A stretch of DNA of 56,090 nt from Prorocentrum cordatum. Its lineage: Eukaryota. This document shows, piece by piece, positions 1 through 56,090 of this stretch. Both the position numbers and the translations under genes were made by a program. Within the stretch, counting starts at the first letter, position 1. The number at the start of each line of letters is the position of its first letter. The stretch spans positions 62,001 through 118,090 of the forward strand of contig CAUYUJ010000113.1 of assembly GCA_963575745.1 (NCBI GenBank), given 5' to 3'. The notes beneath the pieces are model-generated. The model worked only from the letters and a program-made list of their open reading frames with translations, ran no database searches and had not been told where the DNA came from.

Positions 1-299
1 GGGCCGCCCCGACGGGCACTGGAGCGGAGCCGCACTCGGGGCGCTCGGCGACGAGGTGGCAAGGAGAGAGCGCCTCTCTCGGCCAACATTGGTCGCGGGG
101 GTCATGGGAGCGCGGGCGAGGCCTGGGCACGTGCTGGTGCGCAAGTGCGCCCAACACACCGCCAGCCTGCCCGAGGACGGGGCGCCCCTGTCCGCACGGC
201 GTCTTGCTGAGCGGGGGCCGCGCCTCCGGGAACGGTTCGAGGAGCCGACCACGCTTCCCGAGGTCCCGATGGGCCTGGACGTGGTGGACCTCGATATGA

Positions 300-443
300 G
301 GCCACATGCGAACCCCACCCCTACCCCCCACGATTTTTGAGGGGGAGGGTGGGGTTCACTTCGTTCGAGAGTTCCCGAGCGAAGTGAACCCCACCTTCCC
401 CCTCAAAAATTGCGGGGGGTAGGGTTAGGGCTCGCATGTGGCC
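300..443. repeat. 144-bp imperfect palindrome (MITE-like/foldback hairpin)
   Basis: Left arm GGCCACATGCGAACCCCACCCCTACCCCCCACGATTTTTGAGGGGGAGGGTGGGGTTCACTTCG is the near reverse complement of right arm CGAAGTGAACCCCACCTTCCCCCTCAAAAATTGCGGGGGGTAGGGTTAGGGCTCGCATGTGGCC; GGCC at both ends. Confidence 0.85.
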
Positions 444-1599
444 CCCTACTCGAGGCGGACCTGCTCGCGCGGGCGGCGTTGCAGGCGCCCGACGAGGACG
501 GCGACGACTGGGTGTTCGGCGGCGGCAGCGTCGTGGAAGCGCCCGCGGCAGGCGAGGGTCGTGCCGTATCCTCGGCATATGATGCCAGGTTGGCCGCGCT
601 GGCGGAATGTGCAGGCGAAGGGCCAGGCGATCGGTGCAACGAGTGCCTGTCCCCAGGAGTTTGGCTGGTGGGCCAGCATGCCGAAGTGGAGGCCTTCGTG
701 GAGGGCCTGGCTTCGGGCTGGCGGCTGGCGGAGCAGCGCGTGCGGCAGCAGGTCCAGGACGTCTGGGACGAGCTGAAGGAGCTGGTCGTGCGCTCACTCG
801 CAAACATTAGGGGCACCATGCAGTTCTCGGAACAGGTGCGGGCGGGTTCTCGCTCCTGCAGGTCGGTTCAGGATCTGCGGCGCCTCATGTCTGTCTGGCG
901 CTCACATGACGCAGCCGTCACCGTCAAGGCCTAGGGCGGCCTCCTTCGCTCTGGGCGGGGCGGCGCGGTGGCCTCGGACGGCTTCGCGACGGTCGAGAGG
1001 ACCGAAGCGGGTCGGCAGTCCGAGAGCGAGCTTGCGAGCGACTGCGCTGGCGAGGCCGATGTCGCGGCTGAGGCGGCGGCGCCGAAACCAGCGCGAGCAG
1101 GACGTAGACGACCTGATGAAGGCCTTCTGCGCGGAGATAAGCGGGCTTGAGCGGTCGCGCTCCGCTCGCGACCCGTGAAGCGGCTGCTGGAGCGCCTCGG
1201 TGCGCGCGGCGACCGCGCGGGCGCAGGCTGTGGACCCCAGGCTTGAGGGCCTGCGAGGGGCGCGTGGATTGCCGCTGCTCCCGGTGGGGGCCCTGCCCGT
1301 TGGCCCTGTGCAAGCATTGTCTGGTGCTTTGAATTTGTTGCGCATGACTCACGGGCCTCGCGGCCTTGTGTCCCCACCATATGCATTTACAAGACTGCAG
1401 CGGCGGTTCGCGCCATGTGCCTTGGTCCTTGAAGTTTGGCACGCAGGCGGAATCTCAGAAAGGCCAAGCCGACAATTTAGCGATAACTGTTTGTTGCCTT
1501 TTTCCGGTATCGCAGTTCTAATCCTTCCTCCACGTTTCTTTTTCTTCATTCTCGCCATGCCCCGCGCATTATCATTATCCTCCTCGGCTCTTTTTGCAG

Positions 1600-2260
1600 A
1601 GGCTCCTCCTTGGAGAGCCTCTGGGCTTCACATAAGTTGTTCAGGCTTTCTTGAAGCCTTCTGGGGGCCTCTTGGGCGTCTTCTGGGGGCCCCGTGGGGG
1701 TTTCCTCGGGCCGGCCTGCGTCCAACCGCGGTCTCCCTGGACGACCGGGTCGCGATTTGGAATGCTTCGGGGGGCGTATTGGGGCCATGTTGGGCTGTCA
1801 TGGGGCTCTCTCAGGTCATCTTGGAACCCTGTTGTGCCGCGTCGGGGCTCTCTTGGACTGCTTGGAAGCCCTTTCGGATGATTGTGGAGCGATTTTCGAG
1901 CTTCCCAGGCGGCTTCGGACGCCCAGGATACCGCCATCTTGGAGCGTCGGGAAGCTGAACAGAGGGGAACCCGAAAATTACCCCCCCCCCCAAAAAAAAA
2001 CGATAGACAATCAATGAACGTTGCCTCTTGGGGCCTTATTGGGAGTGCTCTTGGGGGCCTCCTGAGACGTTTCGGAGCGATCTTTGGGGGCATGGCGGCT
2101 TCTTGGGGGTCGTCGTGGACCGTCTTCGGGGCCCCCGAGGCTCTCTCTGGCCCATCTCTGGGGGCCCCAAGGGCCCCAGGGCTTCTCTGGCCCGCCACTT
2201 CGGCCACTTGGAGCTCGCGCGCAGCGCCCCAGACCACTTCCATGGCCTCGACGGGCCCCG
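1600..2260 (+). repeat. degenerate ~10-11-bp TCTTGGRGCC-type minisatellite / dispersed repeat family
   Basis: Recurrent TCTTGGGGCC / TCTTGGAGC / TCTTGGGC units; internal AAAA..CAATCAATGAACGTTGCCTCTTGGGGCC resembles 4270-4304. Confidence 0.7.
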
Positions 2261-3609
2261 ACGACCACGAGCGCGCAAGGGGAAGGCGCTTCTGTTCCAA
2301 GGCTGGCCAGATCTTCCGACCTGTGCCCCCTGGGGCCGACGATTTCCCTGATCCAGATTTCCCGGTCCTCCTTCCGCTTCCTGCCTCCTTGATCCCCCCC
2401 GACTCGTCGCTTGAGTGTTTATGTGTAGCTTGCCGGCATCGGCCCTTCGCGGACACTCCGATGTTGCGCCCGCTTTGGGGCGAGAGGAGGAGGAGAATCA
2501 AAAGGGCCTTCGACGCCCCGAGACGTCGCTTGAGCGTCTCTGCGCAGCGGGCCTATGCGGCGCTTCCAAGGCCGCGGCTGCACCCCTTCGCAAATCTAGC
2601 AGAAAAAAACACCCGCGGATTGGTCTTCGACGCTCCGATCCAGCCGGCCCCCCCCCGCGTCGATGCAAACACCTTTTGAACGGCGCTTTCCTCGCTGTCG
2701 TCGTTCGCCCTTGGACCACCCCTTCTCGAAGCCCCCCCCCTTCATTTTTCAAGCCCCCGAGCCCCGCGCCGACAACGGGCCCCCGAGCGCTCCATCGTTC
2801 CAGAAAGACCACCCGAGAAACACGCGCACAGCCCCAAACGCGCCTCAACACAACGCAAATTCACCCAAACCTTCACGAAGTCCCTGAGCGCCCCGCACTG
2901 ACCGCAGTCTTCCGAGCCCTCCATCTTCCCATAGAGGACGCCCGAGAGCTTTTGTGTTCCCGAACGTGCCCCACCGCCAGACAAACCGCCCAGCAGCCAC
3001 CCAAAGTCTTGCAGTTCCACAAGCGACCTCCCATCTACCCCAGACGCTCACCGCGCGCCCTCGCACCCCCCCTAGCATCCTTTCTTCCACAACCTCTTCG
3101 GCGACGTCGTCAACATTATCCTCATCTGGCCTTGGTGACCACCCTGGCCTTCCGAACCGAAGGTCCCTTCGTTTGCCCCCTCCCCCCCTCCAGCGTGCCC
3201 CCATCTGGCTCCCGAGCCCTCCATCTCCCCCGTGCCCGTCGGCACCATCGTTACTTCATCATCGCTGTAGTCCTACGTCTCCTTCACAATGTCACGATCA
3301 CCGCTCTTATCGTCCGTTGCTGCGGGCCCAAAGCGGCCGACGCGCCCCCGAAAGCGATTCCAGAAGGCCTAAGACCACCTCAAGATGACCGACGACTGCG
3401 ATGACGACAACGTCGTCGTCGCTGTCGTCGAACCGCGCACACTTCGTCCTCGTCCACCACCCCGCGTGCTTCGCCGTTTCTCGCAGCCCCCATTCGCCTC
3501 CACATATAGCTGCGTTTCGGCCCAATACGCCCGTTTGTCCTCCACCTCCCTCGCCTCGCACACGGTGCTCTATACCAAGACTTGAAGCGAAGCGCAGCGA
3601 ACTTCAAGT

Positions 3610-3630
3610 GTATATCTATATGTATATATG

Positions 3631-3662
<32 letters not shown>

Positions 3663-3860
3663 TTTACAAGACTGCATTGGCGCTGCGCGCCATGCACTTT
3701 GGTCCTTGAGAGTTTTGCACGTTAGCGGAGTGCGTGCGTGCGTACATGCGCACACACATGCGCCGATGGAAACATACTACACATGTACATCTAGATATAC
3801 GTATGTATGGGTATGTACATGTATATGCAAATGGTCTGTGTAACTATGTGTGCGCATACA
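3610..3860. repeat. (TA)n / (TG,CA) microsatellite-rich tract
   Basis: TATATATA run at 3610-3665 followed by degenerate ACAT/GTAT repeats. Confidence 0.85.
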
Positions 3861-3884
3861 CATGCCATTGAAGCTCAGTGTTGG

Positions 3885-4460
3885 GAGCCCTGGTGTTATG
3901 TAGCGTTTTGGGGCCTCTTGGGAGTCTTCTTGGGGCCCGCTTGGATCCCTTTTAGGACGCTGTTGGGGTTCTCTTGGGTCGTCTCGGGGCCCTTTTGGGC
4001 CGTCTTAAGGCGTCTTGGAGGCCTTTGGCCGTCGAGGGGCTCTCCTGGCGGCGTCTTGGGGCCCTCTTGGGTGCCTCTTTGGGCGCTCTTAGGGGGCTCT
4101 CTTGGGCCCGTCTTGGAGCCCTCTTGGGCTGTCTTGGGACTCTCGTGGATCGTTTTCGGGCTCTTTGGGGGGCCTCGTGGGCTATCTTGGGGCGATCTTT
4201 GGAGCCTCTTGGGCCGGTTCGGGCTGATGTTGGCCCGAAAAAGGGAGAACCAGGAAAACTTTTGAAAACCATGCAAAAATCAATGACATGTCCCTCTTGG
4301 GGCCCTCTTGGGAAGTCTCTTGGAGGTCTCTTGGGGCGTCTCGGGGCCCCCTTGGACGGTCTCGGGCGGTCTTGGGGTCTCTTGGAGCGCTCTTGGGCTG
4401 TCTTGGAGCGCTCGTGGACCCCTCTTGGGAGTATCTCGGGCCGTCTAGGGCGCCTCTGGA
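3885..4460 (+). repeat. TCTTGGRGCC-type ~11-bp periodic repeat array
   Basis: Dense TCTTGG units roughly every 10-11 bp. Confidence 0.8.
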
Positions 4461-4609
4461 ACCGCCCGAAAATCTCGGGGAAGCCCGAAACTCGTGCGCC
4501 CTTGGACGCCGGGCCGGCTCCACCCCCCCTTTTTAAGTTCCAGTGGGATCCCGACTCTTTTGGGACCGCTTCCAGGCCGGGCCCGCGGTTGGATGGGGAG
4601 CCGCCAATA

Positions 4610-5095
4610 AGCCCCCAAAGCGATCGGACACCCGCCCTGACGGCCCAAGATTGCCCCGAGCTCCCCCGAAGACGGCCTCCAGGGGTCTCAGACGGCCCAA
4701 GAAGCTTCCCAACGGCCCAAAGGGTCCCAAAACGGCCCAAGAAGGCTCCAAGAATATCCCGACGAGCGCCCCGAGAGGCCAAAGTTAGTTTGTTATTTTC
4801 CATCGGTGTCTCATGGATTTTTGCGCTCAGTTCTTTTCGAGCTTGCAACGCTCCGAGAACGTTCGAGAGGCGCCCCATACCGCTCCGAGAAGGCCCAACA
4901 GGCCCACAATAAACCCCCAAGACGACGTCAGAATCCACTTTGGGAGCCCCAAGATGACTCGAGACGGGCCCAAGAGGGGGAGCACGAACCCACAATTCCA
5001 CCCTTGCGCCCCCGCAGGCCCCCAGGAGGCCCCGCGAACCCCCCAAGACAGCGCAAAACGGCCCAAGAAGGCTCCAAGAATCACCACCGCCAAGA
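4610..5095 (-). repeat. same ~11-bp repeat family, inverted orientation (CCAAGA units)
   Basis: GGCCCAAGA / CTCCAAGA units, the reverse complement of the 3885-4460 units. Confidence 0.75.
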
Positions 5096-5111
5096 CTGCG
5101 CTGAGCACCGG

Positions 5112-5212
5112 GAAGAAGAAGAAGAAGAAGAAGAAGAAGAAACATAAGAAATAAGTACTAATAATAATGATAATACTAATAATAGTAGTAATCATAATAC
5201 TAATAATACAAT
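5112..5212. repeat. (GAA)n followed by degenerate (AAT)n microsatellite
   Basis: Directly visible. Confidence 0.9.
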
Positions 5213-6455
5213 GTGTTCCACCTGTGCAAACTCAAACAACCTTCTGGGCGACGAGCGCTCTGCAACGGCACAGTAAATATGTCACGGAATGCCTTTTGGA
5301 AGTGGTGAACATGTCAAATAGTCAGACGGCGCAGTTGGATGCCTGAAGTGATCCAGACCGCGTTGGTGTCTACAGAGGAGGCGGGAGGACGGAGGGTAAA
5401 CAGTAAAGAAGCTGAGGGGCCCGCCATGTTGGCGGAGAACGGCGGGGAGCATCGTTGAAGTCCAGGCCCTCTTCGTGCAGAAAGACGATGAAGTAAGGAC
5501 CACCTTGGGCTCTGAGGCGATGGCGGGACTCTGGTTTTCGGGCCGCTCCATAGGTGTAGGTTGCGGAACATATTAGTGGTTGAGGTTCGCCGTGGCCAGA
5601 AAAGCCTTTTCGTTCCTTATTCAGCGCCGTTTACGGTAGCACGATGACTGTGGGCGCCGTCCTGGGATGCACCGCAATTCTTGCACAGGAGCCCTAGCGC
5701 CAAGTTGCGCTTACATCCGCATTGCTTGCACTTCCGGCGCTGAAACTGGAACGGGTCGGCAGCCTCGAGCGCGAGAGACTGCGCCTGGCCCCGCCGCAGG
5801 GCCGCCCGCTAGCGTCCAGGCTCGGCGGCCGCGACGAGACTCCTGGCCTTCAGCGGCGCTGCAGCAGACCACCAGCTTCGCTGCTTCTGCCCATCGCGGC
5901 TGCCCGTCGCTGGGAGGGCTGCGGTTGCGGAAGAGCCCTTTGGAGAGTTGTTCGTTCACCCTCTGGGCCACAACGCGCGTTATGCCCCCCCTCCATAACG
6001 CAACGCTCCCCTTCCCCAGTGCGTCCCCGGCACTGCACCGCACCACGGTCTGTGCGTCGGGCACCCACACGGCGGGGGGGACCGTTGGTTATGCCCCCTC
6101 CCCGCCCTCCCCCCGATATCGCCCGCTATCGCCGCGAGTAAAAAAGTGGTCTGCTGGCTCGCAGACACCGTGTGTGCCGTCAGGAGTCCTGACGTGTGAG
6201 TGTCTGCAGCAGCCGAGAACGGCTGGAGGCGGAGGAGGAGGGAGGGAGGAGTGAGGGCGACCCATGCATCCGACGTCTTGTTTTCCGTCATTGCGAGATC
6301 CCCGAGATCCCAGGAAGCCCCGAGCATTTCCCCGGGACAAGTGTTTCATCCGACGAGCAGTTTTTGGGCGGCCCTGGACCAAGAACCGCCCCCCCACCCC
6401 CCAGATGCCGAGCAGAAGAAGATGCCGTGTGTCCAGAAGGCACGTGGGCCATGCT

Positions 6456-9400
6456 CTTATTCAGCCACATCCGCTGCCTCGAAGTGAGGCAAGGCGGGCC
6501 GAAACGAGGAGCGAGAGGGGAAGAAGAGAGGAGGCGCGGAGGGAGGGGACGAGGAGCGGAGGGATTCGGAGAAGAAGGAGTCAGGGCGGCGGACTGGCGA
6601 GAGCCAGAAGCAGCGACGCATCAGCGGGACTGGCTGTAGCTCCGCGCTGCTCGCCTCCACGTAGTCGCCGGAATGGCTGTTACGTCAGACCAGTTTTAGC
6701 CATTATGCTCACATGCGCGAAGGGCGCGGCTGTATAGCTCTCGGGTCCACACCGCGCAGGGCCGGCCTCGACCGCGACGCGCAGGCGGGTCGTGAAGCTC
6801 AACAGTCGACGGCTTGAGCACAAGGCTCCGCACATGATTGCCATCGCTCATCCGTGCGATGCTCCCGAACAGAACGAATTGGAATTCTAATAGCACGCTG
6901 CTCATCAGCTTGCTTTGCCTCGCTTGGGAGGACATAATGGTTTGCAACCCGGCTTATGTACGAATGCGGGATGTGTAAAATCTTTCTCAGTCAACGTGTT
7001 TGAAACGCATCTAGTTCAGACAACTCTGTTATTTTCAGCCGCATGGTGTGGATGGTGTACATCAGCTTCGACACCACGCACGTATTGAAGATCTTGATCT
7101 TCTTCGCTGACGGGAGCAGGAGTGAGACCACACCTTGTCCAGCTTGTCGAATTCCGCCCTTGCAGCCCCCAGCCGCCTCGCGAGCTCTGCGTCAGAGGCT
7201 CTGGACGAAGACAGCACGCTACCGAGGTGAACAATGCTGTCCTCTTGGGTGACCACCCTCCCATCTGGCTTCTCGAGGCCTGTATCTCCGCCCACGGACA
7301 GCAGCTCTCCAGTCATACGTCAGCCTGCATTTTGCTCCAGCATCTGCGCTGGCCCGCATGTACTCGGAGGCCCGGCCCTGGTCTGCGGCCACAATCATGG
7401 GCGTCCATTATTAGCACTGTCACTAGGCATGGCGAACAGGAAAGGTGATCAACGACAGCCTCGGCGTATGCCTGCGTTTGGGTCCCGCATGGATGACGTC
7501 TGCCTTGCGTCGCAGACCGCAAAACGAGGGTCGGTGGAAATCGCGCCCACCGCGTCGAGCATCTTGTTTGGCAAACCGAAGCGTCGCAACGCATGTAGGA
7601 GTGCCGCTGGGTCCGCGCTATCAAACGCCTCTCCAAGTCCAGAGCAAGGAAGATCAGCTTGCCGCCCTTTGAATCATTTTGAATCCCAGGCTCCATCCAG
7701 AAGCCGCTGGGCCATAAATATGGCATTAGCGTTGCCGCACTTGGACTTGGATCCGAATTGCGTGGGCTAGACACGCTCCTCAGCCCCTGCGTCTTTCAAA
7801 CGCTGGAGGAGTATGGAGGTGTACAGCTTGCACCCAGTCTGTAGGAGGCAAATCGCCTTGTGCTTTTCGCATATCGACTCATCCCCCTTCTTGAAAATGG
7901 CTGCCACCAGGGACTCGTGCCACGCTTCGGGCACAACCCCCTTCTACCAGCATTTCTGGCACAAGGCTGCGGCCCACTGGGCTGCGGGAGACCAGGGCGA
8001 CGCGATGGCCTTCCAGAAATCGCCCGGTACCGAATCAGATCAACAAGTTCTGCCCCATCTCATCCGTTTAGCTGCTGACGCAATCTCGACTTCAGTAAGA
8101 GGCCCAAGGTGGGCAGGCAGAGTTGGCCCCAGGGGCTCGTCTCGCATGGCCGTGTTCTCGCGGGGAGCCCACTGCGCTTCGCAGCAGTCCTCCGCCGTAG
8201 TTGCGGCGCGTTCCTCCGATTCCTCGATGCGGCCCTGCCAGTTCCGAAGCCTGCCCGGTGACCTTTCCATAGCCGTCACCTGCTCCCAATCGTTCGTCGC
8301 CAGGAGGCCCCCCAGCCACGCCGATCGATCATTCTAGACAGACTTCTTCACAGCCACGTTGAGGCGCCTTTCTTCGTTGTAGTCTTCCGCCTTGCGCGCG
8401 CTGGTACGCTGCTGGATGATCTCGAGCGTTTGGGCTGTGATCCATGGCCGGGTTGGCGCTGCTGCGGCACACATGGCAGAGTTTGTTACGCCGCTCTGTG
8501 GGAAGTTGCCCCCTGGCTGCTTCGAGGTCGTTCACCGAAGCGTTCGCGCCATCGCTGAACTCGGCCATCTCTTAGGTGAAAATTCTAGCGAAGTTAGCTG
8601 CGACCAGAGCTGATGGACGTCAAGTGGCGGAGCCTTGGCGGTGGCCTCGGGTTTCGGCAGTGCGACCTCGACGTTTGCAAAGGGGAGAATCTTATGCGAG
8701 GCCAACGCTTTATTTCTATCGCTCACACCCCGTGAAGCAGACACGCCCGTTCTGACGACACCAGTGCAAAGTCGTTCTGGCCGAAGCTGTCGGGGTGACC
8801 TCGTCGCGGGGTACTTCCCGACATTTTATCACGTGATCTGCCGCTCGGGCGATTCGTCGAACGAATAAGGTATTACCTATCGTGAGGTGTAGCTTGGTTC
8901 AGAGCTCGGTCAATAGTCTTCTGCTGGAAGCGGGATTGTACTGAGCGTGCAGGCTGCCGAAGACGAACCGTCCCATGATAGACTGCTCAGCGGGATGGGT
9001 GGAGGCGAGCATTGACATTGCCTAATAAAAAGAGAGGTCCATGGCGAGATATCCTCCCAGCGAAGTTGAGTTGGAACCACATAAGTTGAACATGTTGGAA
9101 ACATTACTTGTTGTGTGCCAAGACGCTGGATCTGGAGATGACGGAGCCCTCAGGAAGCTCTTCTGAGCTCGTTCGGCCGTTGACCTCGGGTGTGCCCTTC
9201 GATCCGAGCATCGTCCAAGCATTGGCATCAAAAAAGCAGTTTCCCAGCCCCAGGTCCGTCAAGCATGGCTTCGTGCAAAGGGGATACCTGGGTGCCCGCA
9301 TCACGAACAAACTGCGCCGCTGGAGAATATTATCGAGAGGTCGAAGAGAGAACAACTACATGTATTTTCGAAGGTCTGCGCGGATTTCTTGAGTCGGCCC

Positions 9401-9650
9401 CGAATGGTCTCAGAAGGGACCCTTGGGTTAGATGTTCGTTTGGGGGACCTTCCTGGGGCACACATAACAGATCTGTGTGACTCCAGTTCGACTCCAGCCC
9501 GACTCTGGCTCGCCTCAGGTTTGACCCAAGTCGATTGACGTTCGGCGCAGCTCGACGCACGGGTGGAGCAAGTGGCGCCAGGAAGGCCCGCAGGACGAGC
9601 ATCCCGACCCCATGGGGGTTGGATGCCCGCAGGGGGCCGCCTTGTGGCCA
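6456..9650 (-). mobile_element. decayed non-LTR retrotransposon (LINE, APE+RT, RTE-like), many stops and frameshifts
   Basis: Minus-strand translation gives WHESLVAAIFKKGDESIC, AICLLQTGCKLY, QFG, EAFDSAD, GIRRGCR*SPFLF, HLGSVLSS..ELARRLGAARAEFDKLDKVW and C-terminal RRGRGRPCAVW; APE-like HGVGMLV (~9600) and ADH (~8830); ends are approximate. Confidence 0.85.
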
Positions 9651-10496
9651 GAACCGCGGCGGGCTGTCTCGCCCCCCTTCTCCCCAGCGACCTCCGAGCC
9701 CTGCAGGAGCTGGAGGGCCTGGTGCGGCGGCGGCGGCTGCACAAAGTGGCGCGGGGCCGCGCCCGCCTGCTCGCCGCCCACTGCTGGGGGGAACCCGGGG
9801 GGAGGACAAGACAGGACAGGCGCCGACGTACGCCCCGGAAGCGGCTCTCTAAGAGCTCGGCGGGGGCGCCACAGCACCGAAGCTCAGATGTCGTAGCACG
9901 TGGCTACTTTGCGACATGGGCGGGGAGGAGTGGGACAAGGTTCCCCCAGCTCCTCTCCTCGCGAAACAAAATCCCGACTGCTAGCTTTTGGTCGCTTTCG
10001 ACCTCTGGGGGCCCTCACTGGGCCTCGGGACTATCATCAGAATTGCCCGGAATGAAACACTGATCCCTGGAGATGGGGTGCAGACCTCTGCGGGCCGACG
10101 TTGTGGGAAGATTTTGGCGTCGGAGCTCTGGGGAGGGCAGAGGAGAGATGGAGAGAGGGGATGGAGGGGAAGATGGAGGAGATGGGGGAGGTGAGGTGGG
10201 CAGGAGGAAGGGAGGACGTAGGAGTCGGGTGGGGTTCCTTGCAGGGCGCCGTTGTGTGCTCGCGTGGAGGACTGGAGCATGAGACGGAGGGAGGAAAGGG
10301 AGAGATGGGAGGGACGAGGGCAGGGGGCGGGGGAAAGGGGAGGGAGCAGAGGGGAGGTGGGCAAGCCAGGTGCGCTCGCGCCATATAGGAAGTCCTGCTT
10401 ATCATTCCCCCCCATCCCGTACCATTGTGTAGAGCTCCCTTCTGTTCGCACAGTCGAATATCGAATTGGACAATGACCCCGAAAGGGTGCGCGATG

Positions 10497-10737
10497 CATC
10501 GCATTGCATAGTATGGCATAGGAGAGCACCGCAATACGTAACATGGCATGGCATGGCGTGGGATTTCATAGCCAATCACTGCATAGCACAAGGCATGACA
10601 TGGCATCGCGGCACCAAACGTAGCACGGCATGCCATACCGTGGCATGGCGCGCAGCGATGTGGCATGTAGCATGGTATGGCCTTGCGCTGGATATAGCAA
10701 AATTGCAGAGCAAGCCATGGAGTGGCATGGCTGCATG
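10497..10737. repeat. degenerate pentanucleotide (CATGG/CATAG) satellite
   Basis: GCATGGCATGGC.., GCATAG.. units. Confidence 0.75.
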
Positions 10738-10981
10738 AACGGGGTTGCCGGAAAACCATGCTGGAGGACCGACAATTTTCAGATGAGGCTTGTGCCGCGG
10801 CGGGAGCCACATTTTGAAGGACCGAGAACGCGGAAATGAGGGCAGCGCTGCAGCGGGAGCACTTTGCGGAATGACATAAACTATGCAGATGATACCAGCG
10901 ATGCAGCGGGAACGCGGTCTTGAAGGAACCCAAGCTCCCTTTGGGTTTATCTGCGCCGTCTGGCATACGATCTTGTTTCAT

Positions 10982-11087
10982 CTTGTATAGTCTGATTGGT
11001 TGTAGACTGCAGGTTAAGTGGGAGGGGGTGTGGGCTCAGGTAGCCATTTTGGGTCCGTAGCGTTCGGCTCTGGCCGACGCGCGGGTG
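10982..11087 (+). repeat. split direct repeat A1 (106 bp)
   Basis: CTTGTATAGTCTGATTGG...GACGCGCGGGTG identical to 26245-26350. Confidence 0.97.
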
Positions 11088-11160
11088 TTCCAGGGGGCCG
11101 CGGGGCGGCCATAACCACAGCCGTGCTAGTCCGCGGACTAGGTAGCGCGCCTGTGGTGCC

Positions 11161-14100
11161 ATGGCTGTGGGCTTCCTGGGGGCGCACCTGATGATCTTGG
11201 TTACGGGCGGCGCTCTCACGGTCCAAGGGGCACTTGGCTGGCTGCCGTTCGGGCGCGGGGGACAGGAGGTCCCAGCGCCGACGCCGCCAGCCCTGCCCGG
11301 GCCGACAGCGCTGCCGGCAGGCGGTGGGGGGCGAGGCAAGGGGCGAGGACCGCCCGCCAAGCCCGCGCCTGCAGGGGGAAAGGGGCGAGGGCCGCAGGCC
11401 AAGCCCCCGGGGACGCCGGGCGTCCCACCGCCGCCGCGGTCAGGGTCGACTACAACGACCACGACCGCGGGCATCGGGCGCGTAGGCGAGGGCGAGCCCA
11501 CGGGCAGCCCAGCTACGCCGGCGTACGGAGGTAACAACGAGCCCACGGGCGCGCCTGGGCAGCCGTCCGCCCCGGGAAACCGGACGGGCGATGGTGAGCC
11601 TGACCTGCCGCGTGGGCTGGACGGGTATTGGGGGTGGAGTGGTTGGGTCCCGCACCTGCCCCATTGGTGGGCTGGCCGGAACGTACCCCCACCGCCGCCG
11701 CCGCCACCTACCCCGCCCCCGGAGGCGGGGCCGGGTCCCGGTTGGGGCTTCGCAGCCTGGGTCTTCGAGTTCGTGGGCTACGGAGCGTGGGTAAGCTCCC
11801 CCGACCACCCGGGCACGATCCGCACGAGTGGCGGATGGATTGGATCCGCCGTCGACCGCCTGGGCGTTAAGATGCTTGGGTACTGGTGGGAGACCGCGGT
11901 CCTATGCTTTGCCCTAGGCATTTTCACGTTCGTGTTGGGTGCCCTGGCTTTCATCGTCAACACCGCGGCCCAGCCTATGCTGTGGGCAGCCGGGGGACTC
12001 CGCTGGGCGTGGTACCAGATTACCCGGTGCTGCCAGCGACGCGGAGGCGATGGGCCCGGCGCCCATCTTCCCCCACCCCCTCCGACCCCCTTGCTGGTGC
12101 GCTGGCGCGGGCCGGGCTTGGGCGGCGTGGTGGAGACGGAGTTCTACACAAAGGGGGTCCGCGGCCGAGGGACCAATCGGGCGTACAACCACGTGCTTCT
12201 GCGTAAGCACGGGCAGGTGGCCCGCATCAGCTGCAACTTCGCGGACCGGTACCGACTGGACCGCCACGGGCTCAACATCAAGATCGGGCAGGTCCTGGGG
12301 TGCACCAGTCGCAAGTGGCGGCTGAACCTCGAGGAGACAGGGAATGTGCATCTATGTCGTGCCGTCGAGTGCGCCTCCTGTCCAGTGGCGCATCCCATGC
12401 ATGTCGACCAGTACGCGGCCATTGACCGCACACAGATCGTGGACTTGGCTGAGCACGGAAAGGCCACGGCCTGCCGGGCAGTCGGCGTGGGACTCCGGAA
12501 GGTGTTCGGGGTCGTCAAGTGGCTGCTTTGCTCACCCTGGTCGGTTCTCGGATGGCTGTGCCGGGGTCGGCCGGAGCCCCGCTACATCACCGACGCCACG
12601 GGCTATCGCCGCCTGGACATCGATTCGGAGAGCGAGGTGGAGGCGGAGGAGCGCCCCTGCCAAGCCGCACAAGTTGGGGCGCAGCTCGCGGGTGGCGCAC
12701 GCCCCCTCCAGCCGGAGGGGTGCGGCGACCGAGGGATGCAGGAGGCTACTGTTCTGCTACAGGAGGACGCGGAGGTGTCGGACGTCCCCCGGCCGGGGCA
12801 TTGTCTCAATGCACAGGTGCACCTCTGCGCCCACCATGCGCAGAAGTATCGGTCTACCCTGATCGGCCGCAAGTGCAGCCTCCCCACTTGTCTCCGCATG
12901 GCGAAGGGTAGCTGCGGGGGGGCCCCGATGTGCGGGGAACATCTCCGACGGGACGAGGGTCACACCGTGCGCGTCGAAGCGACGGTCCAACCTGGGATTC
13001 TCGGGGGCCTGCGCCGCCGCATGCGGGCGCGGGCTCCAAGCCCCGGCAGGGCGCGCGATTGGACTGCGCACGCCGCCGATGGGGTTGGCATAGCGCCCGG
13101 GCCGGTCTACCCCCCGCCTCTACCTCCCCCCGCTGCACCGCCACCGCCCGCCGTGGCCCCATCTGTCGATGTGGAGCCCACGGGGGCGCAGGCCCTAGCC
13201 TCTGGGCCGCAGCCGCGTCGCACACGCTCCGCGGAAGCAAGGGCCAACGGACGCTCACGGTCTGCCGACCGCGGAGCCCCGGGCGATCGGATCGCCCATC
13301 ACGGGTGGCTTCAGGAGCCCCTACTCGTGAAGGTCTGCCCGATACTTCCGGGCGACCCTCGGGGAGCCGAGGAGGCGTACGGCGCGCCCCCGGCGAGTCC
13401 TTGGTTTATTCTATTGGGAGAATGCGAGGGGCTCGACGTACGGGGCACTGGCGGGGACGCCCGACTTATCATCGGGACTAGCCTCGAGGGCGTCAGGGTG
13501 GAGGTCCCAGCCAGCGAAGTCGTACGGCACCCCCCTCCGCTGGAGGACGGGCGCTACCCGATAGATTGGATCAATCGGCTGCTGTACGAGGTCCCCCAAG
13601 GGGCTCGGGAAGTGGGGTTGCGTGTCATCGCCCACCACATCCCGCAGGATCTGCTGGCGATGTTACGCCAGGAGCAGTGGGACGGTGTGGACGTGGAAAG
13701 CGCGAGCGGCTGGAGGCGGCGCTACCTGACGAACACGGAGCGCCAGCAGCTGCAGCACGACCCGGTGCGCACACTCGGCCACCATCGGCGGGGCGGCGCG
13801 CAGGGGGCGCAGCCTGCGCCCGGGATGGAGGGCTTGCCCCGTCCAGCCCCCGTGGCGGCACCGTCGCGCTTGGCGGCGGCCGCCGCCGGCGTGAGCGAGG
13901 ATGCTGAGGAGCCCGACCCACTCGAAATGTTCATGGATTCCTTGCGAGCCGAGGATCTCAAAGGACGGGGGGGCCAAGCGGCGGCCCTCAGTGCATTAGG
14001 TATGGCCGCGGACCTGCTCGGGGTTCCGCTTGATCAGGCGGAACGGCAGCTGCGGCGGAGGGTCGCACAGGTGGCAGCGGCGGGCCCACTGGGGTCCGAC

Positions 14101-16245
14101 CTGGAGCGCGCCCTCGCGGATTTGGAGGATGCGCAGCTGGAAGCGCGCGCGCGGGAGCGTGCTGCGGCCGCCGACAGGGTTCCCCTGCAGGGCAGCCTCT
14201 CACGCGAGGGGTCGCGGAGTCGCTCGGCGCGGGGACGGGATCCCAGCCCGAAGCAGGGACCCCGACGCGAGCTCTTCGGGGCCATGCCCCCCATCCAACC
14301 CACGGGCCCACGACGGGGCTTGCTGGGTGATCGGGACCTGCTGGCACGCGATGGACGCGGGGGGGCCGCTCGTGGGGCCAATCCGCTCCTCGACGGGGCC
14401 TCGGTCCTTGGCCACCTCACTGGCCAGACGCCCCACGGGGGCGGCCTGGGTGGGGAGCGAGCTGGGGGCCCAGACGACGCCGGGGCGGCGGGCGCCCTGG
14501 GCGGGCTGACAGCCGAGGCCGAAGCCCAGATCATCGAGCGCCTGGATCGCCAGAACCGCCTCACCGAACGCCACGTCCTCGCCGCCGAGCGGCAGGCGCG
14601 GGCCACCGAGGGCGACAAGAAGGCCCGGGGCACCAGGGCAGGGATCGGTCGGGACGAGGAACTTGATCTTTACATAGCCCGGGGATGCAACACCTTCGTG
14701 GTTGAGGCCTGCGAGGGGATCACGGGGAAGGACTTGTTCGACTCTCTCAAGCGCATGTGTGCGCACTCCAAGAGCACGCTCAAGACGATCGGGTTTCCCT
14801 GCCTGGTTACCAACCGTGTGGCGCACGGCTACGCGGCGCTCGCCTTCGGGACGGGCCCTCACGACCTGGCGGTGGACGACTGCGTCCCCGCGCGTGACGA
14901 GGACTTCGATGGCTATCGGCTCCCTGTGGACGACAAGCTGGAGCCCCGCCAGCGGCCCGCCACCCACATGGCGACCTGGTTCAAGAGGGCCCGGTGCGAG
15001 ATCCAGATGTTCGAGTCCATCGTAGGGGTCGCACATGGGGCGGAGCGTCGGCGGTCGTTAGGGTTCTTGGAGGCGGCCTTCGAGAGGGACCCCTCGGAGT
15101 TCCCAGACCATTGGGTCAAGGATCTGTGGGAAGAGCTCCGAAGCACGTGGGTCGAGGAGTTACGGGAGCTGAGGCGTCGGCTCTGCCGAGAGCTCGACAC
15201 CGAGAACCCGAGGAGGGAGGACATCAAGTACATCCTACTCATGCCGGAGAACGGCTACGATTTGCCCCGAACGTTCGACCTCGGGGACCCGAACGCCTAC
15301 TACCAGCAGGTGGTCGTGCCCCGGCGCAAGGCCGCACTCACGCGCCTCCTCAATGGGCAGCTGAACGCCCACCTCACGAAGCGACCGCCCAAAGCGGGAG
15401 GGAGCGAGGAAATGGGCGATCCCCGGCCCACGGCGCAGGGGGATGACAGGCCCAAGGCGGGGGCTGGGCCCCAGCCGAAGGCGGGGCCCAAGGCGGGCAC
15501 CGGGGCCCCAGCGGGGACAGCCCCCAAGAGGGCGTACCCAGCGGGCAAGGAACTAACACGCCCGGAGCGTACGCGATCCGTGGCGCATGCGCCCCGCAAT
15601 AAGGACAACGTCCCTATCTGCTGGGGGGCCACCACGCACATGGGCTGCTCGCGGAAGGCTTGCGATTGCCCTAACTCCCATGACCCCATCAAGTCAACGC
15701 GCGGCTTGGACTACTCGGTAGTCATGCAGCTCACGAGGCGCGGGGGGCTCCTTGGGACGCCCCGGATCGATCCCAAGCAGGTGGATGGGATGATTGCGCA
15801 GCTGCGCTCGCAAGCCAAGGCAGCCGAGGCCGAGAAGGTTGGCGAGGACACCTCCCCACCTGCTGCCCCTGACTCCCAGAAGGAAAAGGGCCGTGGCCGT
15901 GGCAGCGGCTCGCGAGCAGCGGGCGACCCGGGCCCGGGGCAGGCCCCGGACGACTACACCGCGCTCCAGCTTACCGCGATGGAATCTGACCTCCGGGAAG
16001 CGGTTAAGGGCCCCGACTTCGGATGGCTCGAAGACCACGACCGCCCGCGCGCGGCGGCCACTTGGGACGCCCAGCCCGCGGGTGATGGGCCGGAGCTTCG
16101 CCTCAAACTCATGCAGGAGCTCGAATCCGAGGGCATCTTCGCGCCTCTGAAGGGGGCCGGCGAGTACTTGCAGAGCCACGTGCGCGGGCGCGTCTTGGGG
16201 GCGCGCCTGCGCGGGGAGCGGCTCACCCTGGAGCGAGCCCTCTAG
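11161..16245 (+). CDS. ORF1, 1694 aa Gag-like protein with N-terminal hydrophobic/TM segments, Cys/His clusters and C-terminal CCCH finger
   Basis: ATG 74 nt after A1; hydrophobic 11161-11244 and 11896-11958 (AVLCFALGIFTFVLGALAFIV); CCCH motif CWGATTHMGCSRKACDCPNSH at 15619-15681; lies upstream of RT. Confidence 0.85.
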   Translation: MAVGFLGAHLMILVTGGALTVQGALGWLPFGRGGQEVPAPTPPALPGPTALPAGGGGRGKGRGPPAKPAPAGGKGRGPQAKPPGTPGVPPPPRSGSTTTTTTAGIGRVGEGEPTGSPATPAYGGNNEPTGAPGQPSAPGNRTGDGEPDLPRGLDGYWGWSGWVPHLPHWWAGRNVPPPPPPPPTPPPEAGPGPGWGFAAWVFEFVGYGAWVSSPDHPGTIRTSGGWIGSAVDRLGVKMLGYWWETAVLCFALGIFTFVLGALAFIVNTAAQPMLWAAGGLRWAWYQITRCCQRRGGDGPGAHLPPPPPTPLLVRWRGPGLGGVVETEFYTKGVRGRGTNRAYNHVLLRKHGQVARISCNFADRYRLDRHGLNIKIGQVLGCTSRKWRLNLEETGNVHLCRAVECASCPVAHPMHVDQYAAIDRTQIVDLAEHGKATACRAVGVGLRKVFGVVKWLLCSPWSVLGWLCRGRPEPRYITDATGYRRLDIDSESEVEAEERPCQAAQVGAQLAGGARPLQPEGCGDRGMQEATVLLQEDAEVSDVPRPGHCLNAQVHLCAHHAQKYRSTLIGRKCSLPTCLRMAKGSCGGAPMCGEHLRRDEGHTVRVEATVQPGILGGLRRRMRARAPSPGRARDWTAHAADGVGIAPGPVYPPPLPPPAAPPPPAVAPSVDVEPTGAQALASGPQPRRTRSAEARANGRSRSADRGAPGDRIAHHGWLQEPLLVKVCPILPGDPRGAEEAYGAPPASPWFILLGECEGLDVRGTGGDARLIIGTSLEGVRVEVPASEVVRHPPPLEDGRYPIDWINRLLYEVPQGAREVGLRVIAHHIPQDLLAMLRQEQWDGVDVESASGWRRRYLTNTERQQLQHDPVRTLGHHRRGGAQGAQPAPGMEGLPRPAPVAAPSRLAAAAAGVSEDAEEPDPLEMFMDSLRAEDLKGRGGQAAALSALGMAADLLGVPLDQAERQLRRRVAQVAAAGPLGSDLERALADLEDAQLEARARERAAAADRVPLQGSLSREGSRSRSARGRDPSPKQGPRRELFGAMPPIQPTGPRRGLLGDRDLLARDGRGGAARGANPLLDGASVLGHLTGQTPHGGGLGGERAGGPDDAGAAGALGGLTAEAEAQIIERLDRQNRLTERHVLAAERQARATEGDKKARGTRAGIGRDEELDLYIARGCNTFVVEACEGITGKDLFDSLKRMCAHSKSTLKTIGFPCLVTNRVAHGYAALAFGTGPHDLAVDDCVPARDEDFDGYRLPVDDKLEPRQRPATHMATWFKRARCEIQMFESIVGVAHGAERRRSLGFLEAAFERDPSEFPDHWVKDLWEELRSTWVEELRELRRRLCRELDTENPRREDIKYILLMPENGYDLPRTFDLGDPNAYYQQVVVPRRKAALTRLLNGQLNAHLTKRPPKAGGSEEMGDPRPTAQGDDRPKAGAGPQPKAGPKAGTGAPAGTAPKRAYPAGKELTRPERTRSVAHAPRNKDNVPICWGATTHMGCSRKACDCPNSHDPIKSTRGLDYSVVMQLTRRGGLLGTPRIDPKQVDGMIAQLRSQAKAAEAEKVGEDTSPPAAPDSQKEKGRGRGSGSRAAGDPGPGQAPDDYTALQLTAMESDLREAVKGPDFGWLEDHDRPRAAATWDAQPAGDGPELRLKLMQELESEGIFAPLKGAGEYLQSHVRGRVLGARLRGERLTLERAL

Positions 16246-19200
16246 GAAGCCGTGGACCGAGGCCATCGGGGTCTCAGCAGCGAGGCAGCCGACCTGCATG
16301 AGGCGCTTAGCTGCGCCGCAGGATACGTCACCGAGGGCGGGGCCGAGGTTGGCCCGGTTGCGTGGGACACCGACGGGCTAATAGGCCGCGGGTCCTATAC
16401 CTTCTGGGACGGGGACACCCGCATCCAGTGGGACTTCATCGACTACCGGGACCGCCTCGGCCCTACAGAGGAGATGGGCCAGGCGATGGGCCTGGAGGTG
16501 GGCGACGCCGAGGAGCGGCAGTGCCTGCTACTGCACGTGGCTGCGGGTGTGCTCCTGCTACGCGCGGGCGAGGGCACAGGTGAGCCCAGCCCGGACGCGG
16601 TGCAGCAGTTGGCCGCGACGTATCGCCATGCACTATGGGAGGAGGCCCATGAGGCCCTGCGGGCCCTGGGCGACTCCCCACCGTGGATCACGGCCCTGGA
16701 GGCCGATGTCCGCTCCTACGTCCATGATGCGGTGCACCCGCACCACGACAAGGACTATCGCTGCCTGGCAGCATGCCCCGTCGCCGACCTCGACGCCGTC
16801 ACGCTCCAGGTGCACCGTGTCAACGGCAGTGGGCGCCTATGCGTGGACCACCTAATGGGGACGGGTGTCGGCGCGGAGGATCACGTAATTCCGCTCCTGA
16901 TCTGGCGTGGCCATATGCGCGCCTTGCGCCCACGCTCCCACGCGGAGGCGGCGGCCCTAGGCCAGCGCTGGGGGCACGCAGGACGCCTGTCCCGCGAGAT
17001 CGTAAGTGTCGGCTGGCGCGAGATGCTCGATGAAGGCCCGGACGTTGAACCCACCGTCCCGGGCAAGAGCGCGCCCTGCACCCACTGCAAGGCAGCGGAA
17101 GGTCGGGCGGGCCGCGCAGTGGGACGCGCGCCAGCCTCGTTCGGGGAACATCCAGCCGACGTCCAGGCACGCCTCCTGGAGGCGAACGCGATGCCGATTC
17201 GACACGACCCCGCGTTCGCGTACGGTTTGATCGCCCAGGAGGTGTACGCCGGTTCGGGAAATTGGTCGGCCGCGCTTCGCGCCGAGGGCATCCGGGTGCT
17301 GGAGCCGATCGAATATTACGACGACCCCCTCCGAGAGTCCGGCCCACGGCCGGATCATGACACCCTCGACCCAGCGGTTCGCGCGCGCCTACAGGAGGCC
17401 GCACGGACCCCCATGGGCCCCGACGTGGCCAACGTTTGGTGCTGGGGTACCCCGTGTGGCTCGCACACCGACCTCGGGCTCATGACCCAGCCGGGCGGGA
17501 CCCCGCAGGGCACCCGCACGTGGGAGCACCCCGAGGGGGATGGCTCCAAAGAGTTCGAGCGCGTGGGTAACAGCCACACACAGTTCACGTGCGACACCTG
17601 CCGCATCCTACACGACGCCGGCAAGGAGTTTCTCATCGAGTCCTCCTGCCCCTCGGGCCGCTACCCCAAGATTTGGGACCAGGCCCCGATGCACGAGCTG
17701 CGTCGAGCGACGGGGGCCATGATCGTCCCGATCCACATGTGCGCCTGGGGTAAGGCCCCGTCCGACGCGCCAGAGAGCCGCTATCGCAAGGGCAGCTGGT
17801 GGCTCGTCAGCCCCCGGCTGTACCTGCACGCTCTGCTGTTGGCGCGACGTTGCCCACGTGACCACCACCACGTCGAGCTGAAGGATCACGTGCCGGGCTC
17901 GGGCATTAAGCGCACCAAGGAGGCGCAGGTTTGGGCCCCCCGCCTTTGCGCCGCGTGGGCAAAGGTGTTGAAAGGGGCCTATCACCGCTGGTCGGTGAGC
18001 CAACTGCGTCGGCAGTTGGCGCCTATATGGGAGGATGGCCCGGGGGCGTCCCCCAAAATCGCCCGGGCGGAGGCGCCCGGGCGCCTGCAGGGCGTCGACT
18101 TCACTGGAATCGAGCGCCTGCAGGCCTCAGGGGACGGCTCAAAATGCGGTAGGCTTAGCCCAGCCATGCACCGAGCATTGGCGGGGCTTCCAAAGCCCCC
18201 ATTGGGCAAGGCACAGGGGGAGGTGAGTGCGGGCAAGACTCGACCCCCTTGCGAGGATCCGGCCAGAGATATCGCGGAGGACCTCGACGGGTGCAGCCCG
18301 GCGGAGCTGGCCACGGTCTACCTGACCTTCTGCACGGAGCACCCTGAGTACGACCCCGAAGCCATGCGGACCCTGGTGGGGCTGGGGGATCAGCTCCTCC
18401 AGCGGACGGGGTCCCTGAAGGAAGCGGCCGCGCTGCTTAGGCGCGCGCGCCACGAGCGCCTAGGCAACCCCCTTCGGGGTGTCCTGGGGGACAAGGTGCG
18501 ACGGTGTTTAAGCCGAGAGCACTTCGAGTACGTCCGGGAGCTAGCGGAAGGGGGAGCCTCCGCGCGGCGGGGCGCGCCGCGGAGGCGCGAGCGAGCCCAG
18601 CCGTACCCCAGCGTGCGAGCCCACATCGACGAGGCCTACCAGAAGGTATGGGCGGATGTGACCTGGGGGATCGTCCTGGTGGCTTCCCAGGCGGCAGAGG
18701 GTTTTCTGACGGAGCTGGTGGAAGCCCCCCTGGGGAGGGTACCGAAGCAGCTACCGGACAGGACCTTGTCGTCCGAAGGGCGTATGATCCACGCGATGCT
18801 CTCGGCCAACGCCGCCACACACAAGCGCGACCACCCGCCTGCCGTCCAGCCACGCCATCGGCAAGTGGCGAGGACGGCGGTATGGCATCGCGCGCGCCAC
18901 CCCGGAGCGCGCCTCCTCTGCGCCAAGCGGGACGTCTCGCGGGCCTTCAAGTGGCTGGACATCGCCCCGGCGGACGTCGGGGACTTTGGCACCTCATTGC
19001 CGGGGGCCCACGCTGGCATCGAGGGGGACGTCAGAGTCGTTTACCTAGCCATGGTGTTTGGGTGGACGGGAGCCCCAGGCAATTACATGATGCTCGCCCT
19101 GGCGGCGAGGGAGCTCCACGAGAGCTATCGGCCTGGGGAGCCGCACTGGCACGACACCACCCACTTCCACTCGGAGTGGCTCATGGATGACCCTGTGGTG

Positions 19201-22200
19201 GTGGAGCCCGACATTGGGGTCCGACCGTGGATGGCCTGCGACGCATTGGATGCCTCCATACGTGAGGTGTTTGGGTCCGAAGCAGTGAACGTCAGCAAGA
19301 GGGACGCCGAGGGGGAGCCTTCCACCACGCAGATTATCTGGGGGCTCAGTATGGACTTCGAGCGCGAGCGAGTTGGACTCCCGGAGCCCAAGGCCATGAA
19401 GATGCGCTTCCTACTGGCGGAGCCGGAGCTGAGCTTCGGCTGCCGCATGGTCCGGCTGCGAACCGCGAGGGAGCTAAGTGGGCTCGGCCAGTTCTGCGCC
19501 TGCGCAGCTCCAGCCCTGAGCCTGGAGCTCCCAGCGGTCCACCGGATGCTGTCGGGTGACCCAGGTCAGGCCTACGTCCATCCGCCGGGCGACCCCGAGA
19601 TGGTAGAGGCTGCGTGGGACGATTGGCACCAGACCCTGGATTGGCTGCGCGTCTGCTTTGAGATGCCGGTCGAGGGTAACTTCGAGACCTCCTTCGAGGG
19701 CCTGCTAGGCCTTCGCGAGGCCCTCGCACTCCCGGGGGCGCTCGGCAAGCTGCGCTGGCTGGGAGGCGATGCCACCCTGGATCGGATCGGTGCGCTGGAC
19801 TGGTCCTCGCGCGAGTACATCGTGGCGGAGGCGGCTCCCTATCTGGAGACGCTCCGCTCCGCCCCTGGGGTCACCTGGCAGGGGGAGGGGGAGATCATCG
19901 CGGTGGTCGAACTACTCTGCCTGATAGCCTTGGCGGCCGAGAAGGGCCCGGACTGGTTCCAGCTGCTATTGCCGTACGTCACTGACAACAGCAATGTCAG
20001 CCGCTGGCTGCGACGCCGCCGGGCACGGAACGCGGTGGCGCGCCACCTGCTTCGAGTCCTGGCCATGCTGGAGCTACGGTACAAGTTCCGGGTCCTGGAC
20101 GGGCTTTACTTACGGACTTACCACAACGAGCTGGCCGACTTCATTACTCGTGCCACGGTGGAGGAGGTACGCCAGCGGATGGCGGAGGCCGGATGGACCG
20201 AGCTGTCGCCGGCAGCACCGTGGGGCGAGCTGGTGGAGGAGGCCGCCCAGCGCGAGCTGCGGATGCCAGGAGACGACGGGCCCTGGCGCGCGGCTGCGCT
20301 CCAAGTCAAAGGAGCCCGGGAGGCCCTACCACGCTACGCCCCCCTGCAGGTCGAGGGGGCGCGGCTGCTGGAGGTGGGAACCGCGTGGCCCCCCTTTGGG
20401 GAGGCATGGGAGAGCCTCGGTGGGTCGGCGCTGCTAGCGCCGTGGGATGTCGGTGACCGATGGGACCCGGACGACGGGGACCATCCCAAGGACCCCACTG
20501 GGGCCCCACGGACCCGCTGGCTGTGCGTGTCACTATCGGAGGACCCCGGTGGACGCGAAGCGACGGGCCTGGAGCGGCTACTGATCACCATTCGGCCACT
20601 GGCCGTGTTGCTCGACGCCCCCGTCAACTACGCTGCAGTGCGGCTAGGGGCGCGCTTACGGCGCCTCGGCTATGTGGCACTCTCCCCAGAGACGCGCCTA
20701 CTGTGCACACACTTCGGCGACGTCACGGCACGCGCGCGGGCGGTCCAGGTTTGGGGTTGCGGAGAACGGGTTCGGGCACCGAGCCCCATACCCCCCCTGG
20801 GGCAGCCCTGCGTGGAGCCACGCGGCCTCTGCCAGCTCTGGAAAGAGGCAGGGCGGCCACCGCTGGATGAGCTCCGCCTGGACCTCAACAACGGCACCTT
20901 GCTCGTGGACCCTCGGATCTCGACGACGGGGGATCGCATGATGCCCTGGCCGCGCGGCACATGGCAGCCCGCGGGAGGCGGGCGGGCCCAGCGCGTGGTG
21001 ATTCATGATCCGCGCGGGCCCTGCCATACGGCACGGGCGAAGCCCGACCCGTTGAAGGGCTATGCGAACACCCTGATCCTGGAAGGGTCCGAGGGCGGCT
21101 GGACCGTGCGAGCCCTGCACCCGAAAGAAATCTGGTGCGCCCAGGGGGGCACGGCGGAGCTGTGGGATGCCTTGGGCCTTGGAGGTACGCCGATCGCCGA
21201 GCGCATGCGGCAGGCCGCTCGTGCACTCCCGCGTCGCACGGCCCGCTGGGTGCTCCAGTGGGCGGAGCGCCTGCTGAGGCAGGCCGTAGAGGCAGCGAGC
21301 GCAGGCGAGGCACCCGGGGCGCGCGCTGGCGTCGGACCCGATCACGACCGACTCGCTAACGACGAGATGGTTAAGCTGTGGCTAAAGGCCTGGCTTCAGG
21401 CCCCCGATCGCCCAAGCGGGCCATTCGAGGCTGCGCTGGAGGCGGGGAAGACGACGGACGACGCCGCTCGGTTGGCGGACCAGCTCGACCCCCCTGCTAC
21501 CGCGCGGTCCACCGCAGCAGGGGAGGACGGGGCAGGCGGGGAGCGGGTCGGGGCGGTGACCTTCGCTGTTCCGGAAGGCGCGGGCATGCCCAGGCCAAGC
21601 GCCATGGACGGCGTGGGCGGCGAGGCTCGCCCCCCGCGCAAGGCCCGCCGGCGTGCCCGCAGCGCCCCTGCTCCCGCGCTGGTGAAGCCCGCCGCCTGGC
21701 GGTACGCCGGCGGGGGCGCCCCGAAAGGGATTCAAGGTGAACTCACCGACCCCCGCGAGCTGGATGCGACCGCCACCGAGGCGATGTTGGCCAAGCTTGC
21801 CGAAGGGACGCGGGCCAATTACAGCGCCGGGTGGCGTAACTGGGTACTCTGGCGGAGGCTCCGAGGCCGGAGCCCATACCTGCAGGGGGAGACTCGGGAC
21901 GCCCGCCTTACGGATGAGGATGACCTCATCCGGTATGTCGTGTACCTGTACAAGGTGATGAAGAGGCGGGCCACGACCATCCGCCAGCGCCTGTTCGCCA
22001 TTCGATATGCCCACACCCTGGCCGGGTTTGGGGATGTGACCTCCGATCGGCGCCGGCTCTGGACCACGATCGAGGGACTCCGCCGCTGGGACGGAAAGGC
22101 GAAACGGAAGCTGCCGGCCACGCCCCGGATGTTGCGCTGGCTCCGCGAGTACTTGTTCGCCCACGGGACGGCCACGCGCCGGGAGGCGACCATCCTATGG

Positions 22201-25200
22201 GCGGCGCTTATGACGGGGTACTTCTTCATGCTCCGCGCGTCGGAGTATTTGGTCCAAGAGGACCGCTCCTGGAGCATGGGACGGGTGGTGCGTGGGCAGG
22301 ACGTACAGGGGATGCGCGGGGGTACACCCAGCGCAAGGCTCAGCGACTGCGATGAGGTAGTACTGACGATCACGTCGTCCAAGACGGACCAGTTTAACGC
22401 AGGTTGCGTACGCAACCATTACCGCTCGGGGGTGGAGTTGTGTGTCGTGGACGCACTCGCCGACCTCCAGAGGGAGCTGCCGGACCGGTTTGGACGAGGA
22501 ACCGAGGCGGGGCTCCCCCTGTTCCGCCGGCCCGATGGCCACCCGATTATGCGGGAGGAGGTGCAGGGGCTCCTCCAACTCGCGGCTGCCGCCTGCGGCG
22601 TGGACGCAGGCCAGATGGGATCCCACTCCCTGCGCATCGGGGGCGCGACGGCGTTGTACCACGCCTGTCGCGACCTGGAAGCGGTCAAGAGGTTCGGGAG
22701 GTGGTCCACGGACGCCTTCCACGGATACCTCTGGGAGGACCATCGGCGTCAGGCTCCATTCGCCCGAGGCATGGCGGAGGGCCACGCCTTATTGGCCCCG
22801 GGCGCCCGCGGTGACGACGGCGCCGCGGCCGGCGCCCGCCCCGACCAGTTGGCCGGGAGCGACCCGCCCCAGTTTGGGAGCGACCTGAGGCCCTCGGAAC
22901 GCCCGGCCTGGGCGCCCGGGCGCCCCCCCTGGGCGCGCCCTTCGGCGCGAGCAGGGTCACGCACGGAGGGGGAAGGAGAGGAGGAGCTGGTGAGATACGA
23001 GCCAGGGCGAGGAGTTAACGGGCGTGTGGGGAAGCAGCAGGCGGGTCCCACGGGTATTCAGGTCAGGGCGGGGGCTTCGCGTTGTGGGGGTATCCCGGTG
23101 GACCTCTCGCCCTCGACCCCCCTTTCGCTACCGCTCCCGATCGCCCCAGGCACGCCCACCTCCTCTTGGTCCTCTCATCCGCAGCCATCTTCCACTCCAG
23201 AGCGAGGCACGCGAGCAGCGCGCGCACCCCAGCCTCGCGCGCCAGCCGCGCCTCCGCCCCGCGCTCCGGCAGCGTACATCATGGGATTCCTGGTGGGCCT
23301 GGTGGCCCCGGACCAGAGCAAGGCGCGTGGCCATGACTACAGCATCATGGCGGTGAACCCCCTCGGCGTCGTCGTCTCGGGGGCCGCGCTGTCGGACGAG
23401 CTCCGGAGTGCCGCCCACAACATCCTGTACACGGTGGTGAACGAGCTGGACAGCGAGGACCTCGTCGAGGTGGTCAACCACGACCACGAAGCAGCCCCGT
23501 GCATCGCGGCGGCTTGCTTGGCCGCGGGGGCGAGCGAGGACCACGGCCAGCTGGTGATCGTCGACGGCAAGCGGGGCGCGTGGGGGGTGGGCGCGGGGCC
23601 GAATATCAAGGTCCAGCGCCAGGCGGCCAAGCTGGCGCTCGCCCTGGCCCAGTTCCAGGGGCAGCCCATGCCGGAGCTCCGCGAGCTCTGCAAGCACAAC
23701 AGGGGGCTGCTCGACATGATGCGCACAGTGGACGCGGAGGCGGTCGTGGAGCTCACCGACGTGGACGACGCCTCGAGCAGGGGCGAGGGGAGGTCGACCC
23801 CAGCCCCGGTCCTCGAGGCGGGAGAGGACGCGGTCACCGCGGCGCTGGCGCGCGCGGCCATCCAGGCTGCAGCGCGGCGCCAGAGCAAAGGCGCTCCAGC
23901 GGAGCGCCCGCGGCCCGCGCGGTCCCCGGGCCAAGAGCGCCTCGCCGAAGAGGTCCGCAAGCGCGAGAGGCGCCCTGCGCCCTTGCGCTCGCCCTCGCGC
24001 GCGAGGCGCCGCGATCGCGAGCGCGATGCGCCTCGCGATCGCGGGCGCAGGGGACAGGAGGAGGAGGCCGTCTTGAAACCCAAGACGGGCGGCGCCCCCC
24101 CGAAGGCCGACATCGTGAAGCGTGAGGCCGTCCTGAAGCCCAAGAGCGGGGGGGCGCCGCCGCGGTCCTTCGAGGTGAAGACCGAGGTGGAGGAGGCGCC
24201 AGGCGCGGGGGACGGGCCGCCCCAGCGCCAGCCGCGCTCGAGGAGCCGCCGTAGGCGCAAGGAGGAGCAGCGCCAGGGCGCCCAGCAGCAGCCCAGTGAC
24301 CAGCACGACGAGGGCGAGTCCATCATCCGCATCGAGCGGGTACCGCACCACGTCGATGCCGAGGTGGTCAGGCAGGTGGTCGTGCCCTTTGGGGTCGTCA
24401 AACACATCGCCTTCCTGTACGACCACCGCCACAAGCGGGAGCCGTGCGTGCTGGTGGAGTTCCAGCGCCGCGCTGACGCAAAGCGCGCGCGGGAGTGCAT
24501 GAGGTCGAACTATCGGTTCTACAAGACGGACCCGTGCACGGTGGTCACGGAGTGGGCGAGCCGACCTCGCGGCCCTGACCCAGGCAGCGACGGGGAGGAT
24601 GGCCCGACCATCCAGCCGCCTGCCTGCCCGACGTGCGCACTCAAGATGCGCTGGAGCTCCTTTGACCCGGGAGACGGTTGGGGTTGCGAGATGTGCCCCG
24701 CGGGCGGAGCTAACAGCGGAGCCCTGCGGTGGCACTGTAAGGGGTGCGACGTGAGCTACTGCGAGGCTTGCCGCGTCGCCTTCGGCAAACCCAAGACGGT
24801 GGTGGAGAAGGCCCGGCGGAGCGGCCACACCGTGCGGGAGGCGCCGGGCCCCAGTGCCGGCCATGGAGAGCGCCCCAGCACGGGTGCCACGGGTGCGGGG
24901 GCTGAGGGGGACCGCCCGCCGGGCGATCTCAGCTGGCCCAAGCGTGAGAGGTCGCCCAGCCGCAACCGGCCCAAGCGCGAGAGGTCGCCCAGCCGCAGTC
25001 TGGCGCGGGACCCAGCGTGGGCGCGGCGCGGCGACACCCCTCCCGGCCGCACGCGGCGTAAGACCGGGAAGCACGCTGGGCAGCTTCGCGCTCCTCGCGG
25101 CGGCTGGTACGAGCAGGAGAAAAAGCGGCGGCGTGCTGCCGCCGCGGAGGCCGCCGCGGGCGGGGGTGGGATCCCAGCCTGGCGTGGCAAGGGCGCGGGC

Positions 25201-25476
25201 GACAAGGGCGGCAAGGGCGGCAAGGTCAAGGGCAAGCACTCCGGCAAGGCCGCCAAGGGCTCCAAGAGCGGCGGCAAGGGCGACAAGAGCGGCAAGGGCG
25301 GCCACTCCAAGGGCGACCAGGGCAGCCGCGGCCGGAGTGAGCGTGACTGGCCCAGCGCGGACGGTCGCGCGTCGAGGGGCGGCGATGGCGGCAGCCCCCG
25401 GGACCCCAGTGAGCGCGGCGGAGACCGCAGCGGAGACGAGAGCCGCGACCGCCAGGGGAACACGCCCTCCATCTAG
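16246..25476 (+). CDS. pol: ORF2 polyprotein (~3076 codons, in frame with ORF1): putative Cys protease, C5-MTase, RT, RNase H, dead C5-MTase-like domain, tyrosine recombinase, RNA-binding tail
   Basis: Uninterrupted frame from the TAG at 16243-16245 to the TAG at 25474-25476; motifs detailed in the domain features; first in-frame ATG is at 16474. Confidence 0.92.
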   Translation, partial: EAVDRGHRGLSSEAADLHEALSCAAGYVTEGGAEVGPVAWDTDGLIGRGSYTFWDGDTRIQWDFIDYRDRLGPTEEMGQAMGLEVGDAEERQCLLLHVAAGVLLLRAGEGTGEPSPDAVQQLAATYRHALWEEAHEALRALGDSPPWITALEADVRSYVHDAVHPHHDKDYRCLAACPVADLDAVTLQVHRVNGSGRLCVDHLMGTGVGAEDHVIPLLIWRGHMRALRPRSHAEAAALGQRWGHAGRLSREIVSVGWREMLDEGPDVEPTVPGKSAPCTHCKAAEGRAGRAVGRAPASFGEHPADVQARLLEANAMPIRHDPAFAYGLIAQEVYAGSGNWSAALRAEGIRVLEPIEYYDDPLRESGPRPDHDTLDPAVRARLQEAARTPMGPDVANVWCWGTPCGSHTDLGLMTQPGGTPQGTRTWEHPEGDGSKEFERVGNSHTQFTCDTCRILHDAGKEFLIESSCPSGRYPKIWDQAPMHELRRATGAMIVPIHMCAWGKAPSDAPESRYRKGSWWLVSPRLYLHALLLARRCPRDHHHVELKDHVPGSGIKRTKEAQVWAPRLCAAWAKVLKGAYHRWSVSQLRRQLAPIWEDGPGASPKIARAEAPGRLQGVDFTGIERLQASGDGSKCGRLSPAMHRALAGLPKPPLGKAQGEVSAGKTRPPCEDPARDIAEDLDGCSPAELATVYLTFCTEHPEYDPEAMRTLVGLGDQLLQRTGSLKEAAALLRRARHERLGNPLRGVLGDKVRRCLSREHFEYVRELAEGGASARRGAPRRRERAQPYPSVRAHIDEAYQKVWADVTWGIVLVASQAAEGFLTELVEAPLGRVPKQLPDRTLSSEGRMIHAMLSANAATHKRDHPPAVQPRHRQVARTAVWHRARHPGARLLCAKRDVSRAFKWLDIAPADVGDFGTSLPGAHAGIEGDVRVVYLAMVFGWTGAPGNYMMLALAARELHESYRPGEPHWHDTTHFHSEWLMDDPVVVEPDIGVRPWMACDALDASIREVFGSEAVNVSKRDAEGEPSTTQIIWGLSMDFERERVGLPEPKAMKMRFLLAEPELSFGCRMVRLRTARELSGLGQFCACAAPALSLELPAVHRMLSGDPGQAYVHPPGDPEMVEAAWDDWHQTLDWLRVCFEMPVEGNFETSFEGLLGLREALALPGALGKLRWLGGDATLDRIGALDWSSREYIVAEAAPYLETLRSAPGVTWQGEGEIIAVVELLCLIALAAEKGPDWFQLLLPYVTDNSNVSRWLRRRRARNAVARHLLRVLAMLELRYKFRVLDGLYLRTYHNELADFITRATVEEVRQRMAEAGWTELSPAAPWGELVEEAAQRELRMPGDDGPWRAAALQVKGAREALPRYAPLQVEGARLLEVGTAWPPFGEAWESLGGSALLAPWDVGDRWDPDDGDHPKDPTGAPRTRWLCVSLSEDPGGREATGLERLLITIRPLAVLLDAPVNYAAVRLGARLRRLGYVALSPETRLLCTHFGDVTARARAVQVWGCGERVRAPSPIPPLGQPCVEPRGLCQLWKEAGRPPLDELRLDLNNGTLLVDPRISTTGDRMMPWPRGTWQPAGGGRAQRVVIHDPRGPCHTARAKPDPLKGYANTLILEGSEGGWTVRALHPKEIWCAQGGTAELWDALGLGGTPIAERMRQAARALPRRTARWVLQWAERLLRQAVEAASAGEAPGARAGVGPDHDRLANDEMVKLWLKAWLQAPDRPSGPFEAALEAGKTTDDAARLADQLDPPATARSTAAGEDGAGGERVGAVTFAVPEGAGMPRPSAMDGVGGEARPPRKARRRARSAPAPALVKPAAWRYAGGGAPKGIQGELTDPRELDATATEAMLAKLAEGTRANYSAGWRNWVLWRRLRGRSPYLQGETRDARLTDEDDLIRYVVYLYKVMKRRATTIRQRLFAIRYAHTLAGFGDVTSDRRRLWTTIEGLRRWDGKAKRKLPATPRMLRWLREYLFAHGTATRREATILWAALMTGYFFMLRASEYLVQEDRSWSMGRVVRGQDVQGMRGGTPSARLSDCDEVVLTITSSKTDQFNAGCVRNHYRSGVELCVVDALADLQRELPDRFGRGTEAGLPLFRRPDGHPIMREEVQGLLQLAAAACGVDAGQMGSHSLRIGGATALYHACRDLEAVKRFGRWSTDAFHGYLWEDHRRQAPFARGMAEGHALLAPGARGDDGAAAGARPDQLAGSDPPQFGSDLRPSERPAWAPGRPPWARPSARAGSRTEGEGEEELVRYEPGRGVNGRVGKQQAGPTGIQVRAGASRCGGIPVDLSPSTPLSLPLPIAPGTPTSSWSSHPQPSSTPERGTRAARAPQPRAPAAPPPRAPAAYIMGFLVGLVAPDQSKARGHDYSIMAVNPLGVVVSGAALSDELRSAAHNILYTVVNELDSEDLVEVVNHDHEAAPCIAAACLAAGASEDHGQLVIVDGKRGAWGVGAGPNIKVQRQAAKLALALAQFQGQPMPELRELCKHNRGLLDMMRTVDAEAVVELTDVDDASSRGEGRSTPAPVLEAGEDAVTAALARAAIQAAARRQSKGAPAERPRPARSPGQERLAEEVRKRERRPAPLRSPSRARRRDRERDAPRDRGRRGQEEEAVLKPKTGGAPPKADIVKREAVLKPKSGGAPPRSFEVKTEVEEAPGAGDGPPQRQPRSRSRRRRKEEQRQGAQQQPSDQHDEGESIIRIERVPHHVDAEVVRQVVVPFGVVKHIAFLYDHRHKREPCVLVEFQRRADAKRARECMRSNYRFYKTDPCTVVTEWASRPRGPDPGSDGEDGPTIQPPACPTCALKMRWSSFDPGDGWGCEMCPAGGANSGALRWHCKGCDVSYCEACRVAFGKPKTVVEKARRSGHTVREAPGPSAGHGERPSTGATGAGAEGDRPPGDLSWPKRERSPSRNRPKRERSPSRSLARDPAWARRGDTPPGRTRRKTGKHAGQLRAPRGGWYEQEKKRRRAAAAEAAAGGGGIPAWRGKGAGDKGGKGGKVKGKHSGKAAKGSKSGGKGDKSGKGGHSKGDQGSRGRSERDWPSADGRASRGGDGGSPRDPSERGGDRSGDESRDRQGNTPSI
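16500..16930 (+). other. putative OTU/papain-fold cysteine protease domain
   Basis: ERQCLLLHVAAG (Cys 16522) and IPLLIWRGHMRAL (His 16912) resemble OTU catalytic Cys-helix and strand-His motifs. Confidence 0.45.
17224..17980 (+). other. C5 cytosine DNA methyltransferase-like domain 1 (catalytic Cys retained)
   Basis: Motif I-like EVYAGSG (17239), motif IV WGTPC (Cys 17455), motif VI-like FLIESS, then MCAWG..YRKGSWWL, C..HHHVEL, AQVWAPRLCAAWA. Confidence 0.7.
18730..19520 (+). other. reverse transcriptase domain (DIRS/Ngaro-type)
   Basis: KRDVSRAFKWL (~18925), AMVFGWTGAPG (~19050), LMDD (19180-19191), IWGLSMD. Confidence 0.92.
19750..20150 (+). other. RNase H domain
   Basis: GGDAT, IAVVELL, VTDNSNV, HNELADFITR: D-E-D-D acidic set. 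Confidence 0.88.
20365..21260 (+). other. C5-MTase-like domain 2, apparently inactive
   Basis: FGDVTARAR (motif VIII-like, 20713) and RALHPKEIWCAQG (motif IX-like, 21109); no FxGxG, PC or ENV (LLEVGT, LCVSLSED, LLDAP at the expected positions). Confidence 0.5.
21775..22740 (+). other. tyrosine recombinase domain
   Basis: N-terminal LAEGTRANYSAGW; catalytic residues MLRASE (R 22234), SKTDQ (K 22381), HSLR (22624), GRW, AFHGY (Y 22726). Confidence 0.95.
24322..24558 (+). other. RNA recognition motif (RRM)
   Basis: IIRIERVPHHVDAEVVRQVVVPFGVVKHI (RNP2, helix, FG) and PCVLVEFQRRADAKRA (RNP1, helix). Confidence 0.75.
24625..24771 (+). other. 8-Cys zinc finger (four CxxC pairs, ZZ-like)
   Basis: CPTC..WGCEMC..RWHCKGCDVSYCEAC. 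Confidence 0.7.
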
Positions 25477-25570
25477 GCGTGGAGCCCCCCCCGTACCCCG
25501 ACGCCAGCGCCCGCGGCATCGCGGGCGCGGGCTGAAGGCGGCGGCCTGTGAGTGAGCCGGCCCTCCTCTC

Positions 25571-25721
25571 AGCCTACCGTGCGCAGGTGGCGCCTGCGAT
25601 CCTTTGAGCCTACGGTACGCAGGTGGCGCCTGCGATCTTCTTTCTTTTAGCCTACGGTACGCAGGTGGCGCCTGCGATCTTCTTTCTTTCAGCCTACGGT
25701 ACGCAGGTGGCGCCTGCGATC
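25571..25721 (+). repeat. four 31-bp hairpin-containing direct repeats in the 3' UTR
   Basis: AGCCTACGGTACGCAGGTGGCGCCTGCGATC (copy 1 has 2 variants) at 25571, 25607, 25649 and 25691; pyrimidine spacers of 5-11 nt. Confidence 0.95.
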
Positions 25722-26040
25722 CTCTCTCTTTGGAGGAGTTTAACTTTGCACGCACGTCGCGTGCTTCCTGGACCCGGCCGTGCCGCGCGTCTTGCGCGCC
25801 GTGCGGTCGGGGCCACACTTGCGCTCTGCGCCCGGCGCATCGTGCGCCGTCCCCTTTCGGTTCTTTTGCGCGCATCGCGCACGCGCCGCGCCCGCGCTCT
25901 GGGTGCGCGGGGCGCGGAAGGCCTCAAGGTTGCAGGCAAGTGGCCGCGCGCGCGAGGCTCTTGCAGCCTCTGGTTCCGCCCTCGCACTCGGGCGGGGCGT
26001 CCCCGCGCGCGCGGCTGCGTCTTTCTTTTCTCATGGCCGA

Positions 26041-26247
26041 GCGGCCGCAGGCGTGCCAGAGCGCGAGCGCGCGGGCCGTCAGGGCCCACGCGCTCGCGTT
26101 GAGCGTGGGGCCATCAGGGCCCACGCCCAGGCGGAGATGCGCGTCGCCACGCTGCCATGAAAATACCATCGCCCTGTCCTGGTCCCCCTCTCGTCCCCTC
26201 CTCTCCTCCTCTCCCTCCGTTGAGTGCACGCGTATCTCACTTAACTT
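26041..26247 (+). repeat. split direct repeat B1 (207 bp)
   Basis: Matches 26382-26588 except G26101 vs T26442. Confidence 0.97.
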
Positions 26248-26350
26248 GTATAGTCTGATTGGTTGTAGACTGCAGGTTAAGTGGGAGGGGGTGTGGGCTC
26301 AGGTAGCCATTTTGGGTCCGTAGCGTTCGGCTCTGGCCGACGCGCGGGTG
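26245..26350 (+). repeat. split direct repeat A2 (106 bp)
   Basis: Identical to A1; overlaps B1 by CTT. Confidence 0.97.
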
Positions 26351-26381
26351 CCCACCCACCCCGCTTTGCTCCCAGACGCCT

Positions 26382-26588
26382 GCGGCCGCAGGCGTGCCAG
26401 AGCGCGAGCGCGCGGGCCGTCAGGGCCCACGCGCTCGCGTTTAGCGTGGGGCCATCAGGGCCCACGCCCAGGCGGAGATGCGCGTCGCCACGCTGCCATG
26501 AAAATACCATCGCCCTGTCCTGGTCCCCCTCTCGTCCCCTCCTCTCCTCCTCTCCCTCCGTTGAGTGCACGCGTATCTCACTTAACTT
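26382..26588 (+). repeat. split direct repeat B2 (207 bp), 3' terminus
   Basis: Copy of B1 ending CACTTAACTT; 31-bp spacer from A2. Confidence 0.97.
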
Positions 26589-27139
26589 TCATTTTACGCA
26601 TGTGAACTCAGACCATCGCGAGGAGTCTTGTTATCGCTCCACACGCATCTCATCAAATCATATTATGCGCGCGCACTCGTTTATCAAAGCACATATTTCC
26701 AAAATCCCTTGCACAAGAATGTGGCGCAGTCCGCGCGCGCGCGTCGTCGCGCACGCATGTCGCAATCCTTACAATGCAATAGTGGTCGCCAGGATTTACG
26801 CCACATCGAAAACATACTGGACACATTTTTTGATGGCAACCGTAGTTGTCAAAACAAGATGCGCACGTGCGCTTGCGAGTTCTAGCGAAGACCATCGATG
26901 TTTTACATGTTCGTCAAATGCGACCACACCAGAATCTTGCGCGCGCTTGCTGGAATCATTCGGGCGCCCTGGCGCGGTTGCTGGTGGGGGGGCGCGATCC
27001 CTGTCAAAAAACACCACGCGGGCCGCTCGCGCGCGCTGGCCGCGCGCGCATGTCGAAATCTTCCTGACACTGGCAGAGATGCGTCAGCCAGCGCCAAGCA
27101 GGCGTCGCCACGTCGTCATCGTCGTCCGCCGTCAGCCTC

Positions 27140-27400
27140 ATCGCTCTGGTCATCATCGTCTCCGCCGCCGTCGACGTCGCTACGGTGCCGCGCCCGCCCG
27201 CGTCGCCGACCCGCGCTGAAGTGCCCGCGCGCTAGCGCGGCCCGGGAGTCGCGTTGGGGCGTCCCCGTCGGTCAGCGCCGCCGCGGCCGCGCAGCGGCCG
27301 CGTGGGGCGGCCGCGTGGGCCGCGCCGTGCTAGCCAGCTTCGCGCGAACTTGCGCCCCCTATTGCGGCCGCAGAGGCGGGCCAGCCAGCGCCGAGCATGC
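27140..27400 (+). repeat. diverged direct repeat, copy 1 (partner at ~37965-38210)
   Basis: CCGACCCGCGCTGAAGTGCCCGCGCGCTAGCGCGGCCCGGGAGTCGCG vs CCGACCCGCGCCGAATTGCCCGCGCGCTGGCGCGGCCCGTGAGTCGCG. Confidence 0.75.
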
Positions 27401-29399
27401 GTCGCCGCCGCCGCCGCCCCGGCGTTGAAAACAAAGTTGCGGGCGGGAGTGCGGGGGTGATTTTGCGAGCGGCCGGGCTGACAGCTCCGAGTTCTTCAGA
27501 AAAGAGTTGCGCCGCGCGGGTTCTCATTTCTGAGAGGACTATGGGCTTTGCCCCTCCTTCGGGTTTATCAACTCATATTGGGATAGTAAAAATGTACACA
27601 ATTATGCCTCACTGTTCATTTCGCGCAAGAATGTTTGAAAACCACTTCGGGCACATTTGATCGACCCCCCGTCATCAAATATTATATGCTCGCACGCTGG
27701 TCTGTCAGACTGAGATGAAGAATCCAAGCGAGAAGCTGCGACTAAGTCCACGCGCGCGCACATGGGGGGATCCCCGCAAAACTTGGCGTTTAAGGTTTCA
27801 GGATCGAGGTCCCCGAATGCAGGGAAAAATTGCCGTCCAACGCTTCTCCTTCAAAAAACATCCGCGCTCTTGCGTTTTTAACGCGTTCCGCCGTTTTCGT
27901 TGAAGGAGACCGCGTCGCGCGCGCGCGTCGAAACAATTCGGCCGCTCTTGCGCGCTGGCACGGGGGGCGCGGCGCCTGGCAAACGACGCCGCGTAGGACA
28001 GTCGCGCGCGCCGGCCTTGCGCGCGTCGATATTTTCAAAGAATTCGCTACGAAGCCATCGGAAGGCTCACTAGGGACTCTTTTAAATTTTCTGCTGTCCC
28101 AGATTCGTATCAGGCTGTTTTGTTGTTGTATTGCGCTTTCGTGTGCAGATGCTGGCTTGTGCGCGGTTGCGCTTTCCCTTGCTTCGCGGCGACAGCTGTT
28201 GTCGACGGCCCCGCCGTGTTCTGTCGCGCTGGCCGCGCGCCGTCGCTGTTGTTCGCGCAGTGCGCGCGCGTTGCTTCGGACGCGGGTCTTGGCGAGCAGA
28301 GGCCGCTCGCGCGCGCGCGCGCCCTGGGGGCGAACAGAGATAATCAGTGCAATTTATCGTGCCATATCCCACCGCCCCCTCCTCCTCTTGCTCTTCGCCC
28401 TTATCGACATCCCTGCCTAGTCCTCCTTGCCTCCCGCCCCCTCGTCTCCCTCGCCCTTCTCTCGCGCCTCGCCACTGCCTCCCCCGCCCCGCTGTTGGCC
28501 CGGGTGGCCGCCCGCAATCGCCGGGGGCGGGGCGGGGCCACGAACCGCGGTTGTTTCTCAGGGCGGCCGCAAGCGGGCCCGCGAGGGCGGCGGTCGTGGC
28601 GCGGCAGTCTGCGAGGTGGGAAAGACGTCGCGGGGGCGCAGATGCCCTCCTCCTCGGCTCGAAATCATATTGTCGTTCCCAAGTCGTCTTCTCCCGCATT
28701 TGCGCCCAACCCCCCCTGCCCCCCATTTCCGTTCTTCAGCGGGCGCGGCTCCAGCCAGAACGACGAGAGCTCCCGGCGATTGCTGCGCGCAGCTTCCGGG
28801 AAACACAGCGGAGTCTTTCAGCGATCTGGCCGCGAGCGCGAGGGGGGCATCTCTGCGTTCGGCCACGCGACCGGTCTCGGAGAAGGCCGCGTATTTTTTT
28901 ACGTTTCCTTGGGGGAGAGATCCCAAACATTCGTGAATGAGCGCAGCGACCAACCTCTGCGACAAAGCTATAAGGGAACGCTACTGCTTCTTTGCAGCGC
29001 GCGAGATGGTTCGGCACGATCGGGCCCTCCAGGCGCCGCGGATGAGAATCCAGGGAGGGGGGGGGGGGGGGGGGGGCGAATTCCTCCGCCATGCGTTGAT
29101 TTCGCAGCGGCGGGGGGGGCATGCGGCCAGCAGACGGGGGAGAGGGGGGGGTCATCGGCAGCGGAGGGGGGGGGGGGGCGCAAGGCGACTCAGGGGTGCC
29201 AGGGGGGGGGGCGGCGGCGGACGAGGCTGGGCAACGGAGTGGGCAGGGCGGCGGGGCCGCGCGCGGGAGGGCGAAAAAGGGGCAAGAAGGGGCCAGGGGG
29301 CTCCAAGGGAGGAGGGGAAGGGTGGACAGGCAGGCTGCTTGTCAAACCCAGAGGTATAGTCGCGAGATTCCGGAGCGCAGCGAATGGCGCGCGATGAAG

Positions 29400-32300
29400 G
29401 CCACAGCCAGCGCTGAGGATCCCGAGGGCAAATGGCACGAGCATTGCCTGCTTCGCGACCCCGCGGCGCTCCCAGACAAGGAACAGCGTCTGGAATGCGG
29501 GGGCGGCGCGCGTTTGCTTTCTGAATGCGGGTGAGAGAGATCTTAAACATCTTGCGACAGTGCTCGTCGCGGAGAAACGGCGCGCGCAGAGAGGCCTTCG
29601 CGGGCATGCCTGGGCTCCGCGGCGCGTCGAGCCCGAAGTCGGCCTCGTTTTTGTCCTCGCGCAACTACGATGGCATCTCCGGCGCTCGTCGTTTGGATCC
29701 GTCGCAAAGCGCATGCAGCGCGCGGCCCGCGTCGGGGCGCGGAACAAACGAACATTTTAGATGGCAGCGCTTGTTTGGGAGCGTGCCAGGAATGATGGGC
29801 GCTGTTCAGCGCGGCCTGCGGATCCCTGGGAACCTCGGCGGCCCCGCGGGGCCGCGGGCATCGCGATTGACCGCTGCCGCTGGGGCCCCGGCGAGTGCGG
29901 CGCCCAGGTTAAATGGGCCAGGGCCCGGCGCGCCGGCGCCGTGGATGACGGCGCCCGACGCCTACTGGACCTCCCCGCACGGGGCGTGGGCACGCCCTGC
30001 GCCGCCCATGACGCGCGCGAGGCCTCGCGCTGGGCCGCGGGGCGTCTCGCGGGAGACCCGAAGGCTACGCGCGAGGAGCCGCGGCTAATCGCTCAGAGCC
30101 TCAAGCATTCCAGCGCCGCGCTGAAATCTTGAACCCCCCCATGCCCGAACAGGTCGAGTTCCGGGGCCTTGGCGTCGAGGACAACGACGTCCAGGCTCGA
30201 TGGGTGACACCCGGCCTCGATCCGGACCTCGTCGACGACCTCGCGCGGGCTGCGCCCGCGGTCGTGGGCGAGGCTTCGCGCCTCCATCCACGCGTCGCTG
30301 ATGGCCCCAACTGGCAGGGGCGATTGACGACCCTCGTCATGGCCGCGTTCCGGTGGACCTCCCGCTCAGATTCCCGTTTGGGGGCCCCGCGGCAGGACTG
30401 CGCAACGGATATTAGCGGCCCTTTCCATTCGACAGCAAGAAAGGGGCATTCTATCTGAAGGATGTCCGGCGCCATGCGCCTGGGCTGAAGTTGTGGCTTG
30501 TAGCCATTGCCATGGCAAGCTGGCCGCGTGACGCGGTGCCTGGCTCTCTGCTCGCTGACGATCGTAATTCTGCTGAGGTTCGATGACATCGCGACGGAGA
30601 TATCGGACGAGCTTCGCCTTTTGAGTTTGGTTTCAGTGAACGCGCGGCGTTTGCTCCTACAGGCGACGCGAACGCGGGCGCGCCGAAACTGCGCAGCGGT
30701 TGTATCGAGCCCGCCCACATGGCGGTCAGCTCCGTGCGCGATCGCTTCCTGCGGCCCCCTGCTCGACGCCCGTTGAAGTTAGCCGCGGGCGATTTGGGCG
30801 AGAACGTGGATGCGTTCGCGGGTGCGCCAACCGCGATGGATTCTGAGGTCGCGCGCAAAATCCAGACTCTCGCCAAGAGGGGCGCGCGCCCGCCGCGCCC
30901 CTCTGTTGATCCGAGGTCTTAGCTGGACTTCTGCCTGCGCAGAGCAGCTGCGCGCGATTCTGACTACCCCGCAACGCTTTCACAATCGTCATGGCAAAGA
31001 GATGATGGCAGCCAGGCGCATTGCGATCGCCATTTCCCCCCTCGCCTTCTGCCCCGAGGGAGGCGCGTTTGAGGCGAAGCTTCGTGACGGAATGGCCAGA
31101 TTGAGGAGGGAACGACCTGAGGGCGTCGACGGCAGGCGGGAGTTTTTCAAAACGGCCGCTCGCGCCAAGACTGCGGCGGCCGGGCGGAAGTTGACGCGGG
31201 GCGGCAAAACATATATTATGAAAACCCATGGGCATTGGCGGGTCGTGGCTGACGAGAGCGCCCAGGCCCGCAATGATCAGAAGGCTGTCCTCGCATTGGC
31301 GGGGGCGAGGGGCGACGTCGACAGCGACTCGGCTCTCTGGGGCCCCCCCCCCCGGCCACGCGCCTTGCCGGGGAAGGCGCCGGGCGCGGGGGCGCGGGTA
31401 TCATGCGCCGTCTGACGGATTGCAGGCTGACCGACTCGGAGCTGGCAAGCGCGTGCTTGATGTGGGAAACCTGCGAGGCCACAGCCTCAGAAGTGCCCCC
31501 CCCCCTTCGGGGAGCGGCGCTGGCGCTGGCCCGGGCGGCCCCCATGGAGCCAATGCCCCCCCCTCCCAAAGAAAAAAATCCGGATCTGAGCAAACCCTGC
31601 GCCAGCTTCGGGGAAGATGGCGGCGACTCAGCAAGATCGCGCGCGTTGCGCGGTCTTGCGCGCGCGGACGCCTACGGCGGAAAAGACGGCTTGTGTTCGC
31701 GCGCGCCAGGCAGCGACCGCGCGCCGCCAGCTTCTGCGAGATGGCCTTTTTTTCCGCAGCCGCTGGCGCCGAAGCAGAGCAGCGCGAATTGACGTCGCGC
31801 GCCTTCGTCTGGATGCGCCAAGTCAATTTGCCGTCGCGACATAGGTTCTCAGGCAGTAGACGCGTCTCAAATATCAGTTGTCATCTTCTTGACTTTCGAT
31901 TCCAACGGGAGGTGCTGCAGTGATTTCGTAGAGATGTCCTTTGAAGAGTGGACGGGGCAGATGCCATTGCCCGTGGAGCAGGGCAGCGAGGGCGCGGGGC
32001 GTGCATTGCCTGGGTGGCTCACCCTGCGCGACTTCTTGAAGAGTCCCTGGTTGGTTGAACACGTGGAGAAGATGGCTGGGGAGTTCAGCGAGGACGACCG
32101 GAACCGACCAGCTCCCGGGCGAGCGCGCGCCTCGCCTGCCAAGGTGGAGCCAAAGGGGGGAGACATATTCACATGCAACATGGGCAAAAAGCTGGAACAT
32201 GTCGTTGTCCTGGCGCCCCGGGCACTTGATTTCGCCTTCGCTCTGAGGAAGGGCAAGACTGCCATGGAGAAAACCAGCGAACCCATCGATGTCGCCGGGA

Positions 32301-32480
32301 GGCAGGCGCATCCGTGGCGAGAAGATGGTTGGTGGACTGAGGCGGCTCTCAAAGTTTCGACAGCTCGCGGGCGCGGCGCGGGGAGTGGGAGGCAATCGCC
32401 CCGCGCCAGGGCTGGTGCTACTGGGCGCAGCGTATGTTCGACGCGCGCCGGGATTACCAGGATCTGGACATCCTGACCGA
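29400..32480 (+). pseudogene. fragmented coding relic, possibly a decayed DNA-transposon gene
   Basis: Protein-like frames broken by stops and frameshifts (LRLLSLVSVN.., SWTSACAEQLRAIL..HGKEMM.., FAFALRKGK..DGWW); family not recognised with certainty. Confidence 0.3.
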
Positions 32481-33489
32481 GCCCCAGGGGCAGCCGGCGG
32501 ACGGGGCCCCGCGCTGGCAGCGCATTGCGCTGGTGGGGAGGCTTGTTTAGAGCGCGCCTTCCATCCGCGCCCGCCCGCTGCCCTGCCGCACGAGCCAGAG
32601 CTAAGACAATGGCGGCCCGGAGAGATCCCAAACCGCCCAGGCACGCGCCAAGCAAAAAAATTGCGGGCTGCGTACTGCAAGCCACGCTACAGACATCAAA
32701 AACAACGCGCGTTCAAATTGGTGCCGCGCTGCCCCCAGACAGAGAGAACTCCGCGGCGCCGCGCCGCGCCGCGGCGCCGGGCGCCCCCGGCCAGCGCGCA
32801 GCATTGAGCTTCCACGTGCGCGGGGCCGGCCTGCAGGCGCGACGCTGCCGCGCGCCCTTGTTTTTTTTTTCTCCCTGCGCGGGCCCCGGGGGCCTCCGAG
32901 GGAGGAGCGCCCCGGCCCGCAAGGGCCGAGCCTGCGCCGGAGAGCGTGGCTCTGTCCTGCTCGGGAGGGGCCCCGGGCGGGGGCCCCTCGCTGCCCGCCT
33001 CGAATCGCCCGGGGAAGGCCGAGCGCCGAATCGTCTCTGCACCGACAGCCGAAGTGGTGCGCACTGGGGGCGGTCTTGGCGGTGCACACTGGGGTTATGC
33101 GATTGATTTGCATGGCGCAGTTCCCCGCGTGCACCGCGGGGGCCCGGAGCACGTTCCCCAGCGGGCACCGCCAGTGCGCGGCATTCCCTGCGCGAGCCAC
33201 AGGCCGCCCCCGGCGTGCGCCACGCGCCGCCCCCAGCGTGCGCGCGCCGCACCGTTCCCCAGGCGTGCGCCGCCCCCTGCGTGCACCAACTGCGCCGGGG
33301 TCGTCTCATCCGTAGCCTGTCCGGCCCATGCCGCGGAGGTCGGCCCAAGTCGCGGAGGTCGGTTCAAGCCGGGGTCGCCGGGCGAAGCGCGAGGGGGCGC
33401 TCTCCGCGCCCGCGACGTAAGGAGGGCTCTCCCTGTTCGAGCGATGGGGGGCATCGGGGCGCCCGGGGCGCCCGCCGGCAAGAGGAGCT

Positions 33490-34061
33490 CCGTTGAGCTC
33501 TGCGCGTGGTGCGAGACGGCGGAGGCCGTCAGCCTCGCCTCTTTCAACGAACTTGCCAAGTTCGCGAGGGGTTGACGCCGCTCGCGGTGACCTTGGACCG
33601 GGCGTGACGGACCTCGTGAACCGGGCGGGCATGCGGGCCGCCGCGCACCTCGAGAGCTTCATTGACATCGTGGGCGCGCGCGATTTGGTTATGCTGCAGC
33701 TCCTCAACATGGCCAAGCGCGACAAGACCGGCTTGCGCCAGTTTTTTCACTGATGAGGGCTCCATGTTGGGCTTGCTGATTGACGCGACACAAACATGGG
33801 CCATCCTTAACGAGACAGAGGACATGGGGAGGCACATCGGGTCCGTGGTCGAGCTGCCCAGCCAGAGCAAGACGGCGAAGCAGGCCTTCAAGAAGATTAA
33901 GAAGGACACTGCCACCTCGCACCTCTCGGCCTTCGCGAGGCAGGATATCAACTTCTGAAACGGCACCCGTGTCGCCCAGGAGCTCGTCGACCGGGCGCGC
34001 CAGGCATGCCTCGAGGAGGCGCCCTTGCCCAGGTGCATCGAAGGCCTCGCTCGCGGGGCCC

Positions 34062-34116
<55 letters not shown>

Positions 34117-35770
34117 CGCGACGACGACGACGGCGACGGCGACGGCGACGGCAACGGCGACGATGACGACGACGACGGCGACGACAACGACGACGACGAT
34201 GACGACGACCACGACGACGACGGCGACGACGACGATGACGACGGCGACGACGACGACGCCTGGGTCGCCTTGCCGGCCGAAGAGCTCGCGGAGGGCACCG
34301 CGAGCTATTCTATTCGACCACGACGACGACGTCGATGACGACGACGACGGCGACACCGACGACGACGACGACGACAACAACGAAGGCGACGACGACGACG
34401 ACGACGGCGACGACGACGGCGCCGACGACGACGACGATGCCAGGCTCGCCCCGCCGGCCGAATGGCTCGCGGAAGGCGCCGCGAGCTACTCGGCCAGCGG
34501 GGTCGGCCCCCCCCGAACTGCGCCTTGCCAACAGCTTTCCGGGGGGCGTCGTGGATATGATGTCCAGGGGTCTTATCTGCCGAGACTGGGGCAGGAAATC
34601 CGGGGGGGGGCGTGCCGGTTGGTCCCCGCGGCTGGCTCGGGGGGGCGTTTTGGGCCAGCTGCTTTCGGGGCGGCATTTGGATTCGGCCGCGGGCTGCCCG
34701 CGCGAATGGCTTCCTGGGCACGGCCCCCGGGAGCCCCGTTCTCTCGGGGCTGAGTGGGGAGCAGATCAAGATCGCGGTCACGACTTTCAAGCAGGAGGTG
34801 AAGCGGGCGATCCACCTGGGCAAGAACATCGGCCGGGGCAAGGGTTTGCTGCGGTCGCGGCTCGAGGCGGAGTTCGCGGTCGCGAGGCCAGAGGATACGG
34901 GCTCGCCCATCGATGCAGAGTTGCTTGTTGAGTGAACCAAGTCGCGATCCATCATCAGCGACCTCGCGGAGAGCCTGGCGCCGAGCGTGGGCGGGGCGTC
35001 CGTCATTCGTTCCATCGTGTCCCGCAGCAGCCGGCGGCTTCCGCATGACGGCGGCGGCCGACACTGCGCTGCTGCGGAAGTGCCCGGGGGAGACCGGCAC
35101 CGCGTCCATGCGGCGCGTGCTCGAGACAGATTTCCCGCGCCCAGGCTTTAAGAGCGATGGTGATGCAATGATTTTGCCCCCGCGGGATTTCCGCGCATCT
35201 CGATTGGCCAGCTTCTGTGGCAAAGCGCCGAAAACCGAGGCGATGGCGACGCTGTGCAGAAGTGGCTGAGCAAGGGGCGCATCCAGCCTGAGACCGCGAA
35301 CGCCGCGGGCGCCCAGAAGGCGGCCCTCGATCGAGCGCCTCGCGCGCGTGCGCCACGCGGCGGCGAAGAACGAGGCGAGCGGCATGACCGCGGCGCTCAC
35401 GGGCGGAAGCGCGCTGATGCATTTGCTCTGCCAGCTGCAGGACAAGGTGCAGATGGGCGGCCCCGTCACCATCAACGAGACGGCGCCGCTGCAGGTGTTC
35501 AACTACGCGCTGGACGAGGGCGACCAGAAGCTCAGGCCGAAGATCACGCAGACCGCTATGGCGACGATGCGGGAGCAGGCTGCCGCCAGCATCATTGGCG
35601 CGGCCGCCGCGCAGGCGGTGGAAACAGTGGGCGTCGCGGAGGCCCCGCGGACGCACCCGAAGGAGATGCTCGGAGTCGTGCCGGCCGGGTCGATTTCGGA
35701 GGCGTCTGCAAGCAGCGCGGGCGCCGAGCGGAGGGCGAAGATGGCCCGCGTGGCCAGCGTCTTCCTGTAG
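33490..35770 (+). pseudogene. fragmented coding relic of unknown family, interrupted by (GAC)n tracts
   Basis: Helical-looking frames 33550-33958, 34750-34935 and 35348-35770 linked by frameshifts. Confidence 0.3.
34063..34495. repeat. (GAC)n microsatellite in two tracts, each followed by a related ~55-bp unit
   Basis: GAC runs 34063-34258 and 34317-34438; units ..CCGGCCGAAGAGCTCGCGGAGGGCACCGCGAGCTA and ..CCGGCCGAATGGCTCGCGGAAGGCGCCGCGAGCTA. Confidence 0.9.
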
Positions 35771-36199
35771 AAGCCGCGGGTCTGAGATGGCTGCGAGCAC
35801 GCGGGGGCCCGGCGCCCGCCCGCGCCCCGATCGTCATCTTAGGGCGGCCTCGTCGGCGACCCCGCCTGGCAGGGAGGCCCGGGCCTCCTTGCCGGGCGGG
35901 GTCGCCGGGGAGGCCGCCCTGCCATGGGCCTGCGCCCGCTGCCAGCGGGATCTCCTTGCGCTGCGAGGCCGGCGCCCCCTGCGACAAAGGAACATGGCCT
36001 GCCGCGCCTCCCTGCGGCTAGGGCGTCGCGCGGGCGCCTGGCGGTGAGCGCCCAGCAACTGCGCTCTTCACATCGGTGCGACATCCTTCGATGCAGCCGC
36101 GTTTTGTGCGATCGCCCTGGTGCGATCATATATGGTGCGGCGTTCTTTCGTACTACCGTTTTCGGTGCGCTCGTTCTGCGCACAATCACTTCTTGCACG

Positions 36200-36650
36200 A
36201 CCACCTCCGGCGCAGTTAGTTACTCTTGGTGCGACCACTCGTGGCGCAATCGTTTCTGGCAGGACCACTTTTGGTACGATCATTTTTGGCACGGCCCCAC
36301 TCAGTGCGATAACCTCGATGCGAACAGCTTTGGTACGATTTCCTTCGGCACAGTCACCTGCGGTACGATCTTCGCGCGGTGTGATATTGTGTCAGCGACC
36401 AACTCTGGTTCGACCATGATAGACACGATCGCATTCGGCACGGTCTCCCTGGTACGATTACCTTTGGCACGGTCACCTTTGGTACGGTCGCCATTGGTAC
36501 GACCGCCTTTGGTACGATCACTTCTGGTGCGATCCCCAACGGCACGACCACTTTCGGTACGATCGCCCGTATGCGATCTCCTGTGGCACGATCACTTCCG
36601 GTACGACCTCTTTCGGTGCGATCACCATTTCTGGCACGATCACTTCTGGG
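36200..36650. repeat. 15-bp minisatellite (TGGTACGATCACTTT-like)
   Basis: Repeated GGTACGATC / GGCACGATC / GGTGCGATC with ~15-bp period. Confidence 0.8.
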
Positions 36651-37085
36651 CGCGAGGGGGTCAAGAGCCACGGGGGCGTACCTCGCAACAGACTGTATGT
36701 CTGTCTTCCTTCGTCTCCACAACTCGCTCTTTCCCATGTTTCCTTTCCTGCCCCTTTCCGCTATTATTTCTGGGGCAGTACCGCGGGGGCCGACTCATGC
36801 CGCCCAGGTCGTCTCCGTGCAGCGCAGTGCAATGTTTTCCAGGGCCCTCAGCCCCGAGTCAGTGGCCAACGGCGCGCGGCGGCGCGCAGTTCGTAGTTCG
36901 ATTCGCCCACGACGCCGCGGAGGCCTCGAGGAGGCGACGGGCGCGGGGCCGCAAGCCTCCGGAGACGCAGCTGGCGGGGACAGTTGCCACCACTCGAAAT
37001 GTCCATCGTCCGTCGCGCAGATCTCGCGGCAGTTGCGATCATGCGTTTTGTCAAGCACCCTTCTACAGTAGAAGGGGCGCAGTGT

Positions 37086-37289
37086 TCCTCCTCATCGTCC
37101 TCCCCCTCTTGCCTCCCTCCTCTTCGCCTCTTCCCTCTCCCCTTCCCCCTCCCTCATCCCTCGCCTTCCCTCTCTCGCCTCCTCTTCCCCCTTTTCTGTC
37201 CCCTCCCTCTCCCTATCCTGGTCCCCCCGTTTCCTCTCCCTCCCCCTCCCCTCCCTCCCTTCTTCTCCCTCTTCCTCATCCTCCTCCCA
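37086..37289. repeat. polypyrimidine low-complexity tract
   Basis: CT-rich stretch. Confidence 0.8.
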
Positions 37290-37964
37290 GCGCTGACTCA
37301 AAACCAACTCTGGCCGTCGCAGCGGCCGCGCGCTGGCTCGCGAGCAGCGGCGGCGGTTCTAGCGGCAGCGCCAGCAAAAACCCGTTGCCGCGGCGGCCTC
37401 GGCGCAGGCCGCGCCGCGAGGGCAACCGCGTCGAACTCCCCGCCGCAACGGTCAACAACAATCTTGCCTTTCCTGCGACGGCCGCGTCGCGGTTTCTGGT
37501 TTTACGGCGTCTGGCAATGCATCGCCCCCCATTTCTCGCGCACGAATATCACCCAAAGTGTGATGGTACACTACTCCGGCCGAAGAACATGCACAATCGC
37601 TCCAGGCCCAAACTGGCCGCGATAAAATGTGCGTGTTCTGCGCTAGCCGGGCCGATAAGAATGGTCATGGTGTTGGGCATATGTAGCAGAACGCGTGTCC
37701 TCATGAGCACTGCGCAAGTTCGGCTGGCCTTGTGCCCCTGGATCGCCGCCGCGCCTCGGGCGCGCCTGGCATCGTCGAGGCATTATGCGCGGCCGCGCAT
37801 TGGTCGCTCGCGCGGGCCAAGTCGAAAAAACAAATATTGGTACTTTTTAGAAAAGACGGTCGCCTGCCGTTGTAGCCGTGACGACCAAAACGTTCATCGG
37901 CGACGCGCTGGCATCATCGCCATCGGCGCGAACGGCATCGGCGCCGTCATTGGCCCTGCCGTGG

Positions 37965-38210
37965 CCATCGTTGTCATCGCCATCGGGTCCGCCGTCGTCG
38001 ACGCCGCGATGCCGCGCCCGCCCGCGCCACCGACCCGCGCCGAATTGCCCGCGCGCTGGCGCGGCCCGTGAGTCGCGCTGTGGGGCCCCCGCCAGTCAGC
38101 ACCGCAGCGGTTGCGTCGTCGGAGCCAGACTAGCTGGCCGCTCTGCGCGCGAGTTTGCGCGCGCCTGCGCGGCCGCGGAAATGCGCCAGAAGCAGCCGCC
38201 GCAATTGCCG
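37965..38210 (+). repeat. diverged direct repeat, copy 2
   Basis: See 27140-27400. Confidence 0.75.
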
Positions 38211-40759
38211 CCGCGTAAGTTTTGCAAGCCGAATTCTAAATGGGAGAGCGGAGCGGATGCGCGAGCAGAGGAGCTGGCGGGTGCAAGTTCTGCAAGGTGG
38301 GTCGCTCATATATTGCACCACGTATATAGCATCACATCGAATGCGCCACGTAGATTGCACCACATGGTTTGCAGTACGGAAACTGCACCACATAGATGGC
38401 ACCACATATTGCAACACAGAAAACGCTGGAGCACATTGTTTGGGGTCCACGCTGTCTAACCTGTGTATATGTGAAGCTCGGAGCGCTCGCGCCATATTTG
38501 ACTTCCAACCCCTACCACCCATCCGTTCCCATTGCGCCGATATTCCTCCTTTTGTCGATGGGTGTCATAGCGGGCCTGAAGCCTTCAAAAGGCACAGTCG
38601 TGTTATGCGCAATCATAAAACGGGAAGATGTGTACGTTGGAGGGGGGGAAGAGGTGGCGGATGAGCAGGAAGAAGAGGACGATCACGATTAGCAGCAGGA
38701 GCAGGAGCGGGAGGAACAGGACGAGCAGGAGGTTCAGGGGAAACCGGATGAGGGGAAAGGGGTGGGGAGGCAACGATGTGGAATGATGATGTGGAAGGAC
38801 TGAGGCGACAAGGCCGTTTTGGACGACGGAGGCGAAGCATCGACCCGAAAATTACGTAAACGCCGCAGCGAGGACACCACTTTGACACCGAAAACGCTCC
38901 GATGGAAAAAAACACATGATATGAAAGAACAAGTTTTGAATTCCGGTGTGAAAGCCGTACGCGGACAGGGCGGGATGTTCTCACCACGCAATCGGGGGAG
39001 AGAGGAGACAGTCAGTCAAGCTTGGCGTTCAAACGGCGCAGTGGCAAAGAAAAAAGGTATGAATGGCACGCTCGCGGATGGAAGGGGTGACGGGCGGGGA
39101 GGAGGGCGGAGGAAAGGGGGAGGGAATGAAAAGTTAAAACCACTGATCGACACAGTGGTTGCGAACGCATTCGGGCCATTGTTGCTCAGGCCCTTCATGC
39201 TTCCGGCGGAGATCCCAGCGCCGCGGCCCGTTTGAATGCGGATCGCAACTGAGCGTTCGTAAAAGAATGATCGTTCGGGAGGGCCACAATTTTACAATAC
39301 AGTGCTGTTTGCCTCTCACTGAGTGTGGTGTTCAGCGCCGATTCGCCACTTCGTTCCAATATGGGTTTCTTTGTAATTCGAGATACAAATGAAGGTGGAA
39401 TGGTGGAATGGACAGTATGTTCCGGATGCAACGTGCATGGAACCCATCAAGTTTGCGCTTGTCTACGTGAAGTAACCAGGCTGATTCCAAATTGTAGATT
39501 GGTACCACAATCGCTTTGTACAGCTAATTTTGCTATTTCGCTCGCATGCACCCAACATTTGTGTAGAGATTTGATCATAGCTTTTGGTTCACATGTTCTG
39601 CCCGATGGTTCCGATTTGGCTGACATGTCTAACATCAGCAGACTCCCCAAGTATACAATTGTGTCAACCATTTGTGCTGTTATCCCTGCCGAGTTTTACA
39701 TCACACTATTCAGGTTTATACCACTCGCAGCTGTATTGCCCCTGTTTAGGTCCAAGCCGTAGCGCGCACCTTGTTTGATGACGTAGTCGAGTAAGTGTGA
39801 AGTTGGTCCGTCTTGCTGCTGACTAGCATCGTATATTTGGCGTACAACAGATCAGAGCACACCACATACGGCGGTTCCTCGACAGTGCCGCCTCTGTCAC
39901 GCATTTGTTGTTGTCGATTTCGAAGAAGTCCATCACCGAATGTGCACTGATGAACACATAGGGAGAAAGCGGGCACCCTTGAGCGATGCCAGCGCGCTGT
40001 TGCCGTGGAGTTGCATCCCCCCACCATCCTTCATATCAATATAGAGTAGTTGTAGATGTCGGGAAGGAGACGGGGAGGCGCGGGGGGAAGAGGGAGAGGC
40101 AGAGGTTGAAGCGGGAGGAGAATGAGGAGTCGGAGGAGGAGATGAGCAGGAGGATCAGGAGGAGAACGACAGTTAGAGGAGAAAAGGGGAACGGAAAGGG
40201 CGGTGATGAAGAGAAGGGTGCGGAGAGGGGAGCACGATCATGAGGATGTCAGAGGGAATTGCACGAAGGATGAGCACGAGGCTGAGAAGGAGGAGGTGGA
40301 GGAATCGGAGGAGGAGGAATCGGAGGAGGAGGAAGAGAAAAAAGAGTAGGAGAACGAGGAGTATGAGACAGAAGGGGGAAGAGGAGGAGTCATAGCTGAC
40401 CCCCAGACAAAGAGGGGGAGAGAGGAGGGCCATGTGGAGGACAGGGGGTGAAGGGTAGCAAGAGTGGGGCGAGGGTCGAAAGAGACTTTCCATTCGGAGG
40501 CGGAGACCGTCTGGTCTTCGGCCCCCCAGTCCATGAGCTGCATATGTATCACAATAACGTTTATCAAATGTGAGTCCGTGCCCAGGTTTCCATCCACCTC
40601 CCGAACTTTGCATCGCACGTTCCAACCAGGTCGTCACTGTCCCTCCCCCCCGCCCCCGAAGTGCTCCATGGGGGTGGACACAAGAAGTGAGAGGAGGAGG
40701 AGGAGGAGGAGGAGAGGAGGAGGAGGAGGAGGAGGGGGAGGGGGAGGGGGAGGAGGAGG

Positions 40760-40939
40760 TGTGATAACGAGCACTTCCCCTCCTTCTAAACCCATGATTT
40801 CGCCTCGTTTCCGCACGCTCTCGTAATACCCGCTTTGCCCGCAACCGTTTTCTCTCAAACAGGGCCCTTGGCCTCAGAGCTACGCCATCCGCACCGCGTG
40901 CAGAAAAAACTTGTTCATCTACGATCATTACATATCACA
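40760..40939 (+). repeat. 5' LTR (180 bp)
   Basis: Starts TGTGATA and ends TATCACA (perfect 7-bp inverted termini); roughly 75% identical to the 3' LTR by manual alignment. Confidence 0.88.
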
Positions 40940-40940
40940 G

Positions 40941-40955
40941 TGGTAGCTGGGAGCG
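40941..40955 (+). promoter_or_regulatory. primer binding site
   Basis: TGGTAGCTGGGAGCG 1 nt after the 5' LTR; TGG is complementary to tRNA CCA. Confidence 0.7.
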
Positions 40956-41099
40956 TGCGAGCCCCGGCAACATCGCGTTGCTGCTGCCCGTCGTGCCGCA
41001 CACGACGCATTCCATAGCCATAGCGACGACGGCTGCGCCATCGTCCATAGAATTCACGCCCACCGGTGCCCCGCTGCTTGCCGGAGCCTTCATATCGCT

Positions 41100-41445
41100 C
41101 TACTTCTTGGACGTCTGCGACGCCCAGCCCGACGCCTACTCTTACTTCCCGGACGTCAGCGACGCCCAGTCCGACGCCCAGCCCGACGCCTACCTTCCGA
41201 ACTTCACCGACGCCGCCAATACCGATGTCATAACCTCCCAGAACTTCAGCGAAACCGCCGGGTTCGATATCACAAACTTCCAGAACCTCCGAGAAACCAA
41301 AAAACGTTCGCTTTCATAATACCCCTGAACATCACCGAAGTCGTTGGGTTCGATTGCCACTGTCCCTGGACTTCAGTGAAGCCGCCAAGTTCGATTTTAC
41401 TTATTCCCTGGACTTCAGTAAAGCCCTCAAGTTCGACTCCACGAT
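41100..41445 (+). repeat. degenerate ~42-bp tandem repeats in the Copia leader
   Basis: CCCTGGACTTCAGTGAAGCC..GTTCGA-type units at ~41237, 41279, 41323, 41364, 41406, with related units upstream. Confidence 0.65.
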
Positions 41446-41470
41446 CTATCAGCATTTCACTTTCGCCACC

Positions 41471-44400
41471 ATGACGGATAACAGTAACAACAGTTACTCC
41501 CAATCAATCATTCCTACCTGGAGTGGCGACCCTGCCAAGTGGAGACATTACAAACAGGAGGTGGAGCTGTGGAATCCCACCGAAAACTTGGGAATCACCC
41601 GTAGCGTCGCGTCCAAACTCGTGCTCGAGTTCAGCGGGACAGCAGGAAGTGAAGCCCTCAGCATGACCGAGGACGAGCTGCACTCGCGACCTGCAGCAGA
41701 CGTCGAGGACGCGGGCGAGCAGAAGCGCAACAGGTTGGCATCGAGAGCCTCCTCCGGCATTTGGGGGCCAGCTTGGGTCAGCGGAAACCCGCGCAGACGG
41801 GCGACATGTTCGAGAGGTCTGCCGAGTCGTCATCGCCGACGAGGTGAACGCACGACGACGGGTTGGCTCATTCGGCTTCAGTCCGGTCTCCAGCAGCTAC
41901 GCGAGAACGAGATGGAACTCAACGCGCCGGACGACGTGGCAGGCCGGCTCCTACTACGCAAGGCGGGGCCCACCGCCGAACGACGCGAGCGAGTCGTGGG
42001 CCGCTTGCCAGACGAGCACTACGGGTGCCGGTGCATCCGTGGGCTGCCGGCGCGAATCCCCCCGGCCACCCACAGTTTAGAACGCCGCGCGCCGCCGCCG
42101 AGGCCCCGGAACAGGCAGTCGCGCCCGTCGGGCGGCAGGCGAGGCGCGGGCTCCAGGCTTCGAGCCGAGGTGGTCGCTCCACCGACGTCGTCGACGAGCC
42201 CGAGATCGACGGCGACGACGACGAGGGCGACGAAGGCGAGCGATAGCGACGCGCAGGACATCGCCCGCCAGGAGCCTAAGGCTTTCTCCGTCGAGCTCGA
42301 GTCTTCGAACCTGGACATCTCCGAATTGTTCGACGGCGACGACTCCGCCGAGGTCGTGGCCGCCGCGGCGGAGCTTGCCGCGATTCCCGAGGCCGTGGCA
42401 ATTGTCCGGTCGGCCCGGGAGGCCCTCGAGGGCCGCGGCAAGGCGGGCGACGACTCCGCGGCGTCGCGCTGCCCGGCGAAGCTCCAGAACCGCGTCGGCC
42501 AGCGCGAGAAAGCGCCCCAGTGTTTGGGCTGCGGCGAAACGGGGCACTGGGCGGGCGATAAGGGGCGCCCTGCGCCTGGCGCCCGGGGGCGGTTCCATGG
42601 GCGGAGGGCGAGGGGGCCAAGTCGACCGCAAGCGCCGCCAGGTGCGCATCGCTGAGCAGGTCCAGCTCGCGGACGAGGAGTCCCCCCGGCACCCGCTGGG
42701 GCCGGCGACGCCGCCCCCGGAGCGGCTGACTCGCCATCTGCCGAGCGCAGACGTTTCGGCCAGCGGTGGGAAGCTCGTGGGCGCGAGCATCGGCGTGATG
42801 GGCGCCGCCTGCCTCGTCTTCGACCCGGGCATGAAGTGGCATGAAGTGGCGCGAGAACTCCAGGGGCACCCTCGCCAAGATGGGCCCCGTGCCTCGCCGA
42901 TCAGATCCTCGAGGGGCCCGAGGACGAAGTCGGCGAACTCGGCGACGGACGCGCCCCCCCGAGCAAGCTGCGCGTCACCGCGCCACTGGCGCTCTGCGGT
43001 CAGGCTGCCCGGATCTCGTTCAGCGTCGCGGGCAGCCCCGCGCTCGGCCTGCTTGCCGGCCGGGATTTCACCCTTCCTTCCAAGATCGAGATTTCGCCCA
43101 GGAAGAGTCAGATCCGCATCGGGAACCGCGCCCAGAAGTTCATTCATCGCGATCAGCGCGGGCCGCCCCGCGATCAAATCACAGCCCGAGGGCTAGCAAG
43201 CCATAGAATGACGCTGGCGCCTAGATCCCTGCCGAGCCGACCAGGCGGTCCAGGGCGAAGAACTCCCCGGCCGTCAACGACGCGCCGAGGGCCGAGTCGC
43301 CAATCGAACCCATCAGCCAGTTCGTCGCCATGAACGAGCTGAACGTCCCAAGGCGTCTTCAACCTCGCCGACCTAGGGGTTCAAGGCTTCTGGCGGCTGC
43401 GTCGCCTGCCCCGGCGCGCGGAGTCGCGGCCGCCCCGGCGCCGCGACTCGCGCCGACGACGTCGCCGCCGCCAACTCACTCCGCGAAGCGCGTCGCCGAG
43501 CCGCTGCGCGACTGCGTCACCCGCGGGGAGAAGTCCCGCGAGGCCTGCGGCCGCCCGGGTTTCTGCTCGGAGCGCGCGCCTGGCGCGCCCGCGACCCTGG
43601 GCTGCGACGCCGAGGTGGCCGACCAGAAGGAGATCAACGTCGAGGACGAGAACGCCAAGAGTGGGGCGATGCCGCTGCTGGTCGCCAGCGCGTGCTCGGC
43701 GTTCGTCGCGGCATCAAGCCGCGCCAGGTCAGCTGGGCTTGGGTCGCAGACCCGGCCGAGTCCACTACAAGATCCAGCCGGAGCAGCACTGCATTAACTA
43801 TTCGAGTGGTGCTGCAGCCCGGACAGCGAGCCCAGTGCCCGCTGGATGAAGACTAAGAAGGGAGGAGCTGCTGTCGGACGTGGCCTTCTTGGCCACGGCT
43901 CATCACATCGCGTCGCGGTCAACGAGCCTGGGGGCGGGATCAGGCAGAGCCTTGCTGGCGGCAAGAGCCTGCGGGTTCGCGCTGCGTTCCCTCGCCGGCT
44001 GTGGACCTCTCTCCAGCGATCGACCCGGGCAAGATCCCTCAGCTCGAGCGGGGCCCGGCCAAGTCCGAGAGGATGATCGGCGCGCCCCTGCTGTCGATGT
44101 CCCGACTGCGCGTTGGAGTTCGGCGCCCAGCTCGCCGCCTCGCTCGAGTGGCAGAGGCGCCGCGACGGTTGGGCCCCAACAAGAATACGATCGCCGAGAA
44201 TCTGATGGAGCAACTCCCTCGAGTCATAGACTTCGACGGCCGCGCGTTCGACCTCGAGGCGAAGCGGGGGGTCCGCATTGAGAGACCGCGGGGGACTTGC
44301 GGGCCGCCGCGGATTCGACGACTCGCCGAGAAAGTCGCGCGACGGGTCGCGCCCTCGCGCAGAGGCCCGCGGCGCGGGCGCGAATAATAGCGAGAATTGT

Positions 44401-47400
44401 GCCCGCGCGCTCGCGACGGCGTTGGCCGGCCAGCTGCAGCGACCAAACCGTCGACCTCCACGGGGAGCTCACCCCACGACAGGAGGGCGAGGAGGATGGC
44501 TGCAGCTGCTGCAGCTCCTCAGAAACCAGCGCCCACGGCCGCGGTGGAGCGGGCGCTTCGGTCCGCCGTGGCGCAACTCCTCGCGAACACTAGGCATCTG
44601 TCCAACGACTTGCTGGCGCGGGCCATCCGCGGCGGATCGCAGAGAGCGGCCGAGATAGCGCTCAACCTCTATTGGGAAGTCTGTGCCGCATATCATCGAC
44701 CACTGCCTGCCTGGGCGGGCCAGGCTGGATCGCGGTTTCAACGACTCCATCGGGGCGGGCCTCTTCGCCTTGGCCGACTGCGCGGGCAGCCGGCTGATCT
44801 ATTTCAAAAGTCCGACATGACGCCAGGATGCACCATGTGCGGCGCGGCTGCCTCAAGGTGCCCATCCGTTGTTTTCGCTCGAGCATTGCATATTTGGATC
44901 ACGCCTTGCGGCGCGCCTCAGCGAGTTATATTCGATGGGGATGGCGAGTTCGAGCGGCTGCTCTCAGAGGAGCTCGGGGACGTGGATTGCCGCTCGATGG
45001 CGGCTGCGCCGCAACGAATCGCCACAGTGGGGCGACGTGGAGGCCTGTGGAAGGCACCCGCGAGGAGGCTGATCGACCTGTTCAGCATCAGGTTCGGCCG
45101 GCCCGACGTCGCCTACAAGATCCATCCAGTGGGCAGCCAGGTCAACTCCACGGGCAACTCGCCTTCGCAGTGGGCGCTCGGGCGAGGCCTCCGACCACCG
45201 CGCTCCATGCTGGAATGCGCCAGCGGGTTCGCCCTGCGCGAACGCATCGCGCCCGACAAGCTGTTCTCGGAGAAGATCGCCATCGCGAGGGCCGCCCAGA
45301 CGCCCGCCCAGCAGCTGACGTTCAACGGGCCCCTTTCCAGGGCACCGCTGGACCGATCTCGGGCTGGTGGAGCTCAGCGAGCCGCCGACGCGTGCAAGAC
45401 GGGCGACCAGGTGCACTGGAGAGGCAACGGCGCGCCCAATAGGGAGTGGGACTTGCAGGGCGTCATCATCGGCTTCGAGGGCGCCGCCGACTTCTGGGTC
45501 AGCCACCGCTCCGCGGCCGCGAAAGTCAACCGGGAGCACCTGCGCCGCGCCGCGGCGTCGGAGCTCGCGCCGTGGAGCCAGGTGCTGAGTGCGCTGAACG
45601 GCGCCCGGCCGCCGGGCCCGCCCCCCGGCGACGCGCTGGGAGCGCGCCCCCCGCCGCTTCCAGGTCTTGGAGGAGCAGGAGGCGGAGGCGGTGGCCCGCC
45701 GCTTCCTGGGCCAGAAGGAGTAGATGCATCTGCATTCCAGGAGACGACGAGGGCACCTTCCTCGACCTCTCAGGCCCTGCACCGCAGGGGCGACCTCGAG
45801 CGGAGGCTGGACTTCGACGGCCTCCAGCGCCACCAGCGCCGCTTCAACGAGAAGCCACGCCCGCGCATCATCTCGGCAACATTGACGACGCCCAGGCGAA
45901 TCGCGCCCACTAGTTCGCCGAATGGTTAGCGCGCAAGCAGGGCGACGCCGAGCCCAAAACCGGCGGAGGAGCCGGCGGCTGTGGAGGACCGGCCCCGCCG
46001 CCTTCGGGAGGCGACGTTGGGCGACAGCCGCCGCTGCCGCCGCCCGCGGAGCCGCCGCCTGTGGCGCCCGCCATGGGCCCAAGCTCAGGCGACGCTGCCG
46101 CCCCTGCTGCCGCTCCGGACGCAGACCCCGCGGCTTCCCAGCCACCAGAACCAGCGCCTCAAGGTCCAGTCGACGACCGGGGCGACCAGGGCAACAAGCC
46201 CGACAGTTCTGGATTGGCCATGATTCGAGAATGGCAGAACATAGCGGAGGAGCAGACGCGCCAGGAAGCAGTATTTAAGGCGCCCGCTGGGTGCCTGGGG
46301 CCAGTGCGGCGTCGAGACGCAGCGCCGGCTGCATCGGGAAAACGCCGCGCAGGCGCTTCAGCGTGACCGCCGAGAGGAGCTCGACCTGCGCGAGCGAGCT
46401 ATCAAGCACAAGGAGCTCTTGGACGACTTACTCATGTGCTTGAAGAGGCCAAGGGGCACCTGCAAGGTCGATCTCCACCTGGACAAGTACTTCCGGGCGC
46501 GCGCGGACGAGCTCCACTCAACTACCCGACTCCGTCAGGTCATGCTCGCGGGAAGCGCGACCGCCGAGGAGTTCAAGCATGGCGACCTCAGCGCCAAGGC
46601 GAAGAAGAACATGGGCGTCGCCACGAAGACCGAGTGGTCCAAGTGGACGGAGTTCGGCGCCCACAAGAAGCCCCCGCCCAAGTAGTTGAAGGAGCCCCTG
46701 CGGCGCAACCTTGGCATCCGCCCGGCGGGCGCGCGCTGGGCGTTGACCAGGGAGGGCGAGGTCGCCATGCAGGCCCGCCTGGTCGCCCAGGGCAGCCAAG
46801 AGGACAAGTCGCAGATCAGGGCGGGCGCGCCTGCGGGGTCAAGGGGCGCCTTGTGCCTGACCTTGGCCGCCGCGGCCCAGAAGGGCCGGGGCCTTTCGTC
46901 CTGCGACGCGATGACGGCTTGCCTGCAGTCGGGGAACATCGAGAGGCTGCTGCATCGGCGCACGTCAGCCAAGGACCAACCGCCGGGGGCGCAGCCTGGC
47001 GAAGTCGCGATGGCAGCTGGCGCGATCGACGGGGCGCTCGACGCCGGTCGGCAGCGCCCCTCCCCCCCCCCCCGCGCAGAAGGTCTTCGCCGAGCACGGC
47101 TGCGTCGAGAGCAGACTCGAGAAGGGCCTCTGCTATTCTGCGACGAGAAGGGGCTCGCCGCTCTGGTCTACTCTCGCGCGGGCGACTTCCTGATCGCCGC
47201 GCGCAACGATTCCAGCCGCTGGAGATCCGCGATTTCGTCGATAGAAAAGCCGCATCTGGGGAAGGTCGAGGGGGCCATCAAGCATTGCGGACGCACCATC
47301 GCCGAGCTCGATGACGAGCTACGGGCGGCCCAGGCCACCGCCGAGATCTCGCAGACGGACCTAGTCGACCTGAAGGCCCAGCGCGGCCGAGGTGCAGAGG

Positions 47401-48170
47401 GCCGACTCACCGCCTCTGAGGCGTCGGGTTACCAGCGCGCGTTCGGGCAATTGCCGTGGCTCGCAATTCACACCCGGGTCGACGTCGCCTGCCCGGTGAG
47501 CTTTGCAGCTCGCCCCGCCAGCGCCGCTACTGTAGCCGACGCGAAGACCTTCAACAAGACCGTCGTCTACGTGCACTCCACCGCGAATTTCGCGATCGTG
47601 TACCAGTGAAACCTCGTCGACCTGGAGACCTGCATCGCCGCGTGCTTCAGCGACGCCGCGTTCGCCAAGGTGGGCGGGGTCGAGGCGATGGGGCTCGCCC
47701 GCCGCCCTTGGGACGTCGTCGGAGGTCGCTGCGATCTGCGCCCCCCGTGGCCTGGTTTTCAGGCGCGGCAGCAAGGGCCTCGCGCGCGCGCCCAGTTCGA
47801 CGTGGGCCAGTCCACGGACAAGCGGCCCTGCATCACCGCCTCCATGATCAAGGAGGCCGTGCATCCGAACAGCGCCCTGCAGCCCAGCTGGATTCCCACC
47901 TGGACCATGGTCGCCGGCGCCTTGCCGAAGGCGACGGAGGCCGGCGCGCCCCCATCACTCTCCGCAGCCCGCAAGCGCACCTGCGGCGCCAGGCAGCCGA
48001 ACGCTGCCATGCTCGCCTCTGTCCTGTTCACCTGCCTCGGCAAGGTCAAGGGGCAGCCCGCGCCGTCGCCGACGCCGCCCAACGACTGCGCTTTCCACTG
48101 CTACACGCGCAACATGACGGTGCTCACGTTGTTCGCGGGCACGACGATCGGTTTCGGCATCTTCGCAAGG
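41471..48170 (+). pseudogene. Copia gag-pol pseudogene
   Basis: gag IPTWSGDPAKWRHYKQEVELW; knuckle CLGCGETGHWAGD; integrase IFDGDGEFE..GNSPSQWALG; RT ARLVAQG..LPWLAIHTRVDVA; RNase H FSDAAF..WIPTWTMVAGAL; many frameshifts. Confidence 0.88.
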
Positions 48171-49337
48171 GCGCCAGCGGTTACGAGGCAGACCCGCCCA
48201 TTTGAGAAGGAGAACCCGTGCGAGCCAGGCACCGAGCGCACGGCGGTAGACGGCGAGCGCCGCGGTTGGGACGGGCGTCGTCTTGGCAGACGCAATGAGT
48301 CACCGAACCAGCCAACCCTTCCGGAGGTGCATGATGGCGACGAGGGCGTCCACATGCATCCTGCAGATGGCACTGGCAGCAGCATGCAGGCATCGAGCTC
48401 CTCATCATCCACCGCAGCAGCCGCCCCGCAGCCGCTTTTGCCGCCGCCTGCAAGCACTGCGACATCAGTGCCGGGAAGCAGAATATCAGCACCTATTTCG
48501 CCGCGCGCGATTTCGGTTTCGAGTTCATCAAGTACAAGTGTTGTTTCTTGGAACGGATCTACGCCGACAATGCCGCCGCTGGAGATGAACAGCTGCGCGA
48601 CCAACCACAGCGCGGTTATCTGGGGGCACGGTGCTCTGAGTGTCTGCATCAGCTGCAGGACCTGCAAGAAACATGCGTCATGGCTCCGTCGGCGCTACGC
48701 AACGCGTGAGCCGGATTTCTCGCATGTGCACAATTCGGCGAGGCGGGGCCTGATGGGTCGTTGGGGGAGGAGGCCCACTGGCAAAGAGTCAACCACGAAG
48801 AGCAACAAGGCCAAGACAACTTCCAGAGTGAATCTGCCCGCTGCCGTGCCTGTGCTAGTCGCTTCACTGACCCCGTCGACGCATGCCCGCAATGCAATTT
48901 GCCCCATGTCCGGTTGAGATAATTACATGTAAATCTGCACTGCCAGAGAAGAAGCTTCATTCAGTGTGCACAAGTTGTTTGATTCATTGGTGTGGTGACA
49001 ACCGCGCCGCTGCTGTTGACGTTCAGATCTTATCACGAGGGCGATGAGATAGCCGTTCCAAGCGCCCGCTTCGCCCCGCCGCTGGCCGAGAGAGAGAGAG
49101 TGTTTTTTTTGCAGGTTTGGGTAGCGCATCCAGCAATGGCCCCAAGGGCCCCCTGTTGCAAGCCGCGTGAGCCCGCTTGCCTACCATGGCCTCGACAGGC
49201 GCCGCGCCCGGCACTCTTCGCGCTGCCGCCGAATCACCTCGATAATTGGATCAGTTTTTGACGAAGCGAGGGTCCGTCGATGTGCCCGACATTCTCCGGC
49301 CACAGTCAGCGCCCTGTCGAGAGTCGTGCAGGTGGAG

Positions 49338-49515
49338 TGTGAGATTGAGCGTTCCCCCTCGCTCTATTCCCTTGCTTCCGCTGCGTGTCCGCTCGCTCTC
49401 ATGATGTCCACTCTGCCCGCAAGCGTTTTCCTTCAAGCATGGCCCATGGTTTCAGAGCTGCGCCATCCGCGCCGCCTGCAGGAATAGGTTTGATCAGCGA
49501 CCATTCCATATCACA
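49338..49515 (+). repeat. 3' LTR (178 bp)
   Basis: TGTGAGA...TATCACA, homologous to 40760-40939. Confidence 0.88.
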
Positions 49516-49600
49516 GGAGGAGAAGGAGAAGGAGGAGGAGGAGGATAGCCAGGTGGGAGAGGGGGATGGGGGGGGGGGGAAGGGAGGGGGAGGGGGGGGG

Positions 49601-49672
49601 GGGGGCTCGAGAAACCATTTGGTTCAAGGGGGCTCACGTAACCATTTTGGCCCAGGGGGGCTCGAGTAACCA
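49601..49672 (+). other. tandem relic spliced-leader-like repeats (~27-bp unit, 2.5 copies)
   Basis: CCATTTGGTTCAAG and CGTAACCATTTTGGCCCAGG vs dinoflagellate SL CCGTAGCCATTTTGGCTCAAG. Confidence 0.65.
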
Positions 49673-49758
49673 GGAAGTTCCATAACATATTCCGTTATGT
49701 TCTTACTGTTTCATTCCTTGCTCGTTGTTCCTACAGTACAAGAGCGTGTATTTTCAAT

Positions 49759-52700
49759 ATGTCAGCTTTCAACCAGATTAATGATCAAATCGAGTCAACG
49801 ATTAGGATTAGGATCATCTTCGCAACCGAAAAGAGGTCCCCACCGCTGAAGCAGCGTCGCATGGGGAAGGCCCAGGTGAGGTGAAGGCAGGCGCTTCGGG
49901 CGCTTCGGGGCGGACCGCTTCGCCTACGAGGAGGGCGCCCTTCAACAACCAACAGCTGACGTGGCTGGGGAACGCGGTGGCGCTATCGAACGAGGCCACA
50001 TTGCGGATCTTTGGGGCTCAGGTGGAGGGGCGTTTTGCGGCGCTCGAGACGTCGAACACCGACTTGCCCGAGAAGCTCGCTTCGCAGGACATGCGCCTTC
50101 AGCAGCTGGAGTCGCATATGTAGAGCGCGGGGGCATTGGGGCCCTCGGGGTGGTTTAATGAGTTCCAGGAGCAGATGAATAAGAAGGGCACGGTTCTCAA
50201 AGAGTTGCAGGCGAAGGTGGGGGAGGGGCGGCAGTTTTCGGTTTCTGCGTCGGGCTCGGCTACAGGCAGCACTTTGTCTGCGACTCTATGGGGCCAGCGC
50301 GCCAGTTTTACGATGGGAATTTCGGGGCGGGGCACTCACCGCAATGAGATCGAGAGGCGTTGTCGTGATGTGCTCTGGCGAGCTGGGGCTCCAGATCCGG
50401 CCAACCTCAAGGAGGCTGCCGATGCGCTCGGGTCAACCTGCGAGGCGGCGCGCAACGATCCGAAGGTGGGCCAGGTCATCCGGGATAAGATCGGGGAGGC
50501 ATCCATCAAGGTCGAGGGGCAACAGAAGACGGCACGGTTCGACTTGAAGAAGACATCGGAAGAGCTGCGCCCTGACAAGCTCATGAAACAGGCCTTCACG
50601 GATAGCCCGAGTTTGGAAGCAAAGGCGGGCCGGGGTCGGGAGGTGGAGGAGTGTAGGCGCAGCAAAAAGGTATAAGTCGGTTCTGTTCCCGTGGGGGAGG
50701 CGCGGGCTGGGTGGTGGCGCCGGCGCCCGGAAGGCCCGGGGCGCTGCCCCGACGATTGCTTAGAGGGGCTGGCGGCGAGGATCAATGCGTAAGACCAGTG
50801 GCTGCGGCACTCGGTCGTGGCCGGCCTGCTGTTTTGTTTGTGAACGCTCAGGGGAAAGCGAGAACAGACGAGCCAATCGCTGGACCATTGTGAGAAGCTG
50901 CTGCTTTGGCTGAGGGTCCGTGGCTGTTTCTGGCTATCGCGGAGGCTGATTATGTTCGTGGCGGGGCTGGCTCTGCCCGCATCTCTCCGAAAGGGCATGC
51001 TGTGTATGCATCGTCGATGAAGTTTGTTATGAATGCCTCTGTTGCGAGTTGTGTGACAGGCGATATGCCGTGGCAGGGTCGGTCTTGCAAGATCGATTTC
51101 CGTCTCTGCTTGCACTCGTCCTTGAGTGATTCGGTTGAGGTAGTTCTCATAATGGTTATTACTCATGGGTCCCATGGCCAGTAGTGGCATAATCCATTAG
51201 GCGATGTATTTTCCTGGCTAAGGCCTCACGGCCGGTGCCGCCTACTTTTCCTCGGGCAAAGTCATGCGGTGCAGATTTAAGTGTTTCGTCTGGCAACGCT
51301 ACAGGGTTAATGCATCCTCTGGTCTGTCCCCGCCGGACTACAAACGCAAGTGTACACAAAGTGTAGACAATTGCTCAGGTACATCATGTGGACATGCGCT
51401 GTCCAAGGGAAAACTGAAAGTGCGGAGTATGTAACGCATGAAGGTATATCAAATGTTGGCCGTAAGACGGGGCCAGCGACCTAGCAGATCAGGTGTCGTC
51501 TCTCTTCTGCGCAGCACATGTGGACCGTAGCGCGGGGCCCACTCCCTAGCACAAACGAGGCCTCCGCCGTCGGAGAGGCAGGGCCGAGCTCGCGCGCCCA
51601 ACCGGTTTGCCACGCACCACCTCGGAAGACGAGGGGGGGCAGGGGCAGCAGGCAGACCTCGAGGCGATTGGGCAGAAACTGGTCCAGAACGCGTCCTGGG
51701 ACCCGGACTCGGAAGATACGAATTCCCAGGAATTCGCATCCGGTGCCGCCTACCCTGAAGACGACGAAGATGAAAACGAGGGCGAGGAGGGGCAGGAGGA
51801 GGAGGATGTAGAGGAGGAGCAAGAGGAGGGGGGCAAGGGGGGGGGGGGGGGGGGAGGAAAGCAGGAGGAGGAAGGATTGAGGCAGAGAGGACGGGGTGAG
51901 ATTACGCAGAGCAGGATGAGGAAGAGTAGAGGAGGAGGAGAGGAGGAGACGAAGAGGAAAGGGAGGGGGGAAGAGGAGGAGGAGAAGGAGGAGGAGAGGA
52001 GGAAAGGAAGAGAGCCCCCCCAACGATAGTCCACACCTGCTACCTCCCACCCCGTTCCCCCCCCCCCGGCCCCCCCCCCCGACGGGGGAGGGATCAAAGA
52101 GGGGGGGGCTTTCTTTTGACGTGGTTACGACGTGGGTCAATTTCCCTCGGGGCCGCTAGAACACTGCAGCGACGGCGACAACGAGGACGAGGACGACCAA
52201 CCCCTCACACACGCCGACACAGGGTCGAGGGATTCAGCGAAGGCTGGGCTACGGATGGTTGTTTTTGGACTGCTGGTTTCAATGCGAATGGGAACGCTCA
52301 GTTTGATGCGGCCGCTGCTGATGTCGCGGACTTCGGGGCTGGGCCACTCCTGCGCGATTTCGGCGGCGGCGCCTCGAATATCGCATGTTCCAGGTGATAC
52401 ATGGATTGACCATTGTTTTGCATCAAAGGGGCCTTGGGTTGTCTGCTCATTTGAACTGGGAGGGCAGTCCAGGAGACCACAGGTGGGTAGTCGCCCAGAT
52501 GCCGGCTTGCGCGTCTTCTGTTTCATCTGGTCGCTGGACTTGGCGCTGCGAAGACCCGGCGGTGCACGGCCGCGACTTGGATAGCATCGACGTGGCGGAG
52601 TTGGCCACGGTCGAGGCCATCATCGGTGCAGCCACCGACGTCATGGACCGACATCGATCAGCAGCGACTTGCTGGGACATGCGACGCATGCGCGAGCCGA

Positions 52701-53766
52701 TGCAGATCAAGGACCTTCGCCGGCGCTTTTTGGGTTTGTCTGAGCCTAGTCCAGAGTGCTGGTCTGAGGCGCCTTCTCCATGACATGAGGAAGGTGTGGT
52801 TCCAGAAATCCAGGGACATGGAGACTGCGTCGGCGCGCCGTGCCCGTCGTGCTACAGGGCGGAGGCGCTCCGGCCTGTTTAACATTCATCGCGTGAAGGT
52901 GAACGGCCCCATCACGGTGGACAAAGGTGATTGGGCCGATGCGTGCCAGAAGGAATTCGAGCACCGATGAGATGGTACCTCCGAGGAGAACGTTGCGCTA
53001 TGGAAGCGCAAGGATGTCCAGGGCTTGTTGGTTGGTGCACGACCAGTGGACGCAGATGCGACTAAGGAGGCCATTAACCTGGCTTGCCGCGAGGGTCGCG
53101 GCATCTCGCTTGACAACGTCGGCCTCTGCCCCGCTGCCTTGCTGTCGGGGGCAGGGGCTCGCTCATGAGCAAAGCCCCTAAACATGCTGTTGATTAATGA
53201 CTTGGGATGGGATGATGTACCATTACGCGGGCATGTCAAGTGCAAGGTTGACGGCGCCGTCGAGGCGAGAAATACGAGGGCAATTTGTCGCCAAAACTCG
53301 CCGTGAAAGATTGACCATTACTGCGTGATGGGGGCGGATTTTACGACAGCGGGTGGATGGAGCGAGCGCCGGGGCGCGAACGTCCTGGTCTTGGCGGGAT
53401 CCAGGGGTCGTCAACCTCTCGACATGATTCTCGCGGTGGGCCAGGTGGTGGAGCAGGGCCTCGACAGGTTCAACGAGGGCGCTGCGGCCATAAGTGGCAT
53501 TGCGAACTACCGCGACACAGTCAGCTGGCCGTTTCCGGCGCGCGGCAATTGCCCAGAGAGGGGTGCGGGGCGATGACGCGATGATTCTGCTCGGGCCCCG
53601 CGTCCGGCCAACGCCCCATCTGTCAATTGAGGGCCAGCTCACTGGACTTCTGCCGCGCCGGCGTGAGCTTTGGACGGGCGCGCTGGCGGCTGGCACGATT
53701 GCAGGGTGGCCAGTGGAGGACGCCCTAGGGCGAGCTGGTTTATGGCTCGTGGTGAGCCCGAGGTAA
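49759..53766 (+). mobile_element. decayed, 3'-truncated LINE-like retrotransposon (ORF1, endonuclease, partial RT)
   Basis: Coiled-coil ORF1-like frames 49881-50675; endonuclease-like WIDHCF..GDH (~52400-52480); RT-like NTRAIC, RGRQPLDM..VVEQGLD..IANYRDTVSW; purine-rich stretch at 51760-52015. Confidence 0.6.
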
Positions 53767-53879
53767 GGTTTTTTCCCCATATCCTAAGGATTGGGGTTCT
53801 TGTTATTACTCTGACGCCTCCCACTCCTCCTCCTCCTTCTTCCTCCCGCTCGCGCCCCCCTCCTCCCAATGATAATCGC

Positions 53880-54197
53880 CAGATAAGGCAAGACAGTATA
53901 AGATACTACAAGATAAGATAAGATAGCACAAGATATGATAAGGTAAGATAAGATATATGACAAGGTAGGATAATAGATAAGATAAGACAGCCTATGGAGT
54001 AATAATATAAGACAAAATATGATGCGATAAGATGAGTTGATAAAAGATAAGCTAAGACAAGATAAGAGATTTCAAGATAAGATAAGATAAGATAGAGGGT
54101 AATAATGGTAAGATAAGATCGGACTCGATAAGATAAGATGAGACTCGCTCTCACTCAGACTCACTCACAGTCACATTCACTCACACTCACACTCTCT
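53880..54197. repeat. (AGATA)n followed by (ACTC)n microsatellites
   Basis: Directly visible. Confidence 0.85.
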
Positions 54198-54920
54198 CAT
54201 GATCACAAAACGCTGCCAGGGGCATCATTTGGGAGCCCCAAGGGGGAGCCACCCTGGCTGATCTCACGAGCCCGTTCGCGCCGATTTTGGTGGGACGTCT
54301 CAGCTAAAATTGCCGTTTGGCCTCCCCAACATGTCTCTCTTGAGAGCCTCATGGTCGCAAAACGCTGCCAGGGGCATCATTTGGGAGCCCCAAGGGGGAG
54401 CCACCCTGGCTGATCTCACGAGCCCGTTCGCGCCGATTTTGGTGGGACGTCTCAGCTAAAATTGCCGTTTGGCCTCCCAACATGTCTCTCTTGAGAGCCT
54501 CATGGTCGCGAAACGCTGCCAGGGGCATCATTTGGGAGCCCCAAGGGGGAGCCACCCTGGCTGATCTCACGAGCCCGTTCGCGCCGATTTTGGTGGGACG
54601 TCTCAGCTAAAATTGCCGTTTGGCCTCCCCAACATGTCTCTCTTGAGAGCCTCATGGTCACAAAACGCTGCCAGGGCATCATTTGGGAGCCCCAAGGGGG
54701 AGCCACCCTGGCTGATCTCACGAGCCCGTTCGCGCCGATTTTGGTGGGACGTCTCAGCTAAAATTGCCGTTTGGCCTCCCCAACATGTCTCTCTTGAGAG
54801 CCTCATGGTCGCAAAACGCTGCCAGGGGCATTATTTGGGAGCCCCAGGGGGGGTCCACCAGGGGCTTCATAGTCACCAAACGCTGCCAGGGGCAGCATTT
54901 TGGCTTCCCATGGGGGGGGT
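54198..54920. repeat. tandem array of 151-152-bp units (4 full plus partial copies)
   Basis: CGCTGCCAGG at 54211, 54363, 54514, 54666, 54817 and truncated at 54881; copies nearly identical. Confidence 0.97.
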
Positions 54921-55139
54921 TGTGGGGCCAGAGAAGTCGAACCCGGGCCTCCTAGGTCGCCGAGACACTGCCCGGGCCACCATTGGATTCAACTCGCACC
55001 CAGACTCACTCATACACAAGCTCACTCAACAACTCAGATTCATTTCTTCAGAATTCATGGCACCAACAGACGTACCCATACTCGACTCCCCACCTCAGGC
55101 TTCCCTAACCCAGAACTCCGTCAGAACCAGTAATCGAAG

Positions 55140-55356
55140 AGAGCAGAGAGAGGAGGAGAAGAGAGAGGGGAGAGGAGAAGAGGAGAGAGAGTAGATAGAG
55201 ATAAGAAGGAGAGAGAGATGAGAAAGAGAGAGAGAGAGAGAGAGAAAAAAGAAAGAGAGAGAGAGAGGAGAGAGAGCAGAGAGAGAAGAGAGAGAGGGAG
55301 AGAGAGAGAGAGAGGTGGATAGAGCGAAGAGAGAGAGAGAGAGCGAGCGAGCGAGC

Positions 55357-55387
<31 letters not shown>

Positions 55388-55428
55388 GTAGAGAGAGAGA
55401 GAGAGAGAGAGAGGAAGATAGAGAGAGC
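55140..55428. repeat. (GA)n microsatellite
   Basis: Directly visible. Confidence 0.95.
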
Positions 55429-56090
55429 GGACAAGTAGGCGGACCAGGGTCCGTCCGCGAGGCGCACTGCGGTGCGACAACTCGCCAAACACTATTTGCG
55501 GCGGTGCAGCCTTGAGATACGAGGGCGGGCAACAAAACCCCCTCCCCCGGCGCAATGCGACAGACGCTACAGACGGCGGACAGACGGTGAAGATCTCACG
55601 TGTCAGACCGCGTGGCGAAGAAGGCCCCAACAAGAAAGGCGACGTGCTGACACGTGGCTAGGCGGCTTGGCAGACCGCCAGTTGGGCGCTTGGCCGCAAA
55701 GCGGCGCGCAGTGACGGGGCCCCCCCCGCCCCCACGCCCTGACACCGTGGACGCGGAGCCACGCGTACTCACGGGCAGGCAGAATGGAGGAGATTAGCGC
55801 GGGGCACCAGGTGGAGCGCCGCGGAACGATGACAGCATAGCTTGGATGGTGAGTGACGGCACGGCACCATCGGGCGAGGGCGTAAGCAGCTCGGCGAAGG
55901 CTCGCCCGGCGCTATGGAGGCGCTGGAGTAGAGGGCCTTGACGGGCTTGAGCGGCGGCGAGGTCCGCGGCGAGAGCAGCGCACCTCTGCTGGAGAGCGGC
56001 CATAGCCTGGGACAGCTCGGTTTCGCGGTCGGTGAGGGGTGGCTGCTCAGTGCCAGCGGCCGCGGGCCTCGTGACAGGGGCGAGGTCCTC

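Follow-up and report, generated by a model that had tools for sequence, protein, structure and literature searches.

Retrotransposons of the DIRS order are usually described as free of a protease, with gag, pol and recombinase encoded in separate ORFs. A 15.6-kb segment of the Prorocentrum cordatum contig CAUYUJ010000113.1, found within a window of 56,090 nt (the whole stretch of DNA that was analysed), raises the question whether such an element can also encode all of its functions in one continuous frame. An all-in-one ORF of ~4,800 codons with a protease-like domain alters the usual picture of the order, and provides a concrete system for asking how tyrosine recombinase (YR) retroelements process their proteins. 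Our analysis indicated that the segment is very probably a copy that inserted recently and has since acquired a nonsense mutation, from a multi-copy dinoflagellate family of the DIRS order, which encodes a polyprotein of ~4,770 residues between repeats of the Ngaro/PAT style.

Element boundaries and reading frame

The element (10982-26588) is delimited by split direct repeats in the arrangement A1...B1-A2-B2.

10982..11087, + strand: A1, the 5' split direct repeat (106 nt)
26041..26247, + strand: B1 repeat (207 nt)
26245..26350, + strand: A2 repeat (106 nt)
26382..26588, + strand: B2 repeat, 3' end of the element (207 nt)
25569..25731, + strand: 3' untranslated region, 42-nt unit in four tandem copies (TRF), with a short GC hairpin possible in each

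An earlier note on this DNA had described this layout and concluded that the insertion was recent, and both points were borne out. Between the A copies none of 106 bases differed, and between the B copies one of 207 did (26101 G versus 26442 T); with one mismatch in 313 repeat bases the insertion should be young. B1 and A2 overlap by the trinucleotide CTT, and a 31-nt spacer separates A2 from B2. Between 9000 and 29000 there were 0 pairs of inverted repeats, which would characterize a DIRS1-like element with inverted terminal repeats and a region complementary to them inside the element. Both A copies contain an exact match to the 13-nt core of the dinoflagellate spliced leader (PMC6050394), located in A1 at 11040-11052; the window held three matches to this core versus 0.04 expected. 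The tandem 42-nt units had a predicted RNA fold of -83 kcal/mol (z -4.61). Pfam gave no matches for nine ORFs neighbouring the element.

The hexamer TTTCAT is present at both flanks (10976-10981 and 26587-26592) and resembles a 6-bp target duplication; the ends are also compatible with a 3-bp CTT crossover without duplication. One relative (L017) carries AATAGAT on either flank. Elements of the DIRS order are not known to make target-site duplications, nor would a conservative recombinase be expected to leave them, so TTTCAT at both ends was counted against the mode of insertion proposed below.

Between the repeats lies a single open frame, as the earlier note had claimed, with one stop inside it.

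11161..25476, + strand: one frame of 4772 codons (terminal stop counted), broken by a single TAG
16243..16245, + strand: in-frame TAG at a codon that is GAG (Glu) in the family; nonsense mutation of this copy only

Two stop-to-stop stretches, 11146-16245 and 16246-25476, share one frame, the first ATG is at 11161, and GC content at codon positions 1, 2 and 3 is 73, 56 and 82%. At the TAG, all covering contigs from four public sequencing runs showed T>G (4/4 in X3, 10/10 in X7, 1/1 in X8 and 2/2 in X1), and nine aligned relatives had L, E, Q or D in this column and no stop. The TAG is thus private to this copy, which is probably dead, and the ORF of the family appears unbroken; because of the premature stop this copy could not make the pol half without readthrough. 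Judged by substitutions between copies, the family reading frame is under purifying selection: among the best-supported 40 of 505 differences, 29 fell on third codon positions and 30 were synonymous (p=4.7e-7).

Predicted domains of the polyprotein

We consider it highly probable that the polyprotein is ordered as a membrane-anchor-like region, a Gag-like block, an OTU-like protease, a first methyltransferase (MTase), reverse transcriptase (RT), RNase H, a second MTase, YR and a lineage-specific tail. The regions upstream of the TAG are the following.

11161..11223, + strand: N-terminal hydrophobic, signal-anchor-like segment (first 21 residues; by Kyte-Doolittle hydropathy only)
11734..13041, + strand: conserved N-terminal block with Cys-rich stretches (polyprotein 197-632)
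14551..16242, + strand: conserved 'Gag-like' block with a CCCH-type zinc finger at 15619-15681

The N-terminal block contains a strong transmembrane (TM)-like segment at 11884-11973 (score 2.64) and shares 34-38% identity with relatives P0003 and P0004. The Gag-like block was assigned in the Atlas only to eukaryotic clusters without a name (0.94-0.95), and its role as Gag, suggested by its position and the CCCH finger, is a weaker call. The TM-Gag module of the earlier note is a putative assignment from hydropathy, the CCCH finger and conservation. PHROGs gave no matches for the N-terminus, the YR or the tail.

For the central part, domain folds were assigned by searching with two AlphaFold models, whose confidence was middling (pLDDT 64.4 from an alignment of 6 sequences and 76.4 from one of 20).

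16333..17055, + strand: OTU-like cysteine protease, predicted fold (P0002 30-270)
17188..18036, + strand: C5-cytosine methyltransferase-fold domain 1, predicted fold (P0002 315-597)
18460..19692, + strand: predicted reverse transcriptase (P0002 739-1149; motif A Asp896, motif C LMDD 979-982)
19744..20166, + strand: predicted RNase H (P0002 1167-1307; D1175, E1222, D1247, D1298)
20356..21303, + strand: C5-methyltransferase-fold domain 2, predicted fold (P0002 1371-1686)

These searches supported all five assignments and agreed with the cysteine protease, C5-MTase, RT, RNase H and dead MTase that the earlier note had read from the sequence. Support for an OTU-type fold of the cysteine protease was moderate, with Cys93 (16522-16524) and His223 (16912-16914) as candidate catalytic residues; the corresponding Atlas lead scored 0.90 for a family carried by only 19% of members. 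The predicted RT and RNase H, both required of an element of the DIRS order, were supported by their folds.

The two MTase folds differ in their motifs. Domain 1 is supported as a predicted C5-MTase fold with intact catalytic motifs (I YAGSG, IV TPC and VI IES), in which Cys404 is the candidate nucleophile. Across 161 aligned segments from 155 proteins the motif residues were conserved (G 81/81, C 100/107, E 117/119), and the domain-1 family comprised 364 representative clusters at E<=1e-3. Neither a target-recognition domain nor a motif IX was obvious, and by sequence reading ~40 residues separate the motif VIII-like from the motif X-like stretch. Domain 2 lacks GxG, the Pro-Cys nucleophile and ENV and retains motif VIII/IX/X-like stretches; among the 50 fold matches listed for it, the only methyltransferases were of the C5-cytosine type, and Dam was not among them. 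This supports a predicted C5-MTase fold that is catalytically degenerate ('dead'). Profile comparison of the two domains (hhalign) gave a probability of 0.08%, which indicates no detectable sequence kinship between them. A homologue search with domain 2 at 'longer' lengths returned no match, which is weak evidence. In a viral fold library the matches were cytosine methyltransferases of phages and giant viruses; the same library also gave long, high-rmsd matches to pieces of RNA-virus replicases, from which no conclusion is drawn.

The protease, RT, RNase H and both MTases went unrecognised in every sequence library. Pfam applied to 4,775 residues from both halves found two weak matches only (RRM and Phage_integrase), phmmer against PDB sequences found none, and a profile of the RT-to-YR alignment against PDB returned only DnaJ, which stems from relatives, plus noise. 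Nearly all domains of these elements escape standard Pfam-based screens.

The remaining features lie downstream of the second MTase.

21763..22770, + strand: tyrosine recombinase (P0002 about 1840-2175; sub-threshold HMM matches and catalytic residues)
24328..24507, + strand: RRM-like domain (P0002 2695-2754; Pfam RRM_1)
24625..24774, + strand: zinc-finger-like stretch with eight cysteines (sequence reading; no family match)

The YR of the earlier note was supported by sub-threshold HMM matches in several family members and by conserved catalytic residues (R1997, K2046, H2127, R2130, W2153, Y2161), most of which are invariant in the RT-to-YR family alignment. Matches to Pfam Phage_integrase had E-values of 0.01 here and 1.1e-5, 1.9e-5, 6.6e-5 and 2.2e-4 in relatives, and those to XerC/XerD-type models of NCBIfam 0.011 here and 4.9e-5 and 6.4e-5 in relatives, all under the curated cut-offs. 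Pfam found no integrase core. A putative tyrosine recombinase in place of a DDE integrase, as the DIRS order requires, is thus supported.

For the putative RNA-binding module of the earlier note, RRM_1 matched with E 4.7e-4 and a score of 20.4 bits, below the cut-off of 20.7. The eight-cysteine stretch is followed by Arg/Ser-rich and Lys/Gly-rich low-complexity sequence up to 25473. This tail (polyprotein 3916-4776) is absent from the 19 relatives described below, which carry DnaJ, Tpt1/KptA or KH instead, and its only match was a protein 97% identical that represents another copy. Such a distribution might be expected if the element owed its great length to captured host sequence or nested insertions, either in the RRM/zinc-finger tail or in the N-terminal membrane region. 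We regard this as rather improbable, since the tail continues in the same frame without a stop and its contig depth resembled that of the core in four runs, since relatives with 34-40% identity align collinearly to both the N-terminal and the Gag-like block, and since one relative (L004) is intact over its entire length. The different tail domains of the relatives rather indicate that accessory modules turn over.

Relatives, copy number and integrity of the locus

All relatives detected (19/19 matches) were from dinoflagellates, the genera named being Cladocopium, Polarella, Prorocentrum and Symbiodinium, with identities of 29-54% and collinearity over polyprotein 197-632, about 1136-2298 and 2389-3915. 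L004, from a metagenome, combines the A1...B1-A2-B2 repeats with one unbroken ORF of 4,809 codons, and L017 shows the same repeat layout. In public dinoflagellate genomes the relatives are annotated as giant 'unnamed' or 'XerD-like' host proteins, and recognising them as elements would clean dinoflagellate gene sets. The precomputed Atlas label on the relatives was PF26692.

The family is multi-copy. The search for other copies that the earlier note had proposed found many in four public runs, with 1589, 10360, 123 and 98 contig pieces matching the element and spread across identity bands of >=99, 95-99 and 90-95%; tblastn and blastn with the element found no second copy in the 56,090-nt window. 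Together the pieces from the four runs covered 30/30 bins of 10300-27300, which argues against an assembly chimera. No single listed piece spans the whole element, as would also be the case if the locus had been misassembled, but pieces from the four runs, which belong to different studies, reach across the Gag/OTU, MTase/RT, MTase2/YR and tail regions, and independent relatives are collinear, so that we judge a chimera extremely unlikely. Among the contig pieces listed there was no joint that skips the element and would mark an empty site. One contig of X1 joins B (26130-26244) to A and continues to 11680, the form expected of a circle or a tandem; it was not counted as evidence for circles because a k-mer assembly over the 106-nt repeat yields the same path.

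Near-identical sequence was present in runs of 14 studies with several organism labels, including marine and freshwater metagenomes; no RNA runs were among the matches listed. This wide occurrence, the conserved TM-like segments and the single polyprotein with a protease-like domain could also suggest an endogenous retroelement of virus-like nature that spreads from cell to cell by means of its N-terminal membrane protein. A common host would explain the occurrence equally well, though, and split repeats with a recombinase are typical of chromosomal retrotransposons, which makes a virus of this kind very unlikely.

Comparison with known elements and a possible life cycle

Elements of the Ngaro/PAT-like kind, which belong to the DIRS order, use ORFs that are separate or overlap, and are not known to encode a protease. 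The present element shares with them the A1...B1-A2-B2 repeats, RT-RNase H and a tyrosine recombinase, and no LTR-type integrase was found in it. Downstream of RNase H, PAT and DIRS1 elements have a Dam-like adenine methyltransferase, and no methyltransferase is known from this position in Ngaro; here it is occupied by a predicted C5-type fold. The Ngaro-type assignment of the earlier note is supported by the repeat layout only.

Among described elements, SymbioDIRS-Dnmt3 (de Mendoza et al. 2018, PMC5890265) comes closest; the following comparison is drawn from the accessible text of that paper. It shares the dinoflagellate host group, A-coding-B-A-B repeats, a tyrosine recombinase, an RT too divergent for Pfam and a C5-cytosine methyltransferase within the pol region. 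It also occurs in two domain orders, so that an MTase before or after the RT is already known. The element might thus be a plain member of SymbioDIRS-Dnmt3, its extra features being annotation detail. We think this unlikely for three reasons. The recombinase of SymbioDIRS-Dnmt3 is a separate ORF (PMC5890265), whereas here, and likewise in L004, it is fused in frame, RNase H running on into YR without a stop. Its DNMT is detectable with Pfam and falls in the Dnmt3 clade (PMC5890265), whereas Pfam finds neither of the two folds here; Pfam DNA_methylase was absent from this element, from 10 polyprotein relatives and from the 45 scanned of 150 listed domain-1 relatives. Finally, TM-like segments, the OTU-like protease and the tail with its RRM-like and zinc-finger-like parts are present here, and for SymbioDIRS-Dnmt3 the accessible part of PMC5890265 mentions neither a TM region nor a protease nor an RNA-binding tail.

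Other elements share single traits, as far as the available portions of the sources go. EpiLTRs/DAM-TEs are LTR elements with Dam, DNMT and a chromodomain (bioRxiv 10.64898/2026.05.21.726589); they too are retrotransposons with more than one DNA-methylation module, whereas the present one is a YR element with two predicted C5-type folds. OTU-like proteases occur on Helentrons and Ginger elements (PMC6431247, PMC2836005), which are likewise eukaryotic mobile elements but DNA transposons. In the literature searched on OTU, DIRS and tyrosine recombinases we found no report of an OTU-like domain in a tyrosine recombinase retrotransposon. The full domain combination, which the earlier note had thought undescribed, was likewise not found in the literature searched on DIRS/Ngaro and dinoflagellate elements, judged mostly from titles and the openings of abstracts.

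Taking the element as a DIRS-order family with one polyprotein, a life cycle can be proposed. RNA would be transcribed from within A1 to B2 and may once have been capped by the spliced leader, of which the core in A would be a relic. Viruses use OTU/papain-like polyprotein proteases, and by analogy the OTU-like domain might cut the polyprotein. RT and RNase H would make cDNA, and the internal B1-A2 junction could be used for closing it into a circle, as the Goodwin-Poulter model reportedly holds for split-repeat elements. MTase domain 1 might methylate the cDNA, as proposed for SymbioDIRS-Dnmt3, with domain 2 as a possible non-catalytic DNA-binding or regulatory partner. The recombinase would then insert the circle at the B/A junction, with CTT common to element and target.

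The DNMTs of SymbioDIRS-Dnmt3 perform de novo CG methylation in yeast, according to the accessible text of PMC5890265. That one element carries two predicted C5-MTase folds is relevant to the idea that the unusual CG-methylated genomes of dinoflagellates were shaped by methyltransferases of retrotransposons. More tentatively, and with the balance against it in our estimate, the family could represent a dinoflagellate-wide lineage of YR retroelements that has evolved convergently towards the expression strategy of RNA viruses, with one giant, membrane-anchored polyprotein that is self-cut by OTU, paired MTases methylating the element's cDNA before insertion, RNA capped through spliced-leader trans-splicing and swappable C-terminal modules that tune the interaction with the host. 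The pairing of a catalytic core without a target-recognition domain and a dead but complete fold would then loosely resemble DNMT3A with DNMT3L.

Reading frame and copies of the element

The stop-to-stop frames at 11146-16245 and 16246-25476 form one single frame of 4772 codons from the ATG at 11161 (final stop counted), with one internal TAG at 16243-16245 and a GC content of 73, 56 and 82% at codon positions 1, 2 and 3. The single frame with one stop that the earlier note had reported was hereby recovered. In the TAG column the relatives carried L, E, Q or D, and the alignment ran uninterrupted through this well conserved stretch. Position 16243 was G and not T in all covering contigs of four public sequencing runs (4/4, 10/10, 1/1 and 2/2), which indicates that the family codon is GAG and the TAG a private nonsense mutation. 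The element is a defective young copy, probably dead, of a family that itself looks active.

Within the window no second copy was found by tblastn and blastn of the element. Contig pieces aligning to it numbered 1589, 10360, 123 and 98 in the four public runs and populated all of the identity bands of ≥99, 95-99 and 90-95%; the family is multi-copy and of mixed age. Among the best-supported 40 of 505 differences listed, 29 were at third codon positions and 30 were synonymous (p=4.7e-7), an excess indicating that the giant frame is maintained by selection. The contig pieces occupied 30/30 bins including the tail, where depth was similar to that of the core. This argues against the tail being a single-copy host gene and against an assembly chimera, which the earlier note had named as one way in which its reading could fail.

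Domains of the polyprotein

Pfam searches with the protein yielded only RRM_1 (E 4.7e-4, 20.4 vs 20.7 bits) and Phage_integrase (E 0.01), and PDB sequence and profile searches gave no useful match. Poor alignment with Pfam seeds has been described for Symbiodinium DIRS RTs in the text of de Mendoza et al. 2018 (PMC5890265). Because sequence libraries were nearly blind, two stretches of P0002, which is the translated frame portion downstream of the TAG (16246-25473), were modelled with family alignments (Model 1, residues 1-700, pLDDT 64.4; Model 2, residues 690-1720, pLDDT 76.4).

The fold of P0002 315-597 in Model 1 matched C5-cytosine methyltransferases in Foldseek, the best 50 matches listed being almost all DNMT3A/B, DIM2, DNMT1, M.HhaI and M.HaeIII. 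This domain 1 showed the motifs YAGSG behind strand 1, TPC behind strand 4 and IES closing strand 5, and their residues were conserved in a family alignment of 161 segments, drawn from 155 proteins (G 81/81, P 89/107, C 100/107, E 117/119). Domain 1 belongs to a large family (364 representative clusters at E<=1e-3), and Pfam DNA_methylase was detected in 0/45 relatives scanned (of 150 listed). In Model 2, methyltransferase domain 2 lacked GxG, Pro-Cys and ENV and retained stretches like motifs VIII/IX/X; as modelled, it fits the dead methyltransferase initially proposed. Profile-profile comparison revealed no profile-level kinship between domains 1 and 2.

In the putative OTU-like protease of Model 1, the candidate catalytic Cys93 is located immediately N-terminal of a helix and His223 opens a strand, with the surrounding G-H-x-R identical in 6/6 sequences. 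For the tyrosine recombinase (YR), Phage_integrase and XerC/XerD-type matches recurred among relatives (E down to 1.1e-5), confined to the catalytic C-terminal part. The residues R1997, K2046, H2127, R2130, W2153 and Y2161 were found, and all except R2130 were invariant in a four-sequence alignment (A2). The original interpretation was largely supported, including the C5 methyltransferase, the dead methyltransferase and the YR, and its TM and Gag assignments stand as weaker calls: the putative TM-like segments (polyprotein 1-26 and 247-276) come from hydropathy, and the "Gag-like" label from position, conservation and a CCCH finger.

Relatives and known systems

A query with RT-RNase H retrieved 19 proteins (1,705-4,809 residues, 34-54% identity); where an organism was named, it was Cladocopium goreaui, Polarella glacialis, Prorocentrum cordatum or Symbiodinium. 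BLASTP showed three collinear conserved blocks (polyprotein 197-632, about 1136-2298 and 2389-3915) and no counterpart in relatives for the last 860 residues. Where the element has its tail, relatives have DnaJ, Tpt1/KptA or KH domains, and these differences indicate that accessory modules turn over in these families. Among the relatives with accessory domains (P0005, P0007, P0009, P0014, P0015, P0017, P0170), those spanning RT to YR carried DnaJ, Tpt1/KptA RNA 2'-phosphotransferase and KH, and one domain 1 relative carried NADAR.

A metagenome scan found 22 loci, the seven longest of which were scanned for repeats; five of these do not extend to both ends. In the remaining two, L004 (40% identity) has A1 ... 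B1-A2-B2 around one unbroken 4,809-codon ORF, its contig stopping within B2, and L017 (34% identity) has the identical layout with 99-100% identical repeats and five ORFs of 463-1,326 residues. L017 might represent a multi-ORF state. One ORF versus five marks the single-ORF state as a feature of a sub-lineage, not universal among relatives. L017 spans 12.6 kb (4224-16778), and two of its ORFs overlap.

The closest described kind are the SymbioDIRS-Dnmt3 retrotransposons (PMC5890265), which resemble the element in repeat layout and host group and also have a C5 methyltransferase within pol. Compared by that text description, they differ in having the recombinase in its own ORF and no protease described. 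DIRS1 and PAT are described as carrying a Dam-like adenine methyltransferase C-terminal to RNase H (preprint 10.64898/2026.05.21.726589), whereas the element would have a C5-type fold in this position according to the model. OTU-like proteases have been described from Helentrons (PMC6431247) and Ginger DNA transposons (PMC2836005), and none was found for tyrosine-recombinase retrotransposons in the literature searched. Past the level of domain folds, each step of the mechanism is inferred.

Repeats, ends and surroundings of the element

The split direct repeats were recovered at the positions where they had first been placed.

Split direct repeats of the element
10982-11087, + strand, A1 repeat, 106 bases
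26041-26247, + strand, B1 repeat, 207 bases
26245-26350, + strand, A2 repeat, 106 bases
26382-26588, + strand, B2 repeat, 207 bases

The A copies differed at 0/106 bases and the B copies at 1/207 (position 26101, G vs T). The last three bases of B1, CTT, are also the first three of A2; a spacer of 31 nt lies between A2 and B2, and a repeat search found no inverted repeats at the element. TTTCAT lies directly outside A1 (10976-10981) and again at the B2 end (26587-26592), and the distant relative L017 has AATAGAT on both flanks (about 4217-4223 and 16780-16786). Judged from sequence, these flanks look like a 6-7-bp target duplication, an unexpected product for a conservative tyrosine recombinase; the ends of the present element are also consistent with a 3-bp crossover at CTT that duplicates nothing.

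In run X1, one 817-nt contig runs from B (26130-26244) through A into the 5' internal region (10982-11680). This is the junction form expected from a circle or tandem pair, but the assembler could also have produced it by passing through the 106-nt repeat. The flanks (10300-10866 and 26176-26742) are themselves high-copy repeats, with summed contig depths of 2500-3400 vs ~250-750 within the element (runs X3 and X7); a 34-nt island (10829-10862) is the sole shared part for many contigs.

Both A repeats contain the 13-nt core of the dinoflagellate spliced leader (PMC6050394) without mismatch (11040-11052 and 26303-26315), and a degenerate array of relics near 49600-49670 brings the matches in the window to 3 vs 0.04 expected. 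This suggests that a spliced-leader-capped element RNA was once reverse transcribed. Further leader-like pieces border the core within the A repeats, and the A repeat of L004 terminates in leader-like ...GCTCAAG... pieces. Together with the named relatives, the leader relics identify the host as a dinoflagellate.

The 3' untranslated region contains four 42-nt tandem units (25569-25731), and a GC hairpin is present in every unit (RNA fold z -4.61). These units may serve in protein binding or as a packaging signal; in the matching position (15012-15170), L004 carries a tandem pair of 80-nt units. Just downstream of the element begins a 143-nt direct repeat pair (27149-27291 and 37973-38115; 80% identity, 10.8 kb apart), which might mark a further mobile element. 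Elsewhere, the window contains an inverted repeat of 76 nt (295-448; 87% complementarity, 2-nt loop), a long imperfect GAC/GAT-type triplet array (34017-34500) whose + strand would code for an Asp-rich stretch, and four tandem copies of a ~151-nt unit with 72-98% identity (54220-54859).

Follow-up and report, generated by a model that had tools for sequence, protein, structure and literature searches.

A DIRS-like retrotransposon of Prorocentrum cordatum encoding two diverged C5-methyltransferase-like domains, one with catalytic residues kept and one without the catalytic loop

Retrotransposons of the DIRS group can carry DNA methyltransferases, and a locus in Prorocentrum cordatum raises the question of what two such domains might do in one polyprotein when only one of them looks catalytic. 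The first-pass annotation of the window (the whole stretch of DNA analyzed, 56,090 nucleotides) proposed two C5-methyltransferase-like domains flanking a reverse transcriptase (RT)-RNase H, one with a catalytic cysteine and one dead. We therefore asked which element carries them, whether both are C5-methyltransferase folds, and which functions fit them best. All features below lie on the forward strand.

The element and its polyprotein

The domains belong to a whole DIRS-like retrotransposon with PAT/Ngaro-type termini (10982..26588, 15.6 kb), bounded by split direct repeats arranged A1...B1-A2-B2, that is, in the order A-coding-B-A-B. Repeat A1 (10982..11087) is 100% identical to A2 (26245..26350) and B1 (26041..26247) to B2 (26382..26588), with a 3-base overlap between B1 and A2, and the identity of both pairs indicates that the element is young. 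Its GC content is 0.70 versus about 0.60 in the left flank, and word depth reaches hundreds in two runs. The element is an autonomous, young, and multi-copy DIRS-like tyrosine-recombinase retrotransposon. When the window is compared with contigs from four runs, 30 of the 40 differences with the best support are synonymous, where 29% would be expected. The CpG observed/expected ratio in the element is 0.96, showing no trace of methylation-driven decay, and the stretch was found in no run recorded as RNA.

The coding part is a 4,775-codon frame interrupted by a single in-frame TAG (16243..16245), where relatives read through as one protein and have Leu. Upstream lies the gag-like ORF1 (11161..16245, first ATG to TAG), for which no Pfam family was matched in a profile search; its C-terminal 460-560 amino acids are 40-43% identical to the stretch immediately upstream of the ORF2-like part in the relatives P0003, P0004, and P0005. 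ORF2 (16246..25476, 3,076 codons) opens with a conserved region (aa 35-290, 16348..17115) that had no Pfam match and shows 40-43% identity to the same three relatives.

Between the two methyltransferase-like domains lies an RT-RNase H-like region (aa 800-1320, 18643..20205) with 49-60% identity to relatives, an LMDD motif at 19180-19191, and conserved D/E/D columns in the alignment. In the window, this region was detected neither by Pfam nor by a PDB profile, and one relative, P0103, gave a weak PF00078 match (E 4.3e-4); together with the motifs, this points to a putative RT and RNase H. Further downstream, a tyrosine recombinase-like region (aa 1839-2170, 21760..22755) is 51-56% identical to relatives and matches PF00589 at E 4e-4 with 20.7 bits, under the 27.1-bit cut-off, the relatives scoring up to 25.7 bits. 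The C-terminal extension of ORF2 contains an RRM (24328..24507; PF00076, E 9.9e-5, 22.6 bits, over the 20.7-bit cut-off).

Two methyltransferase-like folds

The PF00145 profile search that the first-pass annotation had put forward as a check was negative for both domains of the window at any meaningful threshold, and among relatives only 2/22 domain-1 sequences (best E 0.07) and 1/18 domain-2 sequences (E 0.14) touch the profile. No match was found with phmmer or hmmsearch against PDB sequences or with tblastn against phages. Because PF00145 is negative for both, the evidence for methyltransferases comes from structure prediction and from comparing profiles with profiles, both of which support two very diverged C5-methyltransferase folds.

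Domain 1, N-terminal to the RT (aa 318-600, 17197..18045), is compact and keeps the catalytic residues. The three motifs that had been read there are all present in the frame 16246-25476: YAGSG (aa 334-338, 17245-17259), GTPC (aa 401-404, 17446-17457), and ESS (aa 465-467, 17638-17646); an Arg-x-Arg motif, RYR, is found at 17779-17787. When the window is aligned with 27 relatives, Cys is kept in 27/28 rows (P0020 has Ser), Pro-Cys in 24/28, and Glu in 27/28. In a second alignment, A1, with 31-49% overall identity to the window, Cys is invariant (22/22 rows), Glu occurs in at least 90%, and Glu and the other motif residues are nearly invariant; these residues are family features and not chance. 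Identity to P0003, P0004, and P0005 is 42-51% for domain 1 and 49-60% for the RT, and domain 1 is as conserved as RT and RNase H.

The AlphaFold2 (AF2) model of domain 1 (pLDDT 93.8, pTM 0.91) gave 51 Foldseek matches in the PDB at E<=1e-3, all those listed being C5 methyltransferases, at TM values of only about 0.4. With VIA, M.HhaI aligned at Z 12.8 (rmsd 3.7, 202 residues) and all 50 listed entries were C5 methyltransferases, the best being the DNA enzymes M.HhaI, DNMT3A/B, DIM2, and ZMET2. A search of 48,161 chains made independently of Foldseek placed C5 methyltransferases at all of ranks 1-10 (Z 12.1-10.3), with generic Rossmann proteins close behind, MAT2B at Z 10.2 and short-chain dehydrogenases at Z <=9.9; the predicted structure would thus favor a C5 methyltransferase over a generic Rossmann protein by a small margin. 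Profile-profile comparison used a canonical C5 profile of eight sequences (E. coli Dcm, five phage enzymes, and two DIRS PF00145 domains), and hhalign matched A1 to it at 93.4% probability (E 2.5e-7), pairing the two copies of motif I and placing C404 opposite the Cys of Pro-Cys-Gln, while four controls gave 0.1-0.2%. Domain 1 departs from the canon in several ways: ENV is replaced by ESS, the Cys is followed by Gly/Thr and not by Gln, a large recognition lobe is missing, and some motifs without a canonical counterpart are highly conserved (GRYPK.WD). Its substrate could be other than DNA, or its activity could be lost.

Domain 2, after RNase H (aa 1355-1690, 20308..21315), is predicted to be a pseudoenzyme of the same fold. 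Its AF2 model (pLDDT 84.0) matched M.HhaI in Foldseek (E 5.7e-14, TM 0.61-0.64) and in VIA (Z 23.4, 280/327 residues aligned), and 29/30 of its nearest clusters in the ESM Atlas are PF00145. Comparison with the canonical profile gave a probability of 94.6% (E 6.4e-8, 184 columns) in hhalign, spanning a D-x-R-G motif, motifs VI and VIII, the recognition lobe, and motif IX. The first-pass annotation credited domain 2 with only motif VIII/IX-like segments, and much more is kept: the model contains the whole two-lobed M.HhaI fold, with the target-recognition lobe and R1496-x-R1498, and the motif VI place holds an acid in 18/18 sequences of an alignment read by eye (D1457 in the window). DAP lies at 20614-20622 and FGDVTARAR at 20713-20739, and the SAM-binding motifs are degenerate. 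The absence of Pro-Cys after RNase H was borne out, as the loop that follows strand 4 lacks Cys in all 18 aligned sequences. The position of the Pro-Cys loop holds SLSED (20530-20544), with a loop of about three residues, and strand 4 is separated from the invariant D1433 by 3 residues versus at least 16, including Pro-Cys-Gln, in canonical sequences. Since the catalytic loop is deleted, domain 2, as judged from its sequence, cannot methylate through the covalent-Cys C5 mechanism. Of the folded parts it is also the one with the lowest conservation, at 27-34% identity.

The annotation of two C5-methyltransferase-like domains, one catalytic-looking and one dead, is thus supported by Foldseek, VIA, and hhalign. 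That they differ in style also held: no sequence relation between them was detectable (hhalign 0.3%), domain 2 being M.HhaI-like with a large recognition lobe and domain 1 compact and nearest to viral proteins of about 210 amino acids.

Relatives and known systems

A domain-2 HMM matched 33/164 stored relatives. In a quick, midpoint-rooted RT-RNase H tree of 47 rows, in which gene models are possibly truncated, domain 2 is scattered over a 39-row clade and domain 1 turns up in P0024 as well as in the 14-row clade of the window. The latter domain is absent from P0032, P0033, P0048, and P0030, whose upstream sequence is long enough to judge, while within the window's clade all rows judgeable for both domains hold both (window, P0003, P0004, P0005, and P0020). 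Domain 2 therefore appears to be the older one, with domain 1 probably added later in a sub-clade, and this difference in distribution makes separate origins compatible with the data, in line with the independent captures first suggested. Outside the window's clade, P0094 and P0076 carry canonical PF00145 domains (PNCQ/PPCR, ENV) downstream of RT-RNase H. One relative is labeled Polarella glacialis, a dinoflagellate, and EukProt labels near-identical protein fragments Pyramimonas sp., a green alga.

The element is a variant of already known DNMT-bearing DIRS elements. The sections available of de Mendoza et al. 2018 (PMC5890265) describe SymbioDIRS-Dnmt3 of Symbiodinium, DIRS elements whose Pol includes a DNMT and which come in two architectures unlike in domain order; they report that retrotransposon DNMTs methylate CG sites de novo, and propose self-methylation of cDNA. 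As far as described there, these elements share with ours the A-coding-B-A-B repeats, a divergent RT poorly fitted by Pfam models, a C5 methyltransferase within the Pol polyprotein, and the proposed cDNA self-methylation. In contrast, our element has two C5-methyltransferase folds per polyprotein, both invisible to PF00145 and one without the catalytic loop, and its recombinase lies in the same frame instead of a separate ORF. Classic DIRS1/PAT-like elements, according to the same sections (citing Goodwin and Poulter) and the accessible part of the preprint 10.64898/2026.05.21.726589, have a Dam-like (N6-adenine) methyltransferase after RNase H, in agreement with the first-pass annotation. A methyltransferase-type domain thus fills the slot right after RT-RNase H in both, but domain 2 has a catalytically dead C5 cytosine methyltransferase fold instead of the Dam fold. 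The same part of the preprint describes LTR elements of the Gypsy/chromovirus type whose polyprotein combines an adenine with a cytosine methyltransferase; in its DNMT phylogeny, this DNMT falls with the known eukaryotic families, as sister to DNMT4. Their hosts include Cymbomonas, a prasinophyte green alga (PMC5741210, in the portion available). Two methyltransferase domains per retrotransposon polyprotein are common to both cases, whereas in our DIRS-like element both folds are C5-type and one is a pseudoenzyme.

The closest predicted structures to domain 1 are compact viral C5 methyltransferases (~210-220 aa), likewise small and without a large recognition lobe. The best match in the viral structure library was a 210-aa protein (BFVD A0A0A0RJX0, E 3.2e-7, TMt 0.80); next came named cytosine methyltransferases, including a putative cytosine DNA methyltransferase of Tetraselmis virus 1 (E 8.8e-5, TMt 0.59). 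Those proteins, however, are free-standing and share only 11-15% identity with domain 1, and the likeness observed is one of structure.

Proposed roles and alternatives

Domain 1 is an enzyme-like module of about 280 amino acids, with a Y-A-G-S-G SAM loop, an acid after strand 2, a Pro-Cys nucleophile, a motif VI Glu, and Arg-x-Arg, and we propose that it is most likely an active SAM-dependent C5 methyltransferase. Its target would be the newly made cDNA of the element itself, as the first-pass annotation suggested and as proposed for the dinoflagellate DIRS-Dnmt3. Domain 2 occupies the post-RNase H slot, held by a Dam-like domain in classic DIRS and by a canonical DNMT in some distant relatives. 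It keeps its DNA-facing parts (Arg-x-Arg, recognition lobe, and the helix of motif IX), and a wide clade has retained it, suggesting that within the replication/integration complex it most likely serves to bind nucleic acid or as a scaffold. Taken as a whole, this account of a DIRS-like polyprotein with an active domain 1 methylating cDNA and an older, dead domain 2 in a binding role is one we consider fairly probable.

DNMT3L is an inactive paralogue that partners DNMT3A/B, and DNMT3A-DNMT3L structures are among the VIA matches of domain 1. By analogy, and in line with the DNMT3L-like partner suggested in the first-pass annotation, domain 2 could dock on domain 1, either in cis or from one polyprotein to another, and stimulate or target methylation. 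One polyprotein does hold two copies of this fold, one that looks active and one that is inactive, as in the DNMT3L case, and the two domains co-occur wherever both can be judged in the window's clade. However, domain 2 is widespread in relatives without domain 1 (P0032, P0033, and P0048), which means that it must function independently of domain 1, and unlike DNMT3L, it has a full M.HhaI-type recognition lobe and Arg-x-Arg, which makes such a partnership unlikely. We regard it as somewhat more doubtful that both domains are non-catalytic relics, with domain 1 co-opted for binding or as a structural part and nothing being methylated by the element. The extreme divergence from canonical enzymes with no Pfam match, the ESS of the window, the Ser of P0020, and the undepleted CpG would all agree with this, but an invariant Cys in A1 with nearly invariant Glu and motif residues at such low overall identity is typical of a maintained active site, and domain 1 is as conserved as RNase H.

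A Dnmt2-like activity of domain 1 on RNA, with the element transcript or primer as candidate targets, strikes us as more improbable still. Dnmt2 enzymes are among its structural matches, it has no large DNA-recognition lobe, and possible RNA methylation by a LINE-borne DNMT is suggested in the available sections of PMC5890265. Against this, the top matches of domain 1 are DNA enzymes and its nearest predicted structures are viral cytosine DNA methyltransferases. Small recognition regions are also found in DNMT3 enzymes.

In conclusion, the reading we prefer is that of a catalytic-looking domain 1 acting on cDNA beside a nucleic-acid-binding domain 2, and this two-domain layout is one that escapes standard domain searches.

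Architecture of the element and its coding frame

The DIRS-like element at 10982-26588 of the window carries the split direct repeats of DIRS elements, in the order A, coding region, B, A, B. A repeat search placed the perfect copies of repeat A at 10982-11087 and 26245-26350 and those of repeat B at 26041-26247 and 26382-26588, all on the forward strand, giving two families of two copies each that are 100% identical. This layout is known for PAT/Ngaro-type and Symbiodinium DIRS elements (PMC5890265, Fig. 1e legend). GC content is 0.70 in the element against 0.61 in its left flank. Between the repeats the frame is open over 1,699 codons (containing ORF1, which reads from its first ATG over 11161-16245) and 3,076 codons (ORF2, 16246-25476), and the sole interruption is the in-frame TAG at 16243-16245 that divides the two ORFs. 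At the same point a Leu is found in three relatives, each of which is one continuous protein, and the TAG could be either a recent nonsense change in the window copy or a read-through stop.

No reverse transcriptase (RT), RNase H or methyltransferase family in Pfam was matched by the ORFs, whether searched whole or as five separate pieces at E<=10, and PF00078 and PF00075 had no match in the window. The RT-RNase H region contains an LMDD motif, and a single relative matches PF00078 (E 4.3e-4); a profile built from 15 relatives found no RT among PDB sequences. RTs of such DIRS elements have been described as fitting Pfam seeds poorly (PMC5890265). The tyrosine recombinase family PF00589 reached ORF2 at E 4e-4 and 20.7 bits, under its cut-off of 27.1 bits, and scored at most 25.7 bits among the relatives; Pfam gave no integrase family in the element's frame.

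Relatives were collected in two ways. With ORF2 residues 300-1700 as the query, a word-indexed search returned three long proteins (7,999 candidates scored) and 14 shorter ones (8,000 scored), and the long ones (P0003, P0004 and P0005), in which the ORF1-like and ORF2-like parts are fused into one protein, are 40-42% identical to the window from residue 687 to past the recombinase. Searched separately, domain 1 is matched in these three at 43-48% identity. Five short EukProt fragments labelled Pyramimonas sp. are 93-99% identical to the window, two of them within domain 2. An exhaustive HMMER search with residues 318-1517 gave 1,741 representatives at E<=1e-3, the best 150 of which were listed; one of these relatives, P0020, carries the label Polarella glacialis. 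In P0005, P0181 and P0184, ORFs of 4,805-4,809 codons lie on metagenome contigs of 15.4-15.8 kb, about one element long.

Several other parts of the sequence deserve mention. Residues 35-290 of ORF2 (16348-17115) share 40-43% identity with the three long relatives, contain the motifs RQCLLLH, HHDKDYR and GHMR, have no match in Pfam and may represent a candidate processing protease. Downstream of the recombinase, ORF2 continues for about 900 codons (22756-25476), with an RRM at 24328-24507 (PF00076, over cut-off) and a weak B-box-like zinc-finger match; as P0003 stops about 100 residues past its recombinase, this tail seems lineage-specific. On the minus strand, a frame of 931 codons without stops (23128-25923) overlaps the 3′ part of ORF2 in antisense and, given its GC content of 72%, is probably an artefact of composition. 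Elsewhere in the window, a long GAC-rich triplet-like repeat tract that is Asp-rich in one frame lies at 34017-34499, and a unit of about 151 nt occurs four times in tandem at 54220-54859.

The window's sequence was found in sequencing runs of 15 studies, none of which is on record as RNA. In two runs the depths of the contigs covering the element add up to the hundreds, which indicates that many copies are present. Among the 40 best-supported differences listed (985 others were found), 30 are synonymous, against 29% expected when the same base changes are placed randomly; this excess shows that the polyprotein is under purifying selection when taken as one unit, though it does not extend to single domains as a claim, and the 40 include five differences in domain 1 (four synonymous) and two in domain 2 (one synonymous). 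CpG is not depleted in the element (observed/expected 0.96), a ratio that we take to be uninformative, as CpG depletion likewise is for the DIRS elements of the 2018 paper (PMC5890265).

Domain 1, a compact C5-methyltransferase-like domain

Domain 1 (ORF2 aa 318-600, 17197-18045, forward strand) lies upstream of the RT and is the candidate for an active enzyme. The first-pass annotation had described a C5-methyltransferase-like domain here from three motifs, all of which are present: YAGSG at aa 334-338, GTPC at aa 401-404 and ESS at aa 465-467. It had also looked to the PF00145 profile for support, which did not come: neither the whole ORF nor the separate piece matches at E<=10, and the profile touches only 2 of 22 domain-1 relatives (best E 0.07).

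Structure comparison points to the C5 family. The AlphaFold2 model, built from the 22-row domain-1 alignment A1 (pLDDT 93.8, pTM 0.91), has a glycine loop after strand 1 and Pro-Cys after the strand at model residues 80-83. Foldseek against the PDB gave 51 matches at E<=1e-3 (best E 1.7e-5, TM about 0.4), and all the matches listed are C5 cytosine methyltransferases. The same is true of all 50 entries listed by VIA-align, where M.HhaI aligned at Z 12.8 (rmsd 3.7, 202 residues) and ZMET2, DIM2 and DNMT3A/B at Z of about 12. In a Foldseek-independent comparison with 48,161 chains, C5 enzymes occupied ranks 1-10 (Z 12.1-10.3), with generic Rossmann proteins next at Z 10.2, 9.9 and below, so close behind that the fold alone is not decisive for domain 1. 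In a library of viral models the closest was an unnamed protein of 210 aa (E 3.2e-7, TMt 0.80), followed by named phage and giant-virus cytosine methyltransferases, including one of 218 aa from Tetraselmis virus 1. The ESM Atlas, used as a lead only, had one automatically named C5 methyltransferase cluster in the top three.

We assembled a canonical profile from E. coli Dcm, five phage enzymes and the PF00145 domains of the relatives P0094 and P0076, and A1 aligned to it by hhalign at 93.4% (E 2.5e-7) over 89 columns spanning motifs I-IV, while controls with the RT-RNase H alignment, the N-terminal region, reversed A1 and the reversed domain-2 alignment (A2, 18 rows) stayed at 0.1-0.2%. Sequence-profile support for domain 1 came solely from this multi-sequence profile: A1 and A2 against the single sequence P0094 gave less than 1%, domain 1 (phmmer) and the A1 and A2 profiles found nothing relevant among PDB sequences, and neither domain had a tblastn match at E<=1 in 50,697 phage records.

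Inside the alignment, Y334-A-G-S-G338, right after the predicted strand at model residues 12-16, pairs with FAGIGG of the canonical motif I, and C404 of P403-C404 pairs with the Cys of Pro-Cys-Gln in motif IV. This Cys is present in 22/22 rows of A1, and the motif VI Glu in at least 90% of them; in a 28-row alignment, 27 rows have the Cys and as many have the Glu, while 24 have Pro-Cys. Motif VI lies beyond the end of the hhalign alignment, and E465 closes the predicted strand at 144-150, within ESS in the window and within ENT, ENS or ESS in the relatives. A candidate motif VIII, R512-Y-R514, stands just before a strand, an equivalence drawn by eye. Identity of domain 1 to P0003, P0004 and P0005 is 42-51%, similar to that of RNase H (50-52%) and slightly lower than that of the RT (49-60%).

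Domain 1 also has conserved features of its own. G-x-Y-x-K is invariant in A1 and W-D nearly so (G471-R-Y473-P-K475 followed by W477-D478 in the window), and a strongly conserved Cys/His cluster (C499, H540 and H542), which may be a putative metal site, takes the place of the recognition lobe; to our knowledge, no canonical C5 methyltransferase motif corresponds to either. At 17464, contigs from other runs agree with each other against the window, and with their base H407, three residues past the catalytic Cys, would be Tyr; most relatives have Phe or Tyr at this position.

Retrotransposon DNMTs have been reported to methylate CG de novo, and self-methylation of the cDNA has been proposed (PMC5890265). 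With this as the precedent, we infer that domain 1 would be an active enzyme that methylates the cDNA of the element.

Domain 2, a C5 fold without the catalytic loop

Domain 2 (ORF2 aa 1355-1690, 20308-21315, forward strand) follows RNase H and is the least conserved folded part of the protein, at 27-34% identity. The profile search proposed in the first-pass annotation again came back empty: PF00145 has no match in domain 2 and is matched by only 1 of its 18 relatives, at E 0.14. The AlphaFold2 model from the 18-row A2 (pLDDT 84.0, pTM 0.85) has a C5 fold, for which Foldseek ranked M.HhaI at the top (E 5.7e-14, TM 0.61-0.64), followed by M.MpeI, Dcm-like enzymes, M.HaeIII and Dnmt2. VIA-align superposed 280 of 327 residues on M.HhaI (Z 23.4, rmsd 3.8), with model residues 9-332 on residues 3-327 of the chain, an alignment that points to a complete predicted two-lobed enzyme fold, including the recognition lobe. 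A2 aligned to the canonical profile at 94.6% (hhalign, E 6.4e-8) over 184 columns, covering the D-x-R-G motif, motifs VI and VIII and the recognition lobe up to motif IX. As a lead only, PF00145 is found in 29 of the 30 nearest ESM Atlas clusters. An N6-adenine (Dam) methyltransferase, such as classic DIRS elements carry after RNase H (PMC5890265; 10.64898/2026.05.21.726589), would be another reading of this domain, but all 50 structural matches listed are C5 enzymes and Pfam gave no Dam family; with domain 2 positively assigned to the C5 enzymes, we regard a Dam fold as very unlikely.

What this C5 fold lacks is the catalytic loop. In the window, the loop after strand 4 (model residues 69-75) is S-E-D, three residues before the invariant D1433, whereas the canonical sequences compared have at least 16 residues here, including Pro-Cys-Gln, so domain 2 is shorter by about 13 or more, and a Cys is missing from this loop in all 18 rows of A2. 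Equivalences of the SAM motifs were drawn from the alignment by eye. The SAM loop is G1378-T-A1380 in the window, with G-x-G in some close relatives and in none of the distant ones, and P1399 occupies the position expected for the motif II acid; in the window, domain 2 has neither the motif I G-x-G nor the motif II acid used in SAM binding. An acid at the place of motif VI (18/18, also read by eye), the invariant G1491 and R1496-x-R1498 have been kept. The earlier view that domain 2 is without a PC motif therefore stands, but not the view that only segments like motifs VIII and IX survive, since both lobes of the fold are predicted. From this combination, domain 2 would have a putative role in binding nucleic acid. 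At 21188, contigs from other runs agree against the window, and their base would change T1648 to Met, the residue that the EukProt fragment P0019 has.

Distribution, order of acquisition and significance

The suspicion that the two domains differ in style was borne out, as hhalign detected no similarity between A1 and A2 (0.3%) and the two pair with different halves of the canonical profile. They also differ in distribution. Domain 1 was matched in 32/164 relatives (phmmer) and domain 2 in 33/164 (domain-2 HMM), and we placed them on a quick IQ-TREE phylogeny of 47 RT-RNase H regions, rooted at the midpoint. The window falls within a clade of 14 rows (SH-aLRT 100), in which both domains are present in all five rows whose sequence allows a call on each (the window, P0003, P0004, P0005 and P0020); P0081, which can be judged for domain 2 only, has no match to it in 455 downstream residues. 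Beyond this clade, domain 1 was found only in P0024 and is absent from P0032, P0033, P0048 and P0030, all with sufficient upstream sequence, while domain 2 is scattered across a 39-row clade. Outside the 39-row clade, P0094 and P0076 have a canonical, Pfam-positive DNMT with PNCQ or PPCR and ENV in the slot after RNase H; a word-indexed search of the shorter proteins with the DNMT region of P0094 gave no match. Domains seem to be exchanged especially often in the slot after RT-RNase H, which in P0027, P0037 and P0030 is occupied by a Tpt1/KptA RNA 2′-phosphotransferase (PF01885, E 1e-11 to 1e-24).

This distribution suggests an order of events in which the slot after RNase H would once have held an active DNMT that then lost its catalytic loop, and domain 1 would be a later addition. 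It also bears on the proposal that the dead domain serves domain 1 as a DNMT3L-like partner: elements without domain 1 carry domain 2, which makes such a partnership less likely. A broader reading joins these points, namely that a large DIRS-like clade common to dinoflagellates and green algae long kept a loop-deleted C5 pseudoenzyme as a DNA-handling module, one that recognizes or flips cytosines in cDNA or target DNA, that a sub-clade later captured a compact virus-like C5 methyltransferase, and that the pair now forms a DNMT3A/DNMT3L-style methylation machine in one polyprotein, invisible to domain-profile screens. Taken whole, we consider it unlikely.

DIRS elements whose Pol includes a DNMT have already been published from Symbiodinium (PMC5890265), and DAM and DNMT domains have been reported together in LTR retrotransposons of Cymbomonas and Euglena (10.64898/2026.05.21.726589). 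The element differs from SymbioDIRS-Dnmt3, whose DNMT belongs to the Dnmt3 clade and is recognizable by PF00145 and whose recombinase has its own ORF, whereas here both domains are PF00145-negative and the recombinase shares one frame with the RT and both methyltransferase-like domains. Our literature searches turned up no account of a DIRS-like element that combines two C5-type domains and conserves one of them as a pseudoenzyme, and for dead or Cys-less DNMTs in DIRS elements they led only to PMC5890265 and 10.64898/2026.05.21.726589; the supplements and Fig. 2b of the former, on the degree of DNMT conservation, could already include degenerate domains after RNase H.

Work on retrotransposons that encode DNA methyltransferases of their own is recent and so far limited in extent. 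Every case of a DNMT-bearing retrotransposon that we know of was found through domain screens of the Pfam type. Such screens miss deeply diverged cases: as both a live-looking enzyme and a conserved dead copy escape PF00145 here, current counts of elements that bear methyltransferases are probably too low. That a pseudo-methyltransferase has been kept in mobile elements over a wide clade prompts the question of what use a base-flipping fold without its chemistry has in retrotransposition. The live-looking and dead C5 folds in one polyprotein offer a simple, expressible system for cooperation between enzyme and pseudoenzyme outside animals. The element would also bear on how the methylome of an algal host treats new insertions.
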